Below, one piece after another: positions 1 through 64,000 of a stretch of 64,000 nt of DNA. Both the position numbers and the translations under genes were made by a program. The stretch spans positions 1-64,000 of the forward strand of contig JASMDC010000020.1 in NCBI GenBank assembly GCA_030753015.1, in the 5' to 3' direction. The notes beneath the pieces are model-generated. The model worked only from the letters and a program-made list of their open reading frames with translations, made no database searches and had not been told where the DNA came from. Each line of letters begins with the position of its first letter. Positions within the stretch are counted from its first letter, which is position 1. This DNA is from Candidatus Undinarchaeales archaeon. GTDB lineage: Archaea; SpSt-1190; JASMDC01.

Positions 1-262
1 GGTGCTTGAGGGCGATGATGAGTACGAACAGGGCCACCAGTGCTCCAACAAGCCCCAGCGGACCTACACCCCCCTGACCACCACCGGTAGCTCCACCAGC
101 AGCTCCGCCGGCACCCCCTCCCTGGCCGTATGCTCCCTGCTGGCCGTAGGCGTCGTACTGCTGCTGACCGTAGGCGCCATACTGGCCATAGCCCTGTTGG
201 GCGTAGTTACCGTACTGACCGCCGTACTGGCCACCGTACTGCAGCACGAAGGTGGGTATCAT
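1..262 (-). CDS. 5' part of a membrane protein with an N-terminal Gly/Gln/Tyr low-complexity domain (runs off the left edge)
   Basis: Not in the ORF track. Manual translation from ATG 262 gives MIPTFVLQYGGQYGGQYGNYAQQGYGQYGAYGQQQYDAYGQQGAYGQGGGAGGAAGGATGGGQGGVGPLGLVGALVALFVLIIALKH..., open to the edge. A TATA-like TTTTAA lies on the minus strand at about 288-293, ~26 nt upstream. Confidence 0.75.
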   Translation of the reverse strand, partial: MIPTFVLQYGGQYGGQYGNYAQQGYGQYGAYGQQQYDAYGQQGAYGQGGGAGGAAGGATGGGQGGVGPLGLVGALVALFVLIIALKH

Positions 263-339
263 CCGTCTTGGTCTTGACCATCATCAGTTAAAAGGATTTT
301 GGGACCGCCGCCAGCCCCACCGCAGAAAAGGATATAAGC

Positions 340-1635
340 GTGGCTCGGGCAACTTTCAGAGTGACGGTGCGGTCCCGCGGCAACCTGAACCTCGAATTCG
401 TGGTCAGCCTCCTTCTCTTCGCCATGATATTCAGCATCACCATCATGCAGTACACTCAATCGGTGAACCGCTTTCTGGCCTTCTCCTACGAGGAGAGTCT
501 TCGGGTCGCTGCACAGCAGCTTATATGGCAGCTCACGAACGATGCCGGCTGCGACGAGGCTTGCGACTGTATCGCCGATAAGAACTGCGATCACTGGGGG
601 AAGAATAATTACCTCCGCATCGGATTCGCCGACGCCGATGAACCGGTCCTGAGCGTACAGAAGTTGCACGAGTTCTCCGGCCTGTACGACGAGGCCATCA
701 AGTCGGTACGCAACTACACAAAGATGGTCCGCGCCATGAACATGCCTAACAAGACCTTCCACATGCGCATAGAGCGCGTACCCACCCTATCGATCAATGC
801 CATCGCAGGCTCTCCCCAGGACGGTTACCTCCATTGCTACTCCTACATGCCCATTTGCGCGAACATCAACAAGACGCGGTCCAACATAACTGCCATCTTC
901 TACGTCAACCGGAGCGATGTCGATCTCAACTGTATACCCTTCGTTCTAAAGGAAGGTCGATCCGTGGTCCAGCTGGAGCCGAAGCGAGAAACCCGCAGGC
1001 TCTGCGAGGTGGAGTACACCTTTGAGGATTACGATGCACCGGGGACCTACACTGTTCTAGCGTTGCTTAACTCGACCGAGTCCATGGGCTATCGGGCTAT
1101 CGACGTGAACGTCATCGGGGATGAGCCTGCCCGCACGTCCGCGCTGTACCCGCCTCTCGTCAACTGCTCGATCTATCCCATACGAGGGAACACTTGCAGC
1201 ATCAATCTCGAGCTCACCGCTCCCTCTGATTTACGGGGCATCCGCATCAAGCCCCGGGTGCACACGGTCACGCGACCGGAGGGGGATCCAGAGACGAGTG
1301 CGGTCAACAGGTACCAGGCTGACATCGAGCTCACTCCCGACCACTTCGCCTACCTCCGCAAGGGGGATATGGCCGTCTTTTCGACCACCTTCTTCATGAA
1401 CGAACCGGGTATCTACCAAGGCAACTTCACGATCATCGCTCGGGACGAGGAGGGTAACCAGATCACACCGTACGTGGCACCGTTCCAGGTGAGCGTAGAG
1501 GGGTCGTTCCTCATCATCGAACGCGGCGTCCCGCCACCCAGGCGAACGGCGTCGGCCAGTGTCGAACGCTACATCACGATTAAATATCCATCCGGGGAGA
1601 AGGCTATTGCGCGAATGACACTGGTCGTTTGGTGA
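340..1635 (+). CDS. Pilin-like exported protein with class III (type IV pilin-like) signal peptide
   Basis: N-terminus RSRG|NLNLEFVVSLLLFAMIFSITI (basic residue-Gly, Glu at +5, hydrophobic stretch); beta-rich Ig-like middle; C-terminal ...RMTLVVW. Likely start is GTG 361, ~25 nt after TATAAG at 333-338. Confidence 0.7.
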   Translation: MARATFRVTVRSRGNLNLEFVVSLLLFAMIFSITIMQYTQSVNRFLAFSYEESLRVAAQQLIWQLTNDAGCDEACDCIADKNCDHWGKNNYLRIGFADADEPVLSVQKLHEFSGLYDEAIKSVRNYTKMVRAMNMPNKTFHMRIERVPTLSINAIAGSPQDGYLHCYSYMPICANINKTRSNITAIFYVNRSDVDLNCIPFVLKEGRSVVQLEPKRETRRLCEVEYTFEDYDAPGTYTVLALLNSTESMGYRAIDVNVIGDEPARTSALYPPLVNCSIYPIRGNTCSINLELTAPSDLRGIRIKPRVHTVTRPEGDPETSAVNRYQADIELTPDHFAYLRKGDMAVFSTTFFMNEPGIYQGNFTIIARDEEGNQITPYVAPFQVSVEGSFLIIERGVPPPRRTASASVERYITIKYPSGEKAIARMTLVVW

Positions 1636-1668
1636 GATTGTCATGATAACTACGAGGGACAACGTCTG

Positions 1669-2670
1669 ATGGCATCGAAGCGTGCCGGCTCGAAAAGAAC
1701 GAAGCGCAAGGACCGCTCCTCATCGGTTCTGAAGAAGAAGAAGACGTCAAAGGTACCTGAAAGCTCACCAGAAAAAGAAACGGATCGGTCCACCGTCGAC
1801 ACAGGGCTCGTTCCAGCGGACCGGCGGGACGCAGTCGAGCTCTTGCTCGTCCTCCTTCTCCTCGTCTACGTCTTCACGCAGATGGCGACCTCGTTCATCG
1901 CTCCAAGCCCACCTATGCTGCAGGTGCTGGCGGTCTCGGTCGTGCTCGGTGCCGGTGTGTGCATCGTCATCCGCAAGGAAGATGTCGTCGGCCACTACCT
2001 GCTCACATTCATCCTCCTCTTCTTCATCTTCACTGAGATCCCTGGACTCAACTCCCTGTTCGCAACGGGTTTTGTGACCCTCTTGGTGTTCGTCTGGACG
2101 GAGTTCATCGATCCAGAGGAGCACATCAGCGAAACTAGCATGTGCCTTGTGTATGCCATCGTGCTCGCCAAGGCCATCCTTTTCGTGCTCCACGCCACGC
2201 TCGCCACGAGCACACCTATCGTGGCAGTCGTATCGAACAGCATGAAGCATGATAATACCAACGAGGAGTATGCCGCATGGGTGAAGGAGAACGGTTTCCC
2301 CATCTCCAACGGATTCACGGGTGGTGATGTGCTCCTCGTCGTGGGTACCAAAGCAGAGGGCATCCGCGTGGGGGACGTCATCGTGTACTATCACAGCCGC
2401 GTCCCGATGCCCATCGTGCACCGGGCCGTGGGCGTCGCCTGCACCAACAAGGACGAGAGCCCCTGCACGAAGGTGCGGGCCCTCGCCACTCGCGGGGACC
2501 ATAATGCGGGACCTGACCGGTGGGCGGTGACCCCCGACATGCTTGAGGGGAGAGCTGTGTTACGCATCCCCAAGCTCGGGCTTATAAAAGCAGCACCAGT
2601 ATGCCTGCTCAAGTCCAGTTGCAGTGTCATTGCCTGCATAATGGAGGGCGAGTGTAAAGGAAGGTTGTGA
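1669..2670 (+). CDS. sec11: Signal peptidase I, archaeal Sec11/S26B type, with extra N-terminal TM helices
   Basis: Catalytic Ser in VAVVSNSM, GDVIVY, PIVHRAV (His), TRGDHN..D; Lys-rich N-tail and several TM segments. Confidence 0.85.
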   Translation: MASKRAGSKRTKRKDRSSSVLKKKKTSKVPESSPEKETDRSTVDTGLVPADRRDAVELLLVLLLLVYVFTQMATSFIAPSPPMLQVLAVSVVLGAGVCIVIRKEDVVGHYLLTFILLFFIFTEIPGLNSLFATGFVTLLVFVWTEFIDPEEHISETSMCLVYAIVLAKAILFVLHATLATSTPIVAVVSNSMKHDNTNEEYAAWVKENGFPISNGFTGGDVLLVVGTKAEGIRVGDVIVYYHSRVPMPIVHRAVGVACTNKDESPCTKVRALATRGDHNAGPDRWAVTPDMLEGRAVLRIPKLGLIKAAPVCLLKSSCSVIACIMEGECKGRL

Positions 2671-2685
2671 AAGGAGAGAACGATC

Positions 2686-3033
2686 ATGGATTTCTGTAAG
2701 GACTGTAGCGGCATGATGCTGCCTAAAAGACTGGAGGATGGAACGGTCGTGATGGAGTGTACCAAGTGCGGCGCCACCGTCGCCTCCGACAAGAAGGACT
2801 TCACGATCCAGACGAAGAAGAAGACGAAGAAGAAGGTGTCGAAGAAGGAGACCATCGCGGTCATCGATGAGGAAGAGGCTATGAAGAACATGGCCAGCAT
2901 CGAGGCCGAATGCCCGAAATGCGATAACAAACGCGCGCTCTGGTGGCTCGTCCAGACACGCGGTGTGGACGAACCTTCGACGCGGTTCTTCCGCTGTACC
3001 AAGTGCCGGCATACTTGGCGCGAGTACGCATAA
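2686..3033 (+). CDS. tfs: Transcription factor S (TFS / RpoM-like)
   Basis: Two Zn ribbons (CKDC..CTKC; CPKC..CTKC) and the QTRGVDEP acidic hairpin followed by FFRCTKCRHTWREY. Confidence 0.95.
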   Translation: MDFCKDCSGMMLPKRLEDGTVVMECTKCGATVASDKKDFTIQTKKKTKKKVSKKETIAVIDEEEAMKNMASIEAECPKCDNKRALWWLVQTRGVDEPSTRFFRCTKCRHTWREYA

Positions 3034-3046
3034 ACGGTCGACTACC

Positions 3047-3403
3047 TTGGCGAGCCCCAATCGGGACCACCTCGTGTGGCTCGCGCTGGTGCTCTCCGCC
3101 TACCCGCTCATCTCCCCCCTCCCATCGAACCTCGTGAGGTTCGCTATCGGAACCGCTCTCCTCATCTGGTTGATGCGGGACGCGGCTCGGTTCGTCGGTA
3201 TCGATACTCGCCCGGAGGGGATATCCCCTCTCCACATCCTAGCGCTACTGTGGCTCGCTCTCTACTGGATGGCGTTCTCGGCCCTCAACACCCTCTTCAA
3301 GGGTAGGATGGGCGCGCGCGAATGGAGTGTGCTCCTTCTCCTTCTCGGGATGTTCGTGATGCTTATGCGCGAAGCGGACCGGGTCTATCGGGCCCGGCTC
3401 TAG
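3047..3403 (+). CDS. Small integral membrane protein (~4 TM), unknown function
   Basis: Hydrophobic ORF directly after tfs; TTG 3047 chosen as start to avoid overlap. Confidence 0.6.
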   Translation: MASPNRDHLVWLALVLSAYPLISPLPSNLVRFAIGTALLIWLMRDAARFVGIDTRPEGISPLHILALLWLALYWMAFSALNTLFKGRMGAREWSVLLLLLGMFVMLMREADRVYRARL

Positions 3404-3524
3404 CAAACGGGATACCCATATAAATGATAGGAGACTCTCCCTCTATATCGGGAAGAGATACGAAGGTCTCCAGAAAGACCTTAACAAGCTTATCGACGGC
3501 TTAGCGAAGCACGACGACGAGGCG

Positions 3525-4019
3525 ATGCGTGACCTCTCGAGCAAGCTAGTCCGCGAAGCGTCCCGCATCCATGACCAGGACCTGATCAGTCTCACGATCA
3601 TCAGCTACAGCCTCTCAAAGATCCTACAGAAACGGTATTACCGCGAGGGACGGCGTTGGCCGTCATTCCTCGGGCGAGTGATGGACAATCTCGCCCGTGC
3701 GTCCGAGAGACTGCAGAGCGGCGACATCAAGGGTATGCGCGAATCCTTCAGGACCGTGTTCAACGCCATGGTGGAACTGGACGCCGAGGTGGGCCACCAC
3801 GTCAACTGGGTGATCGAGAAGGCCAAGATCAAGAAGGCGAGCACACTCTACGCTATCGGCTTCTCCATCGGTATGAGCGCCACGCTCACCGGCGCGAGCA
3901 TGTGGGAGGTCATGGACTACGCGGGTAAGACCAAAATCGTGGACGAGGAGAAGGTCACCCGTTCCGTATCGTCCAGACTTGAACTGGCCCGAAAGGTGTT
4001 CCGTGTGGAGGAACGATGA
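3525..4019 (+). CDS. Helical hypothetical protein, translationally coupled to the PIN gene
   Basis: 164-aa ORF with ATGA overlap into the PIN gene. The frame stays open upstream (YEGLQKDLNKLIDGLAKHDDEA), so the true start may be near 3447. Confidence 0.7.
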   Translation: MRDLSSKLVREASRIHDQDLISLTIISYSLSKILQKRYYREGRRWPSFLGRVMDNLARASERLQSGDIKGMRESFRTVFNAMVELDAEVGHHVNWVIEKAKIKKASTLYAIGFSIGMSATLTGASMWEVMDYAGKTKIVDEEKVTRSVSSRLELARKVFRVEER

Positions 4020-4759
4020 CGGACATCGTATGCGACGCTTCGAGCATCATCTCTCTCGCCACAAATTGCTTATTGTGGCTCCTCCCCTCGCTCCGCGAGC
4101 GGATGGGAGGGAACTTCATCATCCCGCCGTCAGTACGCCGTGAGCTCATCGACAAGCCCCTCAAGTCCACGCGATACCGGTTCGAGGCCATCCGCGTGGT
4201 GAGGGCCCTGGAGCAGGGAGACATAGTCATCCCAGAAGATCCCGAGCTGAAGACACGCGTGGCCGTGGACGCCGAGCAGCTGCTCTCCTGGGGAAACTCA
4301 ATCTTCGCAATCGGCAGGCCCCGAAAGGGAAGGAGCGGGCGGTATGCCAAGATCTTCCACCTCGGCGAGGCTGAGGCCGTGGCCATGACACGCCACATGG
4401 ATACCAACGTGCTTCTCATCGACGAGAAGACCACAAGGTTCCTCATCGAGGACCCGCTGGAGCTGGAGCGTATCATCGAACGGCGGACAAAGGCGAAGGT
4501 GTTCGTCAACGAACACTCCCTTCAGCAGTTCTTGGACTTTACCAAGAACGTCCAGATCATCCGGTCGGCCGAGGTGGCACTGGCCGCTTATGAGGCAGGA
4601 CTGTTCCGCGCCTTCCGCTCCGACGGGATCGACCAGGAACGGAATATCGTGTCCGGTGTGCTCCACGCCATCCGCAACTCCGGGTGTGCCATTGGTAGCA
4701 GTGAGATCGACGACTATGTGTCGCTCGAGTTCGGAGAGGTGCGTGCTGATGAGGAGTAG
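4016..4759 (+). CDS. PIN-domain protein (putative ribonuclease)
   Basis: IVCDASSII, PPSVRREL, HLGEAEAVA and LLIDE supply the four acidic PIN positions. Confidence 0.85.
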   Translation: MTDIVCDASSIISLATNCLLWLLPSLRERMGGNFIIPPSVRRELIDKPLKSTRYRFEAIRVVRALEQGDIVIPEDPELKTRVAVDAEQLLSWGNSIFAIGRPRKGRSGRYAKIFHLGEAEAVAMTRHMDTNVLLIDEKTTRFLIEDPLELERIIERRTKAKVFVNEHSLQQFLDFTKNVQIIRSAEVALAAYEAGLFRAFRSDGIDQERNIVSGVLHAIRNSGCAIGSSEIDDYVSLEFGEVRADEE

Positions 4760-7700
4760 GTGCTCCCTGATCCACGACGAGCGTGGATTCGTGCACTCAG
4801 TGGAAGCCGTACTGGCAATCATGCTCCTTCTCTTCTATACATCGCGGATGCTGGACACGCCGCTGCGTGTGCAAGAGGATAAGAAGCGGGCGCAGCTCGA
4901 CGAACTGAGGGAACAGATCGTCGGTGTGCTCGCAGGATTGGACAGGCGTGGTCTACTGGGTGATATGGTGTTCAGCGCTGATTATGCAAGCCTTGACACG
5001 ACTCTCCAGGGGATTTTCCCTGAACGTGAGAGCTTCACAGCGTCCGTCACCTACATGGTGCCCATGACCGTCACGGAGACATCAGGCCTGCCACGTCGGC
5101 GTGATCCGGTCGAGGTATCGGTGGACGTCCCGTTGGCCACGGATATCCGATCGTTCGTGCTCAGGGACGAGGCGGGGAAGGTTCTAGCACCTCTCCAGAC
5201 CAGCCGACCCTGGATGCGCATCCCTCTAACCCTCACCTGGCATCATCTCTGGCACCGGGACGTGAGCCTTCCCATCTCCCAGTGCACCGCTGACCAGACC
5301 GACTTCTACGATGACATCGCAAAGGGCCTCAACTGCCGCGATCCCATGGTGGAGCTCCCGCCCGCCGACATCAACGACGACGGGTTCCTGGACTACCCGG
5401 ACCGCAACTCGTTAGCGCTCTATATGGAGGACTGGTTCGATACACGCTGGTCCTTCCGTATCAAGCTCCGCTCCCGTGGGAAGGATGCAAGCAAGGTGAG
5501 CGATAACGCCCGCATCACCATCAAACTCCATGAGCTCATCGACCATGCGGGGATGACCTGCAAGAAGGGCATCGACCTGAACTCGTTCATCGTCACGGAC
5601 CGATTGGGCGATCCCGTGGACCACTCCGTGTCCATATCTGGTGGCTGCACGTGCGACACATGCACGATCATCGTTGACTGGAAACTGGGCACGGCCGTGG
5701 ACCATGAGACCTTACTCACCCACTGGCTCTACTTCAACACGCTCGACGCCGAGTTCCCTGCCGCGGACTGTCCGAGCTTCACAGCGCACTTCCAGAAGGC
5801 CGACTCAGGCTCGGGCAAGTGCATCATTGAGGACTGGACGACCAATCCGCCCAACAACGGGGACGAGGACCTCACGCCACGTAAGAGCGTCGGGGCCATT
5901 ACGGTCAACGGAAAGGTGGAGACCACCCATTCACAGATCCAGTTGCCACGTGACGCCGATTACGTAGAGATACCGTTCACCCTGGCCGCATGGCGTGACG
6001 CCGAGACGTACATGGAGTCGAGGGCACGCACCGGCATCTCGATCATCAGGTTCCAGCCCGTGCGCCTTGAGCGGGCATGGCGGTTCAGGTGGCATATCCG
6101 CGCGGAGCGCGTGAACCGGTCGGTCGAGTTCCGCGGGTTCGTCTCCGGTGCACCAGGCACATGCCGCGGCTACAAGTGCATTACACTGGAGCCCATCGGC
6201 GGTGGTGACCGCCCCGATCAGAGCAAGTTGGACGACACCTACTACTTCAACAAGGACATCTACGAGGTCGCGGAGGGGAGTTTCTACATCTGCACGTCCA
6301 CCATGGTGGGCGATGAGGTCCACGAGATCAATGACATCTACGACCTCTTCGAACTGAACGTGACGATCCGCGACGAGGTCGTCGATTCCGCCGATCGCGT
6401 GTGGCGCAACGCGATGCCCAATGCGTTCATCACAATCTACAAACCCCAGAGCCGGGATGACGAAGGCGGACCGCGGTGCGCTTCGGACAACTCTGCGAGC
6501 TCGACATGGGACAGCCCGCTCTTCAATGATGACGCGTCATCCCTCATCTCATTGGAGTCAGGGCTCACCCTCGACCAGATGACAACCCTGGGCATCGTCC
6601 GGGGGGACTCGTCCTCATCCTCCACCTCGGCCGGTGTCACGACAGAGGCTATCGACTCGGTAAAGACGGGCATTGCTATCGCGCCCTACCCCTCGTCCTA
6701 TGCCAGCATTCTTCCAAAGATACCGTTCATCAGTTCTGCCGGTAACTACCGGCTCCGCCGGAAGTTCTATCTCTACTACGCTATGAACTCGGTGACCTTG
6801 CCCAAGGATGCGGTCGCCACCGGTACTGTGGTGGATCCCTCCTGGTACACTCTTGACACATCCGCGCCGGAGCATGCTCCCCGTGTACAGGTCACCTGGC
6901 GGGACAATTTCCGACCCCGACAGGTCAAGGAGTTCTATCTCTCCTATTCAGTGGGCACCGATGAGTCCGATCAGGGATACGAAACCGACCTTGAGGTCAC
7001 CGTGGACAAGCAGTGCTACGATTGCCTTTCGCTCCGCTGCTTAACCTATGAGGACTGCAAGGACTACACCGACGGGGACGGTGACAACATCATCGACGAG
7101 GACTTCCTCACTACGGTCACCGCTCTGAACAACACCCCTATCGACATCCACCTGGGCCCCTGTAGTACCGAGACACCCTCCGAGGATTGCGATGTCCTAT
7201 GGGTCGCCCACGAGAACATGAACATCACACGTCACGTATTCTCCAACGCCGGGGATCGTACTGCGGTCGTCGATGAGACTGGACCCGTGTTCACATCGGT
7301 GCGCATGACGACGAACAGCTCATCGATGAAATCACGTGACATCATCAGGATCTACCATGACACACCCTATATCCTTTACTCGAAGTACTTCATCCCGCTC
7401 AAGGACGGCGACCTCCCCTCCATCGCTGGCTCCATCGCCATCCCAATCTATAACTTCACTGCCTTGAAGGCGAACGACTCTCCCGTGTTCGACGTGGACG
7501 AAGTGGACTTCTCGACCCATAACAAATGGTTCGCTAACTGGGGTTATCCGTGCGGGAACATCGGGGTATGCACAGTCACCTACGCGATCCTCTCCGAGAA
7601 CGCCAAGAAGGCGACCTTCTCTCAGGACCGCTGGCACGACGAGTTCACGGACACTTCAGGGATTACGATCGCCGCTGCCGGCACTACCAACAATCTTGCC

Positions 7701-8381
7701 GCCACCGACGGCGTCATGGGCCTCACCGCCGATGCCTCGGAGAGCACGGGCGAGGATGTGCTCCTGATGTTCGACCTGTCGCACCAGTTCTCAACCGCAG
7801 GATCGCAGCTCATTATCAGGACCAAGCGTGCCTACACCGCTTACGGTGGCCGCTCGAGTCTCCAGTTGGGGATGCTGCCCGACGGCACCGGCCGATACAC
7901 TGTGGCCCGGTGGGGCGACACCGATATCTCCGAATGGACCACTCTGACCTACGACCTGGAAGAATTGTGGGGAGAGAAGCCGTTCAAGCACGTGTTCCTC
8001 ACCATCGAGGACCAGGACACCGTGTCGACGGGTACTCGCTCGCTGTACGTCGACTCCATCCGTGTGGAGGGTAGCGGTGGCACGAACATCACGATCGTAC
8101 CTACCTCCGATTCTCCCAAGGCGTTCGAGGCGTACCCGTTCCTCGGTAGCGTTCGGGTGTTCAAGGAGGATTTCAGGGAGAGTGATGACTTCTTCCGCCG
8201 ACGTGCTGCACCGTTCATCGTGGAGATGGAGCGACCGGTGACAATGGACGGTGGGACACCCTTCCCGTCCCGCGACAACAATCCATCCACAACGACAGCA
8301 ACTGCCACCTATGCAGTGACCTCCAACAACCGCAGGATCGGATTCGCCTGGGTCAAGCTGGCGGTATGGTCGTACATGTGA
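4749..8381 (+). CDS. Giant pilin-like surface protein 1 (class III signal peptide, DUF2341-like repeats, Ca-binding-like loops)
   Basis: Start ATG 4749 after GGAGAGGT. DERG|FVHSVEAVLAIMLLLFY; DINDDGFLDYPD; WFDTRWSFRIK; FYLYY/FYLSY; DGDGDNIIDE; C-terminal WVKLAVW. Paralog of the next gene. Confidence 0.8.
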   Translation: MRSRCSLIHDERGFVHSVEAVLAIMLLLFYTSRMLDTPLRVQEDKKRAQLDELREQIVGVLAGLDRRGLLGDMVFSADYASLDTTLQGIFPERESFTASVTYMVPMTVTETSGLPRRRDPVEVSVDVPLATDIRSFVLRDEAGKVLAPLQTSRPWMRIPLTLTWHHLWHRDVSLPISQCTADQTDFYDDIAKGLNCRDPMVELPPADINDDGFLDYPDRNSLALYMEDWFDTRWSFRIKLRSRGKDASKVSDNARITIKLHELIDHAGMTCKKGIDLNSFIVTDRLGDPVDHSVSISGGCTCDTCTIIVDWKLGTAVDHETLLTHWLYFNTLDAEFPAADCPSFTAHFQKADSGSGKCIIEDWTTNPPNNGDEDLTPRKSVGAITVNGKVETTHSQIQLPRDADYVEIPFTLAAWRDAETYMESRARTGISIIRFQPVRLERAWRFRWHIRAERVNRSVEFRGFVSGAPGTCRGYKCITLEPIGGGDRPDQSKLDDTYYFNKDIYEVAEGSFYICTSTMVGDEVHEINDIYDLFELNVTIRDEVVDSADRVWRNAMPNAFITIYKPQSRDDEGGPRCASDNSASSTWDSPLFNDDASSLISLESGLTLDQMTTLGIVRGDSSSSSTSAGVTTEAIDSVKTGIAIAPYPSSYASILPKIPFISSAGNYRLRRKFYLYYAMNSVTLPKDAVATGTVVDPSWYTLDTSAPEHAPRVQVTWRDNFRPRQVKEFYLSYSVGTDESDQGYETDLEVTVDKQCYDCLSLRCLTYEDCKDYTDGDGDNIIDEDFLTTVTALNNTPIDIHLGPCSTETPSEDCDVLWVAHENMNITRHVFSNAGDRTAVVDETGPVFTSVRMTTNSSSMKSRDIIRIYHDTPYILYSKYFIPLKDGDLPSIAGSIAIPIYNFTALKANDSPVFDVDEVDFSTHNKWFANWGYPCGNIGVCTVTYAILSENAKKATFSQDRWHDEFTDTSGITIAAAGTTNNLAATDGVMGLTADASESTGEDVLLMFDLSHQFSTAGSQLIIRTKRAYTAYGGRSSLQLGMLPDGTGRYTVARWGDTDISEWTTLTYDLEELWGEKPFKHVFLTIEDQDTVSTGTRSLYVDSIRVEGSGGTNITIVPTSDSPKAFEAYPFLGSVRVFKEDFRESDDFFRRRAAPFIVEMERPVTMDGGTPFPSRDNNPSTTTATATYAVTSNNRRIGFAWVKLAVWSYM

Positions 8382-11300
8382 CGGTGAAACACGTGGGAAG
8401 GACGTTGACCAGGCAGGGGCGCGGACGACTTGGACGTGGACTGGTCGAGGACGAGAGCGGGTTCATACACGCTGTCGAGGCGGTCCTGTCCATCTTCCTG
8501 CTGATGTTCTACTCCCAGTCGATCCTCCGCACCCCGGTGTTCATCCGAGTCATCCAGGAGGAGGAGGCGACACGTGAGCTGTCCGACCAGATCATGGGCA
8601 TCCTCTCGAGCCTCGACTCGAAGAACTTCCTCGGAGAGGCGGTGTTCGCAGCGGACTTCAACCTCCTGGACAAGACCCTTGAGAACATCCTGCCGGAGCA
8701 TGCTGGATTCTCCTACTCGATCAGCTATATGCAGCCATTCACGTTGGTGGAGCCGACCGAACGGTATGCCTGGACGAACTGGCCCGTCACGGTGTCCCTG
8801 GACCTCCCCAAGGCCACGGACACTGGCTCGATCAACCTGAGGAGCGGGAACGGCGACATAATCCTCCCCCTACAGGTGTCTTGGCCATGGTTCCGGTACC
8901 GCATCGACTTCGGACACAAGCTGACCTCGGCATGGCCCAACTTCACCCTACCCTTGCGGATGTGCGACCTGTACCACGATCCGCGCGATCTCTACAACAT
9001 CACGGAGGAGGACCGGGAGTACATAGTCAACTGCCTACCCGTGTCCGGTCCCGCCGACCTAGTCGAGCTGGAGCCTGCCGACGTCAATGGCGACAACCTC
9101 CTTGACTATCCCGATCCCGGTTCAGTACATCTCTACATGGACGACTGGTACGACGACAGGTGGGATTATCGTCTCCGCGTCTCTACCAAGGCCATCGGCC
9201 CGGCCAACGAGGCCAATGCGTCCATAGCCGTGGGGCTCGCTGACCTCATGGATGCCCAGGGCATTCCCTGTCGCCACGGCCTGGACATGAACAGCACACT
9301 CATCGCCGATCCCTATGGGACGCCCATGAACTACACAGCCGAGTCGCACTGCTGCGGCGACGGTGTATGCAGCTCAACGGAGAACTCGATATCCTGCCAT
9401 CTCGACTGCCCGGGGACGTGCGGTGACGGGCTGTGCGGTGTGGGGGAGAGCAACGCCAACTGCGATCAGGACTGCCTCGATACCTGCGGTAACAACGATT
9501 GTGAGGATGGAGAGGACTCACTCTCCTGTCCCTTCGACTGCCCTCGTCTCTACAAGTCATCATGCGATTGCACAATGTTCCTGAACTGGACCTTCCCGGG
9601 CCCGGTCTCTTACGGCGATAAGCGCACCTTCTTCCTGTACTTCAACACCTTCGATGTCGAGGAACCCGTGAACCGGTGCCGCCCCGACATGAATCCCGTA
9701 AAGGTAGTCTACCGCAACTGCAAGGCGGGCTACACCGATGTCCAAGGCGACTTCGTGTGCACAAACGGCCGCTGTTCCATCAGCGACTGCAGGGTGTACC
9801 CCCGGCTCAAGTGGTCCTACCCCGAGTTCGGTCCGCTTGAAGAAGGGCACTCCTGCCCCCGAAAGGACCTCATCCCCAGCGATCCCAACCTCGTGAGCAC
9901 CTACGGGCCAGTGGAGGTCATCAGCGACCGGGACTATGTGGAGATGCCCATGGAGGTGGTCGACTGGCGTGATGGTCGTGTGTACGAGGACGATGTCGTC
10001 TACTACGGTCTTACCCTCCAACGGCGCCGTGTGCGGGAGGTCAACCACTCAGGCATCCCCTCGTGGAACATGCAGGTTCGCGTGGTAGCGTACAAGGCCA
10101 ACCACACAGTGGAACTGGCCGGTGATGTGACCGGCATCGCCCCCGGGAGCTGCGTGGCCGAAGCAGGTGGCATCAACGATTGCGTCACGGTGGTCCGCGA
10201 GGTCGATGAAGAGGAACAGCTCGGGATGAACACCGAGTCAGTGGAACCCGATTACACCGACCTCCCCTCGCTCACCGAGCCCGTGAAGGCGGAATCCGGC
10301 TCCAAGCACTTCTACGTCTGCACGACGACCGTTGACCTCAACTTCCCCCGCATCTATCCTTCCACCAGGGATGATATGGACATATTCACCATCAACATCA
10401 CCGTCCCCAAGAAGGTGTTCGATGAGCGGACAGGGGTCATCAGGCGTAACTTCCCCAAGAACATCCGGTTACAGTTCTCCATCATGGAGACCCACGACAC
10501 TTCAGCGGTGTTCCCCCGTTGCATGACCAAGTACGAGGACAAGACAGACCTCGAGCTCGCTGCCGACCGCATGGTCGTGCTCCCGACGGGCGAGTCGCTG
10601 GAACTGGCACGCAGCTGGTCCCCCATGAGCAGGCCCTTCATCGCGCCCTATCCCTCGTCCTACGCACGTATCAACTTCCATCTCCCGTTCATCGAGGCAC
10701 CGGGCCCCGCGAACCAGTACCCTGGTGAGGTCCACCGCGATCTTTTCCTGTACTATTCCATGGGGACCGACAAGGACCCACCCGAACCCCCGTCAGCGCC
10801 CACATGCCTTGAGGAAAAGCTCTATTGTGTACGCGGGGACGTGTTCTTCGTCCGGGAGGCTGTGAACAAAGCGCCACGGGCCGACATCTCCTGGATGGAG
10901 AGCTTCCAACCCGCGGAGCACAAACGATTCTATGCCTTCTATCGCGTGGGTACAAACGAGGCACCGGTCACCGGCGAATCCGACCTTGCGCTGGGCAAGA
11001 AGCAAGTGTGCACGGACTGCTTCGCCGATACATGCCCCGATCGCACGTGCACCAACCGTCGCGACGACAACAACAACGGTATCCTCGACGAGACCGAGGT
11101 GCGCTCGGTGTCCAACGTCTCGAGCGATGCCGGATTCTGGTCCTTCACCTACAGCCCGGGCGTGAGCTGCGGAGTCCAGGCCTCCACGGGGCTCGGTGCA
11201 GTGTGCATGCTCAACTCATTCATCTCGAAACGTGCGCTAACGGGGACGGACCTGATGGAAGGGGGTCGGCCGTCTTTCACGATGGAGGTCCCCGGACTTG

Positions 11301-12043
11301 TGGAGGCGGCCATCCCTGCCACCCATAAATCGGCCACTGTCATGGTCGAGGGTCCCGTCCGGAACGTCGTACAGACGATCGCACAGCACGAACTGGGGAC
11401 TGTCATTAACCTATACACGTTCTATCCCTCCTCGACCCTATGGCGGATGAGCAAGACCATCATACCTTCCAATCTCATCAAGGCACCTACGGGAAAAAAC
11501 GTGGGGAACATCACCTTTGCATTCACCGGGGACTGGACCAACGTCACTTACTTCCCGGACAGCATGGACAAGGTCTTCGAGCGGAGGATCGAAGGGGGCC
11601 AGATCGTCGAGTTCGATGTCAGCGAGGACTGGATCACATATTGGAACGCGACCTGCGGGAAGTGGGGCTCCTGCGGGTTCACCGTGGCGCTTTCGGACAA
11701 GGACATGGTCTCTCGGGCCTCAGTGATGCCGGACGCATCGCTCAAACCCAGCATCACCCTTGACATAAAGCGTGAACAGCTCACCCCCTTCAACGCTACG
11801 ACCATCCGCACACTCATGGACTTCAGGGTCGATCCTGCTGAGACGGGCTCCCGGCTCGCTTCCCTCCAGAACAATCCCTTCCGGGTAGAATACGATCGAT
11901 TGATACCGCTCCATGGGGGCGAGGCGGTCCCAGAGAAGACCGTTCCTCCCCACATCTCAACGGGGACAGCAGCCTACGTGGTCACGACCAACGGCCGTAA
12001 AGTCGGGTACTCTTGGCTGCGGTTCCATCTCTGGTATGCCTGA
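8378..12043 (+). CDS. Giant pilin-like surface protein 2, paralog of the previous gene, with CGDG Cys repeats
   Basis: GTGA overlap at 8378-8381. DESG|FIHAVEAVLSIFLLMFY; DVNGDNLLDYPD; WYDDRWDYRLR; APYPSSYA shared with paralog 1; C-terminal WLRFHLW. Confidence 0.8.
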   Translation: MTVKHVGRTLTRQGRGRLGRGLVEDESGFIHAVEAVLSIFLLMFYSQSILRTPVFIRVIQEEEATRELSDQIMGILSSLDSKNFLGEAVFAADFNLLDKTLENILPEHAGFSYSISYMQPFTLVEPTERYAWTNWPVTVSLDLPKATDTGSINLRSGNGDIILPLQVSWPWFRYRIDFGHKLTSAWPNFTLPLRMCDLYHDPRDLYNITEEDREYIVNCLPVSGPADLVELEPADVNGDNLLDYPDPGSVHLYMDDWYDDRWDYRLRVSTKAIGPANEANASIAVGLADLMDAQGIPCRHGLDMNSTLIADPYGTPMNYTAESHCCGDGVCSSTENSISCHLDCPGTCGDGLCGVGESNANCDQDCLDTCGNNDCEDGEDSLSCPFDCPRLYKSSCDCTMFLNWTFPGPVSYGDKRTFFLYFNTFDVEEPVNRCRPDMNPVKVVYRNCKAGYTDVQGDFVCTNGRCSISDCRVYPRLKWSYPEFGPLEEGHSCPRKDLIPSDPNLVSTYGPVEVISDRDYVEMPMEVVDWRDGRVYEDDVVYYGLTLQRRRVREVNHSGIPSWNMQVRVVAYKANHTVELAGDVTGIAPGSCVAEAGGINDCVTVVREVDEEEQLGMNTESVEPDYTDLPSLTEPVKAESGSKHFYVCTTTVDLNFPRIYPSTRDDMDIFTINITVPKKVFDERTGVIRRNFPKNIRLQFSIMETHDTSAVFPRCMTKYEDKTDLELAADRMVVLPTGESLELARSWSPMSRPFIAPYPSSYARINFHLPFIEAPGPANQYPGEVHRDLFLYYSMGTDKDPPEPPSAPTCLEEKLYCVRGDVFFVREAVNKAPRADISWMESFQPAEHKRFYAFYRVGTNEAPVTGESDLALGKKQVCTDCFADTCPDRTCTNRRDDNNNGILDETEVRSVSNVSSDAGFWSFTYSPGVSCGVQASTGLGAVCMLNSFISKRALTGTDLMEGGRPSFTMEVPGLVEAAIPATHKSATVMVEGPVRNVVQTIAQHELGTVINLYTFYPSSTLWRMSKTIIPSNLIKAPTGKNVGNITFAFTGDWTNVTYFPDSMDKVFERRIEGGQIVEFDVSEDWITYWNATCGKWGSCGFTVALSDKDMVSRASVMPDASLKPSITLDIKREQLTPFNATTIRTLMDFRVDPAETGSRLASLQNNPFRVEYDRLIPLHGGEAVPEKTVPPHISTGTAAYVVTTNGRKVGYSWLRFHLWYA
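9350..9541 (+). repeat. Three tandem ~22-aa CG(D/N)xxC...E....C..DC repeats (protein level)
   Basis: CGDGVCSSTENSISCHLDC / CGDGLCGVGESNANCDQDC / CGNNDCEDGEDSLSCPFDC. Confidence 0.85.
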
Positions 12044-12065
12044 GAACAGCTATTTTCCGACCTTG

Positions 12066-13598
12066 TCAAGGAGGGATAGACTTCTGTGCGTTCACCGCAC
12101 AGCGGTCGCCATGCAGGTGCTCGCACCGGTAGCAGCTGCGTCGCTCCTTCCAGTAAAGGCAATAACCCTCCCGACGCTGGCGTTCCGCCTGGCGCAGGAG
12201 CAGCAGTGTACCCATGGTATGGTCCGACACGTCCACGTTGGCGTCCATGAGCACAGCGACCAGCCGTTCAGCGGCGTCGATGCGTGTTTGGGCACGCTCC
12301 TCCCACGGCGGGCCGTCTACCTCATCGAAGGCCACATCGGCATCGGCCCACACAGTATTCCGGTGGATGCGGGCGATCCCATATCGCTCAGGGTGCTGCG
12401 ACATCTCAGATACGCGAGGGATAGTGAGGAGATTGACGACCGCCGTATCGATAGCAGGGGCCAGCCTCCGGACGAGCGCATCGGTGGCAGCAAGGTCTTC
12501 TTCTCTCTCGTCAGGGAACCCCACCATGAGGTTCACCTCACACGCGATGCCTGCATCATGGGCATCCCTGATGATCCGTTCTGCTTCGTCGACGGCTATG
12601 CCCTTGTGGAACCATTCCAGCAGACGTTGGGAGCCCGATTCCAGGCCGAGGTTGAGCTTGATACAGCCTGCCGTACGCATACGTGAGAGGAGCTGACGGT
12701 CGAGGCCCGTCGGCCTCGCATATCCTGACCATCGAACCGATAAGGGCGACAATACATCGCACAGTCCCTCCATGTGACCGGGGGAAATGTTGAGGGTGTT
12801 GTCCGTGAACACGAACTCATCGGCATCGAACCGGTCCACGAGAACGGCCAGGTCTGCGGCCACCCGCTCAGGGGAGCGTACATCCAGAGCATGGCCTAGA
12901 TGATGGGCGCAGTAAGCGCACGAGGCGGGGCACCCGCGAGAGATACGATAGGGTAGCCGCGCCAACTTGTCCCGGTAGCGATCCTCGGGAAGCCCCGTGA
13001 AGTCCGGCGGAGGAAGCTTATCCAAGGGCACCTCATGGGGCGGCGCTGCGCGCACGTCATCCCCCACACGCTCGACCAGCCCAGGCACGTCTCCGGCACC
13101 GGTCGCCAATGCATGGAATGCCTCCTCGGTACCGGCGAGCACGACACCTCGCAGGAATGGGAAGGAGGAGGTGCACGTCTCTGCGAACAGAGCCGCTGCT
13201 GCACCTGCCAGCACCACTTCCGTCCCTTTTTCCGCCAAGGTCCGGGCGAGGGCGAGCGCGGGCATGAGCTGCTCTATCCCAGGAGCGAAAACACCGACAA
13301 GGTCAGCTGAGGAGAGGTCCAGTGGGGACAGTCCGACCATCCGGTCGGCGGTTATGTCCATGTACCTGATACGCACCTTCCCTTGAAGATGGGCTACCGT
13401 ACGGTCCGGATCGTCGAACACACCGGTCTTAACTCTTTTCGACTGTCGCTGCTCGGAGGCCGCGCGCACGGCGAGGTCGTCCAGCTCCACGTCCACGCTC
13501 TTGGCCCGGAGGTATCCGGCCACGGACGCGGGTTCCAGCGGTGGCTCGTACCGGGGCCGGGATGCCGTGGTGGGTGCATTGACCAGAGCGAGGACCAC
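12066..13598 (-). CDS. B12-binding-domain radical SAM protein
   Basis: ISRGCPASCAYC, FTDNTLN, GLESGSQ, LMVGFPDE; N-terminal LVNAP...PPLEPASVAGYL; C-terminal CYRC..C. Start reassigned to GTG 13598 because the track ORF overlaps the divergent gene. Confidence 0.9.
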   Translation of the reverse strand: MVLALVNAPTTASRPRYEPPLEPASVAGYLRAKSVDVELDDLAVRAASEQRQSKRVKTGVFDDPDRTVAHLQGKVRIRYMDITADRMVGLSPLDLSSADLVGVFAPGIEQLMPALALARTLAEKGTEVVLAGAAAALFAETCTSSFPFLRGVVLAGTEEAFHALATGAGDVPGLVERVGDDVRAAPPHEVPLDKLPPPDFTGLPEDRYRDKLARLPYRISRGCPASCAYCAHHLGHALDVRSPERVAADLAVLVDRFDADEFVFTDNTLNISPGHMEGLCDVLSPLSVRWSGYARPTGLDRQLLSRMRTAGCIKLNLGLESGSQRLLEWFHKGIAVDEAERIIRDAHDAGIACEVNLMVGFPDEREEDLAATDALVRRLAPAIDTAVVNLLTIPRVSEMSQHPERYGIARIHRNTVWADADVAFDEVDGPPWEERAQTRIDAAERLVAVLMDANVDVSDHTMGTLLLLRQAERQRREGYCLYWKERRSCYRCEHLHGDRCAVNAQKSIPP

Positions 13599-13621
13599 GG
13601 GACCGACGCTCCTGACAAAGC

Positions 13622-13627
13622 TTATAA
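13622..13627. promoter_or_regulatory. Palindromic TATA box (TTATAA), probably bidirectional
   Basis: Only AT-rich element between divergent starts 13598(-) and 13648/13657(+). Confidence 0.65.
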
Positions 13628-13656
13628 CATTTCCCGACCCCTCGCCGGTGAAGGCC

Positions 13657-15186
13657 ATGGTGACGGTGGGTGTGAGCCCCTGCGACGGGTACGGTCGGGA
13701 AGAGGTCGACAATGCCGTATCGACCGCCCTCGCCAAAGCCGGGGACCTTGCTTCGCTCATTCCTGCGGGAGGGACCGTGCTGGTCAAGCCCAATCTAATC
13801 GAGCCATACCCACCCTGGCGTGCTGCGACGACCCATCCGTCGGTCGTGGAAGCGATTGTCCGTCTGGCAGCGGACACCGGGTGCAGGGTGCTCGTGGGAG
13901 ACTGTGCAGGAGGTAGCGATCCGAAGATGACCGAGCGCGCTCTGGAGATCTCGGGAGTGGCCGAGGCGGCCCGGCGTGCGGGGGGTGAGGTCGTGAACCT
14001 CCAACGAGGTCCGCGTCGAAGGATTAACCTCCCTGAAGCCCATCCCGCGGCCGTGGACGTCGCCGTACCTGTGCTCGACGCCGACCTGATTATTAACCTT
14101 CCCAAGCTCAAGACCCATTCCCTCACTCTCCTCACGGGCGCCGTGAAGAACCTCTACGGCTGCCTCCCCGGACAGGGAAAGTCCGAGGGCCACCGTGCCA
14201 ATCCTCGCAGGGAGGACTTCTCCCAGATGCTCGCCGCGCTCTATGGCGAACTGCGGCCCAGGCTCTCGGTCATGGACGCCGTGGTGGCCATGGAGGGGGA
14301 AGGACCATGTGCGGGCCTGCCTCGGCATGTCGGCCTCGTGCTCGCTGCCACCGATGCGGTCGCACTCGACGCGGTCTCTGCCCACCTCATAGGATATGCT
14401 CCGGGGGCCATCCCTTCCACCCGGATCGCCGCGGCAAGGGGACTGGGCGAGAGCACCCTCGACCGGATCGAGATCGTAGGGCCCGAGCTGGAGCGCTTCA
14501 GGGTACCCGATTTCCGCAAGCCTGTAGCCATGCACGCGGACGGACAGAACGTAATCCCAGAGCTCGAACCGGAGCGATGCACCAGCTGTGGTACGTGTGC
14601 TGCTAACTGCCCCGTCCAGGCCATAACCATGGACCCTCTGCCCGTGTACGACAGGGAGCGATGCATCCACTGCCTCTGCTGCCAGGAGCTGTGCCCCCAA
14701 GGAGCCGTTGCGGCCCGTCCCACCAAGGGCCGTCCACCTCCGAGCCTTGACACTGAGGGGCCCGCGTGGGAGGAGGAGGGAAGACGCGTTCAGCTGTTCC
14801 CCGTGGTCGACCTGGAGGTGCCTCACGGGAGACCGGTGCTCCTTTCCCCCATGATAGGGGCGCTAAAGATGGCCGGGCTCTGCGATGCTATACTGGCTGC
14901 GGATCCGCCTCTTGTGGTCATCGCCCATAGAGTGGATCCAGACATCGCCAATCCGGGTGACGCACGCCCTCTGCTCGACTGCATTCTGGCCATGCGTGAG
15001 CGCGGTATCAACCTCGTGGTAGCCCGGCCGCTCCCTCCCTGCCTGCTTGCCAGGGAGGATGTAGAACTAGCCCGCACATTGGGCGTGCCCTCGGCAGTCG
15101 GTCGCCCTCGTAACGTAGACGCCCTGCCACCCCGATGTCAGAGATGTGTTTACCTGGTGCGGGGACGATGTCAGGGTGCGTGGTGA
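13657..15186 (+). CDS. DUF362-domain protein with a 2x[4Fe-4S] ferredoxin and a Cys-rich C-terminal extension
   Basis: VLVKPNL, TTHP, INLPKLKTH, TGAVKNLYG, MEGEGP; CTSCGTCAANCP and CIHCLCCQELCP; tail CQRC.....C.G. Confidence 0.9.
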   Translation: MVTVGVSPCDGYGREEVDNAVSTALAKAGDLASLIPAGGTVLVKPNLIEPYPPWRAATTHPSVVEAIVRLAADTGCRVLVGDCAGGSDPKMTERALEISGVAEAARRAGGEVVNLQRGPRRRINLPEAHPAAVDVAVPVLDADLIINLPKLKTHSLTLLTGAVKNLYGCLPGQGKSEGHRANPRREDFSQMLAALYGELRPRLSVMDAVVAMEGEGPCAGLPRHVGLVLAATDAVALDAVSAHLIGYAPGAIPSTRIAAARGLGESTLDRIEIVGPELERFRVPDFRKPVAMHADGQNVIPELEPERCTSCGTCAANCPVQAITMDPLPVYDRERCIHCLCCQELCPQGAVAARPTKGRPPPSLDTEGPAWEEEGRRVQLFPVVDLEVPHGRPVLLSPMIGALKMAGLCDAILAADPPLVVIAHRVDPDIANPGDARPLLDCILAMRERGINLVVARPLPPCLLAREDVELARTLGVPSAVGRPRNVDALPPRCQRCVYLVRGRCQGAW

Positions 15187-15222
15187 CGCAGAAAGCCCTG
15201 AGCGGGCTTTATACTGACCGCC

Positions 15223-15474
15223 TCACTCGTCGGTTTTTATCTCCTTTGACTTGTCCACGATCTTCTTAAGGGCGGTGACGATGTCCTCCGCCTTCTCGAT
15301 AGGGACCGTGACATTCGATTTGTACCGGGCGGATCCGTCATCCCGCTTCCACCCCTTCGAGATTCCCACGAACAGTTTGTCACCGTCGGGGGGGCAGGAG
15401 AGCTTGACCTCAACGAAATTTGCCCCGGTTAGTTCCACGGTCTCTTTTGCGAACTCACGCCATGGCTCGGCCAT
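15223..15474 (-). CDS. PC4-like single-stranded nucleic-acid-binding protein
   Basis: 83 aa; beta strands (FVEVKL, FVGISKGW) followed by ...NVTVP and a C-terminal helix, the PC4/whirly-like layout. Confidence 0.55.
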   Translation of the reverse strand: MAEPWREFAKETVELTGANFVEVKLSCPPDGDKLFVGISKGWKRDDGSARYKSNVTVPIEKAEDIVTALKKIVDKSKEIKTDE

Positions 15475-15579
15475 GGCGGGGATGGAGGGGAGTAGCTTTA
15501 ACTACCTTTTGGACAGCGAAGTACCGTAACGATAGGATCCTCTAGTGAATATTACCTTTCTGCAGGGTACGTTAATCGC

Positions 15580-15963
15580 CTACTTTCCGCGTAGGAGCTT
15601 ACGACCCATTATGTCCCAGTACGCGACCTCGCCACCTTCGGTAATGGTCCCGTCAAAGTCGTCCGGGACAGGGATCTCGAAGGTCTCGTAGGACTGGTTG
15701 TCCATAAGCTGCACGCGACCCTCGTGAACAGAGAGCACCTGGCCAATACGCTTGTCAACAATGGGAACAGAGACCTTGTTGTGGCTTGGCTGGACTATTG
15801 CGCGCTTTTGGCCATCAAAGATGCCAACGGCCTCCATACGTACCTTGGCATGGCCGTGCTTGCCGGGCGCGGATGATTGCGTGCTGACGACACGGCAGGG
15901 TTCTCCATCCAGGAGGATGAACTTACCCTTCTTGAGCGTGTTGATAGCGGCCTTCTCGATCAT
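15580..15963 (-). CDS. eif5a: Translation factor aIF5A
   Basis: Hypusine-site motif SAPGKHGHAK; VQLMD..YETFE. Confidence 0.97.
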   Translation of the reverse strand: MIEKAAINTLKKGKFILLDGEPCRVVSTQSSAPGKHGHAKVRMEAVGIFDGQKRAIVQPSHNKVSVPIVDKRIGQVLSVHEGRVQLMDNQSYETFEIPVPDDFDGTITEGGEVAYWDIMGRKLLRGK

Positions 15964-15985
15964 GAAATTGACCGCGCATCGAATC

Positions 15986-15994
15986 TTTTAAATA
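15986..15994. promoter_or_regulatory. TATA box (TTTTAAATA) shared by divergent eif5a and nob1
   Basis: Palindromic TTTAAA roughly equidistant from starts 15963(-) and 16020(+). Confidence 0.65.
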
Positions 15995-16019
15995 TGTTCC
16001 GAGAACGCGGGACTCCGGT

Positions 16020-16481
16020 ATGCGCTTCGTACTGGACGCATCCGCAGTGCTCGAAGGTGATCCCAATCCAGACGATGAGCTCTTCACGGTACCAGGGGTC
16101 ATGTTGGAACTGCGCAGCCAGGACGCGCAGACCGCGCTCGAGCGTCTGAGCGTAACCGTGCGCAAACCGGGCAACGATGCTCTGCGCCGCGCCCGTGCAG
16201 CAGCGGAGCGTACGGGGGATTCCCACCGGCTCTCCGAGACAGACACCGCCCTCATCGCCCTCGCACTGGAGGAGGGTGTTCCGCTGTTCACGAACGACTT
16301 CTCGATCCAGAACACATGTCGGGAGCTGGGAGTACCCTACGTCTCCCCCCGGGACGAGATCACACGGTCCTTCCGATGGGAACTTATGTGTCGTGACTGT
16401 GGCAAACGTCTGGAGCGGGCAGGCGAGTGCCCCGTGTGCGGCGGAGAGTCACGGATACGGCGCACGAAGCAACGTCGCTAA
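16020..16481 (+). CDS. nob1: Nob1-like rRNA maturation endonuclease (PIN plus Zn ribbon)
   Basis: FVLDASA, TGD..RLSETD..LIALA, TNDFSIQN, CRDC...CPVCG. Confidence 0.92.
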   Translation: MRFVLDASAVLEGDPNPDDELFTVPGVMLELRSQDAQTALERLSVTVRKPGNDALRRARAAAERTGDSHRLSETDTALIALALEEGVPLFTNDFSIQNTCRELGVPYVSPRDEITRSFRWELMCRDCGKRLERAGECPVCGGESRIRRTKQRR

Positions 16482-17023
16482 AGGTCCAGCATGGCTTCAT
16501 AAAGCCCCGGGCAGAGCGTGCGCAGGAGCTGGAAGAAAGCCAGGATGAGGTAGACCGAGGATGCTAGTCCTGCGATGATTGCCGCCTGCTTGCGTGGGAT
16601 GGTCCTCTCGTAGAGATCGGTCATAGACGCTATGAACGAGAAGCACACCACGAAAAAGAACACCAATCGTCTGAACAGCCTAAAGACACCCGTGATCGAT
16701 TCTCGGCCAAGGTAGAACACCGGATAGAACAAGAAGAGGGCTAGGAGCGCCATGATGAAGCCTAGATAAACCGCCTGATAGTCGCGTTTGAGGGACTGTT
16801 CCTTTTGGAGCGTGGAGAGCACCACTATCAGGGGCAAACCAAGCGCCGACGTAAGGTAGAACACGGCGGGGAGGCCGAGCACGCCCTCTGCCAGCTCGTC
16901 CATACCGACCGCCGCAGGTGAGCGGTAAAGCGCACTGAGAAGCGCGGCGTTCACGGCGCCCATGAGGAACACCATGACCATGAGCGCACCAAGGTCCAGC
17001 TCTCGCTTGGCGAGCATGCTCAC
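16478..17023 (-). CDS. Integral membrane protein (~5 TM), unknown function
   Basis: Several hydrophobic helices; TATA-like TTAATAA at about 17042-17048. Confidence 0.7.
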   Translation of the reverse strand: MSMLAKRELDLGALMVMVFLMGAVNAALLSALYRSPAAVGMDELAEGVLGLPAVFYLTSALGLPLIVVLSTLQKEQSLKRDYQAVYLGFIMALLALFLFYPVFYLGRESITGVFRLFRRLVFFFVVCFSFIASMTDLYERTIPRKQAAIIAGLASSVYLILAFFQLLRTLCPGLYEAMLDL

Positions 17024-17056
17024 CTACCGTGCGACGAACACTTATTAACCTGATCG

Positions 17057-17875
17057 CTACTGGCCGCTGAACTCGCCCAGGGCGTCGATGGCGCCCTCCA
17101 GCGATTCCACTACCAGTGCACCAGCGCTCTCCAGACCTTTCACGATCTCCAGGCGCTTGATGGTCGCATCGGCAGAACCGGGGACGTAGGCAACAGCGGG
17201 GAGCTTCAGTTCCTCGAGAGCCTCACACATCGGTACCACAGATCGCATGGGATCCATCACAAGGAGCACAGCTTTCGTCCGGTTGTCCTCCGAGATCACG
17301 GGGAGCACGTCACGCTCGTCCGTTCCAACTACATGCTCTCCACCAAGGCCTATGCACAGGGACTGGCCTAATCCTGCCGACGTGAGAGCGGCCGTCACCG
17401 CTACACCGAGGGTGCAGAACCGGGTCACTATCGCGATGTCACCCTTGGACAGAACCTCGTGTGGCCAGGAACCAAGAACTGAGGCTCCCGGGCGTGCGAT
17501 GCCCACGCTCGCGGGTCCGATGACCGCCGTACCCTTCTCCCGGGCCAAGCGTACGAAACGCATGGTGTCTCGCAGGGGGACGCCTTTCGCACTCACGACC
17601 ACGAGCTTCAGCTCGTCCTCGATCGCCTCGTACACCGAAGGCGGCACCTCGGGAGGGGGAGTGAAGACCACTGTGGCGTCGGCCTCGTGCTCATCCAGGG
17701 CGTCCGACACGGTCTCGTACACGGGCACGCCATGGATTGCGAGGCCACCACGGCCAGGGGACACTCCCGCTACGACTTTTGTACCTGCTTCGATCATGCG
17801 GCCGGTGTGATACGCCCCCCGCTCACCGGTGATGCCCTGTACGATGACCCTTGTCCCGGTACCGGGCAGCATCAT
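17057..17875 (-). CDS. sucD: Succinyl-CoA synthetase alpha-like protein lacking the catalytic phospho-His loop
   Basis: VIVQGITG..G.YH, VAGVSPGRGG, GVPVY, GQSLCIGLGG are kept. GPNCPG is GPASVG, SRSGTL is TRFCTL, GEIGG is MDPMR, and MGHAGA is absent. Confidence 0.85.
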   Translation of the reverse strand: MMLPGTGTRVIVQGITGERGAYHTGRMIEAGTKVVAGVSPGRGGLAIHGVPVYETVSDALDEHEADATVVFTPPPEVPPSVYEAIEDELKLVVVSAKGVPLRDTMRFVRLAREKGTAVIGPASVGIARPGASVLGSWPHEVLSKGDIAIVTRFCTLGVAVTAALTSAGLGQSLCIGLGGEHVVGTDERDVLPVISEDNRTKAVLLVMDPMRSVVPMCEALEELKLPAVAYVPGSADATIKRLEIVKGLESAGALVVESLEGAIDALGEFSGQ

Positions 17876-18864
17876 TCCTCCTCACTCCCGACAAGCGCAT
17901 CAACTGCCTTCCCAAGGGAAGTTACCATCTCTATATCGGCCTCCTTCAGCCTGGCAGAGGCCTCATCCTGTCCTCCACCCGTGATGTGCACTCCAAGAGG
18001 CAGTCCTTCGTGCTCATTATACCAAAGCACAATTTCGTTCGTCAGGTCCGAACAGGGGTATATGCAACACGCAATGGAGATCAGCACTTGTTCTGTCGCC
18101 TTCTCGTCGGCCACCTCGTGGAGCGCGACAGCGATCAGTTCCTTCGTGATTGCCGGGCCCAGATCTATCACTCGTGATGGTGCGAGGTCATGTGCAGCGA
18201 GAGCATCGATGGCGGCCAATGCCATGCCCTTACCGGACACGACGCATCCCACAGAACCCGGGCCATGGATGACAGGGATAATGGTCTCGGCGTCCTTCAG
18301 CTCGGGGTGACGGGCACGTGCCTCGTCATCGACATAGAGCGAAGCGTGGACAGCGAACACGTCACCCTCCACGACCGCCAGGCACTCCACCTCCAGTCGT
18401 TCTGCGTCAGTGGTCTCGAACAGCTCGTACAGTCCGATGATGATGGCTGATCCTCGCAGGAGTGGTTGGTCTATCCATTCGACGGTGCGCAGCAGGCGCA
18501 ACGCCCGGAACGCGTCGAATCCGAGGATGGGGTCCACGTACTCTATATGCTCGTCCCCCTCACCCTGGATGGCGATGAGGGCTTGACGCCGTTCCTCGCA
18601 TACACGCATGGAAAGACGCACGCCGTCGTTCAGCGGCACCTTCCGCTCTATCACACATCCTGCGGAAGGGAACGATGACTCAAGTGACTTGGCGTTCTCG
18701 CACACGACCTTGGAGCCCCGGTCGAGCGGTCGCAATACTACGGGATAGCCCACGCTCCCGGCCACGTCCATGGCCTCGTTCACGGAGTGGGCCACTCCTC
18801 CTGGGGGGATTCTCACCTGTCGTGATTCAAGGAGCTCGCGGACCACGTCCTCCCGCAGGAACAT
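17872..18864 (-). CDS. sucC: Succinyl-CoA synthetase beta-like protein, degenerate
   Basis: Collinear with SucC (GYPVV, LYELF...DAE.LE, G.VGCVVSG.GMALA..D) but no GGRGK motif and about 50 aa short; ATGA-coupled to sucD. Confidence 0.8.
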   Translation of the reverse strand: MFLREDVVRELLESRQVRIPPGGVAHSVNEAMDVAGSVGYPVVLRPLDRGSKVVCENAKSLESSFPSAGCVIERKVPLNDGVRLSMRVCEERRQALIAIQGEGDEHIEYVDPILGFDAFRALRLLRTVEWIDQPLLRGSAIIIGLYELFETTDAERLEVECLAVVEGDVFAVHASLYVDDEARARHPELKDAETIIPVIHGPGSVGCVVSGKGMALAAIDALAAHDLAPSRVIDLGPAITKELIAVALHEVADEKATEQVLISIACCIYPCSDLTNEIVLWYNEHEGLPLGVHITGGGQDEASARLKEADIEMVTSLGKAVDALVGSEEE

Positions 18865-19191
18865 GGCGCGTGAGGGTGCGCTAACCTATATAAAACCCCG
18901 GTTACCGCCCGCCCTCCAATCACCCACGGAAAGCGAATCCTTTTGTAATTTGACATTGGAAGGGGGACAATCCGGACACTGGAAGGACGTCCCATAGGCA
19001 TGCGGGTCCGGTGTCTGGATGGTAATTACGCGATGACGAACCTAGCACAGACCATCACCACTCTCATGCTCTTGCTCACTCCCGTCACTGCCGCGGTTCC
19101 GGGGGCCGAGGAGCGCCTCGTCGACGTCATGGACCCGTTGTCAGTGGCTCTTGGCACCCTCCTCTGAGCCGCAGTCATCCACCTGGGTCTC

Positions 19192-20271
19192 GTGCTCGCC
19201 CAGGCTGTGTCGGAGGTCTTGAACACCTTCCTGTCGACCATTCCCTTGGAAGCGGGATTCTCTAAGGTGGTCATCAATGCCATCGATGGAGTGTGGGGGG
19301 GAGAGTTCGTTCGTTCGGAGCAGGATAACATCACGTTCGACGGCGACGCTTTCCTCATCTTCTGCAGGAATAAGACCTCTACCGATAAAGAGATGGTGCG
19401 GTACATCTCCCGGCTCTACCTGCGTGCTCACCGTCTCGCTCTGGAACCGTTCAAGAGCTTCATGTCACGAGAGAAAATGGAAAAGGAATTGCGCGCGAAC
19501 ATCCGTGAGGTAGCCAATCGACCGCTCTATCGGGCGGCAGGCGTCTCTGATGTGATGATGAACGCGTTCTTTGCGGACGATCATCCTTGGGGTTTCGATG
19601 CAATCGAGCGGGAATGCGGAAGGCTCCCCAACAAGTACTCGGCCATCCTCACCTACGAAACCCAGTTCCCCAAGGACCTGTTCATCGCGACGTTCATGGC
19701 AGCTAACCTGCGTGCCTATCGGAACGCTGCCTGGTTGTCCCCGGTCCGCTCCTCAGTAGCTCACAACCTCCTATCATTCCAGGAACTCGATGTGGACGCC
19801 CTCCTCGAGGACGGCCGCTTCATGCTCGTGTCCCTCGATCCCAACATCGAGGAGACAAAGACCACCTCACCTGGCTGCAGTACGGTCAATACGGGATTCA
19901 ACTCCCTTTCCTACGAGCTAGGGCAGATCATGGAATCGTTCCCGATAAGCTCTATCCTCGTCGTGCTCGAGTTCCCGGTCTCGGTAATCAAATCGGACAC
20001 GACCCTCCTCTACAAGTTCCTCCATCACATAACCGCACTCTGTGACCGGCACGATGCCACGTTGCTCTTCGTCGCTGACGTCTCACTATGCGACGATGGG
20101 ACTGCGGCCATGCTGAAAGACCTCTCGGAGATCGTCATCTCTGCAAGGGAGGATGAGCTCATCATCAAGGACGTGGGCAGGAGCATCGCACGACGACTGA
20201 CGTACCAGCTGAGCGAAGGGAAGCTAATCATCGACCGACCTGTCAAGGGCCCTGACGATGAAGAGGAGTGA
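19192..20271 (+). CDS. Protein with a C-terminal KaiC/RAD55-like RecA-fold domain, degenerate Walker A
   Basis: HPWGFDAIERECGRLPNKYSAILTYETQFPKDLF aligns by eye to IPTGI.GLD..LGGG.P....L..G.PG.GKT.F; later LLEDGRFMLV, TLLFV and LSEIVI. Start uncertain. Confidence 0.6.
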   Translation: MLAQAVSEVLNTFLSTIPLEAGFSKVVINAIDGVWGGEFVRSEQDNITFDGDAFLIFCRNKTSTDKEMVRYISRLYLRAHRLALEPFKSFMSREKMEKELRANIREVANRPLYRAAGVSDVMMNAFFADDHPWGFDAIERECGRLPNKYSAILTYETQFPKDLFIATFMAANLRAYRNAAWLSPVRSSVAHNLLSFQELDVDALLEDGRFMLVSLDPNIEETKTTSPGCSTVNTGFNSLSYELGQIMESFPISSILVVLEFPVSVIKSDTTLLYKFLHHITALCDRHDATLLFVADVSLCDDGTAAMLKDLSEIVISAREDELIIKDVGRSIARRLTYQLSEGKLIIDRPVKGPDDEEE

Positions 20272-20313
20272 CCGGCCTATGGGCCACGACATCTAGGGTC
20301 CCGTCGTCCCGGT

Positions 20314-21648
20314 CTAGAGCACCTCGTCCTTGGCCAACTGGAGAGCGCATGCACCCTCACCCGCGTGCCAGCTGAGACGCGGCCGTGTGCGGATGGCGTA
20401 AACCTTCTCGTTGGCATCATCGAGCATGAGCGCCGAGCCCACCTCCTTGGGTAGAGCATGGATGTACCCCTCGAGGGACTTCGACATGTACGAGCCCATG
20501 ATTGAGTTGAGGGAATTGACGTCCGGCTGCGCCGTAACACGGTGGGAGAGCAGCAGGTCGGTCTGTGAGTGGACGTCGGTATGGATCTTACCGGGCTGCT
20601 GCGTGGCGGCCACCAAGGTCACGCCGGGCTGACGCCCCTCACGCAGGATCCGGATGAGAGGCACCGACGCCGGGGTCACGCCCTCGCTTGGGTGGGGCAG
20701 GGCCTGGTGTGCCTCGTCGATGATCAGCCATGTCATCGGGATCATCTTCTTGGCCATTGCTGCAGAGTCCTCTCCACCGAACATCGATTGTGATGACTCC
20801 ACACCAGCGTGCTCCTCCACCTTCCTGGTGAGCATGCGTGCCTCCAGTATCTTGAGGGCCACGAGTCCGATGACAAGTGCCTTTGTGGAGAAACCGCCGA
20901 TGGCCGCTTCCAGTGTCGACGTGTCCAGTATGTTCACCTTGCCACGGGCGGCGATATCGGCGATGGCGGTACCGTCCTTTGAGAATATCCCCCAGTCATC
21001 GGCCGCGCTGAACCGGTTCTCGAGCGCCTCCTTGATGGACACGTCGCACTTCTTGTCGTTCCGGATCGTGTCGATGATCTCATCGATACCGAAGTCGGTA
21101 GCTAACTCGTTCTTGAGCGTCTTTACGACACGCTCGATGATGACACCGTACTTGCCGAAGAGCTCGAGCCCGAACGTGTTGCACCAGTCGTTGGCGGTGA
21201 GTTCCCCGGGGATGAAGGAGAAGGGTGCGTCGAAGGGGATGTTCATCTCCTTGTACTTTTCCACCCATCCGAGGGGAACCATGACGTTGACGTCGATGCC
21301 CGTGGGATCGAGGTCCCACATCCGCACGAGGTCCGCCTCCCGCTCGTTGGGAAAGCGCATGGTCCAGTAGATACCCATGATGTCCACGATGACGCAGGCG
21401 AGGTTATCCTTCACCTTGCGAGGAAGGAGCTGGATGCCCTCGGCGATGGTGCCCATCGTGTAGGACTTACCGGTACCTCGCTTCCCGCAGATGAACATGA
21501 CGTGGGGTTTCACCAGGTCGAGATGGACCTTGTTCGAAAGATTGACCTCGCCCCCTGTGGTCACGTAGTGCTTTCCAAGCATGGCTGTGCCCACATCACC
21601 CCACTTCTTCACGTCCTTGTCGCTGCGGCCGATATAGATCTCTTTCAT
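20314..21648 (-). CDS. HerA/FtsK-superfamily (DUF87) P-loop ATPase
   Basis: Walker A GKRGTGKS, VDIMG, Walker B LIIDEAH, REGRQPG and ATQQP. Confidence 0.9.
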   Translation of the reverse strand: MKEIYIGRSDKDVKKWGDVGTAMLGKHYVTTGGEVNLSNKVHLDLVKPHVMFICGKRGTGKSYTMGTIAEGIQLLPRKVKDNLACVIVDIMGIYWTMRFPNEREADLVRMWDLDPTGIDVNVMVPLGWVEKYKEMNIPFDAPFSFIPGELTANDWCNTFGLELFGKYGVIIERVVKTLKNELATDFGIDEIIDTIRNDKKCDVSIKEALENRFSAADDWGIFSKDGTAIADIAARGKVNILDTSTLEAAIGGFSTKALVIGLVALKILEARMLTRKVEEHAGVESSQSMFGGEDSAAMAKKMIPMTWLIIDEAHQALPHPSEGVTPASVPLIRILREGRQPGVTLVAATQQPGKIHTDVHSQTDLLLSHRVTAQPDVNSLNSIMGSYMSKSLEGYIHALPKEVGSALMLDDANEKVYAIRTRPRLSWHAGEGACALQLAKDEVL

Positions 21649-21652
21649 GTCA

Positions 21653-22333
21653 TCACACCTCCACCATTACTCTCACAGGCATTGAGTCTGTTCCTTTCGG
21701 TCGTTTGAAGAGCGTCGTCGCCACGGGCACCACGGCGCCCAGGACCTGCCCCCTGGCATGCTGGACCGCTTCCTTCAGTGCATGAAGACCCGCTCCACTG
21801 TCGGTGACGTTGTCAACGATGAGGACGTCGTCGTCCGGTCTTACGAGCCGGCGTCTGAGGATCAGCGTTTTACCATCCTCGCCGAGTACGGCGATTGCCG
21901 ACCGAGCATTGAGCCGAGCAGCGATCTGGATCGCCAACGCGGCACTGTCACATGTCACGACGAGGTCCACCTCATGGCTCTGGAACCGTCCTGCAACATC
22001 GTCCGCGACCAGTACGAGCAGTGCAGGGTTCTCACCTAACAGGGACAGGTCAACGGAATCTCCCGGTTCCGGCACAACCTGATGCCGGATGGCCTCTGCG
22101 AGAGGGAACCGTTCGCCAAGCACGCGTATGAGCTCCCGTGCCTTTTCCTCGCTCGGGACCACGCGGCCCTTGACGTACCGGTTGAGCACGGTGATGTCCA
22201 ATCCGGTGACATCGGCCAGGAAACTGTAGGTATAGCTATCCTTCAGATACCGGAGTAGCCCCACCGCCCGCAGTTGCAGGCGCATGCGCTCAACGCGCGT
22301 GAGCACTTCGCCCGTAATAATCCCCTTATACAT
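21653..22333 (-). CDS. HTH plus phosphoribosyltransferase-fold protein (archaeal PurR/Apt-like regulator)
   Basis: HTH YTYSFLADVTGLDITVLNRYVKGRVVPS; PRPP loop VLIVDNVTDSGAG (canonical VDD). Confidence 0.8.
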   Translation of the reverse strand: MYKGIITGEVLTRVERMRLQLRAVGLLRYLKDSYTYSFLADVTGLDITVLNRYVKGRVVPSEEKARELIRVLGERFPLAEAIRHQVVPEPGDSVDLSLLGENPALLVLVADDVAGRFQSHEVDLVVTCDSAALAIQIAARLNARSAIAVLGEDGKTLILRRRLVRPDDDVLIVDNVTDSGAGLHALKEAVQHARGQVLGAVVPVATTLFKRPKGTDSMPVRVMVEV

Positions 22334-22362
22334 AAACGTGTCTAATGGTATTTAAGGATTCC

Positions 22363-22674
22363 TCAGACGGGGAACTGGAACCCGAACCGCTGCAGGTCGA
22401 TAATCCCATCGATCACGTCGACGCCTTCCTCGTGTAAGAGTTCCACCTTACGGGGGACACCACCACCGTAGCCACCTATCGAGCCGTCGGCACGCACTAC
22501 GCGATGGCAGGGGACCACCACTGGACGTGTGTTCGCATGAAGGGCATTCCCTACCGCCCGAGCAGCCCGTGGGGAGCCCAGTGCCCGGGCCAGCTCACCG
22601 TAGGTCGTGACCCTACCTTTTGGGATATTGCATGTGAGCTCGAGCACCTTTTTGTTAAAACCCATGGACCCCAT
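22363..22674 (-). CDS. ogt: Methylated-DNA--protein-cysteine methyltransferase (MGMT family)
   Basis: IPKGRVTTYGELA, ARAVGNAL, VPCHRVV, GGY. Confidence 0.93.
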   Translation of the reverse strand: MGSMGFNKKVLELTCNIPKGRVTTYGELARALGSPRAARAVGNALHANTRPVVVPCHRVVRADGSIGGYGGGVPRKVELLHEEGVDVIDGIIDLQRFGFQFPV

Positions 22675-22726
22675 GCTCACGGTTATGCCTCCAAGTATTT
22701 ATATCTCGAACGCTATAATAATACAT

Positions 22727-23005
22727 ATGGACGAGCGCCTCATCATTAGTGCTCTGGTGGCGGCCCTCCTTGTCCTGAGCCTGTGTACGACACCGAAAAG
22801 CGAGTCGAAAGAACCCGAGATTACTGAGGAGGAGCTCCAGGAAGCGCTCGATAACTGCGCTTCTGTGGATTTCAACGATGAGCGGGACACCTGCTATAAC
22901 CGCCTCCTCGTCGAGACCGTCAATACCACGTTATGTGAGCTTATTTCGAACATAAACCTCAAGAAGGAATGTCGGGCTCGGACCTCGGAGAATGCCCTCG
23001 GTTGA
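22727..23005 (+). CDS. Small exported or lipid-anchored Cys-repeat protein
   Basis: Signal-like LIISALVAALLVLSLC; C...RDTCY...LCE.I....K..C pattern. Confidence 0.65.
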   Translation: MDERLIISALVAALLVLSLCTTPKSESKEPEITEEELQEALDNCASVDFNDERDTCYNRLLVETVNTTLCELISNINLKKECRARTSENALG

Positions 23006-23017
23006 GTCTCCTGGCTG

Positions 23018-24703
23018 TCAGCCCCGTGCCTTCTGGATTGTGTAGATACGCCGTAAGCGGTCCACGTCGTCGGCGTCATCCGGTCCCAGGTCCTCGCGGA
23101 ACCGGACCAGTCGAGGGAAACGTAGAGCATACCCGGAGCTATAGGTCGGGGACTGCTGGAGCTCTTCGTACGCGACCTCTACCACTATACGCGGAGTGAA
23201 CGTGACCTCCCGTCCCGACTCCTGCACCATGAGCGGTCGGAGCTCCTCGGTTATGTGAGCGAACTGCTCGTCTGTCAGGCCGGTGCCCATCCGTCCCACA
23301 AGTGCGAAACCGTCACCGTCGCGGACCGCAAGCACAAGGCTACCGAACCAGGACGCACGGCGACCTTCACCCCACTCGGCACCCACGACCACCACGTCAA
23401 GCGTCTCGAGTGTTGGCTTGAGCTTGTACATGTAACCGACGCGCGAGCCGGCTTGATAGGGAGCATCGAGGTTCTTGATCATGGCCCCCTCATGCCCCTG
23501 GGAAAGAGCCTCCTCGTAGAACTCCCGCGCCGCATCGGCATCGGCGGTGACCAGAGTGCGGGAGAGGAGCACGCGACCGCTCTCGTCGACGATACCCTCG
23601 AGCTCTTGGCGCCGCTCGCGGAGGGGAAGCTCTACCAGTGTACGTTCTCCAACGAGGAGCACATCAAAGAGGTTGAGTATCACGGGGATGGCCCTCGCCA
23701 TGCGCTCTATGTCGTACTTGCGCCGGACGCGTCGGGACAGCTCCTGGAAGGGTAGGGGCATTCCTGTCTCGTCAACGGCCACCAGCTCACCTTCGATAAT
23801 ATACCGTTCGGCTCTGACAGCGTCACGTACAGCCCCGACGATCTCGGGGAACTGGCGTGTGACGTTCTCCAACCGGCGGGTGAAGAGGGTAATCGTGTCA
23901 CCGTCCCGGTGCACTTGGAGCCTGATACCGTCGTACTTGTATTCGAAGGCGGCCGTACCCCCGGCACCAGTCAGTCCTTCCTCGACCGTGGGCACCTTCT
24001 GGGCCAACATGCACTTGAGAGGTGTCCCCGGTGCAAGCTTGATGGCGTCCAGGGCCTCCTGGCCCCCATCTCGTGCGGCCACGGCCACACGGCCATAATC
24101 ATTGACCAAGGCGTGAGCGCGCTCGATAACGGCTGGCTCCACTTCGTACGCAAGAGCTATGGCGTCCCGCATCACGCCCTCTCCGACCCCTACACGCATC
24201 TGCTCCAGGACCAACCGGGTAAGGAAGCGGGCCTCAAGGGCGGTCGCGTTGCTCAGAAGGTCGATAATGACCTTGGCTTTGTGGGACTGGGAGTCCGTAC
24301 CGCTCTTCTGCGCGAGCCTGCAGAGCGCGTCGTGGACCTCGGTCACTGTGAGGGTACGCTCTCCCCCTCCACCAGCGAAGGTCAACAGGCTCGTCTGAGG
24401 TTTCTCTAGGACGCACGCTTCCACAGCGAGGCCAATGTCCCCCAGGTCCCGGATGCGCCGCTCCAGCGACTCGACGGTGAAACCGGAGACCGATGACGCC
24501 GCCTTGAGAAAGAGCTTCTCCCCGTACTCTAGCTTCTTGCCGGAATATGTGGGGAACACTCGTCCCATCACCAGAAGGGGGATGCGGTCCAGCAGTTCGG
24601 ACGGCGTCCGCCGGAGGAGCTCAGCAACGATGTCCCGCTTCTCCAGCCGCTTTGACGTGGCCTCGAGAGCAGCGTATACCTCAGCGAGCTCACCGAACCG
24701 CAT
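23018..24703 (-). CDS. lig: ATP-dependent DNA ligase
   Basis: Motif I EYKYDG.R.Q.H, motif III IIEGE, motif IV EGAMIK, motif V YKLK, motif VI LRFPR...R.D. Start ATG 24703. Confidence 0.97.
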   Translation of the reverse strand: MRFGELAEVYAALEATSKRLEKRDIVAELLRRTPSELLDRIPLLVMGRVFPTYSGKKLEYGEKLFLKAASSVSGFTVESLERRIRDLGDIGLAVEACVLEKPQTSLLTFAGGGGERTLTVTEVHDALCRLAQKSGTDSQSHKAKVIIDLLSNATALEARFLTRLVLEQMRVGVGEGVMRDAIALAYEVEPAVIERAHALVNDYGRVAVAARDGGQEALDAIKLAPGTPLKCMLAQKVPTVEEGLTGAGGTAAFEYKYDGIRLQVHRDGDTITLFTRRLENVTRQFPEIVGAVRDAVRAERYIIEGELVAVDETGMPLPFQELSRRVRRKYDIERMARAIPVILNLFDVLLVGERTLVELPLRERRQELEGIVDESGRVLLSRTLVTADADAAREFYEEALSQGHEGAMIKNLDAPYQAGSRVGYMYKLKPTLETLDVVVVGAEWGEGRRASWFGSLVLAVRDGDGFALVGRMGTGLTDEQFAHITEELRPLMVQESGREVTFTPRIVVEVAYEELQQSPTYSSGYALRFPRLVRFREDLGPDDADDVDRLRRIYTIQKARG

Positions 24704-24725
24704 GTCCAGAGAGCGACCGTCAAAG

Positions 24726-24733
24726 ATATAAAA
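24726..24733. promoter_or_regulatory. TATA box (ATATAAAA) between divergent lig and nitroreductase genes
   Basis: 22 nt from ATG 24703(-) and 21 nt from ATG 24755(+). Confidence 0.6.
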
Positions 24734-24754
24734 GTGGAGCGGGTAGGGCCGCCT

Positions 24755-25474
24755 ATGGAGGTGCTGCGGGCCATCAAGGAGCGAAGGAGCGTGCGCAAGT
24801 TCAAGCACAAGCAGGTCGACCACGAGCTCCTCATCACCATTCTCGACATGGCGCGGTGGGCGCCCTCAGCGGGCAACCTTCAGCCTTGGGAGTTCATCAT
24901 CGTTGAGGACAAGTCCGTCCAGGAGTCTCTGGCGTCCGCTGCCCTCAACCAGGACTACATCACCGATGCACCGGTGATGGTGGTGGTGTGCGCGGACACT
25001 GAGCGCAGTGCTCTCCGCTTCGGAATGCGAGGCAAGCATCTCTACTCATTGGCCGAGACCGCTGCTTCGGTCCAGAATATGCTCCTCGCAGTTCACGCTC
25101 TGGGTCTGGGCTCATGCTGGGTCGGTGCATTTCATGAGGACGCGGTGCGTAACATACTTGAGCTCCCTGAGTCGGTCGTGCCGATCGGTATCATCCCTAT
25201 CGGATGGCCCGACGAACAACCCAAGGCCCCACCCCGGGTCGATCTTTCCCACATGGTCCATCACGACAGGTACGGTCACATGGAGCCTGTGAAGGGCACA
25301 GGACGGTATGACGTCCACCGTGTGGTCGAGGAGGATGTGCGCAAGGACATCCTTGAGGAGGAACGGTCCAAAGAGGCCGCCGTCGATATCGACAGCGACC
25401 TCGACATCGAGCCTCCGCCGAAACGGAAGAAGCGACATAAGAAGGGGAATCCCTTGTTGCGTCTGTTCGGCTGA
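24755..25474 (+). CDS. Nitroreductase family protein with a charged C-terminal extension
   Basis: RRSVRKF, APSAGNLQPW, QNMLLA..ALGLGSCWVG, IPIGWP. Confidence 0.93.
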   Translation: MEVLRAIKERRSVRKFKHKQVDHELLITILDMARWAPSAGNLQPWEFIIVEDKSVQESLASAALNQDYITDAPVMVVVCADTERSALRFGMRGKHLYSLAETAASVQNMLLAVHALGLGSCWVGAFHEDAVRNILELPESVVPIGIIPIGWPDEQPKAPPRVDLSHMVHHDRYGHMEPVKGTGRYDVHRVVEEDVRKDILEEERSKEAAVDIDSDLDIEPPPKRKKRHKKGNPLLRLFG

Positions 25475-25523
25475 CCACAGCGGTAGGCGCGGATTTTTAT
25501 TTCTTATTGCTAGTCCCCTTCCT

Positions 25524-27098
25524 ATGGACCTCGACGCGGCGGAACGTCAGTGCAATCAGGACGCTCATCTCACATCGACATTCAACGGTATGGCAGAAGC
25601 TCTCCACCCATCGGAGCTGGACTCGTTCATTCCTAGGATCAGGTCCATTGCTATCGATGCCGCCCGCCAGGCGTCTGCAGCCTTCGATGGATCCTCCAGC
25701 TTCTCGGCATTCGCAGATTATTACGGCCGGTTCGACGGCTCGGCTTTCGAGCTGGTGAAGGCGGGCTTGTCCCCCTTCGAGCGCATCCCCTTCCTACGCA
25801 TCGACAATTTCCCCCTCGATAACGGTGAGTGGGCCTATCTCGAGTCCAACCAACAGGGACAGGGCTTCGCCGCCATCCCACCATCCCTCTACAAGGACAT
25901 CTACAAGGCAATGCTCCTCTCCTTCTCACAGATGCACGGGGGCCTCGATTCAGTGCTTGTCATGCCCCGGAAGGGTGACGCCTTGCTCAAGGAGAGCATA
26001 GACATTGCCCTTGCGGCGCGTGAGCTCGGTATGCATGCCACGGTCCGGGTCAATCCTCCGGAGAAGGAGAGCGTCGAAGGTGACGCCGTGGTGCTGGATG
26101 GTGAGAGGTTCCAGGCCGCCTTCGTCACCGGGGGGGAACCGCCCTCGATCCCTCATGTGTTCCCGGAGCCTGCGGCGAACATGATCATGGACAACAAGAT
26201 CGTCCAGCGCATCATCCTCGAGCGGTACACCGAGGAGGAGGGACTCCCTCTCCTCCAGACGGAGTTCCACGCAGCCTTCGACCACGGAGAGCTCGTCCGT
26301 GCGCTCGACCGTATCGAGGGGTTGGTAACGGTCAAGAACTTCCTTTACGGCTCAGGCAAGGGCGTGTACTTCGTCCGGGACGTGAACGACCTGGAGAGCT
26401 ACGGCATCGCTTTCCTCCTGGCCCAGTTCAGCAAGTTCTCCTACCGGTTCGCCAAGGACTATGTCATTTACCCCGTATGCGTCGAGAAGGCCATGGTCTC
26501 TAAGAAGTACCAGTTCCAGAGTAGCCTCCGCATCCACGACGGTACGGTGTTCACTCCGGGAGTTGCCATGGCCGCAATGTGTCGTGTCGCACAGCAGGAC
26601 TATGATCCCAAGTTCATGGAACACCTCGACGAGTACATGGCCACCATCCCCAAGACCACATTCACTGCCCTCAAGGACGTGCACGACAAGCTCATCGCTG
26701 CTGATGGACGCCTGCTTATGGACGTGGACGAGGCACTTAAGGAGTTCACTAGCGAATTCGCTAAGGCCAATGAGATCGCGGAGAAAGTGAACACCATCGT
26801 GCGCAACCAGTACCTTGTGTCGGCGGGATACCACGACGCCAACGGGGTCATGCATGTGGACGGCGAACGCGTCTTCCTCATCGGCTCGGACAAGGCCCGC
26901 CGGAACGCCCAGGTGGCCCAGGAGCTCGAGGGCAAGTACGCGACGAACCTCCTTCTCCAATCGAACCTCGTGATGGCGTGCCTGGACATGGGTGCACGGG
27001 AACTGAAGGTGCCCAATGTCATGACGCCCGCCTCCATCCGCCAGTCGCTGGTGGACAGCCGGTTCGGCAACTACTTCGACGTAGTGCCCGATATGTAA
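25524..27098 (+). CDS. Circularly permuted ATP-grasp-like ligase (GshB/Gsp-like) with an extra C-terminal domain
   Basis: N-terminal RID....G...LESN, then DNK and VTVKNFLYGSGKGVYF (ATP-grasp loop). Start ATG 25524 after TTTTTATT. Confidence 0.6.
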   Translation: MDLDAAERQCNQDAHLTSTFNGMAEALHPSELDSFIPRIRSIAIDAARQASAAFDGSSSFSAFADYYGRFDGSAFELVKAGLSPFERIPFLRIDNFPLDNGEWAYLESNQQGQGFAAIPPSLYKDIYKAMLLSFSQMHGGLDSVLVMPRKGDALLKESIDIALAARELGMHATVRVNPPEKESVEGDAVVLDGERFQAAFVTGGEPPSIPHVFPEPAANMIMDNKIVQRIILERYTEEEGLPLLQTEFHAAFDHGELVRALDRIEGLVTVKNFLYGSGKGVYFVRDVNDLESYGIAFLLAQFSKFSYRFAKDYVIYPVCVEKAMVSKKYQFQSSLRIHDGTVFTPGVAMAAMCRVAQQDYDPKFMEHLDEYMATIPKTTFTALKDVHDKLIAADGRLLMDVDEALKEFTSEFAKANEIAEKVNTIVRNQYLVSAGYHDANGVMHVDGERVFLIGSDKARRNAQVAQELEGKYATNLLLQSNLVMACLDMGARELKVPNVMTPASIRQSLVDSRFGNYFDVVPDM

Positions 27099-27113
27099 CG
27101 GGGGCGGCCGGCC

Positions 27114-28667
27114 CTAGGACCACGGTCCCAGCAGGACCATGATGCCTGAGACCATCCTCACACTGGCCCGGTAGAATACCTTGGCGGCCCGGCCCCTTCC
27201 GGTGGCGATGGGGGCGGACAGGTGATCGTACCCGTACATCACGAAGTACATGAAGCTCTCGTACGGCCCAAGACCGAGCCTCAGTCCGCGGTAAATGTAC
27301 CGCACCATCCGGGTGAAGAAAGCGGGCCCGTCCCGTCTGATGTGGGAGAGGACGGTCCTCGTACCGAAGAGTATCCGGGTCATCAGGGTAAAGGCCATGA
27401 TCTGGTTCCTCGTGATGTGCTCGTGCTCGAGGTGTATCCCTCTCAGATAGTCTGAGCTGACGTTCAGGCTCTCATCGTCGATAGTGGAGCCGTACTCTTC
27501 GGCCGTCTCGTAGGCGCGCGTCCCGGCCAGCGCCTTGTACAGGAAGAACACAGGGTGCTCGATGTCGTGCTCGATGGAGAACGTCAGCGATTCAAGGAGC
27601 CACTCGGGACGCTCCCCGGGCCCGCCCACGATGAAGTACCCCGTGGTGGATATCCCGGAGCCGGCCAGGAGCCTCATCCCCTCCTCGAGCGCGTCCTGGG
27701 GGAGGCGCTTGTCGTAGATATGGTTCCTCATGTGCTCGTTCGCCGACTCGATCCCGATCCTCAGGTGAATGCACCCACTGTCCCTCAGGGTATCCAGCAC
27801 CTCCCTGTTTATGTGGTCGGCCCGCGAGAATGCGCTCCACTTCAGGCGTTCGTTGAGACCCCTTCGCTTGTACTCCTCCACGAACCGCTTCACCCAGGCG
27901 TGGTCTATGAGGAAGTTGAGGTCATAGAAGAAGACGACCCTCATCCCGAGGGCGCCGTACCTCTCGTACTGTCGCTCGATCTCGTCTACGACGGTGACGG
28001 GATCCCTCAGCCGGAAGAACCGCTTTCCCCCGTACAGCCTCTGCACGTCCGGGATCGCGCAGTAGGCGCACGAGTAGGGGCATCCTCTGCTCGCCATGAC
28101 CGGCAGGATCCCAAAGAAGAACAAGTAGTTCCTGATGACCTCCTCGTCGTACACGCCCCAGTCGATGTCCGGTATCTCGTCTACGTCCAAAGGCTCGCCC
28201 ATCGGATTCCTTTCGATCCCGTCACCCTTCCTCCACCAGAGTCCCGGCACTTCCTCCAGCGGGCCGTCGGACTCCAAGGCGTCCAGGAGCAGGACCATGG
28301 CCTCCTCGCCCTCGCCAACGACGAGCATGTCGATGTTCCCGTGTGAGATGACATCCTCCGGGGCGAGCGTTGCGTGATGGCCGCCGGCCAGGACCGGCAT
28401 GTGGGTATCGATCCGCTTGACCTCGTCGACAATCTCCTTTACACTGGGGAAGTACGGATTGGATACATAGATCCCCACAATATCCGGCCCGAATCTCTCG
28501 ATGGCCTCCCTGAGACGGGCTCTCCACGCGTTGCGGCTGTACACGAAGTCCAGGACCTTCGCCTCATGCAAGCTGTGGATGTGGATGTACGACGCGAGGC
28601 AGGCTAGGCCGATGTGTAGCGGTTCGGGCTCGCCCGTGATCGTTGGGTTGATTAGCAGTATCCTCAT
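27114..28667 (-). CDS. B12-binding-domain radical SAM protein
   Basis: MRILLINP, IGLACLASY, GGHHAT..P, VGEGE, SRGCPYSCAYC, GIESAN, FIVGGPGE. Confidence 0.93.
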   Translation of the reverse strand: MRILLINPTITGEPEPLHIGLACLASYIHIHSLHEAKVLDFVYSRNAWRARLREAIERFGPDIVGIYVSNPYFPSVKEIVDEVKRIDTHMPVLAGGHHATLAPEDVISHGNIDMLVVGEGEEAMVLLLDALESDGPLEEVPGLWWRKGDGIERNPMGEPLDVDEIPDIDWGVYDEEVIRNYLFFFGILPVMASRGCPYSCAYCAIPDVQRLYGGKRFFRLRDPVTVVDEIERQYERYGALGMRVVFFYDLNFLIDHAWVKRFVEEYKRRGLNERLKWSAFSRADHINREVLDTLRDSGCIHLRIGIESANEHMRNHIYDKRLPQDALEEGMRLLAGSGISTTGYFIVGGPGERPEWLLESLTFSIEHDIEHPVFFLYKALAGTRAYETAEEYGSTIDDESLNVSSDYLRGIHLEHEHITRNQIMAFTLMTRILFGTRTVLSHIRRDGPAFFTRMVRYIYRGLRLGLGPYESFMYFVMYGYDHLSAPIATGRGRAAKVFYRASVRMVSGIMVLLGPWS

Positions 28668-28717
28668 GCGTCACACTTCGGTATCGTATTCCCGGGCCGG
28701 GTGGCCGCTCCAGGGGC

Positions 28718-30127
28718 TCAAAGGAACCGTCCCCTCACGAACTGCGCCCCACTGGACAGCATCGCGGGGCCCGGCACCATCGATGCCAGGCGCCACACCC
28801 TGCCCGGTCGCGAGTAGAACCGTCGGTATCCCCTCCTGCAGGCTCCCGACAGCGCCGCCGGGTCCATGCCGTTTGCGGTCCGGACGGGGGTGGAGTACTC
28901 GAGGGCAGCCCAATCGGCGTCCCTCCGCTTCTCCCCGAATAGCTGTAGCTCGAGCTCGGTCCCTGGATAGGGCAAGGCGGGATAGAACTCCGCGAAGTCC
29001 AGGGGGAGCTCGCTGGCGAACTCGATCGTCCTCTCGATGGTCGCCTCCGTCTCCCCGGGCAGGCCGAACACGAAGAAGCCCGTGGTCACGATGCCCCTGT
29101 CCCTGGCCTCCGTCACCGCCCGCTCGGCCTGCTCCGGTGAGGCGCCCTTGCGGGCCTTGCCAAGGATGGACGGATCGGACGACTCTATCCCAAAGGATAT
29201 CGCGAAGCAGCCTGCATCGGCCATGGCGTCCAGGAGCTCGGCATCCACCGAGTCAACCCTAGAGTTGCAGAGCCACTTGACATCGAGCCCTCTCTCCACC
29301 ATCCCCCTGCAGACCTGCAGCACCTGCTCCCGTGCCTGCGTCACGGTGTCCCCGAACAGGTACAGGAGCTCCGCGCCGTGGTGGGCGACATCATGCTCCA
29401 TCTCGTCGAGGATCCCTTCAGCCGACCTCTGCCTCAGCTTCCCACCGTACCATAGCCGGGACACGCAGAACGTGCAGCGGTGAGGGCACCCCCTTGATGT
29501 CTGGACCATCACGTACCTCTCCCCGGTCAGGGGCATGACGTACTTGTCAAGGGGGAGGTCGCCCCAGTCAGGGAACGGCAACGCGTCCAGCTCCATGACG
29601 GGCTCCCTCGGACCGCCATGGACAGGCTGCCCCGAGGGATCCCTCCACACCATCCCGCTCACTCCGGCGGGGCCCCCGGACGCGGCCGCGTCAAGGACTA
29701 CCTGCTCCGGCTCGCCCACCACCGCAGCGTCCAGCCAAGGGAACGAGCGGAGGGTCTCCGCCGGCAGGGCAGTGACGTGCGCCCCGATGGCGACGAGTAA
29801 GCTCCCGGGATGCCGTTCCTTTAGACCCCCCGCGTAGGACATGTCGGAGGCCAGCGTGGGCGTGGTGGTGTTGATGATAACGAGGGCGCCCCGGCCGGCC
29901 TCGTCGATGGCAGCCTCGAGCCGCCCCAGCCCGCCGCGGTCGGCCTCCAGATCGAACGCCGCGCACGGTACTCCGTTTGCCCGGAGGACCGACGAGACGT
30001 ACGCGAGGGTGAGTGGTGGATAGGCGCCCAGCTTCCCGCCGAGCCGTTCCTGGCACCTACCCTCCCGTGCGAAGACCTCCGTGCCCGGGGACGGGGGATT
30101 GACGAGGGCTACGAACGGGATCGGCAC
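28718..30127 (-). CDS. B12-binding-domain radical SAM protein (HpnJ-like N-terminus)
   Basis: LVNPP....REGRCQ..YPPLTLAY, GAHVT..P, SRGCPHRCTFC, FGIES, FVFGLPGET, PYPGT. Start GTG 30127, 25 nt from TTATAA. Confidence 0.92.
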   Translation of the reverse strand: MPIPFVALVNPPSPGTEVFAREGRCQERLGGKLGAYPPLTLAYVSSVLRANGVPCAAFDLEADRGGLGRLEAAIDEAGRGALVIINTTTPTLASDMSYAGGLKERHPGSLLVAIGAHVTALPAETLRSFPWLDAAVVGEPEQVVLDAAASGGPAGVSGMVWRDPSGQPVHGGPREPVMELDALPFPDWGDLPLDKYVMPLTGERYVMVQTSRGCPHRCTFCVSRLWYGGKLRQRSAEGILDEMEHDVAHHGAELLYLFGDTVTQAREQVLQVCRGMVERGLDVKWLCNSRVDSVDAELLDAMADAGCFAISFGIESSDPSILGKARKGASPEQAERAVTEARDRGIVTTGFFVFGLPGETEATIERTIEFASELPLDFAEFYPALPYPGTELELQLFGEKRRDADWAALEYSTPVRTANGMDPAALSGACRRGYRRFYSRPGRVWRLASMVPGPAMLSSGAQFVRGRFL

Positions 30128-30219
30128 GGTCCAGAACACCACTGGTAACAATTTATAACTTGTCCAGCGTGCCCTGTCGCAAGTGGGCCGCGCCACAGCG
30201 TAGGCCTGCGGAGAGGAAT

Positions 30220-31923
30220 ATGAAGGTCCTTGGTATCGTGGACGCCACGCAGAACAGCGCGGCGTGCCTTGTTGAGAACGGTGAGATCCTGGCATGTGTC
30301 CAGGAGGAGAGGCTGAGCAGGGTCAAGCACTGCGGGGGTTTCCCGGTACTCGCCATCAGGGAGGTGCTCCGCGCCACGGACACCCGCCCCGGGGAGATCA
30401 ACGTCGTCAGGGCCGGCTTCTCCGAATACGATTTGCCTCTCCGGCTGCTGTCTGGTGTCCTGAATCCCGGGCCCACACGCATGATGGACCATCCCCTCGA
30501 AGCGGTCAAGGTCGCGGGCATCGAGGCGTACCGCCGCACCGTCCGCTCCACGCCGCTCGTGAGGCTCGACACCAGGCTGTCCAAGGGGCTGTTCGGAAGG
30601 AGGGTGAGGGGTACAGGTCTGGGTGCCGCGAGGGTTGAGCACGTCAACCACCACCTGTCCCACGTCGCTGCATGCCACTTCACCAGCGGCTTCGACCGGG
30701 CGCTGGCCCTATCCATCGATGCCTACGGCGACGGCTTCTCAGGAGGGGTGTACGCGTGCATGGGCCGTGACATAGAGCGCCTCTCCAGTTTCCCGCTCTC
30801 CGCCTCGCTCGGGTACTTCTACGGATGCATCACGGAGCTTTTGGGGATGCGGTTCGGGTTCGACGAGGGCAAGACCATGGCCCTCGCATCCTACGGCAAG
30901 CCCCTGGCGTACGGTCGGCTGAAAGGATTATTCTCCGTGGACGGCCTCGAGCTCCGCGGCGACGCCGTGGCGCTGGGAGGCCTGAGCACCATTCGGTACT
31001 CTAGGCTGCTGTCGGGTGACAGGAAGAGGGACATCGCGGCATCAGCGCAGGACGTATTGGAGGACGTTGTGACCGAGCTGGTCACCAACGCCATGGACGA
31101 GACCGGTCTGAGGAACGTGGAGCTGTCCGGTGGCCTCTTCCTAAACGTCAAGCTCAACAGCCGCGTGGCACAGCTCGACGGCGTGGACGACGTGTTCGTG
31201 CACCCCGACGCTGGCGACGGCGGGTGCGCAGTGGGTGCCGCGCTCTCCGCGTTCGCCCCCAAGGGCCGGCTCCCACGCTCCAGGATGGACCACGCCTACC
31301 TCGGACCCGGAGCGGAGACGCCCACCCTTCGTGATATGGAACGGGCCTTCGGCAGGAGAGTGCAGGTGTCCGAGCACGCCGACGTGGCCGGGCTCGTGGG
31401 CTCCGAACTCCTCCCCGCCGGCAAGCTCGTGGGCGTGTACTGGGGCCGGATGGAGCATGGTCCCAGGGCCCTAGGGAACCGCTCAGTGCTGGCTGATCCC
31501 ACCAATCCTGCCTCCCCCCACCGCATCAGGACCACGATCAAGCGGCGGCCGGAGTACCAGCCCTTCTGTCAGACCGTGCTGGACCGGGACGCGGACGCCT
31601 ACATAGAGAATCCCAAGGGGATCGACGCGCCCTTCATGATCATTGCCTTCCCGGCCACCGAGCGGTCGAGGGAGGATACACCGGCCGTGGTGCACGTGGA
31701 CGGCTCGTGTCGGCCCCAGGTGCTCTCCAGGGATGTGAACGAGCCCTACTACAGGCTCATCGAGGCCTTCGCCGGGGAGACCGGGGTGCCTGTAGTGCTG
31801 AACACCTCGTTCAACCGTAGCGGTGAGCCCATCGTCCACACGGCCGAGCAGGCGGTCAACGACCTGTTCGAGGGCGGTCTCGACGCTGTCGTCATTGGCG
31901 ACCTTATCGTGGAAAGGGCATGA
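30220..31923 (+). CDS. O-carbamoyltransferase (NodU/CmcH family)
   Basis: QEERLSRVKH, HHLSHVAA, SLG.FY, EGKTMALA.YG, GGLFLNVKLN, GDGG, GRME.GPRALGNRS, LNTSFN. Confidence 0.95.
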   Translation: MKVLGIVDATQNSAACLVENGEILACVQEERLSRVKHCGGFPVLAIREVLRATDTRPGEINVVRAGFSEYDLPLRLLSGVLNPGPTRMMDHPLEAVKVAGIEAYRRTVRSTPLVRLDTRLSKGLFGRRVRGTGLGAARVEHVNHHLSHVAACHFTSGFDRALALSIDAYGDGFSGGVYACMGRDIERLSSFPLSASLGYFYGCITELLGMRFGFDEGKTMALASYGKPLAYGRLKGLFSVDGLELRGDAVALGGLSTIRYSRLLSGDRKRDIAASAQDVLEDVVTELVTNAMDETGLRNVELSGGLFLNVKLNSRVAQLDGVDDVFVHPDAGDGGCAVGAALSAFAPKGRLPRSRMDHAYLGPGAETPTLRDMERAFGRRVQVSEHADVAGLVGSELLPAGKLVGVYWGRMEHGPRALGNRSVLADPTNPASPHRIRTTIKRRPEYQPFCQTVLDRDADAYIENPKGIDAPFMIIAFPATERSREDTPAVVHVDGSCRPQVLSRDVNEPYYRLIEAFAGETGVPVVLNTSFNRSGEPIVHTAEQAVNDLFEGGLDAVVIGDLIVERA

Positions 31924-31950
31924 TCCAGGTGCTCACGCATACATCTTGTA

Positions 31951-32775
31951 TCATGCCAGTTCATCGGCCAGTTCACGCAACGTTACGATCTCATATTTAG
32001 CGGCCAGATGTACCACGGCCTCCTCGATAGCGCTCACGGAGGTCTCCCGGGGCTGGACGCGGAACCGCTGCTGGATGATGCGCTGTGAAACTCCCTCCAC
32101 AAGGTCCCGGGCGTGGAAGTTCACCACTAGGGGCGCTCCATCGTCCGCCCTTTGCTCCAGCTGACGCTTGAACCAGCTGAGACCGAAGGTGAGCATTGTA
32201 GTACCGTTCACAGGCAACCATGGGAATCCCGAGCTCAGGACAGGGAGTTCTACAATCCCTCCCTGGACGAAGGGTGCGCCGCCCCGATGGACACCCTCCC
32301 GGGACATGTAAGGCGGGAGCACGCATCGAAGAAGGGAAGAGTCATAGATGTATCCTTGCTCGGCCAGCACTGCGAGAGACCGCGGTGAGTAGTCGTAGTC
32401 CGGTGCACGGAAGCCCACTGGCTCAGAACCCAAACGGTCACGGATAGCCTCGTGAGCCTTGTGTACCTCCTCCCGCATCCGTGCCGGCGGGAGCGTCCCG
32501 AACCGATCAGGATGGGTATGCGTGTGGTTCCCCAGCTCATGTCGGTCAATACCGTCGAACACTTCCCGATCGAGACCTTCGAGCGTGCGCCCCACCACGA
32601 AGAGCGTGGCCCGACAGTCCGCCCGTTCGCACAGTTCCACTATCCGCGGAACGGCCTCGACCAGCACGGGATCGGCCGCGTCGGACGGTGTGGGAAGGAG
32701 GCCCATATCGGTCAGCAATCGGGGGCTCGTACCGTCGAGGTCGAAGCTCACCACAGCACGCGGTGCGCCGGTCAT
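31951..32775 (-). CDS. Polysaccharide deacetylase (NodB/CE4 family)
   Basis: SFDLD, ATLFVVG, HELGNHTHTH, GFRAP, YDSS, NFH. Confidence 0.92.
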   Translation of the reverse strand: MTGAPRAVVSFDLDGTSPRLLTDMGLLPTPSDAADPVLVEAVPRIVELCERADCRATLFVVGRTLEGLDREVFDGIDRHELGNHTHTHPDRFGTLPPARMREEVHKAHEAIRDRLGSEPVGFRAPDYDYSPRSLAVLAEQGYIYDSSLLRCVLPPYMSREGVHRGGAPFVQGGIVELPVLSSGFPWLPVNGTTMLTFGLSWFKRQLEQRADDGAPLVVNFHARDLVEGVSQRIIQQRFRVQPRETSVSAIEEAVVHLAAKYEIVTLRELADELA

Positions 32776-32777
32776 CG

Positions 32778-33497
32778 TCAGCCCCCCCCGAACCGGCCGG
32801 CCACCAATCGAGCGAGCATCGATAGGTATCTGATGATCATGCCCGGGCCGAGGTGGAACTTGGAGTTCCCCCGCTCTCGGAATGTAAGAGTGATGGGTAC
32901 CTCAGCCAGCCTGAATCCCGCGTTACGGGCCTGGGACGCGGTCTCCACCTGGATGGTGAAGCCGGTGCTGGACGGCTCTATCGTCCGCCATACCTCGCTG
33001 CGCACCGCCCGGTAGCCCGAGGTCACGTCGGAGACCGGGAGCCCCAGCAGGAGCCTGAACAAAGGATTAGATATCCAAGAGAGCGCTCGCCTGAAGGCAG
33101 GGACGCCAATGACAGCACCACCCTGTGCGAACCGGGAGCCGATCACGAGGTCCGCGGCTCCCACCGCCGCCAGCAACCGGGGGAGCTCGTCCGGATCATG
33201 GGTCAGGTCGCCGTCCATGAACACGAGGACGTCCACCTCGTCCTTCAATGCCTTGGCACCGTCAGTGATGGCCACGCCCAGACCGCGGTTCACCTCGTGG
33301 GTGAGCACACGGAGATAAGGGTGCTCGGCCACTGATGCCTCAAGGAGCTGTGCTGTGGCGTCCGTGGAGCCATCGTCCACGACGAGGACCACGGCCTTCA
33401 GTCCCTCGTCTTTCAGGATGCGTGCCAAAGATGTGAGGAGGATCTCGACGTTCTCCTCCTCGTTGTACATTGGGATAACGATGCCGATCCTGTCCAT
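32778..33497 (-). CDS. GT2 glycosyltransferase (polyprenol/dolichol-phosphate sugar synthase-like)
   Basis: VIPMYNEEEN, VDDGSTD.T, NRGLG.A, MDGD.TH.P, IGSRF, D.TSGYR. Confidence 0.93.
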   Translation of the reverse strand: MDRIGIVIPMYNEEENVEILLTSLARILKDEGLKAVVLVVDDGSTDATAQLLEASVAEHPYLRVLTHEVNRGLGVAITDGAKALKDEVDVLVFMDGDLTHDPDELPRLLAAVGAADLVIGSRFAQGGAVIGVPAFRRALSWISNPLFRLLLGLPVSDVTSGYRAVRSEVWRTIEPSSTGFTIQVETASQARNAGFRLAEVPITLTFRERGNSKFHLGPGMIIRYLSMLARLVAGRFGGG

Positions 33498-34850
33498 CTA
33501 CCCCTTCACCCCCAGCAATCCCAGGCCTTGGAACGCCGCAAGATAGGCACCAAGGCGAGTGTATGCTCGCGGTTTCGATAGGAACCATGTCATGACCTCG
33601 GCGACCTTCCCGGGCCGGAGATAGAACGTGCGCCATGCGGTATCCACGAAGTCGTCTATCTCCTCTGGCGAGAGGTCGCAGAGCTCCCCTTCGCCGGCTT
33701 TGGAGCTCAGTTCAGAGCCCTCGAGCAGGAGGTGCCGGTAGTATTTCGTAATGGTCGCATCCACGTCGTATGTGTAGGCCATGTTGCGCTCGATGGTAGC
33801 CGGGCTTTCGCCCGGTAGACCGAAGATGACATCAAGGAAGGTTAAATAGCCCAATCCCTTGGCTTGCGTCACGATACGCTGGCAGGCCTCTGCCGAGTCG
33901 GGCGCGCGGTGGATCTTCCTGAGCACCTCAGGGCAGGCCGACTGAACCCCGAGCTTGAGTGTGGTGCACCCCGCACGACGCATCTTCTCCAGGGGAGGAT
34001 CCCGTTTGAAGGGAAAGAGGTTGCAGCTCCACTCGATACCCTGGTCGAGCCCGATCATCATGTCCAGGAACCGGTCGAGCCAGGCTGGATCGGCGTTGAA
34101 CGTGTCATCGACTATGTCCAAGTACTTGATGCCCATTGTCTCGTGGAGCATGAGCACCTCGTCCCTGACGTTCTCAATGCTGCGGTAGCGTGGCCGGCCC
34201 CAGAAAGAGGGAGAAGTGCAGTATGCACACCGATTGGGGCATCCACGAGAGCAGATGATCGAGGTGAAGGGCTGGTTGGAGGTTATATTGAAGTAGTCGT
34301 AGTAGTTGTCCGGATCCGTGAAGGTCCGGTCAGGGAAGGGCAGCTCGTCCAGTTCGGCTATCTGCTTTCTGGGCGGACCGGTCACGACTCTCCCATTTCG
34401 GAGGATGGCCGTCCCATGCATTCCCGCGACATCGGTCCCTTGTGCAAGCGCCCCTGCCAGCTCGACCACGGTCCGCTCACCCTCCCCCTGCACGACCACG
34501 TCCACACCCGCTTCGAGGAACTTGTGCGGTTCCATTGATGAGGGTCCGCCGACGACCACAGGGAGGTCGGGCTCCCGGTCCTTGACCGCGCGCACGTACT
34601 CACGCACCACGGGCGCGTTGACCAGGGTGGAGTAGAATCCCACAAAGAGTGTGTCGGCCGCAACGGCCTCGTCGTACAGTCGCTCTGGAGTGATCGAATC
34701 GATAGTGAGGTCCAGGAGGCTGGTCCGGTAGCCCCTTGCTCTGAGCGTCGATGACAGGTACATCAGACCAAGGGGGGGTATCCGCTTGATAGCGTACTGA
34801 CGGGTGGCATTGGTGAAGCCGATGTCCTGGTGTGTCGGACACACGAGCAC
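33498..34850 (-). CDS. B12-binding-domain radical SAM protein
   Basis: PPLGLMYLSS, VVGGP, GEGE, SRGCPNRCAYC, DDTF, GVQS, IFGLPGES. Start may be CTG 34865. Confidence 0.92.
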   Translation of the reverse strand: MLVCPTHQDIGFTNATRQYAIKRIPPLGLMYLSSTLRARGYRTSLLDLTIDSITPERLYDEAVAADTLFVGFYSTLVNAPVVREYVRAVKDREPDLPVVVGGPSSMEPHKFLEAGVDVVVQGEGERTVVELAGALAQGTDVAGMHGTAILRNGRVVTGPPRKQIAELDELPFPDRTFTDPDNYYDYFNITSNQPFTSIICSRGCPNRCAYCTSPSFWGRPRYRSIENVRDEVLMLHETMGIKYLDIVDDTFNADPAWLDRFLDMMIGLDQGIEWSCNLFPFKRDPPLEKMRRAGCTTLKLGVQSACPEVLRKIHRAPDSAEACQRIVTQAKGLGYLTFLDVIFGLPGESPATIERNMAYTYDVDATITKYYRHLLLEGSELSSKAGEGELCDLSPEEIDDFVDTAWRTFYLRPGKVAEVMTWFLSKPRAYTRLGAYLAAFQGLGLLGVKG

Positions 34851-34857
34851 GATCCGG

Positions 34858-36429
34858 TCACCCAGGGGGCATCCCTCCCGAAGGCCGGAGCGTCATAGCG
34901 TGGACGGTGAACGCCCGTCCGGTGAACACGGGTTTGAGCGAGTAACTGGACCTGATACGCATGTCGAGCTCGGCGTAGAACCCCTCGTTCTTCATATGCA
35001 GGTAGTACGCGCACCCCTGGGAACGGTAGCGCGAAGTGAAGACGTTCTCATCGAAGCCGACGATCTGTGTATCGATGGCCTCATGTCCGAGGAAAGAAAT
35101 GGGGACGTAAGGAACATCGGAGACGAAGAAGCAGGAAGGTTCCAGCCGTCCCCGGGCGGTACCGAGCTCACGCCACAGCCCGTCCTTGGTCTCGATGGGT
35201 TCCATCAGTCCCCCTGTCCAGATCGCGTTGACACCGAATCCGAACACCGTGGCCGCAAGAACGATGCCCACCAGCCGTCTTCGGGCATCGGATCCAACAC
35301 GTGCGGCCATGGATCCTGCGCCGAGACCCGCGAGCAGGCATATGACGTGGGAGTACGTCAGCGTGTGCCGAGCGTGGACCGACGTACCGACGAAGGCGTA
35401 GAACACAAAGAACAAGGCAAGCCAGATGAGGAACGGTGCGATGCGCTCACGCTGTTTTCGGTCACGGAGAACGAGCGCGAGGCCTACGACGGCCGGGAGC
35501 GAGATCCACACGGGACATCGGGCCCATGTCGGGCCGAGCCCCCATCCTGCATGGAGCCAGAATCCGATATAGGGGACGATGTTCGTGCGGAAGTAGGTGA
35601 TGCCCAAGCCCGGCCACTGGCCATAGGTCATGATGGACTTCACGACCAGGGGCGAGCAAAGAAGGACGAATCCTGCCACTGGCCAACGCTCACCGGACCG
35701 GACGGGGAGCCGGCCCCGCCATAAGGTCACCGCTGCGAACGGGACGAGGGCCATGAGCCCCTCGGGTTTGACGTAGGCCACTAGACCGAATGTCGCCATA
35801 AGGAACGCCAGTGACGAGGGACGCCGATGGTCCTCCCAGGCGAGGAACGCGAGGCTCGCGAGGAGGACGGTGAACATGTAGATCGCCCCTGCCGCCCATG
35901 ACGTGGAGTACTTCACGTGGAGCGGGAGGACGGTGAGGAAGAGCCCGGAGAGGACCGCTGAGTTCCGGTCGCCGCCCACGGCCCGGGCGAGGAGGTAGAG
36001 CATCGGCACGGAAAAAGAGCCCAGGATGGCGGAAAGGGTGAGGAGACCCTCAACAGAGAATCCGAACAACCAAGAGTACACCGTACCGAGCACGGACATC
36101 CCCGGCGGATACCTGCAGAGGTCGAAGTCAGTGCAGCCTGAGGGGGAGCCGACGACGCACTGCTCGCAGCGGTTGTGGAGGAACACACTACTGACCACGT
36201 TCACGTGGACGTACTCGTCCTCCCACTCAATGAGCTCGTGGGGCACGATCACAACACGAAAGTGGAACGCGACCAGGAACAGAGCGAGCATGAGGAAGGT
36301 ATCGCGTCGGTCGATCCAACGCGATGCCCGGCGGAGAAATGGCACGAAGAAGAGGGCCAGTACGAGCAGGAAGCCCTCTGCCGCCAGAGGGAGGACACGT
36401 GCAAAGAATGCTGCATACTCTGGTCCCAG
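34858..36429 (-). CDS. GT-C fold membrane glycosyltransferase (GT39/ArnT-like)
   Basis: R....WEDE acidic pair in loop 1, RYPPG, LPLHV.YS, VKPEG, RH; many TM helices. The frame extends upstream of GTG 36345 to CTG 36429, which sits 6 nt after AGGTGA. Confidence 0.85.
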   Translation of the reverse strand: MGPEYAAFFARVLPLAAEGFLLVLALFFVPFLRRASRWIDRRDTFLMLALFLVAFHFRVVIVPHELIEWEDEYVHVNVVSSVFLHNRCEQCVVGSPSGCTDFDLCRYPPGMSVLGTVYSWLFGFSVEGLLTLSAILGSFSVPMLYLLARAVGGDRNSAVLSGLFLTVLPLHVKYSTSWAAGAIYMFTVLLASLAFLAWEDHRRPSSLAFLMATFGLVAYVKPEGLMALVPFAAVTLWRGRLPVRSGERWPVAGFVLLCSPLVVKSIMTYGQWPGLGITYFRTNIVPYIGFWLHAGWGLGPTWARCPVWISLPAVVGLALVLRDRKQRERIAPFLIWLALFFVFYAFVGTSVHARHTLTYSHVICLLAGLGAGSMAARVGSDARRRLVGIVLAATVFGFGVNAIWTGGLMEPIETKDGLWRELGTARGRLEPSCFFVSDVPYVPISFLGHEAIDTQIVGFDENVFTSRYRSQGCAYYLHMKNEGFYAELDMRIRSSYSLKPVFTGRAFTVHAMTLRPSGGMPPG

Positions 36430-36608
36430 GTCTACTCACCTGGTCGGGATAAGCCCAGTCATCCATAAACACTTTTGGTTCCGAGAGCGGCTCACTCGCC
36501 GTTCTCGATGGTGCCGTCGCGGGCCCTCAGAACTAGGAGATCGCACCTCGTTGGAGGTCTGCGTCAGAAGCCCGTTTATATAGGTTGTTCCTCCGTTATA
36601 CGGCGTAC

Positions 36609-36663
36609 CTAAAAATATGGGCGGGGGTAGGTAGGGCCCCGGCCGGGATGACCGGCCGGTGCC
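36609..36663 (-). terminator. GC hairpin followed by a T-tract downstream of the paralog triplet
   Basis: GGC-C-CCGGCCGG gatga CCGGCCGG-T-GCC stem at about 36635-36663, then ATATTTTTAG on the minus strand (36618-36609). Confidence 0.5.
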
Positions 36664-36695
36664 TGGGGGGTGGCCTGGCCCTCTTTCAGTACTAC

Positions 36696-37202
36696 CTACT
36701 CCGCGACGTACCGCACGTGGCGGACGTCGTCTGCGACCTCGGCCTCTTCCTTGACACAGTCCTCTATGATCTTGTGCGCTTGCAGAGCGGTCCAGAAGCC
36801 TTTCACGCTCTGGATGGGGTGGCGCCAGTCGGCCAGGACGCTCCTGTACTGGGATAGACCATAGCCCTCTGCGGCCACACTGATCATCATGTCCTCTATG
36901 GCCTCAGCGCTGCCAGTGATGGTCACGCGCATGCCCTCAGTGTTTATCTCCTGTGCCAGGAACCGGCCATAGTGGGTCGTGCGCTCCTCGTAGGGTGCGA
37001 CCTCGATGGTGGCTCCGTACGATTCGGCCACTTCCTGGCCGATCTCGGCAATGGACTCTGCGAAGCCCTCCTGTCGGTCGTCGTAGACCGTGGTCAGCTC
37101 GTTTGAGTTGCGGAACGGCCGCGTAGACATCCATTCATGCTCCTTCGTCACGTAGTCGATCTCGACGCGCTCGATAGGAGTGTCGGTTTCAATCTCGTAC
37201 AT
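36696..37202 (-). CDS. Hypothetical protein, paralog 3 of a tandem triplet
   Basis: ERVEIDYV, VYDDRQEGF, GYGL.Q, ADWRHPIQSVKGF; GGAGG RBS. Confidence 0.85.
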   Translation of the reverse strand: MYEIETDTPIERVEIDYVTKEHEWMSTRPFRNSNELTTVYDDRQEGFAESIAEIGQEVAESYGATIEVAPYEERTTHYGRFLAQEINTEGMRVTITGSAEAIEDMMISVAAEGYGLSQYRSVLADWRHPIQSVKGFWTALQAHKIIEDCVKEEAEVADDVRHVRYVAE

Positions 37203-37204
37203 GT

Positions 37205-37720
37205 CTATTCCTCCCGTTCCACGTAGGTGACGGTGCGCTCGGCGTCACCGGTCTCCTGCAGGACGAACCGCTCGGCGAGCTCATCCTTGGTGTCCCGGGC
37301 CGTGCAGTAGCCTTTCACGCTCTGGATGGGGTGGTGCCAGTCTGCCATGAACCACTCCTCCTGTGGCAGGCCGTACCCACGCTCTGCGACCATGGTTACA
37401 AAGCCCTTTACGGCCTCCTTGGTGCCAGTTAGGGTGACCTTGATGCCATCGGTCTCACGGTACGCATTGGCGAGCGACCTGTTGGCACTGAGCACGTTGC
37501 CCTCGTATGAGCTGATATCCACGGACGCGCCGAACATGTCGTTCATCTCGGTGGCCATACCGTCCATGAAGTTGGTGAAGCCATCCTGACGCTGTTCGTA
37601 TACCGAATGCGTCCTAAATCCGCCCAGAAGGCTGCTGTTGAAGCAATCGGTCTGCTCGGTCACATAATTGAGCTCGACCCGCTCAAGGGGGCCGTCGGTT
37701 TCGCAGTACATGATGATCAC
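37205..37720 (-). CDS. Hypothetical protein, paralog 2 of a tandem triplet
   Basis: ERVELNYV, VYEQRQDGF, GYGLPQ, ADWHHPIQSVKGY. Confidence 0.85.
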   Translation of the reverse strand: MIIMYCETDGPLERVELNYVTEQTDCFNSSLLGGFRTHSVYEQRQDGFTNFMDGMATEMNDMFGASVDISSYEGNVLSANRSLANAYRETDGIKVTLTGTKEAVKGFVTMVAERGYGLPQEEWFMADWHHPIQSVKGYCTARDTKDELAERFVLQETGDAERTVTYVEREE

Positions 37721-37735
37721 CCTGCTATTGCTTGT

Positions 37736-38260
37736 CTAGACATCATCTCGCTGGATCTCGTAGGTGATGTGGCGCACGCCGCTCTCGAGGTGCTCTTTCT
37801 CGACAACATCCCTTTCCAGGGCCTCGATACATCCCCGGGCGGAGAGGTAACCCTTGACGCTCTGGACGGGGTGGCGCCAGTCGGCCATGAATGACTTGTC
37901 CTGAGGGATGCCGTAGCCGGCCTTGGCGATGCCTCCCGTGAGCTCCTCGATGGCAAGGTCCGGACCGATGATGGAGACGCGGACGCCGTCGGTCTCGGTA
38001 AAGACCGCAGAGGACCTGCCGATGATGGGGTGCTTCTCCCCCTGGTAGGGTGTCACCTCGATGGCTAGGGAGCCGTCGTACCGGGACTCCAGCTCGGCGC
38101 CCAGGTCCGTCATGAAGTCGCTGAAGCCCTCCTGTCGGTCGTCGTACACGGTCTGCTCCGTTCGGGGGCTGAAGTACGCCGAGTGGAAGCTATCGGTCCG
38201 CTCGGACACGTAGTTGAGCTCGACACGCTCCAAGAAGCCTGTATCTAGTTCGCTGATCAT
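37736..38260 (-). CDS. Hypothetical protein, paralog 1 of a tandem triplet
   Basis: ERVELNYV, VYDDRQEGF, GYGIPQ, ADWRHPVQSVKGY; TATA-like TTAAAAA on the minus strand at about 38303-38309. Confidence 0.85.
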   Translation of the reverse strand: MISELDTGFLERVELNYVSERTDSFHSAYFSPRTEQTVYDDRQEGFSDFMTDLGAELESRYDGSLAIEVTPYQGEKHPIIGRSSAVFTETDGVRVSIIGPDLAIEELTGGIAKAGYGIPQDKSFMADWRHPVQSVKGYLSARGCIEALERDVVEKEHLESGVRHITYEIQRDDV

Positions 38261-38351
38261 GGTTCGTCACGTCCTGATGAGGGTGCCTGCGGACATGAGG
38301 CGTTTTTAATTATTCCCTTTGGTCGGATGCGGGACACAGGATGGCACGGCG

Positions 38352-39119
38352 CTACTTGCCGTACCGTCGCTGGCGCTGCTGGTAGGTACGGATTGCACGA
38401 AGCAGGTCGATGCGGCGGAACATCGGCCAGTAGGAGTCGCAGAAGTAGAGTTCCGAGTAGGCGCACTGCCAGATGAGGAATCCGGAGAGCCGCTCCTCGC
38501 CGCTGGTCCTGATGATGAGGTCAGGATCGGGGAGCCCTGAGGTATAGAGGCTGCTTGAGACGAGGTTCTCATCCACCTGGTCAAGCTCGATCTCGCCCTT
38601 CTTGACGCGTTCGCAGATGTTGTGGATCGCGTCCAGCACCTCTTGCCGGCCACCGTAGCCGATGGCCACGTTGAACACGTGGTTGTCGTAGTCCTTCGTG
38701 GCCTCTTGGGCGACGTGGATGGCCTTCTGCACTCTCTCGGGGAGCTTGTCCACTTGGCCGATGGCTTGTAGGCGGACCTTCTTGCGGTGGACGCGGGAGT
38801 CGCGCGTGTATCTGGCGAACTCCTTCTCGAATAGGTCCATGAGGCCCTCAACCTCCTCGGTGGGGCGCTTGAAGTTCTCGGTGGAGAAGCCGTACACGGT
38901 CACCACCTTCACCCCCAGATCCCAGCACCATTCGAGCACCTTATGGAGCTTCTTGGCACCATACTCGTGGCCCTTGAGCCCTAGACCCACCTCGGTCCCG
39001 AACCGGCGGTTGCCGTCCATGATGATGGCGATATGCTTGGGTAGTGGGAATCGCTGAACCTCACGCTCGAGCATACGCTCGTACAGTGCGTACACCGGAC
39101 GAAGTAGCGGGAGGCCCAC
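38352..39119 (-). CDS. uppS: cis-prenyltransferase (undecaprenyl/polyprenyl diphosphate synthase)
   Basis: HIAIIMDGNRR, FSTENFKR, YGGRQE, DLIIRTSGE.RLSGFL.WQ, RRYG. Start GTG 39119, about 24 nt from TTATAA at 39143. Confidence 0.96.
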   Translation of the reverse strand: MGLPLLRPVYALYERMLEREVQRFPLPKHIAIIMDGNRRFGTEVGLGLKGHEYGAKKLHKVLEWCWDLGVKVVTVYGFSTENFKRPTEEVEGLMDLFEKEFARYTRDSRVHRKKVRLQAIGQVDKLPERVQKAIHVAQEATKDYDNHVFNVAIGYGGRQEVLDAIHNICERVKKGEIELDQVDENLVSSSLYTSGLPDPDLIIRTSGEERLSGFLIWQCAYSELYFCDSYWPMFRRIDLLRAIRTYQQRQRRYGK

Positions 39120-39207
39120 GGCTGCCAGCAGGGACGGATGACTTATAAGAGTTGTGGCATGGCGGACTGTCACAACCTATTTATTCTATCCCCGAGTCCC
39201 TTTTCTT

Positions 39208-39459
39208 ATGCGCCTACGGATCCTTGTGCGAGAGGTGCTCGTTGCCGGCCAGAAGGTCACCACCTGGATAGACGAGGACTTGGAGTTGAAGGTCGATGCA
39301 ACTGTGGCAAGTCTCCTCAAACAGCTTGAGGAGCGGCTCGCACCGATTGTCAACCAGGGCGCTCACCCGTTCGTCACACTCGAAGGAGAAGAGCCAGACC
39401 CGACATCCCGGATCAAGGACCTCTACAGGTCGGGGGACACGGTCGAGGTATGGCTTTGA
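39208..39459 (+). CDS. Small protein, possible ubiquitin-like beta-grasp (MoaD/SAMP-like) without C-terminal GG
   Basis: MRLRI..., ATVASLLKQL, FVTLEG, LYRSGDTVEVWL*. Confidence 0.55.
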   Translation: MRLRILVREVLVAGQKVTTWIDEDLELKVDATVASLLKQLEERLAPIVNQGAHPFVTLEGEEPDPTSRIKDLYRSGDTVEVWL

Positions 39460-39506
39460 CCGCCGGGGATAACCATATAAGCACGCACCTCCAGTGAAAT
39501 CGCCGG

Positions 39507-40292
39507 ATGCTTTCATACGTCCTCGGAGTGATGAAGGACTTCTTCCACTTCTTTATGCCCGCTCAGGGCCACGAGTTCGAGACCCGTTCCACCGCTTATC
39601 CCCCCTGGGCCAAGGAGCTCTGGCGATATGTCCGTCGCGACATAGCCAAGGTCCAGTTCTCCCGACTGATCGCCGAGACCAAAGCGTTCAAACGGTTCAT
39701 TGGCTGGAAGAAGGCCCATCTGGCGGCCGAGCACCTCGGTAGGATGGCCGATATCCTGCGAGGCAAGGACCAATACAACATCGATAAGTTCGAGGACCTG
39801 ACCGGTATCCCAATCCACCGTGTAGTGGACACGCCCGAGGAGGCGTCGACCTTGTCAGTGGAGATAATAGCAGGCGAGGTCAAGATGAAGATCCGACCTG
39901 AACGTATCCACACCAGGGACGCCAAGGCCGAGCTGGAAGAACGATGGAAAGAACGATTATGGGACCGCTTCCAGAAGAACACGTCGATGGTGTTCGAGAA
40001 CCTCAAGGAGAACGACCTATTCCATGCCGAGAGCTTCATGATGGACATCGTATTCCAGTACGACGGTCTCCAGCCCGAGCGTCGCGAGTTCATCAAGACC
40101 AGTTACCTCGATAAGTACGGCATCGACCTGGAGCGCATGCTGGAGCTGAAGGCCGACGAGAGGGAGCAGCTCAAGCAGTTCATCCGGCTCATCAAGGAGA
40201 AGAAGGAGATGGACGCCATGCTCGATGAGACGTTCGAGATGATGGATGGCCCCGACGACGGCACCGCTCCTGAAGAAGGTCACCAGGACTAG
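39507..40292 (+). CDS. Hypothetical charged helical protein
   Basis: 261-aa ORF with typical codon usage; ATATAAG about 25 nt upstream. Confidence 0.75.
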   Translation: MLSYVLGVMKDFFHFFMPAQGHEFETRSTAYPPWAKELWRYVRRDIAKVQFSRLIAETKAFKRFIGWKKAHLAAEHLGRMADILRGKDQYNIDKFEDLTGIPIHRVVDTPEEASTLSVEIIAGEVKMKIRPERIHTRDAKAELEERWKERLWDRFQKNTSMVFENLKENDLFHAESFMMDIVFQYDGLQPERREFIKTSYLDKYGIDLERMLELKADEREQLKQFIRLIKEKKEMDAMLDETFEMMDGPDDGTAPEEGHQD

Positions 40293-41017
40293 CGTTCCCT
40301 CACCGGGATGCGTTGCAGGTGGACGATCGTCCCACCTCTGTAACCAAGAACGATGGGTACGACCTTCACACCTGCGTCCAGTGCTCGATAGAACGTCTCC
40401 GCAAAGGCCGGATCGGTATCGGCCTTTGGTGCAAAAGAACGGGCGTCGGGTCGGAACACCAGGACCATGACCGCGGCAGAATCACCACGGTCGGCCAGGC
40501 CCATCAATATCTCCAGGTGTTTCCGGCCGCGGACCGTGGGCGCGTCCGGGAAGAGGGCAACACCATCCTCTGCGAGAGTGCATCCCTTCACTTCGAGCCA
40601 GAGGACCGAGCCGTCCGGACGGGTTATCCGGAAATCAAGACGGTGACGTCCGACAGTGACCTCGGGATGGACATCGGCAATCGGGCCGAAGGGCGAAAGG
40701 GCCATATCCCCAATGATGCGCTCAGCCAGGGCACGGTGGAGCCCCGAGTGCACGAGCACCCACTCCTCGCCGTAGCGCGCGGCTATGACGTCCCAAGCAG
40801 TGCTCCTCTTTTCAGATATGGCCCGTCGCACCAGCAACCGGTTGCCCGGATAGAGCAGCTCGTGCAGTCTCCCCGGATCGTGGACATGTACCCGTTCGCT
40901 AGGTAGGGTGCCCCTGTCCGTGTCGATGTCGACCAGCGCGAGGAACCGGTTCGGCCGTTCGACGAGGACACCCTCGGCGTCAACAGGAACATCCAGCAAG
41001 GGTCGCGGGGGCTCCAT
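40289..41017 (-). CDS. sfsA: SfsA DNA/RNA nuclease-like (sugar fermentation stimulation) protein
   Basis: RPNRF, HVHDPGRLHELL, RLDF, EVKGCTL, FPDAPT.RG.KHL. Confidence 0.95.
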   Translation of the reverse strand: MEPPRPLLDVPVDAEGVLVERPNRFLALVDIDTDRGTLPSERVHVHDPGRLHELLYPGNRLLVRRAISEKRSTAWDVIAARYGEEWVLVHSGLHRALAERIIGDMALSPFGPIADVHPEVTVGRHRLDFRITRPDGSVLWLEVKGCTLAEDGVALFPDAPTVRGRKHLEILMGLADRGDSAAVMVLVFRPDARSFAPKADTDPAFAETFYRALDAGVKVVPIVLGYRGGTIVHLQRIPVRER

Positions 41018-41073
41018 CCGCACCCTCCCGGCAAGGAAAAGTATAAATGCGCACCGGGGGGCCGCCCGTGACC

Positions 41074-41949
41074 ATGCCCGAGATAGAGGTGGCTCCAGTG
41101 ACCTATTCCGAGGTTATGGACCGGCTCGAAGAGCTCGGTGGTCAGTACAGTGATGTGCTCACGGTCGATCCCGCCGGCACCTCCCCCAAGGGATACGACA
41201 TCCCCGGAGTCGTGGTCAGGCCCACGGGCGAGGTCCGTGGGACCATGATGGTCGTTGCCGGCCAGCACTTCAGCGAGGCCGCAGGCCCACCCGCCGCACT
41301 GGATTTCCTAGAGGGCTACCTTTCCTCGGAGGATCCGGTGTACCAGGAGGCACGGGAGCATATCGCCCTGGCGGTGGTCCCCTGCGTGAACGTGGACCGC
41401 TACCAGAAGAGGCCCCCCTGTTCCGACTGGATGGCCGACCAGTCGAACGCCCTCGACCAGTACCTCAACGACGGGTACGGCGAGGCTGGCTGGGCCACCC
41501 TCGAGGAACGGGCCGTGATGTCGTTCACCGATCACGTGGAGAGCGAGTACGGCACCATCGACGTAGCGATGGACCTGCACGAGACCTCGGCCAACCGCGG
41601 ACCCTTCAAGGCTCTCGGCTACCTCTCCAAGCGATGGCCTGTGCTCCACCGCATCTTCGGGTGGTCCCCCAACTTCCACGGATTCCTCCTCAACCACGAG
41701 GCACCGCCCAAGGAGGAGGACCGCGGCTACATCGAGGCCGTGCTGGATGCTGCTGACGGCCACATGGATCCGATAAGGGAGAACGAGTGCTCACTTTCCC
41801 ACACATACCAGGGCTATGCTGCTAGCAAAGGTGCCATGGCCATGACCACCGAGACCAACGAGTACGATCCCTTCGAACTGCGGGTGGAGGTCCAGGAGAG
41901 CTCCCTGGATGCGGTGCTACGCGAGCTCGTCGAGCGAACCCGGGAGTGA
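41074..41949 (+). CDS. M14-clan zinc carboxypeptidase / desuccinylase-like hydrolase
   Basis: AGQHFSE (HxxE), VVPCVNVD, MDLHE, TTE. Confidence 0.8.
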   Translation: MPEIEVAPVTYSEVMDRLEELGGQYSDVLTVDPAGTSPKGYDIPGVVVRPTGEVRGTMMVVAGQHFSEAAGPPAALDFLEGYLSSEDPVYQEAREHIALAVVPCVNVDRYQKRPPCSDWMADQSNALDQYLNDGYGEAGWATLEERAVMSFTDHVESEYGTIDVAMDLHETSANRGPFKALGYLSKRWPVLHRIFGWSPNFHGFLLNHEAPPKEEDRGYIEAVLDAADGHMDPIRENECSLSHTYQGYAASKGAMAMTTETNEYDPFELRVEVQESSLDAVLRELVERTRE

Positions 41950-42005
41950 ACCGGGGTCTGCTCGCGGGATATCCATTTTTATCATTCACATCTTTTGTGG
42001 TCCTT

Positions 42006-44723
42006 ATGAGGGAGTGGTGGGTTGGTCTGCTAGCGCTGTCCTTGCTCCTCGCCCAGTTCTCCGTTGCAGGAGAGACCGATATCGAGGAGAGCGTCGACCT
42101 GACGTCCCTTGGCCGTGCTCGCACGAGTGTCGTATTCCATCTGCGCGACGGCCGGACACGTGACCGTGAGTCGCTCGAGGCCGCTTGCCGCCGTATCCCA
42201 CAAGCGTTATCCTGCATCCCTAACGTCGTGACCATGCCCGAGGGCGAGGACGTGATCTTCGACATCGATGCGCTCCACGACCTTTCCATTCAATCCATTG
42301 AGGGTGAGGGCCCGGACCGGCTCGTGTTCCTCTCTCGTATCCGACCGCTCCAGTTCTCCCTCGGTACCGGGTTCGGGGAGATGTCCCGCATCCTGCTCGT
42401 TCGGTATCCGTCCCACACGACAGCTGTCGAGCGGGTGCAGGACGCCGTGCTCACAGCGACCATCCCCCTGGACCTCACCACTGCGGAGGAACTGGACATC
42501 CAGGCCCCGGATCCCGTCCCGGCCGGCGAGCTCGTACGTCTCCCCGGTCTCGAAGGCGCCCTGTGCGTTCTCGCCGTCCTCGACGACACCACGATCGTGG
42601 AACGACGCCTTCTGCCCGGATGCCAGAACACACTCATCCCCACCGTGGGCCTTGATCCCGACAACGAACATCGGCTCTTGGTAGTGGTCGTTGACATAGG
42701 GGCGATAAAGCGCGCGGTGGTCCCCATCACCATCCGTCCCGTCGAGTTCCATCTCTCCATGCTCCTTGACCGAGATCCAGTGGTCGCAGGGGAGAGCTTC
42801 ACCATCGAGCTGGGAAGGCGTGTCGAGTCGTGTGTGGTGACCCTCGAGGACGCGGGAGGGCATGTGATGGACCGGCTCGAGCTCACTGAATGTGAGCGTA
42901 TCCCCGTAGGCACCTCGTCTGGCATGGTACCAGGGATGTATATCGTCCGTGTGGACGCCACTATCGGTGGGAGGATGGTCTCGGTTGCGACGACCATCGA
43001 GATTCTCTCGTCCGGAATGGAAACGGCCGTCATCCACATGGAAAAGCGTTCGTTCCTACCGGGGGAGAAGGCCCGCATCCACGTGGACACCCCGGGGGAC
43101 TGGTGCACAACCGCCGTATACAACCTGGACGGCATCAAGGTGAGCGAGGAAGCGACCTTCGGATGTGGGACCTTCGATATCCAGCTCGACGACGCCCTGC
43201 CACCCGGGAAGTACATCATCAGGACCGAGGTGTTCAAGAAGGGGGTCCTCACGGCCGTAGTGGCCACACCCATCGAAGTGAAGGAGTGGCGTCCCGCGAT
43301 GCGGACTGCCCGTCACGAACTGTGCGCCCAGGGATTCCTGCCCGTCGACGAGCTCCGCATCCCGTGCATCGCGGAAGGTGACGTGTGCTCACCGTCCTCC
43401 CTTGCCACGCCCTTCTGCCTATGCTTCGCAGATGACGAGGCGACGGACGTGTGCAGGTACGGGAGCCCGTGCACGGCGGATGGTTGCGGTCCCCGCAAGC
43501 TCGCTGACCCATACGTCATCGTCAGAGAACCGGGCGGTAGATGTATTGCGAGACGGGGGAGCGACTCCCTATCCTGTGTCGAGGAGGGCGAGCTCTGCAC
43601 CGACCGTTGCGTCTGTCTCTCTGGAAGTGGTAGCCCTGTCGCCACCTGTTCCCAGGGTGAGAGCTGTCAGCCCGATGGGTGCCAGGCAACGAACCTGCAG
43701 TTCAGGATCAAGGAGCTTCCTGTGAACCATACCAGGACCGACGTCCTCGCGAAAGGAGTAACGCTCACGTGGAAGGGCTCCGTGCTCTTCGACGGTTCGC
43801 CCGTTGTCACGCAGGGCGCGGTCACTGGTAAGGCGTTCCTCAGCGACCTCAGGTCATCGGGATTCGAGGCTTTGTTCGACGGATCATGGAGCCTTACCGC
43901 CACGTTCGCGGGCGATCTTTCGCCTGGAACCCACGAGCTCTACCTTGTCGTCGAGCACAACGGTTTCAGGCACGTTATCCGCTCTCCTTTCGAGGTCTGG
44001 TATCCCCAGGACGACAGCGGCATCATCCTCTTCATGGAGCGGATGTCCCCCACCCAGCTCTCCAGAGCCGAGCTGGGCATCGGGAGCCCCCTGGAGCTCA
44101 TGGTGCGTGTACGTGATCTCGAGGGGCGTGACCTCGTCCACCTCCCCCAACGAGCGTTCACCCTCACGGCTGCTGGCCTTATGGCCGATCCCGTAACTGC
44201 CACGTATGACCATGTGGGAGGTATCTGGACCGTAGTGGGCTCCTTGCGGGGTATACCAAATGACAAGGATGGGTCGGTCCTCTCGGTAGAGCATCTTGGA
44301 CGGAAGGGGACACTTCGCGCACAGCTCTCCGTGGCCGACCGTGCACCGCTCTCGCTCCGGATCCAGAGGGTCGAGCCCGGAACGATGGACAAACCACTGT
44401 TCTACGTCCTTACGACCCTTGGCTTCGAACTGGACATCTACCTTCGTATCCATGGAGCGGAGGGCATCACCAAGGAGAGCTTCGATATCCGGCTCGGCGA
44501 GCTCGCCATCAGGCCAGATATGATCACCTACATCATCAACACGCTTGAGGGCACCCGGATCCACATCAGTGGAGTACGCCTATGTCCGCCGGAGCCCCCC
44601 GATACACTTCTGCCACTTGTCGTGAACCTGGCTGACAGCGGAAGGTCCGCTCATGATAGTACAACGGTCCTCATCAAAGGCAATCCCGGCCACTGGGACA
44701 ACGTGGAGGAGGTGTCGTGCTGA
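42006..44723 (+). CDS. Large secreted protein with Ig-like domains and a duplicated Cys-rich module
   Basis: Sec signal WWVGLLALSLLLAQFSVA; repeated PG.Y/H Ig-like units; two copies of C..EG..C....C.C......C..G..C..DGC. Confidence 0.8.
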   Translation: MREWWVGLLALSLLLAQFSVAGETDIEESVDLTSLGRARTSVVFHLRDGRTRDRESLEAACRRIPQALSCIPNVVTMPEGEDVIFDIDALHDLSIQSIEGEGPDRLVFLSRIRPLQFSLGTGFGEMSRILLVRYPSHTTAVERVQDAVLTATIPLDLTTAEELDIQAPDPVPAGELVRLPGLEGALCVLAVLDDTTIVERRLLPGCQNTLIPTVGLDPDNEHRLLVVVVDIGAIKRAVVPITIRPVEFHLSMLLDRDPVVAGESFTIELGRRVESCVVTLEDAGGHVMDRLELTECERIPVGTSSGMVPGMYIVRVDATIGGRMVSVATTIEILSSGMETAVIHMEKRSFLPGEKARIHVDTPGDWCTTAVYNLDGIKVSEEATFGCGTFDIQLDDALPPGKYIIRTEVFKKGVLTAVVATPIEVKEWRPAMRTARHELCAQGFLPVDELRIPCIAEGDVCSPSSLATPFCLCFADDEATDVCRYGSPCTADGCGPRKLADPYVIVREPGGRCIARRGSDSLSCVEEGELCTDRCVCLSGSGSPVATCSQGESCQPDGCQATNLQFRIKELPVNHTRTDVLAKGVTLTWKGSVLFDGSPVVTQGAVTGKAFLSDLRSSGFEALFDGSWSLTATFAGDLSPGTHELYLVVEHNGFRHVIRSPFEVWYPQDDSGIILFMERMSPTQLSRAELGIGSPLELMVRVRDLEGRDLVHLPQRAFTLTAAGLMADPVTATYDHVGGIWTVVGSLRGIPNDKDGSVLSVEHLGRKGTLRAQLSVADRAPLSLRIQRVEPGTMDKPLFYVLTTLGFELDIYLRIHGAEGITKESFDIRLGELAIRPDMITYIINTLEGTRIHISGVRLCPPEPPDTLLPLVVNLADSGRSAHDSTTVLIKGNPGHWDNVEEVSC

Positions 44724-46531
44724 TGGGACGGAGGATCGCACGCCAACGGGGCCAGATGACCCTACTGGGCCTGATCGCCATAGCCCTCGTGGTCCTGCTG
44801 ATAGTGGGTGTCTTCCTGTATCGCGGTCGGACGGAACGTGAGGTCAGGGTCGGACGAATCTCATCGGAGTCAACTCGGGAGATGCTCATCAAGCTCGAGC
44901 GACAGGTGGACACACTTCTCGCCACTTCCATGTACGAGGCGGCCTTCGAGATGGGAGCGCATGGCGGGTACATCGCTGAGAGCGTGCCCCGCCTGAACCA
45001 CTATGGGGTACCGTACCTGTTCTATCGGGGCAAGGTCGTGAACCTTCCCTCGGTAAAGGCCATGCAGGAGATGTACGCCGACGAGGTGAAGCGCAGGCTT
45101 GAGACGAAGCTGGCCGTGCTCCGGCGTGAACTCGAGGGGAAGGTAGTGCTGGCGGTCCCAGAGGTGCGCATCACGCTCGTGGACGACAACGTCCTCGCCA
45201 AGATGGAGCTTCCCGTCGAGGTGCAAGGGGAGACGCGGGCCCGGTCCCGCATCCCCATCTCCATGAACCTTCCCGTCCGGCTCAAGCGATTGCGCGACCT
45301 TGCCGAGCGCTATGTGCGTGACTACACGAGGGAGCGCCGGATGGAGAAGAACTTCCTCTACGGTATGACGAACGATCCCAGGATAGCCACTCCTGGTAGC
45401 GACTTGCGCACAATCCCGTGTGAAGGTAAGACCGTACTGAGCACCTATAACCAGCTGGTGACGCCCTTCCGCGAGACCGCACAGCTCGCAGTGTCGCTGG
45501 AGCTCAAGCGCGTGCTCGAGTCGCCCATATACTCCTCCGAGCACATCCAGTGGGACGTGGACCTCAATCCACGAGAGGTCGAGTTCTCCTTCGTGGCCAA
45601 TCAGGGTGAGGGGACGTACGAGAGCACCGACACGATCCGCCTCATCCCGGTCCCGTTCCCGGCTGTGGCCCAGAGCGATGGGCTGTGCCTATCCCGGTTC
45701 TTCGTCCAGTACGATATCAACTTCCCCATGCGCTACACGATACGTGACGTCCAACCGACCTCGATGACCATCGGGGCCACCGAGAACCTCGCGGTCCGCC
45801 CGCTGGACTTCAGGTTCTACATGATGCCCCTTCTCCTCGGCGAGGACGTCAATGCCGTAGATGTCGAGGTGACAGCACCTGAGACTGTGGACGACCTGTG
45901 CCATGGGTCGTGCTCGGTCGACCTCACCATCACCAACTCGGACGCAGGTACCGTATGGCTCGACTCGTGCAAGTACCGCTATAGCGGTGGACGTCTCCAG
46001 GAGACGGGGACGGTATGCGGACGTCTCACCCTCATCGTCGAGCCTGACGCCCAGTTCAGCCTGGCCAAGTACGTGGAGCAGGTGACGATCATCGACAACA
46101 TCCGCTCCCTCATCACACTCAAGCCCTTCAGCACGGTCACGGGTTCGATGATGGAGAAACGTCGTGTGTACTGCTCGACATTGATGACCGTGCGTGAGGA
46201 CCCGTCGGTACCCCTGGGAGCTCAGGAGGGGACGACCCCCGGCACTGTGGAGGTCATCCTTCAACCCCTCTCGTCCCGGCTCGACCGACGTCGCGTGTCA
46301 GTGGACGAATCCGGCGCATTTGAGATCCCATTCGTGGTCCCTGGGCGCTATCTGGTCATGGCGGTCCCGTCTCGGAACGAAGCGGGAGTGCCCTACCAGG
46401 AGGTCGAGTCCGCGGGATTCATCCACGAGGTCACGGAGGGCCGGAACGAGCTGACCATCGAGCTCGAGCCCCTTGGCCTGATGAAAGTGGGCGACAAGTA
46501 CATCGGTATCACGTCTACGGAGGTATGCTAG
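44723..46531 (+). CDS. Pilin-like exported protein with class III signal peptide
   Basis: RQRG|QMTLLGLIAIALVVLLIVGVFLY; G.HGGY, VPY.FY, P.RL motifs; TGATG coupling to the upstream gene. Confidence 0.8.
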   Translation: MGRRIARQRGQMTLLGLIAIALVVLLIVGVFLYRGRTEREVRVGRISSESTREMLIKLERQVDTLLATSMYEAAFEMGAHGGYIAESVPRLNHYGVPYLFYRGKVVNLPSVKAMQEMYADEVKRRLETKLAVLRRELEGKVVLAVPEVRITLVDDNVLAKMELPVEVQGETRARSRIPISMNLPVRLKRLRDLAERYVRDYTRERRMEKNFLYGMTNDPRIATPGSDLRTIPCEGKTVLSTYNQLVTPFRETAQLAVSLELKRVLESPIYSSEHIQWDVDLNPREVEFSFVANQGEGTYESTDTIRLIPVPFPAVAQSDGLCLSRFFVQYDINFPMRYTIRDVQPTSMTIGATENLAVRPLDFRFYMMPLLLGEDVNAVDVEVTAPETVDDLCHGSCSVDLTITNSDAGTVWLDSCKYRYSGGRLQETGTVCGRLTLIVEPDAQFSLAKYVEQVTIIDNIRSLITLKPFSTVTGSMMEKRRVYCSTLMTVREDPSVPLGAQEGTTPGTVEVILQPLSSRLDRRRVSVDESGAFEIPFVVPGRYLVMAVPSRNEAGVPYQEVESAGFIHEVTEGRNELTIELEPLGLMKVGDKYIGITSTEVC

Positions 46532-46532
46532 G

Positions 46533-49500
46533 ATGAGCATGAGGAACACAGCACTGACGGCCATCCTCGTCACTCTGCTCGTTCTGCCCGTACTTGGTCT
46601 GGGAGTATGCGTCCCCGACGGCGCTTCGAACATCTGCGTCCCGCGGTTGCTACCGGCACCGGGCGTTGACGGTGGTGACGGCCCCCGCCTTGATCCTTCC
46701 CTCACCGATTGCTCACCGGAGCGTACGACAGCCAACATGCGTGGGCACCTCGACGACGTCGTGGGCGACCTCGAAAGGGCCGCCAGGTACTACGACGCGC
46801 TCGCCACAAACCTTGATACCATCAGACTAGGGTTCGACCAGTGGTGCAGCAACTGCCGGGATGCGGTACAGGAGTTCGCGGCCAAGGAGTATAGCTCCTG
46901 TGGTGGTCGGCTCTCGACGGCGCCTACACCCGCCGGTGTGGCCACCGACCCTGGTTTCGGGCCTGACGTCTGTCGGGAGGCCGTCGCCACTCTCTGCCCA
47001 CCTGACGACCCCCGGTCCGCCTGGTGCACCGCGGACTCGGTCCCCGATCCGCTGGCGGAGTCATGTCCCCTCTGTCTCACTCTGGACTGCGTCTACGGCC
47101 ATGAGTGCCGTCTCGGCGCACCGAACGCCGCTGCCCGGAGCTCCACGGGCGCGACGAGCTGCCCTCAGGAGCCCGATGCAGCCAGCGCTGCTGCATGCGG
47201 CGGCCTCGATTTGGGCCGCGTGTTCCCACGGCCGGGAGACGATGGGGATGGCTTCGGCCTAGATATCGGTATCTGCATCGATATCAGCCTCTTCGTCGAT
47301 ATCAGTGTGTGCGCCTCGATCGGCGAGGACGGTATCGATGTGGACGCGGACGTCGGGATGAGCGGTGATGTGGGCGTTGCCGTCGAGGGCGAGGTGGGCG
47401 TCGACACGGGCGCGGGTGTCGGTGTCGAAGCCGGTGCGGGGATCGAGGTGGGTGACGAGGTCGACTTGGACGCGGATATCGGGATCATCGCTGACGAGGA
47501 CGAGGGTGGTCTCGTGGACGTGGACATCGACCTCGACATCCCTCCCTTCGACACCGGTGTGCCCCCGGACCAGTGCCTTACGCTCGATGACAGGACAGCG
47601 TGCAATGCCGGCGGTGAGCTCGATGTGTTCGATGCACCCGTTGGCACCATCGGCAGTGGGACCGACGATCTGGGCATCGAAGGATGCGTGACCGAGGGCT
47701 CGCCACGTACGTGCGAGCCGCCTGTGGAGGGCGAGGGCGTACCTGTCCCCGAGGAAGAGCCCGCACAGGAGCCCGAGGTCGTGGACTGCACACAGTGCGT
47801 GTACAAGCGCGTTTGGGAGATGCGCCCAATCGACGAGGATGGGATGGACTGCCTGGCCTGCGCAACGTGGTGTGATGAGAATTCACAGATGGCGGGGATC
47901 GTTGAGGGTGAGACCGTGGCCGACTGCCTCCTCTGCCGTAACTCCTGTCAATGGATGTCGGACCTCAAGCTGGTCGCCATCGACGGGGTGACCGACTGTA
48001 GCACCTGCGACGAGGACCAGGTCAGCGGCGTGATCTGGACATCGCCCATCAGGACTGTCGGCGACGCTTGGACCGTTGACTGCCCTGCCTGCGAAGTGTG
48101 GTGCGGGGACGGGACCATCTTCACAACGACCGACCAGGGATGGGTACTCGACTGCATAGCCTGCGAGAACCTGTGCAAGGAAGAGGAACCTGTGGAGATC
48201 ATCCAGGAAGAGGGGACTCCGATGCGTATGAACGCGGAGCCCGGAACGTGCACCGAGCGCCAGTGCTGTGGTCCGCCGTTCACCTGCCAGGACGGTTACA
48301 TCGACTTAACGTGGATGGTCACCGGTTGTCTCCCCGATGAGCACGAGTGTTCGCAGGTGACCCAGGCAAGCCTGGTGACCCGTCGGAAGCGGAACGCCAT
48401 CCCATCCCCCGGTGGGATGCACGAGTGCCAGCAGAACGTCGCCGACCTCAAGGACGTGTGCACAGTCGAGGGCTCGGCCGTGCTCGGTGAGGGGACGGTC
48501 GATCCCTGCACTGTGGCCAATCGGCTCACTGGCCTCGTTGTGGACATCCGTCTGCTCGCCACGCGTATCGACGAGACCACCGTTCTCCTCCGTCGGCTCG
48601 CTGAGCGGCTCCGGATCGAGCACGCCCAGGGATTCGCCGATCGCTCGAACGCCACCGCGGAGGCCATAGTCCGGGAGCTTGCGGTCCTGCTCAGCGACGT
48701 CCCAACATCAGAGGGATTCCAGAGCGAGCTCGTGGGCTTCGTACGGTTGTTCCAGAGCGAGGGTTTCGTACGAGACATCTCCATCTCTGAATGGCAGACG
48801 GGTGCGGAGTACGACATCCGCGCCGTCACTGGCGGTGGTCCCGGCGACGGTCTCTGGAACGAGTACTGTTCTGGTCACCGGCTCTGCGGCGCTTGTGCGG
48901 GGACGAGCGGCCCGGCCGGGTGTCTCGGACCCACGTCACAAGGTAGCTACGTGGAATACCGTGGCAACTACCGCGGCCGCTGCGCCTCTACTGGAGAGGT
49001 TGCAACCGTGGTCGAGGATAGAGGGCTAGACACATGGCGTGAGCGCGGGGCCATCGATAATCTGGGTACCATCGACGTTGATGAGGACCTTTTCATCGAC
49101 ACTGAGTCGTGCTACCGGTACGACGTCAAGGCCGCGCTCGCAGGCGCGGGGTCGAATCCCCTGGAGTGCACCGAGGTCTGTCGTGTGTGCGCCGGGGTCG
49201 ACCGTTCCCACTGCCAACCCCACCTTGGCGTATGCGTTTGCGAAGTGGGTTCCTGGTGGTTGCTCACGTCCCAGCGCTGCCGTCCAGCAGTCCCCGCCGG
49301 GGGACGGGAGCTGGCGTGCTGTGAGCGGGCGTTCGGTGTGGGTGCCGAACCAAGTCGCATCCCCCGTGGACCGGTGTGTGCAGGGCCCTTCGTTACCGGC
49401 GTTACTGTCGACTGGTGCCGACGATGGCCAGGGCTCTGCTGCACGTACCAGTTCGAGGAATTGCCCCTGGAACATGCCTGTCAGGCATTCGGAGCCGGAG

Positions 49501-51134
49501 GTGCAGGCGCGTGTACTGAGCTGTGCAGGAACCTCTTCAAGGACGAGAGGGCTGACATGTGCACAGCGCACTGCGACGACGTGGTGCCTGCATGCAATGA
49601 AGCATGCCTTGGATCAGGGGAGCGCGCATGTCTCGACGAGTGCTCCCCCTTGGCTGCTCCTTGCATCGAGGCATGCATCAAGGACCATCCTGAGAACGGG
49701 ACCGCATGCGAGGCGGCGTGCTCCGCAGGCGCTCCCGTCGGCACGGTCCGTGCGTTCGTGACCCGGAGCGATGCACCGATCGCCCCCAACCAAGTATTCA
49801 GCAAGGGCGACAAAGTGGACGTCGGCGGTATCCTGAACAATACAGGTAGCATCATCGTCCGTGGGACCGCGCGCTTGCATCTGGTCATCATCGATCAGTG
49901 CACATGCAAAGAAGAGGGATGCATCTGCCGTGAGGAGGTCGTGCTACTCAAGGAACGCCCGGTGCGGCTCTCGCCCGGTCAGGGACTGGACCTCGGCCGG
50001 ATCAGTTACATGCTCGAACGGGAAAACGTCTCGATCCAGGCGTTCATCGAGGTCGTGGACGAACGGGGCGAGGTCACACTCACTGGACGGGGTCCCATCT
50101 CCCATGTAGTACCTCCAGGCATCATCGCGGTCCGGGACGCATACTTCCTCGGCCCACGCGGGAGGACCACCGAGACCTATCCGGGGACGACGGTGAACGG
50201 TGCTGTCGTGATCGAACCCGCCGTGGTGCCCGTGGCTGTGGCGGTCTCTCTTGAGAAGGCTGGCGAGCCCGTGGCGAACGGGGTGGCATTCTATAAGCTC
50301 ACCATGGGCGCACCGAGCCGACCGCTGACCACCGGCCCGTTCACAGCCGAGGAGGACGATCTCGACTCGGTCGTGAGCATCCACGTCAAGGTCATCGGCC
50401 CCGACGGGACTGTGCTCCTGGACAGAACCCTCAAACAGCAGGGAATCGTGCCGGGTACGTGCGGGACGGAGATGACCGCAAGGTGCCTTGAGCAACTGGG
50501 TACGCGTCCTCCGTCCTATCCCTCCGCGTTCGTCCAGGTCCGAAGGCTGGTCCTTACCGTGATGCGTGCGGTCTTCATGAACGCCGACGGTCGCGTCCAG
50601 GACACCGTTGTGGACGATGAGGATGTGACAGCGGCCGTGTGGATCAAGAATCCCCTCGCCACGCCCTTCTCAGGACGGATCGAGACCACAATCGTCTCCA
50701 AGGAACACGGTGCAGTGACCTCGAAGGAGGAGACGCTCATAGGCAACCGCGCACTGAACCCTGGCGAGGAGCGGCTCATCCGGACCGAGTCCGTCCGCGC
50801 CGTCGCCCCCGATACCTACGTCCTGCGGGCGTTCGCTCGTGACGGGTCTGGCCGGGTGTGGCTCGATGAGATCGTGGACGCTCAGCTCCAGGTGCTCCCC
50901 GTACCAACGGCTCCTGTCGCCCCACCGGACCCATCGGCCATCGCGGCGTTCGCCTCCATCGACACCACCATCGGGATCGGCCAATGCCGGTTCACGGTGC
51001 TGTGCACGGGCTGTTCGCCCGACTGTCAGCTACGCATCGACATGGAACTGTGTACGCTCACTCCTCGCGACTGTGACTGCGAATGCAGGTCTACTGTCGT
51101 CGAGCGTACCAAAGATGGTATGTCCTCTGTTTGA
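46533..51134 (+). CDS. Giant secreted cysteine-rich protein (1533 aa)
   Basis: Signal TALTAILVTLLVLPVLG; many CxxC/CxxxC units; acidic alternating segment; Ig-like C-terminal domains. Confidence 0.8.
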   Translation: MSMRNTALTAILVTLLVLPVLGLGVCVPDGASNICVPRLLPAPGVDGGDGPRLDPSLTDCSPERTTANMRGHLDDVVGDLERAARYYDALATNLDTIRLGFDQWCSNCRDAVQEFAAKEYSSCGGRLSTAPTPAGVATDPGFGPDVCREAVATLCPPDDPRSAWCTADSVPDPLAESCPLCLTLDCVYGHECRLGAPNAAARSSTGATSCPQEPDAASAAACGGLDLGRVFPRPGDDGDGFGLDIGICIDISLFVDISVCASIGEDGIDVDADVGMSGDVGVAVEGEVGVDTGAGVGVEAGAGIEVGDEVDLDADIGIIADEDEGGLVDVDIDLDIPPFDTGVPPDQCLTLDDRTACNAGGELDVFDAPVGTIGSGTDDLGIEGCVTEGSPRTCEPPVEGEGVPVPEEEPAQEPEVVDCTQCVYKRVWEMRPIDEDGMDCLACATWCDENSQMAGIVEGETVADCLLCRNSCQWMSDLKLVAIDGVTDCSTCDEDQVSGVIWTSPIRTVGDAWTVDCPACEVWCGDGTIFTTTDQGWVLDCIACENLCKEEEPVEIIQEEGTPMRMNAEPGTCTERQCCGPPFTCQDGYIDLTWMVTGCLPDEHECSQVTQASLVTRRKRNAIPSPGGMHECQQNVADLKDVCTVEGSAVLGEGTVDPCTVANRLTGLVVDIRLLATRIDETTVLLRRLAERLRIEHAQGFADRSNATAEAIVRELAVLLSDVPTSEGFQSELVGFVRLFQSEGFVRDISISEWQTGAEYDIRAVTGGGPGDGLWNEYCSGHRLCGACAGTSGPAGCLGPTSQGSYVEYRGNYRGRCASTGEVATVVEDRGLDTWRERGAIDNLGTIDVDEDLFIDTESCYRYDVKAALAGAGSNPLECTEVCRVCAGVDRSHCQPHLGVCVCEVGSWWLLTSQRCRPAVPAGGRELACCERAFGVGAEPSRIPRGPVCAGPFVTGVTVDWCRRWPGLCCTYQFEELPLEHACQAFGAGGAGACTELCRNLFKDERADMCTAHCDDVVPACNEACLGSGERACLDECSPLAAPCIEACIKDHPENGTACEAACSAGAPVGTVRAFVTRSDAPIAPNQVFSKGDKVDVGGILNNTGSIIVRGTARLHLVIIDQCTCKEEGCICREEVVLLKERPVRLSPGQGLDLGRISYMLERENVSIQAFIEVVDERGEVTLTGRGPISHVVPPGIIAVRDAYFLGPRGRTTETYPGTTVNGAVVIEPAVVPVAVAVSLEKAGEPVANGVAFYKLTMGAPSRPLTTGPFTAEEDDLDSVVSIHVKVIGPDGTVLLDRTLKQQGIVPGTCGTEMTARCLEQLGTRPPSYPSAFVQVRRLVLTVMRAVFMNADGRVQDTVVDDEDVTAAVWIKNPLATPFSGRIETTIVSKEHGAVTSKEETLIGNRALNPGEERLIRTESVRAVAPDTYVLRAFARDGSGRVWLDEIVDAQLQVLPVPTAPVAPPDPSAIAAFASIDTTIGIGQCRFTVLCTGCSPDCQLRIDMELCTLTPRDCDCECRSTVVERTKDGMSSV

Positions 51135-51148
51135 GTCCTACCCTTGTA

Positions 51149-51958
51149 TCATGCCGTCGATGGCCGGTGCAATGATGACGTCAGCAGGAACGCTGTCCCG
51201 AGAACCATGACGATAGTAGCGCCCGATGCCAGGTCAAGCACGAACGAGAGCCACAGGCCTGCCACGGTGAGCACCATCCCCACGAGGACGGATAGAGCCA
51301 TGAGCCGGTCGAGGCGTGAGGTGAACTGCCTGCTGATGGCAGCGGGCATGGTCAGTAGCGCGACCACGAGAATAACACCAACGACCCGGATGAGCACGAC
51401 GACACTGAGGGCCACAAGGCATAGGAGCAGCATGTACAGAGCGCGTGACGGGGCTCCCGACACCGTGGCGAACTCCTCGTCGAAAGAGATGGCAAGGAAG
51501 TCCTGGTAGAACACTGCCACGGTCCCCAGGATCACGATATCCAGCGCCAGCATCATGTACAGGTCGGTGACCGGAACGGTGAGGATGTTACCGAAGAGGT
51601 AGCTGAGTAGGTCCGGGGCGTACCCGGGTGCCAGCCCGATGAAGATTATCCCCAACGCCATGCCCATCGCCCAGAGGATCCCGATGGAGGTGTCCTCACT
51701 GATGCGTTCCCTGTGACCCAGAACGCCGATGGCGACTGCCGAGACGAGGCTGAAGGGTATGGCGGTCAGAATGGGGCTGACACCAAGGAGATAGCCCAGG
51801 CCGATGCCGCCGAACGCCGCGTGGGCTATGCCGCCGCTGATGAACACGATGCGTTTGACGACCACGTAGGTGCCGACCACCCCGCAGGCGATGCTCACGA
51901 GCACGCTCGCCATCAGGGCGTTGCGCATGAACTCGTACTGGAGTATCTCGAGCATCAC
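51149..51958 (-). CDS. znuB: Zn/Mn ABC transporter permease
   Basis: [48 protein letters not shown]. Confidence 0.95.
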
Positions 51959-52710
51959 TAATGCCTCCTGAGCACCCGGTGAGGGTGGCCGTGGTCGATG
52001 AGCTGGATCGGACAGGCGTACGCCGCCTCCAGGCCCTCAGCTCCGCCCTCGGCGTCCCCGTGGTGGAAGAGCTTCCGGTTGAGGCAGGCGACCTCCACGA
52101 CCTCCTCGGACATCACACCGATGTCGTGGGTGACCATCACGACGGCCATCCGGTCACGCAGTTCGGCCATGAGCTCGTAGAAGGACCGCTGCATGTCCGG
52201 ATCGATGCTGGCCATGGGCTCGTCCAGGAGCAGGAGCTCCGGTTCCCGCGCAAGGGCCCGGGCAAGGAGCACACGCTGGAGCTGACCTCCCGAGAGCGCT
52301 CCTATCTGCCGGTCACCATACTCGCTCATCTCAACGGTATCGAGCGCTTTGGTGACCTTCTGGCGGTCCATTGTCGTGTAGCCGCTGAAAGGACCGCGGT
52401 ATCGCCCCATGAGCACGACCTCGTTCACCGTTATGGGGAACTCCCGGTCGAACCGAGCGTACTGGGGGAGGTAGCCGATCCGCCGTCTCCCTTCCTCGGG
52501 CGAGGTGCCGAACACCTCCACCGTGCCGGCATCGGGCGGGATGAGACCCAGGATGACCTTGAGCAGGGTGCTCTTCCCACCCCCATTAGGGCCGAGGACC
52601 GCGATATAGTCGTTCTCGTGGATGTCGATCGTGACGCCCTCGAGCACCTGGCTGCCACCGAAGGAGACGTCCACCCCATCGAGCCTGACTATCACCTTCT
52701 CCTCAACCAT
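51958..52710 (-). CDS. znuC: Zn/Mn ABC transporter ATP-binding protein
   Basis: [29 protein letters not shown]-terminal HGHPH. Confidence 0.95.
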
Positions 52711-52797
52711 GACGGTCACCGGGTGTGCCTGGAGGCACCGAGCCTCCGCCACTGAGACCGGGCTGCTCTTCTTAAACCTGACGCATGCTAGCGGCGC

Positions 52798-53712
52798 TCA
52801 GGAGAACTCCTCGACCAGTGCGTCTACAAGGATTCGCATGTCAGAGACGTACGCTCGCGGGAGCGGATCCAGGGGACGGGTTGTGCCATCGAACTCCCTG
52901 GCCACGGTCTCGGCATGGCGGGTCGAGAATTGTGGGTTCACGAAGACGAAGGCCAGATCGTGCGTCCGAGCGTCCTCGATGGCTTGTTGGAGCGCCTGGG
53001 GCGTCGGTTCCTTGCCCTCATGCTCGATCCCCCTCTGGTCGAGGCCGTACTCGCGGGCCAGATAGCTGAAAGATGGGTGGTAGGTCAGGAAGGTCCGGTC
53101 CGTCTTCCCCTCGAAGCTCTGCCGGACATAGGTGTCCAGCTCGTCGAGCTCTGTTAGGTACGCACCCGCGTTCGCGCGGTATTTACCTGAATCGTCCGGG
53201 TCCACTTCTGCAAGGCCTGCTGCGAGGTTCTCCACCATGCGCTTGGAGTTCACCGGGGAGAGCCAGACATGAGGATCGGTGCCCGCTTGGTGACGGAGCT
53301 CATCTCCGTCATGCGACTCACCAATTAGATCGATGCCCGCGGCCCCGTCGATTACGGGGAGCGACGGATTGACACCCAGGAGCTTGTCGAGCCAAGCGGT
53401 CTCGAACTCCACGCCCGATCCCACCTTGAAGTACGCGCTCGCCGAGGCGAGCTCCCGCATCTGCGATGGTGTAGGTTCGTATGTGTGGGGACTAGCTCCA
53501 GGAGGGACCATGAGGACGACGCGCACGCGGTCACCACCTACCCTCTCAACGAACTCGACCTGAGGAGTGAGCGTGACCACGACGACAAGACGGTCGTCGC
53601 TCTCGCCAGCGGGAGGACCGCTATTGCACCCCATGGCGAGCATGAGGAGCACCAGCACGACGTGCGCTCTGTACAGGTACGATCGGTCCGGTACGGGGCA
53701 CGCCGCGGCCAT
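52798..53712 (-). CDS. znuA: Zn/Mn ABC transporter substrate-binding lipoprotein
   Basis: LAMGC lipobox-like, PPGASPHTYEP, DPHVWLSP, YHPSF.Y. Confidence 0.93.
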   Translation of the reverse strand: MAAACPVPDRSYLYRAHVVLVLLMLAMGCNSGPPAGESDDRLVVVVTLTPQVEFVERVGGDRVRVVLMVPPGASPHTYEPTPSQMRELASASAYFKVGSGVEFETAWLDKLLGVNPSLPVIDGAAGIDLIGESHDGDELRHQAGTDPHVWLSPVNSKRMVENLAAGLAEVDPDDSGKYRANAGAYLTELDELDTYVRQSFEGKTDRTFLTYHPSFSYLAREYGLDQRGIEHEGKEPTPQALQQAIEDARTHDLAFVFVNPQFSTRHAETVAREFDGTTRPLDPLPRAYVSDMRILVDALVEEFS

Positions 53713-53784
53713 GTTGCCGAGAGCTAGGTCGAAGTTTAATAACCCATGGGCTCCCGGACGGGACGCGGACCACAGGGGCGCCTT

Positions 53785-55155
53785 CTACTCTTCCTTATTC
53801 ACGACCTCTCTCTCGAACCGATCAAGCACATCGTCCAGGTCCGGGTTGCCGATGGTGGCAAGCTCGTAGTGCACACGAACGGTGGGCTTGTTAATGGTCA
53901 TGATGCGGTTTAGGTCGATGGGCGTGCCCATGACCACAACCTCAGCATCGCTCTCGTTGATCGTCTTCTCAAGGTCCTTCACCTGCTCGGGCGAGTAGCC
54001 CATGGCGGGCAGCACCTTCTCCAGGTGCGTGAACTTCTCGTAGACGTCCTTGAGCGAGCCTACTGCCGAGTCGCGGCCGTCCACCATCTCGGCAGCGCCG
54101 AACTTCTCCGCCGCGATGAGCCCTGCTCCGTAACCCATGCCACCATGGGTGCAGGTGGGGCCGTCCTCAACGACGAGGACACGCTTGCCCTCGACGAGGG
54201 AGACATCCTCAACGGTGATGACCGAGGCGGCGTCAACGATGGTCGCGTCAGGGTTCACCTCACGCGCGTTGTTGCGTACGGTCTCTATGTCTTTGTAGTC
54301 GGCAGTGATCTCTTTGCTGATGAGGACCACATCGGCGGTACGGAGGTTGACCTCGCCGGGGTGGTAGGCCAGTTCGTGGCCCGGGCGGTGGGGATCGACG
54401 AGAGTTATCTGGAGATCGGGCTTGTAGAAGGACACATCGTTGTTACCGCCATCCCAGAGGATTATGTCGGCCTCCTTCTCGGCCTCAGCGAGTATCTTCC
54501 CGTAATCGACACCCGCGTACACGACCATGCCCCGATCGATGTAAGGTTCGTATTCCTCCCGTTCCTCGATGGTGCACTCGTGTATGTTCAGGTCGTCGTA
54601 AGTTTCGAACCGCTGGCACTCCTGCTTCGCCAGGTCGCCGTAGGGCATGGGATGGCGCACGGCCACCACGTTGTAACCCCGCTCGATAAGCACATCGGCG
54701 ATGGCACGCGTGGTCTGGCTCTTGCCACACCCGGTGCGCACGGCGTTGACAGCGATGACGGGCTTGGACGACTCGAGCATGACATCGTCGGTGCCCAGAA
54801 GCTGGAAGTTCGCGCCTGCTGCGAGCACGATGGATGCCTTGTGCATCACGTCCTCATGGGCCAGGTCGCTGTAGGAGAGCAGCACGGTCTTCACGTTGTG
54901 CTCCTTGATGAGTCGTGGCAGCTCGCCCTCGTCGTAGATGGGGACACCGTCCGGATAGAGCTCACCCGACAGCTGGGCGGGATAGGTACGCCCGTCGATG
55001 TCGGGGATCTGGGTCGCCGTGAAGGCCACTACATTATAATGCGCGTCCTCGCGGAACTTGACATTGAAATCGTGGAAGTCGCGCCCCGCGGCGCCCATGA
55101 TGATGACGTTCTCACGCTCGGCGTCCTGATTAATCGTATCTTCGACATCGTACAT
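53785..55155 (-). CDS. Cyclic 2,3-diphosphoglycerate synthetase-like P-loop NTPase (COG2403 type)
   Basis: MGAAGRDFHDFN, AVRTGCGKSQT, RHPMPYGDL, TIEEREEYEP, WDGGNND, EDGPT.THGGM. Start ATG 55155. Confidence 0.88.
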   Translation of the reverse strand: MYDVEDTINQDAERENVIIMGAAGRDFHDFNVKFREDAHYNVVAFTATQIPDIDGRTYPAQLSGELYPDGVPIYDEGELPRLIKEHNVKTVLLSYSDLAHEDVMHKASIVLAAGANFQLLGTDDVMLESSKPVIAVNAVRTGCGKSQTTRAIADVLIERGYNVVAVRHPMPYGDLAKQECQRFETYDDLNIHECTIEEREEYEPYIDRGMVVYAGVDYGKILAEAEKEADIILWDGGNNDVSFYKPDLQITLVDPHRPGHELAYHPGEVNLRTADVVLISKEITADYKDIETVRNNAREVNPDATIVDAASVITVEDVSLVEGKRVLVVEDGPTCTHGGMGYGAGLIAAEKFGAAEMVDGRDSAVGSLKDVYEKFTHLEKVLPAMGYSPEQVKDLEKTINESDAEVVVMGTPIDLNRIMTINKPTVRVHYELATIGNPDLDDVLDRFEREVVNKEE

Positions 55156-55283
55156 ACGTACCACTTTCCCTGGGATTGTCTTCGATAGACCCGTGCCCAG
55201 CTCGAAACAGCAGGAGATTCGGTTTATATGTGTGGGTTTTGGGGCATGTGGTACTTGCGCTTGGTGACAGATGGTGCTGTCCT

Positions 55284-55298
55284 GTGTCATAGTGACAC
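55284..55298. promoter_or_regulatory. Perfect inverted repeat GTGTCA-TAG-TGACAC (operator or hairpin)
   Basis: Intergenic, between the HD gene end and the TATA (TTTATAT at ~55223) of the COG2403 gene. Confidence 0.4.
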
Positions 55299-55321
55299 GA
55301 TGCCTGGGCAGTAAATCCTAA

Positions 55322-56026
55322 TTATGCGTAGGCCTCGGCGGCCGACGGAGCGACATCGTCGGGTTCGGGCTCCTCGTAGAAGTACTTCTCCCCCACGAGC
55401 TTGGCCCCCTCCACCAGTCCCTTCATATAGGCGACACGGTCCTTGGCAAAGGCCGTACCACCTTTGGTGGACAAGAGAGTACTGTTCTCATAGCGGGTTA
55501 TGTAGGCCTCGATGACCTGGAGTGAGTCCACGGCCTTCTCCCCCATGGTCCACAGCTTCTCACGGTCAGGATTATCAGGATCGTACACGGGCCGGGTAGA
55601 GCCGCCGTATTGGAGGGTGCGTACGCACCGCTCGCCCAGAGCGTCGATTCGATCTGCGTCTGCGAGGACCCGGTCCTCTAGATAGGACAGGGGCTCTCGT
55701 CCTTGGGGATCGTCCACGTAGGTCTCGTGGGAGAGGATAGCGTGTTTGACAGCGTCGACCTTCTCCTGGGGGAATCCGATCTCGTCGAGGATCTCCTCGG
55801 CCATCTGGGCGCCGAGAATCGGGTGCTGGTTTCCGTCCGTGGATGGGACGAGGGGGCGGGCCACGTCGTGGAGGTAGGATGCCGCGAACAGCACGTCATC
55901 ATCGCCGCCCTCGATATCGGCGATGGCCTGAGCGTTCTCATACACTCGCCGCCCGTGCTCGACGCCGTGGCCGATCGAGTGCTGACCGTCCTCCAGTTCC
56001 GCGACAAGATCCTCCCGCCAGCTCAT
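55322..56026 (-). CDS. HD-domain metal-dependent phosphohydrolase
   Basis: H...H..RV, YLHDV, H...GA, ILSH, DADRIDALG. Start ATG 56026, ~25 nt from TTTATATA. Confidence 0.9.
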   Translation of the reverse strand: MSWREDLVAELEDGQHSIGHGVEHGRRVYENAQAIADIEGGDDDVLFAASYLHDVARPLVPSTDGNQHPILGAQMAEEILDEIGFPQEKVDAVKHAILSHETYVDDPQGREPLSYLEDRVLADADRIDALGERCVRTLQYGGSTRPVYDPDNPDREKLWTMGEKAVDSLQVIEAYITRYENSTLLSTKGGTAFAKDRVAYMKGLVEGAKLVGEKYFYEEPEPDDVAPSAAEAYA

Positions 56027-56123
56027 GAGGGGGGTCGGCAGGGGAGGCGGTTTATATACATTCTCCTTGCCCCTGCATGGCGCTAGCGAACATCTTTTAA
56101 AGATGGGGCCTCTCCTACCATCC

Positions 56124-56777
56124 ATGGAAAGAACCGTAGTACTGCTCATCGCTCTGTGCCTCGTCGTGGGTTGCCTGGGTGGCGATGACGCTGGGACCGA
56201 GACCCCGACGGCCACCACACCGCCCAAAGTTCGCACGACGACTACCGAGCCTACCAAGGCCCCCGCCGCAACGGCAGAAACATCTGCCACGCCCGCTGCG
56301 ACGGCCGAACCGACAGAAGCGCCGGTAGCTACAGAGGCGCCTCCGACGGAGACGGTCGAACCGACAGAAGTTGCCACACCTACGCCCTCTCCCCTTGAGG
56401 CAGCGCTGGAGGCCGCCAAGGACGTGACCCGTTCCGAGGGCGATAACGTCATCAGTGACTACTGCGATGCATGGATGAAGAGCTCCTGGGCTGATCCTCC
56501 GGCTCTGGACCATGCGCCTGAAGTGTACGCCACCAAGGTGACCCCCGAGACAGGTCAGTTCCTGATCGAGGAGGAGGAGTACCTTGATGGTAGGACGCTC
56601 ACCAAGTGCGACTGTCGCGTGTACCTGAAGTTCCTCAGCCGTGTGGCCGATAGCGAGGTCCGGGCCGACTTCACCGCAGACACGGACTGCAGCGTGTGGT
56701 CCCATGCCTACGGATGCAAGATCCTCTGCTACGGTGACACCGAGGAAGAGTGCAAGGCCAACCACAACTGCGCCTAG
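56124..56777 (+). CDS. Lipoprotein with a Thr/Pro/Ala-rich linker and small Cys-rich domain
   Basis: LCLVVGC lipobox, long T/A/E/P linker, then a domain with several Cys. Confidence 0.8.
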   Translation: MERTVVLLIALCLVVGCLGGDDAGTETPTATTPPKVRTTTTEPTKAPAATAETSATPAATAEPTEAPVATEAPPTETVEPTEVATPTPSPLEAALEAAKDVTRSEGDNVISDYCDAWMKSSWADPPALDHAPEVYATKVTPETGQFLIEEEEYLDGRTLTKCDCRVYLKFLSRVADSEVRADFTADTDCSVWSHAYGCKILCYGDTEEECKANHNCA

Positions 56778-56799
56778 CGCGGACGGGTGACTGGACGCT

Positions 56800-58176
56800 G
56801 TGAGCGCGCCCGACGACGTGCGATCCGAGCGAACGCTCAGCTTTCCCGAGGGCTTCCTCTGGGGCGCAGCGACAGCGGCCTACCAGATCGAGGGCGCTGT
56901 CAGCGAGGACGGCCGTGCTCCTTCCATCTGGGACGCATTCTGCCGTTCCCCGGGTGCTGTCGAGGACGGTGAGTCCGGCGATGTGGCCTGTGACCACTAC
57001 CACCGGTGGCGCGAGGACATCGCGCTGATGCGAGAGCTGGGCCTGCAGACCTACCGTCTGTCGTTGGCCTGGCCGCGTATCGTCCCGGACGGTGATGGTG
57101 AGGTCAATCCCGAGGGTCTGGTGTTCTATCGCCGTCTACTGGAAGGGCTGCATGAAGCAGGGATCTCCCCCATGGTCACCCTCTATCACTGGGACCTGCC
57201 CCTCAAGCTCCAGGAGCGGGGCGGCTGGGGATCACGGGACACTGTGGATGCTTTCGTCCGGTACGCCAGGACGTGCTACGAGGAGCTGGGCGACCTCGTC
57301 CCGCGATGGGCTACGATCAACGAGCCCTGGTGCGTGGCGATGAAGGGCAACCTCATCGGCGACCATGCCCCCGGTGAGAAGGACCTGTCCACCGCACTGG
57401 CGGTGGCGCACAACGTTCTGCTCGCACATGCACGGGCGGTGGCCGCCTTTCGTGACACCGGCCTCGCGGGGGACATAGGGATCGTGCTGAACCTCACACC
57501 TGCGACTCCTGCTTCGGGCCGTGAGCAGGACGTGGCCGCTGCCCGCCGGTTCGACGGATTCTTCAATCGCTGGTTCCTCGATCCGCTCCTTGCAGGAGCT
57601 TACGCGACTGATATGGTGGAGTGGTACAGCCGCCAGGGTGCCCTGCCACTGGTGTCCACTTGCGAGGTGGAGACGCTGGCCGAACCGATCGACTTCCTCG
57701 GAGTGAACTACTACTACCGCAAGGTCATCCGTGCGTCACGTAACGGCATGCTCCGACTCACCGAGGTTCCCCAGGAAGGCGAGCACACGACCATGGGGTG
57801 GGGGGTGACGCCCGAGGGCATCCATGACATCCTCGTCCGCCTGGCCCGAGACTATCGCCCCATCCCCATCTACATCACCGAGAACGGCGCGGCATTCCCC
57901 GATAAGATTGATCCCGATGGCAGGGTCCGCGATCCCCGTCGCCTGGCATACATCCGCGACCACCTGTCCCAGGTGCACCGTGCCATCGAGGATGGGGTCG
58001 ACGTGCGAGGGTACTATGCCTGGTCGCTCATGGACAACTTCGAATGGGAGCGGGGGTACAGCCAACGGTTCGGTATCGTGTACGTGGACTACCCCACTCA
58101 GCACCGCATCCCCAAGGACTCTGCCCGATGGTACGCACAGATCATCAAGAAGAACGGGCTCCCTGCAGAAGGATGA
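56800..58176 (+). CDS. bglA: GH1 beta-glucosidase
   Basis: FLWGAATAAYQIEG, TLYHWDLP, INEP (acid/base), ITENG (nucleophile), WSLMDNFEW..GY..RFG. Confidence 0.96.
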   Translation: MSAPDDVRSERTLSFPEGFLWGAATAAYQIEGAVSEDGRAPSIWDAFCRSPGAVEDGESGDVACDHYHRWREDIALMRELGLQTYRLSLAWPRIVPDGDGEVNPEGLVFYRRLLEGLHEAGISPMVTLYHWDLPLKLQERGGWGSRDTVDAFVRYARTCYEELGDLVPRWATINEPWCVAMKGNLIGDHAPGEKDLSTALAVAHNVLLAHARAVAAFRDTGLAGDIGIVLNLTPATPASGREQDVAAARRFDGFFNRWFLDPLLAGAYATDMVEWYSRQGALPLVSTCEVETLAEPIDFLGVNYYYRKVIRASRNGMLRLTEVPQEGEHTTMGWGVTPEGIHDILVRLARDYRPIPIYITENGAAFPDKIDPDGRVRDPRRLAYIRDHLSQVHRAIEDGVDVRGYYAWSLMDNFEWERGYSQRFGIVYVDYPTQHRIPKDSARWYAQIIKKNGLPAEG

Positions 58177-58188
58177 CGTGTACCGGGC

Positions 58189-59433
58189 CTATTCCCGCAG
58201 CGTCTCGTAGATCACATCGTACTTCATGATCTCGTACCCGATAACGGAGCCCAGCATCGCAGGGATGGTGGCATCCACACCGAACAGCTCGATACAGAGC
58301 ACCATGGCGGCCACCGGGATGTTGAGCATGGTGGCAAGGATCGCCGACAGTGATACCACGATCATCATTCCCTCGTTCAGCACAAGCCACGCGGCCAGGA
58401 ACTTCCCGAGGAACACACCGAACACCATGGACGGGAACACGAGCCCGACCTAGGCACCGGACATGACGATGAAGGCGATGGCGATAACGTACGAACCCCC
58501 CTGGGTGAAGAGTTCAGAGACGACCATGGGCCGTGCGATGATCTCCTGGATTGTGAAGGGCTTGATCCAGGAGAAACCGAAGGCCAAGCCTATCATCGCG
58601 GCGATCCATATCCCGAGAAGCGGCTTGAGCTCGGTTCCCACGGTCTCCATGAGATAGCCAACGAGGTCGAAGAACTTGATGAGGACCTTGCCGACTATGC
58701 CTACCAGGACGCTTGCGGCGACGATCGTCCAGAGCGATGATATGTCCACCGTCACGGCGTGGACGGGCTCGAGGAACACCGCCTCGGTGCCCGAGAGCAC
58801 GTTGAACGTAATGAACCCGAAGAGGGCCGAGATCATGGCGGGGAATATGTAGGTGTACCGGATGTTCGAGCGGTCGAGGATCTCGGAGGCTATGAGGGCG
58901 GAGGCGATGGGGGTGCGCAACAACGCCGAGCAGGCGGCCGCCATCCCACTGATGAACAATACCCGGCGGTCCCGGTCCCCCAGTCCGAGCGCCCTGCTCA
59001 TCCACGTGCCCAGACCTGCGCACACGTACATCAGCGGACCCACCTTCCCGCCATAGCTGACAACGACGGTGAACAGGGTGGCGAAGTACTTGGCGACGGC
59101 GTTTGTCGGGCTGATGCGGTAGTGCTTCTTCCACGCTGCGGCGTAGAGCACATCGATGTCGGTACCATGGATCTCCGGGATGAGTACGATCAGTGCTGCT
59201 GCGAACACGGTGACCAGTGTGCCGAAGAACACGAAGGAGGGAAGTGGCACTGACAGGGCCGCTTCGAACATGCTCTCGAAGGCGAACACTGCCGCCCCCG
59301 ACAGGCACCCGATGATCAGTGAGAGGATGAGGCGTGTGACAAGGAAGCTGTACATGCGCGTCTCCTCGACGATCTTTTCTTGCATGATTAGGGGCGAGTA
59401 GTCGCCGAGCGAGGCCTGGCGCATATGCACCAC
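58189..59433 (-). pseudogene. ClC-family chloride channel gene interrupted by an in-frame TAG at 58452-58450
   Basis: GGKVGP, GMAAA...RTPIA.A..A.E; ...MSGA*VGLVFPSM..G continues in frame to NIPVAA....ELFG. Confidence 0.8.
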
Positions 59434-59561
59434 GACCCTTGGGACGGGCCCGCCGTTTCTCCAGCACCTTTATGGCCTGGACCGTTGCCTTCTTGCCTGC
59501 CATTAACGCGTTGAACAATACGACCGAGCTTTTTTTATCTTGGTGCCCCAGCGAGGCCGGC

Positions 59562-60305
59562 CTAGAACTCCCGTCCGAACGCCCTGGTGCAGGCGGCGAT
59601 GGTCGCCACGGAGAAGCACGCCATGGCGCCCACGTTGAGCGCGATGCTGTTGGCCCCTTTCCCGAGTATGAGGTGGCGCAGGAGGTCCACGCCGTATGAG
59701 AGCGGGTCCAGGGCCACGAGCGCCCCGAGCCACGATGGTAGCTGCTCGATCGGAAAGAAGGCGCCCGACAGGATGAACATGGGCATGACGATGAAGGACA
59801 TGATGATCGAGTGCCCCTCGAAGGACTCGGAGAGTGCGGCGATTAGCAGGCCCAGGCCGACGATGCCCGAAGAGATGAGCGCCATGGTCCCGAGGATCGC
59901 AGGGACCGCTGCCAGGGGGACGCTGAGCCCCAGGAGCGGTGCCGCCAGCAGGAGCAGGCTGCCCTGGATCATGGCCACCGAGGTGCCCCCCAGGATCTTG
60001 CCCACCACAACCGACGTGCGTCGGATGGGTGCCACCAGTATCTCGCGCATGAAACCGAACTCCCGGTCCCATATCACCGACAGCCCCGAGCCGATGGAGG
60101 TGAACAGCAGGGACATGGCCAGGATGCCAGGGAACATGAACTGGAGGTAGTTCACGTTGTACCGGTCCGCAGTGAAGGCGGTGTTCAGCCCCGAGCCGAT
60201 GAAGAAGAGGAAGAACAGGGGCATGGCCAGCGAGGATACCACCCGGGACTTCTCCCGGGAATAGCGCATCATCTCCCGCAGCCAGATCGTGTAGATGCCC
60301 CTCAA
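59562..60305 (-). CDS. ABC-2 type transporter permease (DrrB-like)
   Basis: FPGILAM, DREFGFMREILVAP, LSGAFFP, DPLSY.VD..R; TTGA overlap with the ATPase gene. Confidence 0.93.
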   Translation of the reverse strand: MRGIYTIWLREMMRYSREKSRVVSSLAMPLFFLFFIGSGLNTAFTADRYNVNYLQFMFPGILAMSLLFTSIGSGLSVIWDREFGFMREILVAPIRRTSVVVGKILGGTSVAMIQGSLLLLAAPLLGLSVPLAAVPAILGTMALISSGIVGLGLLIAALSESFEGHSIIMSFIVMPMFILSGAFFPIEQLPSWLGALVALDPLSYGVDLLRHLILGKGANSIALNVGAMACFSVATIAACTRAFGREF

Positions 60306-61333
60306 CTCCGAGATCGTCTCCCCCTCCTGTGTACTATCTGTCGGATATGGTCCATGGCGTTCCCGTTCTCTGCCCGGAGGTCGGTTCCGGTGTGCTTGAG
60401 GAAAACATCGTTGAGCGTGGGGGTGCGAAGGTTCACCGAGCGGATACGGACCTTGGCGTCCCGGCACGCGTCCACTACGAGGGGGATCAGGGTATCGCCT
60501 CCTTTGGCCGTGACCATGAGCTTTCCTTTGCTCTCGTCCACGCTGAGCACACCATCAAGTCCCTCCAATGCGGTCCTGGCGGCGGCCACGTCGTCCCCCG
60601 AGGCGGTCTCCACGGTTATCAGGTCACCGCCCACCCCCTCCTTTAGCTCCGCCGGTGAGCCCGTGGCCACGATTCGCCCGTGGTCGATGACAGCTATGCG
60701 GTTGCAGAGTGCGTCCGCCTCGTCCATGTAGTGCGTAGTGAGGATGATGGTGACGTCCTTCTCCTTGTTCAGGGTGCGGACGTGCTCCCAGATGTGGTGC
60801 CGAGTCTGGGGATCGAGCCCAAGGGTGGGCTCGTCAAGGAAGAGCAGTCGGGGGTGATGGATGAGGCCGCGGGCGATCTCCAGGCGACGTTTCATACCTC
60901 CCGAGAACGTCTTGACGTCCCGGTCGGCATCATCCGTCAGCTCCACAAGCTGCAGCACTTCAGCTATACGTCGTGTTGCGAGGTCATTCGGTACATCGTA
61001 GAGCATGGCATGCAGCGTCAGGTTCTCGCGAGCCGTGAGCTTCGTGTCGAGGCTCGGGTCCTGGAACACGACACCTATGGACTTCCTGACCGCAAGAGGA
61101 TCGCCGACAACGTCGACCCCATCTACCTCTGCCGAGCCTGCTGTAGGTATGAGCAGAGTGCAGAGCAGGGATATGGTAGTAGTCTTGCCCGCGCCATTGG
61201 GCCCCAGGAGGCCGAACACCTCACCCTTGGCGACCTCGAGCGTGACATCGTCGACCGCCTTCAGATCGCCGAAGTGCTTTGAGAGCCCTTTCATACGGAT
61301 CATGGGCTTACCGGTGTTCTCACGCTCACCCAT
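60302..61333 (-). CDS. ABC transporter ATP-binding protein (DrrA-like)
   Basis: GPNGAGKTT, FSGGMKRRLE, LFLDEPT.GLDP, TTHYM.EA, PTLNDVFL..TG. Confidence 0.95.
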   Translation of the reverse strand: MGERENTGKPMIRMKGLSKHFGDLKAVDDVTLEVAKGEVFGLLGPNGAGKTTTISLLCTLLIPTAGSAEVDGVDVVGDPLAVRKSIGVVFQDPSLDTKLTARENLTLHAMLYDVPNDLATRRIAEVLQLVELTDDADRDVKTFSGGMKRRLEIARGLIHHPRLLFLDEPTLGLDPQTRHHIWEHVRTLNKEKDVTIILTTHYMDEADALCNRIAVIDHGRIVATGSPAELKEGVGGDLITVETASGDDVAAARTALEGLDGVLSVDESKGKLMVTAKGGDTLIPLVVDACRDAKVRIRSVNLRTPTLNDVFLKHTGTDLRAENGNAMDHIRQIVHRRGRRSRS

Positions 61334-61397
61334 CCACTATCACGCAGGCTGTACGGTAGAGGGGAAGCTTTTAACGTTGCCGTCTTCCCGGAGGGAT

Positions 61398-61416
61398 CCG
61401 ACGTCCAGGACGTCGG
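61398..61416. promoter_or_regulatory. Perfect 9-bp inverted repeat CCGACGTCC-A-GGACGTCGG between divergent promoters
   Basis: Lies between a TATA-like TTTTAA (~61369) and TTAATAAAA (~61461); outer CGTCT/AGACG arms. Confidence 0.5.
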
Positions 61417-61493
61417 TTTCGAGACGAAGGTACCTGCGAGGCGGCGCCATGGGAAAAAGGTTAATAAAAACTGCAGGGACGGAGCGTACTGCG

Positions 61494-62204
61494 ATGAGGC
61501 TGCTGGTGAGCCCACGGAACATGGAGGAGGCCCGTGAAGCGATCGCGGGTGGGACGGACATCCTGGACATCAAGAATCCCGCGGAGGGCTCTCTCGGAGC
61601 GAACTTCCCCTGGGTGGTCCGGTCGATCCGCACTATGGCACCCGCCGGGCTCGAGATCAGCTGTGCCATCGGTGACATGCCGGACCTGCCCGGCACCGCG
61701 TCAATGGCGGCACTGGGTGCGGCCCACGCCGGCGCGGACTACGTGAAGTTCGGGCTCCTGGGACCGAAGACCGGCGAGAGCGCTGTGACACTCGCTCGGG
61801 CGGTCGTCCGTGCCGTAAAGGATGAGTTCGTGGATGTCCGGATCGTGGTCGCTGGGTACGGCGACCATTTGACGGGCGGCACCGTCCACCCCCTGGAGGT
61901 CCCGGGCATCGCAGCGGCGTCCGGATGCGATGTGGCCATGCTCGACACCCTGGGCAAGCGGGGCTCGTGCCTGTTCGATCACATCGGTGCCGACGGTGCG
62001 GCTCGCTTCGTCGACGCTTGCCACGACCACGGACTGCAGGCCGCCCTTGCCGGGAACATTGGAATAGACCATCTTGAGGCGCTGAAGGACACTGGATGCG
62101 ACATAGTCGGGGTACGGGGTGCCGCATGCGAAGGGGGTGACCGGTCGTCCCAACTGAGGGGACACCTCGTTCGGGAGCTGGCGGAGCTCGTCAGGCAGGG
62201 ATGA
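61494..62204 (+). CDS. mfnB: (5-formylfuran-3-yl)methyl phosphate synthase (methanofuran biosynthesis)
   Basis: LLVSP...EA..A..GG.DILDIKNP.EGSLGANFPW, ADYVK.G, MLDT..K, ALAG, GVRGAAC. Confidence 0.93.
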   Translation: MRLLVSPRNMEEAREAIAGGTDILDIKNPAEGSLGANFPWVVRSIRTMAPAGLEISCAIGDMPDLPGTASMAALGAAHAGADYVKFGLLGPKTGESAVTLARAVVRAVKDEFVDVRIVVAGYGDHLTGGTVHPLEVPGIAAASGCDVAMLDTLGKRGSCLFDHIGADGAARFVDACHDHGLQAALAGNIGIDHLEALKDTGCDIVGVRGAACEGGDRSSQLRGHLVRELAELVRQG

Positions 62205-62847
62205 TCCGCGTTCCCCCAAGGGGCTTGCCCGCTGCTATGGACCGAACGATACCTACATCTCCTCCGTGGACGAGGACAGCCTCCATCCCTAAGGACTCAG
62301 CGGCCTGGGGGAAGTGGTCGTCAACCGGCGAGTCATGGAGACGGGAGAGCTCGCTGGCCGCGATGGTCGCGTACCGTTCGGCCTGCCCTCCCTTGCTAGG
62401 ATCGGCGGTGTAGACGCCGTCGACGTCCTTGGCAAGCACGACAAGTTCAGCACCGGCGGCGGCTGCCACGTACAATGCGATCGAGTCGGAGGTGACGTGC
62501 CACCCCTCGGGGATATCGAGAGCAGGGGCCACGCCCATTATGGACACGACCCTCACGCCGGTCCTCTCGCATCGCAGCTCGTCGATCCCTCCTTCGAGCG
62601 GAGCGTCCATGAGCTGGGCGAGCATCCTCGCCATGGACTCCATAGCCAGCAGGGCCATCTTGTGGGAGGTACCGGTGGAGAGCGCGAACCGATCGTCCAA
62701 TGCTCTCACGGTGTCAGCGAGCCCGCCCCCGCCGGGGACGATGATTACATCATTGTCAGCTCCCGTGGCCTTGATATCGTCGAGCAGGGCAAGGAGGCGC
62801 GCCCTGTCACGCGTCAGGCTGCCACCCACCTTCACGACGAGTCTCAT
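62191..62847 (-). CDS. mfnE: Amino-acid-kinase-family protein, MfnE-like
   Basis: VVKVGGSL, VPGGG.LAD.VR, H.MA..AM, W.VTSDSIA, KDVDG; mfn gene context. Confidence 0.85.
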   Translation of the reverse strand: MRLVVKVGGSLTRDRARLLALLDDIKATGADNDVIIVPGGGGLADTVRALDDRFALSTGTSHKMALLAMESMARMLAQLMDAPLEGGIDELRCERTGVRVVSIMGVAPALDIPEGWHVTSDSIALYVAAAAGAELVVLAKDVDGVYTADPSKGGQAERYATIAASELSRLHDSPVDDHFPQAAESLGMEAVLVHGGDVGIVRSIAAGKPLGGTRIIPA

Positions 62848-63881
62848 GCGAGCAGGTCCTCCCGTACCATGTGCGCGAGGCCCACGCTGGGGGCCACGTC
62901 CCCCGAGCCGTCGCCGAACGCCTGTGAGAAGGATCGAACGCACCCGATGCCCGCCCTGACGGCCGCCGGACGGGCCAGCGCTTCCGCCCCGATCCCTGCC
63001 ACGATGGCCAGGGGGGGCGTGCTACGGATCCCCGCGCAGACCGTGGCGATACCATTGCGGACCGCCTCGATCTGCCGGTCGGCGAAGAATCGGCTCAGCT
63101 CACGGATATCGTCCGTGGAGAGCTGCGTCATGTCGGCACACACGACCCGACAGATACGGGCCATGGCCTCGGGCACGGTAACTCCCCGGCCGTCGAGGGT
63201 GTCGCACGTGTACCTCTCCTCGTCGATGTTCTCGAGGACCAGGTGGACGTCAGCGGACTGGGCGAAAAGCTCGGACGAGACACCGTACCTTATCCCCCCG
63301 ATCTCCGCGAATTGTGAGACCGCTGCGAGGTTCGTCCGCAGGAGGCCGGTGTAGACCAGCTCGCCGGTCCCGAGCCGTTCGAGGTCCGTCCCGCCCTTGG
63401 GAGCGACTATCCCATCGATGATAGGGATGATGTCCGTGGAGGTGCTGCCCGTGTCCAGGAGGAGGGCATCGGGGAACCTCTTTGCGGCCAGGAAGGCCGA
63501 AGCGTACCAGTTCGCCGCGGCAACGGCAACCGGTGCCTTCCGTGCACGTGTGGTGTCGAGGAGGTGACCTGAGACATCCAGCACACGCACCTCTGTGTCC
63601 CGTGCGACCTCGTCGATACAGTCGAGCACATGGGACACGCCCTCCGCCTTCGTTTCATAGGTATCGGACAGCTCGCACGTCATGGTAACGCCGATCCCGA
63701 GGACGTCCGTGGGAAGGGAGGACACGACGCCCCTGAGCATGGAGGCCAGTTCGTCCCGGCGCTGCCATACCGGGAAGTATGTGCAGGAAGTCGAGATCGT
63801 CTCCGCACCATCGGGACCGAACGACAGCACGGCCACCTTGGTGTTCGCGCCCCCGATATCAATGCCGACGTACGAGGCCAT
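62844..63881 (-). CDS. mfnF: Hydantoinase-A-family protein, MfnF-like (H4MPT-linked C1 pathway)
   Basis: GIDIGGANTK, VTMT.EL.D....K..GV, AAANW, D.GSTSTDIIPI, D..RL..GELVYTG..RT, SSE.FA..AD. Confidence 0.9.
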   Translation of the reverse strand: MASYVGIDIGGANTKVAVLSFGPDGAETISTSCTYFPVWQRRDELASMLRGVVSSLPTDVLGIGVTMTCELSDTYETKAEGVSHVLDCIDEVARDTEVRVLDVSGHLLDTTRARKAPVAVAAANWYASAFLAAKRFPDALLLDTGSTSTDIIPIIDGIVAPKGGTDLERLGTGELVYTGLLRTNLAAVSQFAEIGGIRYGVSSELFAQSADVHLVLENIDEERYTCDTLDGRGVTVPEAMARICRVVCADMTQLSTDDIRELSRFFADRQIEAVRNGIATVCAGIRSTPPLAIVAGIGAEALARPAAVRAGIGCVRSFSQAFGDGSGDVAPSVGLAHMVREDLLA

Positions 63882-63884
63882 GGC

Positions 63885-64000
63885 CTACACGCCCCCCTCT
63901 ACGGTCCGCTTGTGTCTGAGCGCCCCCTGCTCGGCATGCGCTGGTGTCCTGCCAAGGTCGAAAACCATTCCCCCAGTGGTCCCGTCGATGCTCACGGGCG
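63885..64000 (-). CDS. 3' end of an upstream gene in the mfn operon (possibly MfnD-like, not verifiable)
   Basis: Open frame ...PVSIDGTTGGMVFDLGRTPAHAEQGALRHKRTVEGGV* ending TAG 63887-63885, 3 nt before the mfnF ATG. Confidence 0.45.
   Translation of the reverse strand, partial: PVSIDGTTGGMVFDLGRTPAHAEQGALRHKRTVEGGV

Follow-up and report, generated by a model that had tools for sequence, protein, structure and literature searches.

The loci of archaeal clade-1 (Epd) type IV pili are described as encoding two large DUF2341 proteins each (arCOG03508 and others), which have been proposed to function as tip adhesins (Makarova, Koonin and Albers 2016, PMC4858521), and the epd locus of Methanococcus maripaludis is also reported to contain a DUF2341 protein (PMC10133366). 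In the bacterial proteins CpaL and GspK, the pilin fold is described as closed by a distant C-terminal strand, and the last ~10 residues of PilC/PilY1 and of MshQ are reported to complete PilK in trans (PMC13533445). In RrgA, the protein at the tip of the sortase pilus of Streptococcus pneumoniae, domain D2 hosts D3, and D1 in turn hosts D2/D3 (PMC5333627), so that the chain runs out and back. A nested design is known, then, from a bacterial pilus-tip adhesin, and for archaea, no description was found in the literature searched; a first-pass annotation of the locus analyzed here had likewise known of none in archaea.

The window (the whole stretch of DNA that was analyzed, 64,000 nucleotides) comes from an uncultivated marine archaeon and contains two large tandem paralogs on the plus strand. 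P1 spans positions 4749-8381 (1210 amino acids counted from the ATG at 4749; the reading frame is open from 4590, and the start of the ortholog P0003 is equivalent to 4749), and P2 spans 8366-12043 (1225 amino acids), its ORF overlapping the end of P1. BLASTP aligns the two proteins in three segments of P1: aa 8-293 (38% identity, E 8e-53), aa 301-795 (24%, E 1e-37) and aa 1155-1207 (38%, E 1e-10). The family is small: full-length P1 is matched in 3 and its N-terminal part in 4 of the 17 genomes of the phylum, and few metagenome proteins of this family were found. The motifs from which a set of blocks had been defined in the first pass are present in the numbered translations of both paralogs, at the claimed places and in one common order; in P1, these are B1 at aa 105-150 (5061-5198), C1 at 154-228, D at 229-333, DYVEIP at aa 404 (5958), FYLYY at aa 673 (6765, so that the earlier position of ~6780 was slightly off), B2 at 714-733 (6888-6947) and A2 at 1155-1207. 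P2 can be divided into a leader (aa 1-32), A1 (33-116), B1 (117-173), C1 (174-260), D (261-430), C-middle (~516-536), C-end (~765-802), B2 (~833-863), E (864-1170) and A2 (1171-1225). The identity between the paralogs is 45% in A1 and 38% in A2, and the pieces assigned to one domain are conserved to about the same degree (42% in both B1 and B2; 42, 43 and 46% in C1, C-middle and C-end), compared with 25% in X, 25% in F and 20% in E.

P1 starts with a charged leader with Gly at its end (aa 1-13; 4749-4787), a putative class III (prepilin-type) signal, followed by block A1 (aa 14-96; 4788-5036), a hydrophobic N-terminal helix and then a helical region, with the helices predicted at low confidence in AlphaFold2 models. 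Class III signals consist of a short charged leader ending in Gly or Ala and a hydrophobic helix of ~20 residues. By eye on the translations, P1, P2 and their homologs show this pattern, and the signature of Gly followed by a hydrophobic helix is common to P1, P2 and the homologs from G002 and G003, two other families of the phylum.

Beyond the N-terminus, P1 and P2 are probably composed of small beta-sandwich domains plugged into one another's loops, several levels deep. A unit profile constructed from eight uninterrupted units, all from relatives and with no P1 or P2 rows, was run against a P1/P2 profile; its N-terminal parts match only B1, C1 and the start of D, and its C-terminal parts only C-middle, C-end and B2. 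The scores are 26.3 for the start of D, 24.3 for C1 (profile positions 38-73 at P1 aa 201-227), 23.3 for B1 (positions 15-41), 21.3 for B2 (positions 93-131) and 18.9 for C-middle (positions 68-107 at aa 397-432), and along the proteins these matches follow the nested order B1, C1, D, C-middle, B2. The highest scores at ranks 1-5 among 61 controls (the reversed template and 60 column shuffles) were 24.2, 15.4, 14.6, 14.3 and 14.0, all exceeded, rank for rank, by the real ones; the C-end score, 16.4, is within the noise of the controls.

Sandwich C opens in P1 with block C1 (aa 154-228; 5208-5432), assigned strands 1-3 and an Asp/Asn/Gly-rich loop, and continues into unit D (aa 229-335; 5433-5753), a whole unit without interruption that is set into C, and then into linker X (aa 336-396; 5754-5936), which leads from D back to C. 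This return had been claimed earlier as a single half-domain; it is there, but as two short pieces, C-middle (aa ~397-417; 5937-5999; strand 4) and C-end (aa ~646-682; 6684-6794; the last two strands), between which lies insert F (aa 418-645, ~228 residues; 6000-6683), with a Ser-rich loop that is longer by ~190 residues in the relative P0004. The G003-type proteins have the block order A1-B1-C(whole)-B2 and are missing insert F. Their profile matches P1/P2 twice, initially over A1, B1 and C1, where this match ends (Prob 96%, E 4e-9), and again from the beginning of C-end into B2 (score 38.9, compared with 29.2 for the best of 41 controls). The spacing of these two collinear matches is 37 aa in the relatives versus 447 aa in P1; that is, relative to the homologs with an uninterrupted C, P1 and P2 carry ~410 extra residues inside C. 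In an hmmsearch, the unit HMM covers D of P1 from position 1 to 106 (aa 227-333; D of P1 is itself in the seed), a region with pLDDT 50-69 in the full-length model. With an HMM built without P2, the P2 unit is recovered in two parts, with positions 1-69 matching aa 259-324 (E 1.4e-5) and positions 41-106 matching aa 364-430 (E 5e-4): unit D of P2 is itself interrupted by a Cys-rich insert (aa ~325-395).

Sandwich B is represented in P1 by B1 (aa 97-153; 5037-5207), assigned its first four strands, and by the returning strands of B2 (aa 707-737; 6867-6959), which align to B2 of G003. The AlphaFold2 model of full-length P1 is unusable (mean pLDDT 33.8), so that the structural support for the pairing of B1 with B2 comes from the G003 homolog, ~28% identical. 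The model of its aa 25-312 has a mean pLDDT of 65.7; the values are 70-89 in the B1, C and B2 regions and 70-80 in the B1 strands (residues 74-126). The VIA-align matches of this model, all with Z <8, a range that the tool itself gives as noise level, fall into two classes: those to C alone (range 128-250, 85-110 residues aligned) and those with a range of ~78-277 but just 60-76 residues aligned (rmsd 2.6-3.3 Å), which points to a single compact sandwich made of B1 plus B2, with the ~95 residues of C left out. Judging from these alignment ranges only, B1 and B2 are predicted to pack into one domain around C. The core claim of the first-pass annotation, that a domain is set into a loop of the preceding one, is supported at three levels, namely the order of the profile matches, the relatives with a whole C and the homolog model.

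The same annotation had the chain form a two-stranded stalk that projects a variable tip from the filament, with A1 and A2 in contact; these parts of it are not supported by the present results. The paralogs diverge most in region E, a Cys- and Asp-rich linker with beta-rich domains (aa 738-1154; 6960-8210; 417 aa in P1 versus 307 aa in P2), which follows B2 and so lies outside the nest, and this weakens the tip picture. Within E, P1 aa ~971-1113 (pLDDT 50-73) gave VIA-align matches with Z 8-9, at the tool's noise level, to carbohydrate-binding modules and an adhesin domain, and possibly adopts a jelly-roll fold of the carbohydrate-binding type. P1 ends with block A2 (aa 1155-1210; 8211-8378), conserved C-terminal strands that end in Trp and can be aligned with the C-terminal ends of G003_826 and G002_888, where Pro and Trp are invariant. 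Sortase substrates of the RrgA type carry a C-terminal LPXTG sorting signal and a membrane anchor; no such motif is present in P1 or P2, both of which end a few residues past the conserved Trp.

The description of the sandwich units as DUF2341-like may hold as a remote likeness but not as Pfam membership. PF10102 (DUF2341) finds nothing in P1 or P2 up to E 10 (gathering cut-off 23.4 bits), and in a six-frame search of the same genome, it matches on contigs C45 and C117 only. The DUF2341 domain on C45, which scores 71.7 bits against PF10102, can be aligned with only the N-terminal 36 columns of the unit profile (Prob 71%, E 3.6e-5), with unit D of P1/P2 along 104 columns (E 0.0016) and with B1 (E 0.034), a sequence resemblance that appears to be remote.

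The explanation that we prefer, with a probability of roughly 0.55 for the whole of it, is that P1 and P2 are secreted, pilin-like nested proteins that act as giant adhesins, either at the tip or as minor pilin-like components. The prepilin-type leader and the hydrophobic helix of A1 would be followed by a recursive stack of beta-sandwich units, with sandwich B interrupted past strand 4 by sandwich C, and C interrupted twice, by the complete unit D past strand 3 and by F past strand 4; further, lineage-specific inserts would be accommodated in D (P2) and in F (P0004), and the chain would come back by way of the strands that complete C and then B, pass through the divergent E and end in the conserved A2. 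A prepilin peptidase would cut both proteins, which would then become tip or minor subunits of a Tad/Epd-like type IV pilus whose genes lie elsewhere in the genome, and A2 might return to the base like the C-terminal strand of GspK/CpaL. The nested domains, each tethered twice, could make up a rigid arm on which the variable modules (E, F, X and the inserts) are presented for adhesion.

That the motifs are instead strand-end motifs of tandem beta-sandwich repeats arranged as beads on a string, the apparent halves being degenerate whole domains, is already disfavored and seems very unlikely. Self-BLAST of the proteins detects no internal repeat, the single B1 and B2 matches to the unit profile are weak (E 0.03-0.07), the full-length P1 model is uninformative, and MAFFT can place B2 alone on the end of C, which makes the motifs ambiguous; all this leaves some room for such an arrangement, but the matches of the N- and C-terminal parts of the unit profile fall in the nested order, an uninterrupted C in the G003-type proteins corresponds to one with an insert of ~410 residues in P1, the homolog model packs B1 with B2, and a whole sandwich would need more residues than B1 (57 aa) or B2 (31 aa) has. 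With the nested body granted, the terminal strands could act in trans, A2 (and B2 in the split forms) being donated to another subunit, such as a minor pilin or the paralog, so that P1 and P2 would not close on themselves as pilins but would be adhesins that dock by beta-strand addition on a tip complex. This is a doubtful but not a far-fetched alternative. The G002 homolog consists of two ORFs, with the break exactly between C-end and B2, which speaks for the nested body as well; the second has a Sec-like signal, its mature product starts with the B2 motif (the B2-HMM score was reached by 5 of 500 shuffles), and an A2-like strand is found at its end. A hydrophobic C-terminal strand with a Trp no more than three residues from the end is present in all seven large proteins read in these loci (that at 340-1635 of the window, P1, P2, G003_826, G003_216, G002_888 and G002_588), including some with Sec-type N-termini, and in bacteria, strand addition is described in both cis and trans forms (PMC13533445). 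However, the B2 match in G002 is weak (1.3 bits), and P1 and P2 each contain both halves in one chain, so that closure in cis is the simpler reading.

The proteins could also be nested and yet no part of a pilus, with the N-terminal helix serving a protein of the cell surface, or one associated with the S-layer, as an uncleaved membrane anchor or an ordinary signal. There are no pilus machinery genes in the window, in which a signal-peptidase-I-like gene is located 2 kb upstream; P1 and P2 are matched by none of the curated N-terminal models of pilins and archaellins (0 families in Pfam, 0 in NCBIfam; with Pfam at E<=10, no row for P1 and one chance-level row for P2); and position -2 of the putative cleavage site of P2 is Ser, not Lys or Arg. 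The surroundings of the homologs make this reading unlikely: those in G002 and G003 directly follow genes for a T2SSE ATPase and/or two T2SSF (TadC-like) proteins together with other pilin-like genes, and the N-terminal signature of Gly and a hydrophobic helix is conserved and recurs, in the same genome as P1 and P2, in a pilin-like gene that adjoins a pilus ATPase on contig C63. This genome encodes five such ATPases and has four Peptidase_A24 matches, with the machinery on other contigs, and in G001, a Peptidase_A24 gene is ~9 kb distant.

Read as nested pilin-like adhesins, P1 and P2 combine features of several described systems. Like the Epd DUF2341 proteins, they are two large paralogs per locus with DUF2341-type units (at most a remote likeness in P1/P2), and their relatives are found near one secretion ATPase, two TadC-like genes and several genes for class-III-signal proteins; unlike them, P1 and P2 have no PF10102 match, and the machinery genes are at a distance from the pair. 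The account of the Epd proteins available from PMC4858521 makes no mention of units nested in one another, the comparison with arCOG03508 being by description only. With PilC/PilY1 and MshQ (~1000-1200 aa), which are described as docking to the tip complex by the last strand, P1 and P2 share their size, but those proteins are without a pilin-type N-terminus, have a beta-propeller body and dock in trans. The likeness to GspK/PilK and CpaL (TadG) lies in the pilin-like N-terminal part, the very large middle (~470 aa in CpaL) and the conserved beta-strand at the extreme C-terminus, and the Tad system, to which CpaL belongs, is the bacterial relative of the archaeal two-TadC systems; in P1 and P2, however, the middle is a nested stack of like units, not one domain, and no sequence similarity was detected. 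The domains of P1 and P2 are nested two deep (C in B, D in C), as in RrgA, a likeness of design and not of descent, given that RrgA is bacterial and a sortase substrate with LPXTG and isopeptide bonds, whereas P1 and P2 have no sorting motif. The nested domains of RrgA have different folds, whereas those of P1 and P2 are homologous units set into each other.

The two large pilin-like proteins P1 and P2 are encoded on the forward strand by overlapping tandem genes, at 4749-8381 (1210 aa from the ATG at 4749) and 8366-12043 (1225 aa), respectively. The P1 frame is open already from 4590; the 89% identical ortholog P0003 starts at the position equivalent to 4749, and the gene upstream of P1 ends at 4759. 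In BLASTP, the paralogy is seen in three stretches, with 38% identity over P1 aa 8-293, 24% over aa 301-795 and 38% over aa 1155-1207. The window is archaeal, and among its products are transcription factor S (TIGR01384, 87 bits), a signal peptidase I of archaeal type, aIF5A and 4-HFC-P synthase. Nearly identical DNA is present in marine or seawater metagenomes from 11 studies, some of which are possibly the source of the assembly. Regions of P1 and P2 (5057-5319 and 10127-10339) match, at 99% identity or more, two contigs from one seawater metatranscriptome run; DNA carry-over is possible, so that these matches are no proof of transcription.

Among the surrounding genes, the one at 340-1635 (forward strand) encodes a 431-aa protein with a pilin-like hydrophobic N-terminus and a C-terminal strand with a final Trp like that of A2, the closing block of P1 and P2; the protein matches nothing in Pfam and shows no similarity to P1 in BLAST. 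The next gene, at 1669-2670 (forward strand), encodes a membrane protein whose signal-peptidase-I domain is archaeal (TIGR02228, 58 bits), and both genes are syntenic in G001, another genome of the phylum. At 41946-51134 (forward strand), three large ORFs in a row (925, 604 and 1533 aa) come after a zinc-carboxypeptidase-like gene; Pfam yields no family for any of the three at E<=1e-5. The reverse strand carries four radical SAM genes (12066-14135, 27114-28667, 28718-30295 and 33498-34850); the Pfam B12-binding domain is found in three of the four, and only NCBIfam links 12066-14135 to B12-binding radical SAM families. Interspersed among them are glycosyltransferase, polysaccharide deacetylase, carbamoyltransferase and dolichyl-phosphate-mannose transferase-like genes.

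The first-pass annotation had read P1 and P2 as domains nested within domains, from motifs the second halves of which return in reverse order. A numbered translation confirms the position of every one of these motifs in both paralogs, in the order A1-B1-C1-D-C2-B2-E-A2 or, with the intervening regions resolved, A1-B1-C1-D-X-C-middle-F-C-end-B2-E-A2, where B and C are split sandwiches, D is a complete unit in P1, and X, F and E are inserts or divergent regions. No family in Pfam or NCBIfam was recognized in either protein, even at E<=10, and self-BLAST detected no internal repeats; the block pattern was therefore tested through relatives. A word-indexed protein search with P1 yields two matches, P0003 (89%) and P0004 (80%), and an exhaustive search of 1.84 billion protein representatives also only two, P0003 and a 126-aa piece of an ortholog of P2. 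An N-terminal profile search retrieves five proteins, P0003, P0004, P0007, P0006 and P0010, of which P0006 and P0010 are the database entries of an 826-aa ORF of genome G003 and an 888-aa ORF of genome G002, respectively. Both paralogs are present in the two genomes examined from the same taxonomic family (2/2), and in the class (here equal to the phylum, 17 genomes) full-length P1 is matched in 3 genomes and its first 229 aa in 4. The distant relatives, which proved decisive, comprise, in G002, a 230-aa ORF followed by the 888-aa ORF and, in G003, the 826-aa protein, to which the metagenomic proteins P0007 (53%) and P0008 (36%) are related; the best ESM Atlas score, 0.75, is a lead only. In P0004, the Ser-rich loop within region F, beyond the point that corresponds to P1 aa ~618 (window ~6600), holds about 190 extra residues with two similar internal segments, which suggests that this loop may be a place where new modules are added.

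The placement of C within B is seen in the G003-type proteins, in which A1 and B1 are followed by an uninterrupted unit C and then by B2. An AlphaFold2 model of G003 aa 25-312, built from a 10-row alignment, has a mean pLDDT of 65.7 and a pTM of 0.56, with pLDDT of 70-89 for residues 80-220 (B1 and C) and ~80 for residues 240-278 (B2), and poor values of 40-50 for the helices of A1. Structural alignment of this model with the PDB yields two classes of matches, all with Z <8, which speaks to compactness only and not to which fold is involved. In the first class, 85-110 residues are aligned between model residues 128 and ~250, that is, C alone, an Ig/CBM3/Gram-positive-pilin-like sandwich (best match 2wyh_A, Z 6.8). 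The second class spans residues ~78 to ~277, with only 60-76 residues aligned, at rmsd of 2.6-3.3 A, onto small single domains such as 3h6j_A (67 residues, Z 5.4) and the 95-residue chain 9hze_C, of which 76 residues align. Within this range, B1 and B2 contribute 49 and 35 residues, 84 altogether, and C contributes 95, so that the second class corresponds to B1 and B2 without C. Thus, going by the alignment ranges, B1 and B2 of the homolog model are predicted to pack as one sandwich that leaves out C. A Foldseek search of the PDB with the same model found nothing at E<=0.001.

In P1 and P2, C itself is interrupted. Profile-profile comparison of the G003-type proteins with P1 and P2 gives two collinear local matches, one of G003 aa 28-202 to mature P1 1-214 (Prob 96%, E 4e-9), which ends at the third strand of C, and the other of G003 aa 239-286 to mature P1 661-707 (score 38.9, E 0.0014), from the last strand of C into B2. 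The two matches are separated by 37 residues in the relatives compared with 447 in P1. For the second match, the reversed template and 40 block shuffles reach at most 29.2, with 0 of the 41 controls attaining 38.9. When placed on the homolog model, the insertion points in C fall in loops that join predicted strands, one after strand 174-177 and the other at the hairpin 193-194.

All levels of the nest can be seen together by comparing the P1/P2 profile with a unit profile built from eight uninterrupted units, solely from G002 and G003-type proteins. Positions 1-43 of this profile match the start of D (P1 aa 224-263, score 26.3), 38-73 match C1 (aa 201-227, 24.3), 15-41 match B1 (aa 101-128, 23.3), 93-131 match B2 (aa 707-737, 21.3), 68-107 match C-middle (aa 397-432, 18.9) and 99-128 match C-end (aa 652-678, 16.4). 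Given the positions matched by each block, N-terminal positions of the unit correspond only to the first halves and C-terminal positions only to the second halves, in nested order. Among the controls (the reversed template and 60 shuffles), the maximum scores at each of ranks 1-5 are 24.2, 15.4, 14.6, 14.3 and 14.0; the top five matches exceed these rank for rank, and the C-end match does not. Profile-profile comparison was needed here, since the unit HMM in hmmsearch finds B1 and B2 of P1 no better than at E ~0.2; when just unit D is compared with the rest of P1 and P2 by hhalign, the matches reach only E 0.1-0.36.

In P2, D is interrupted as well: a unit HMM built without P2 matches it twice, pairing positions 1-69 with aa 259-324 (E 1.4e-5) and positions 41-106 with aa 364-430 (E 5e-4), and the Cys-rich module between the two pieces (window 9338-9550, P2 aa ~325-395), found in P2 only, is a further level of insertion. 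This module displays a repeated Cys-Gly-Asp-Gly-x-Cys-like spacing, and the Asp/Asn/Gly-rich loops in C1 of both paralogs resemble calcium-binding loops and may be such. Block-wise identity of the paralogs fits the nested picture, with 42% for B1, 42% for B2, 42% for C1, 43% for C-middle, 46% for C-end, 45% for A1 and 38% for A2 in the scaffold, and 25% for X, 25% for F and 20% for E in the inserts.

In G002, the family member is divided between two genes. The 230-aa ORF (L010 10573-11265, reverse strand) encodes A1, B1 and the whole of C and then stops; the next, 888-aa ORF (L010 7926-10592, reverse strand) has an ATG that overlaps this stop and is translationally coupled. The 888-aa protein has a Sec-like signal directly followed by a B2-like motif, with which the predicted mature N-terminus starts, and ends in an A2-like strand. 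A B2 HMM derived from six other sequences finds its sole match in this protein at aa 29-56 (1.3 bits), a score reached anywhere in 5 of 500 shuffles. The evidence is weak but suggestive that the gene is split exactly at the nest boundary, between the end of C and B2. The unit at aa 116-214 of the 888-aa protein, initially taken for the ortholog of B, is another unit, B2 being at the N-terminus of that protein.

The description of the units as DUF2341-like fits at most a remote similarity and not family membership, because PF10102 (DUF2341) matches neither P1 nor P2, whereas a DUF2341 domain encoded elsewhere in the same genome aligns with D. In a six-frame search of that genome, PF10102 is found only on contigs C45 and C117. 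The C45 domain (71.7 bits to PF10102) matches the unit profile in its N-terminal part only (Prob 71%, E 3.6e-5) and unit D of P1 and P2 over 104 columns (E 0.0016). On C117 (803-877 and 1658-1777; L024, L025), the PF10102 match to a single 855-aa open frame is broken into two parts with their order exchanged, model positions 41-65 lying upstream of 1-41; this frame could encode another interrupted or permuted DUF2341 unit.

The proposal of a two-stranded stalk that projects a variable tip finds no support here. D and F enter C through successive hairpin loops, and the most variable block, E, lies outside the nest. Given the strand order in the homolog model, the entry loops of D and F would be at opposite ends of an up-and-down sandwich. 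The AlphaFold2 model of mature P1 (7-row alignment; mean pLDDT 33.8, pTM 0.28) is useless for contacts; its only other part with some confidence is aa ~971-1113 of E (pLDDT 50-73), which is similar, at Z 8-9 and so near the noise level of the tool, to jelly-rolls that bind carbohydrates and to an adhesin domain of a gingipain. An uncontrolled three-chain prediction of A1+B1, B2 and A2 of P1, addressing the partner of A2, gave ipSAE values of 0.23, 0.45 and 0.09 (mark 0.32), which weigh on neither side; one row of its B2 alignment (aa 186-225 of the G002 888-aa protein) is the end of another unit.

No pilus machinery gene is found within the 64-kb window. In G002, the genes ahead of the homologs are those of a T2SSE ATPase, two T2SSF (TadC-like) proteins and several pilin-like proteins; in G003, the homologs are preceded, up to the contig end, by two T2SSF genes and another two, of which one is pilin-like; and in G001 a Peptidase_A24 gene is located ~9 kb from the locus. 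Other contigs of the same genome as P1 and P2 contain five such ATPases and four Peptidase_A24 matches, and on one of these (C63) a pilin-like gene with a P1-type N-terminal signature adjoins an ATPase and two T2SSF genes. The layout around the relatives is that of archaeal clade-1 (Epd) pili as outlined by Makarova et al. (PMC4858521), which combine a single ATPase with two TadC genes, several class-III proteins and a pair of large DUF2341 proteins, the latter proposed there as tip adhesins; in the Methanococcus maripaludis epd locus, a DUF2341 gene is described as a hit in a transformation screen (PMC10133366). Because of this shared layout, we read P1 and P2 as putative tip or minor pilin-like adhesins that would serve a Tad/Epd-like pilus in trans, with processing, incorporation and adhesion all being inferred. 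The hami of Altiarchaeum were considered as a comparator and dropped because the hamus protein, as characterized in PMC4460559, has a Sec signal and an S-layer-like N-terminus.

Nested pilus-tip adhesins are already known in bacteria, so that the design principle has bacterial precedents: in RrgA, as described in PMC5333627, D3 is inserted in D2, and D2/D3 in D1. In the openly available papers searched in full text on DUF2341 and on archaeal type IV pilins, nesting of this kind was not found described for an archaeal protein. What would be new here is the repeated insertion of a single domain family into itself, to a depth of three to four levels, within a pilin-like protein. The result opens no long-standing question; if real, the nesting is a natural case of one domain family recursively inserted into itself, and it defines exactly where to cut orphan proteins of 1200 aa, otherwise intractable, into pieces that can be expressed and solved. 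It would also allow strand complementation between an adhesin and a minor pilin-like protein to be tested on the split G002 genes, and would show that discontinuous domains overlooked by HMM libraries can be recovered by reading block order in the raw sequence.

A bolder reading, which we consider unlikely, is that proteins of the P1/P2 type are the archaeal counterpart of the GspK/CpaL 'licensing' tip subunit, built on a new principle. The chain would leave the beta-sandwich beside the pilin helix, pass recursively through similar units, each inserted in another, and come back up to ~1000 residues later with the strands that complete this sandwich. In G002 a separate adhesin, secreted by the Sec route, would provide the same strands in trans, with B2 at its start and A2 at its end, resulting in a two-ended strand-complementation dock of the adhesin onto a minor pilin. 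Were this the case, nesting one domain family in itself to three or four levels would let a stiff projection at the tip grow in an evolvable manner. Structural knowledge of the tips and adhesins of archaeal pili is close to nil. A Trp-bearing C-terminal strand ends all seven large proteins examined in these loci. This conserved strand of P1 and P2 recalls GspK and CpaL, in which, according to the account in PMC13533445, the sheet of the N-terminal pilin-like part is closed in cis by the final strand of the protein, and also PilC/PilY1 and MshQ, for which the same account has the C-terminal strand supplied in trans.
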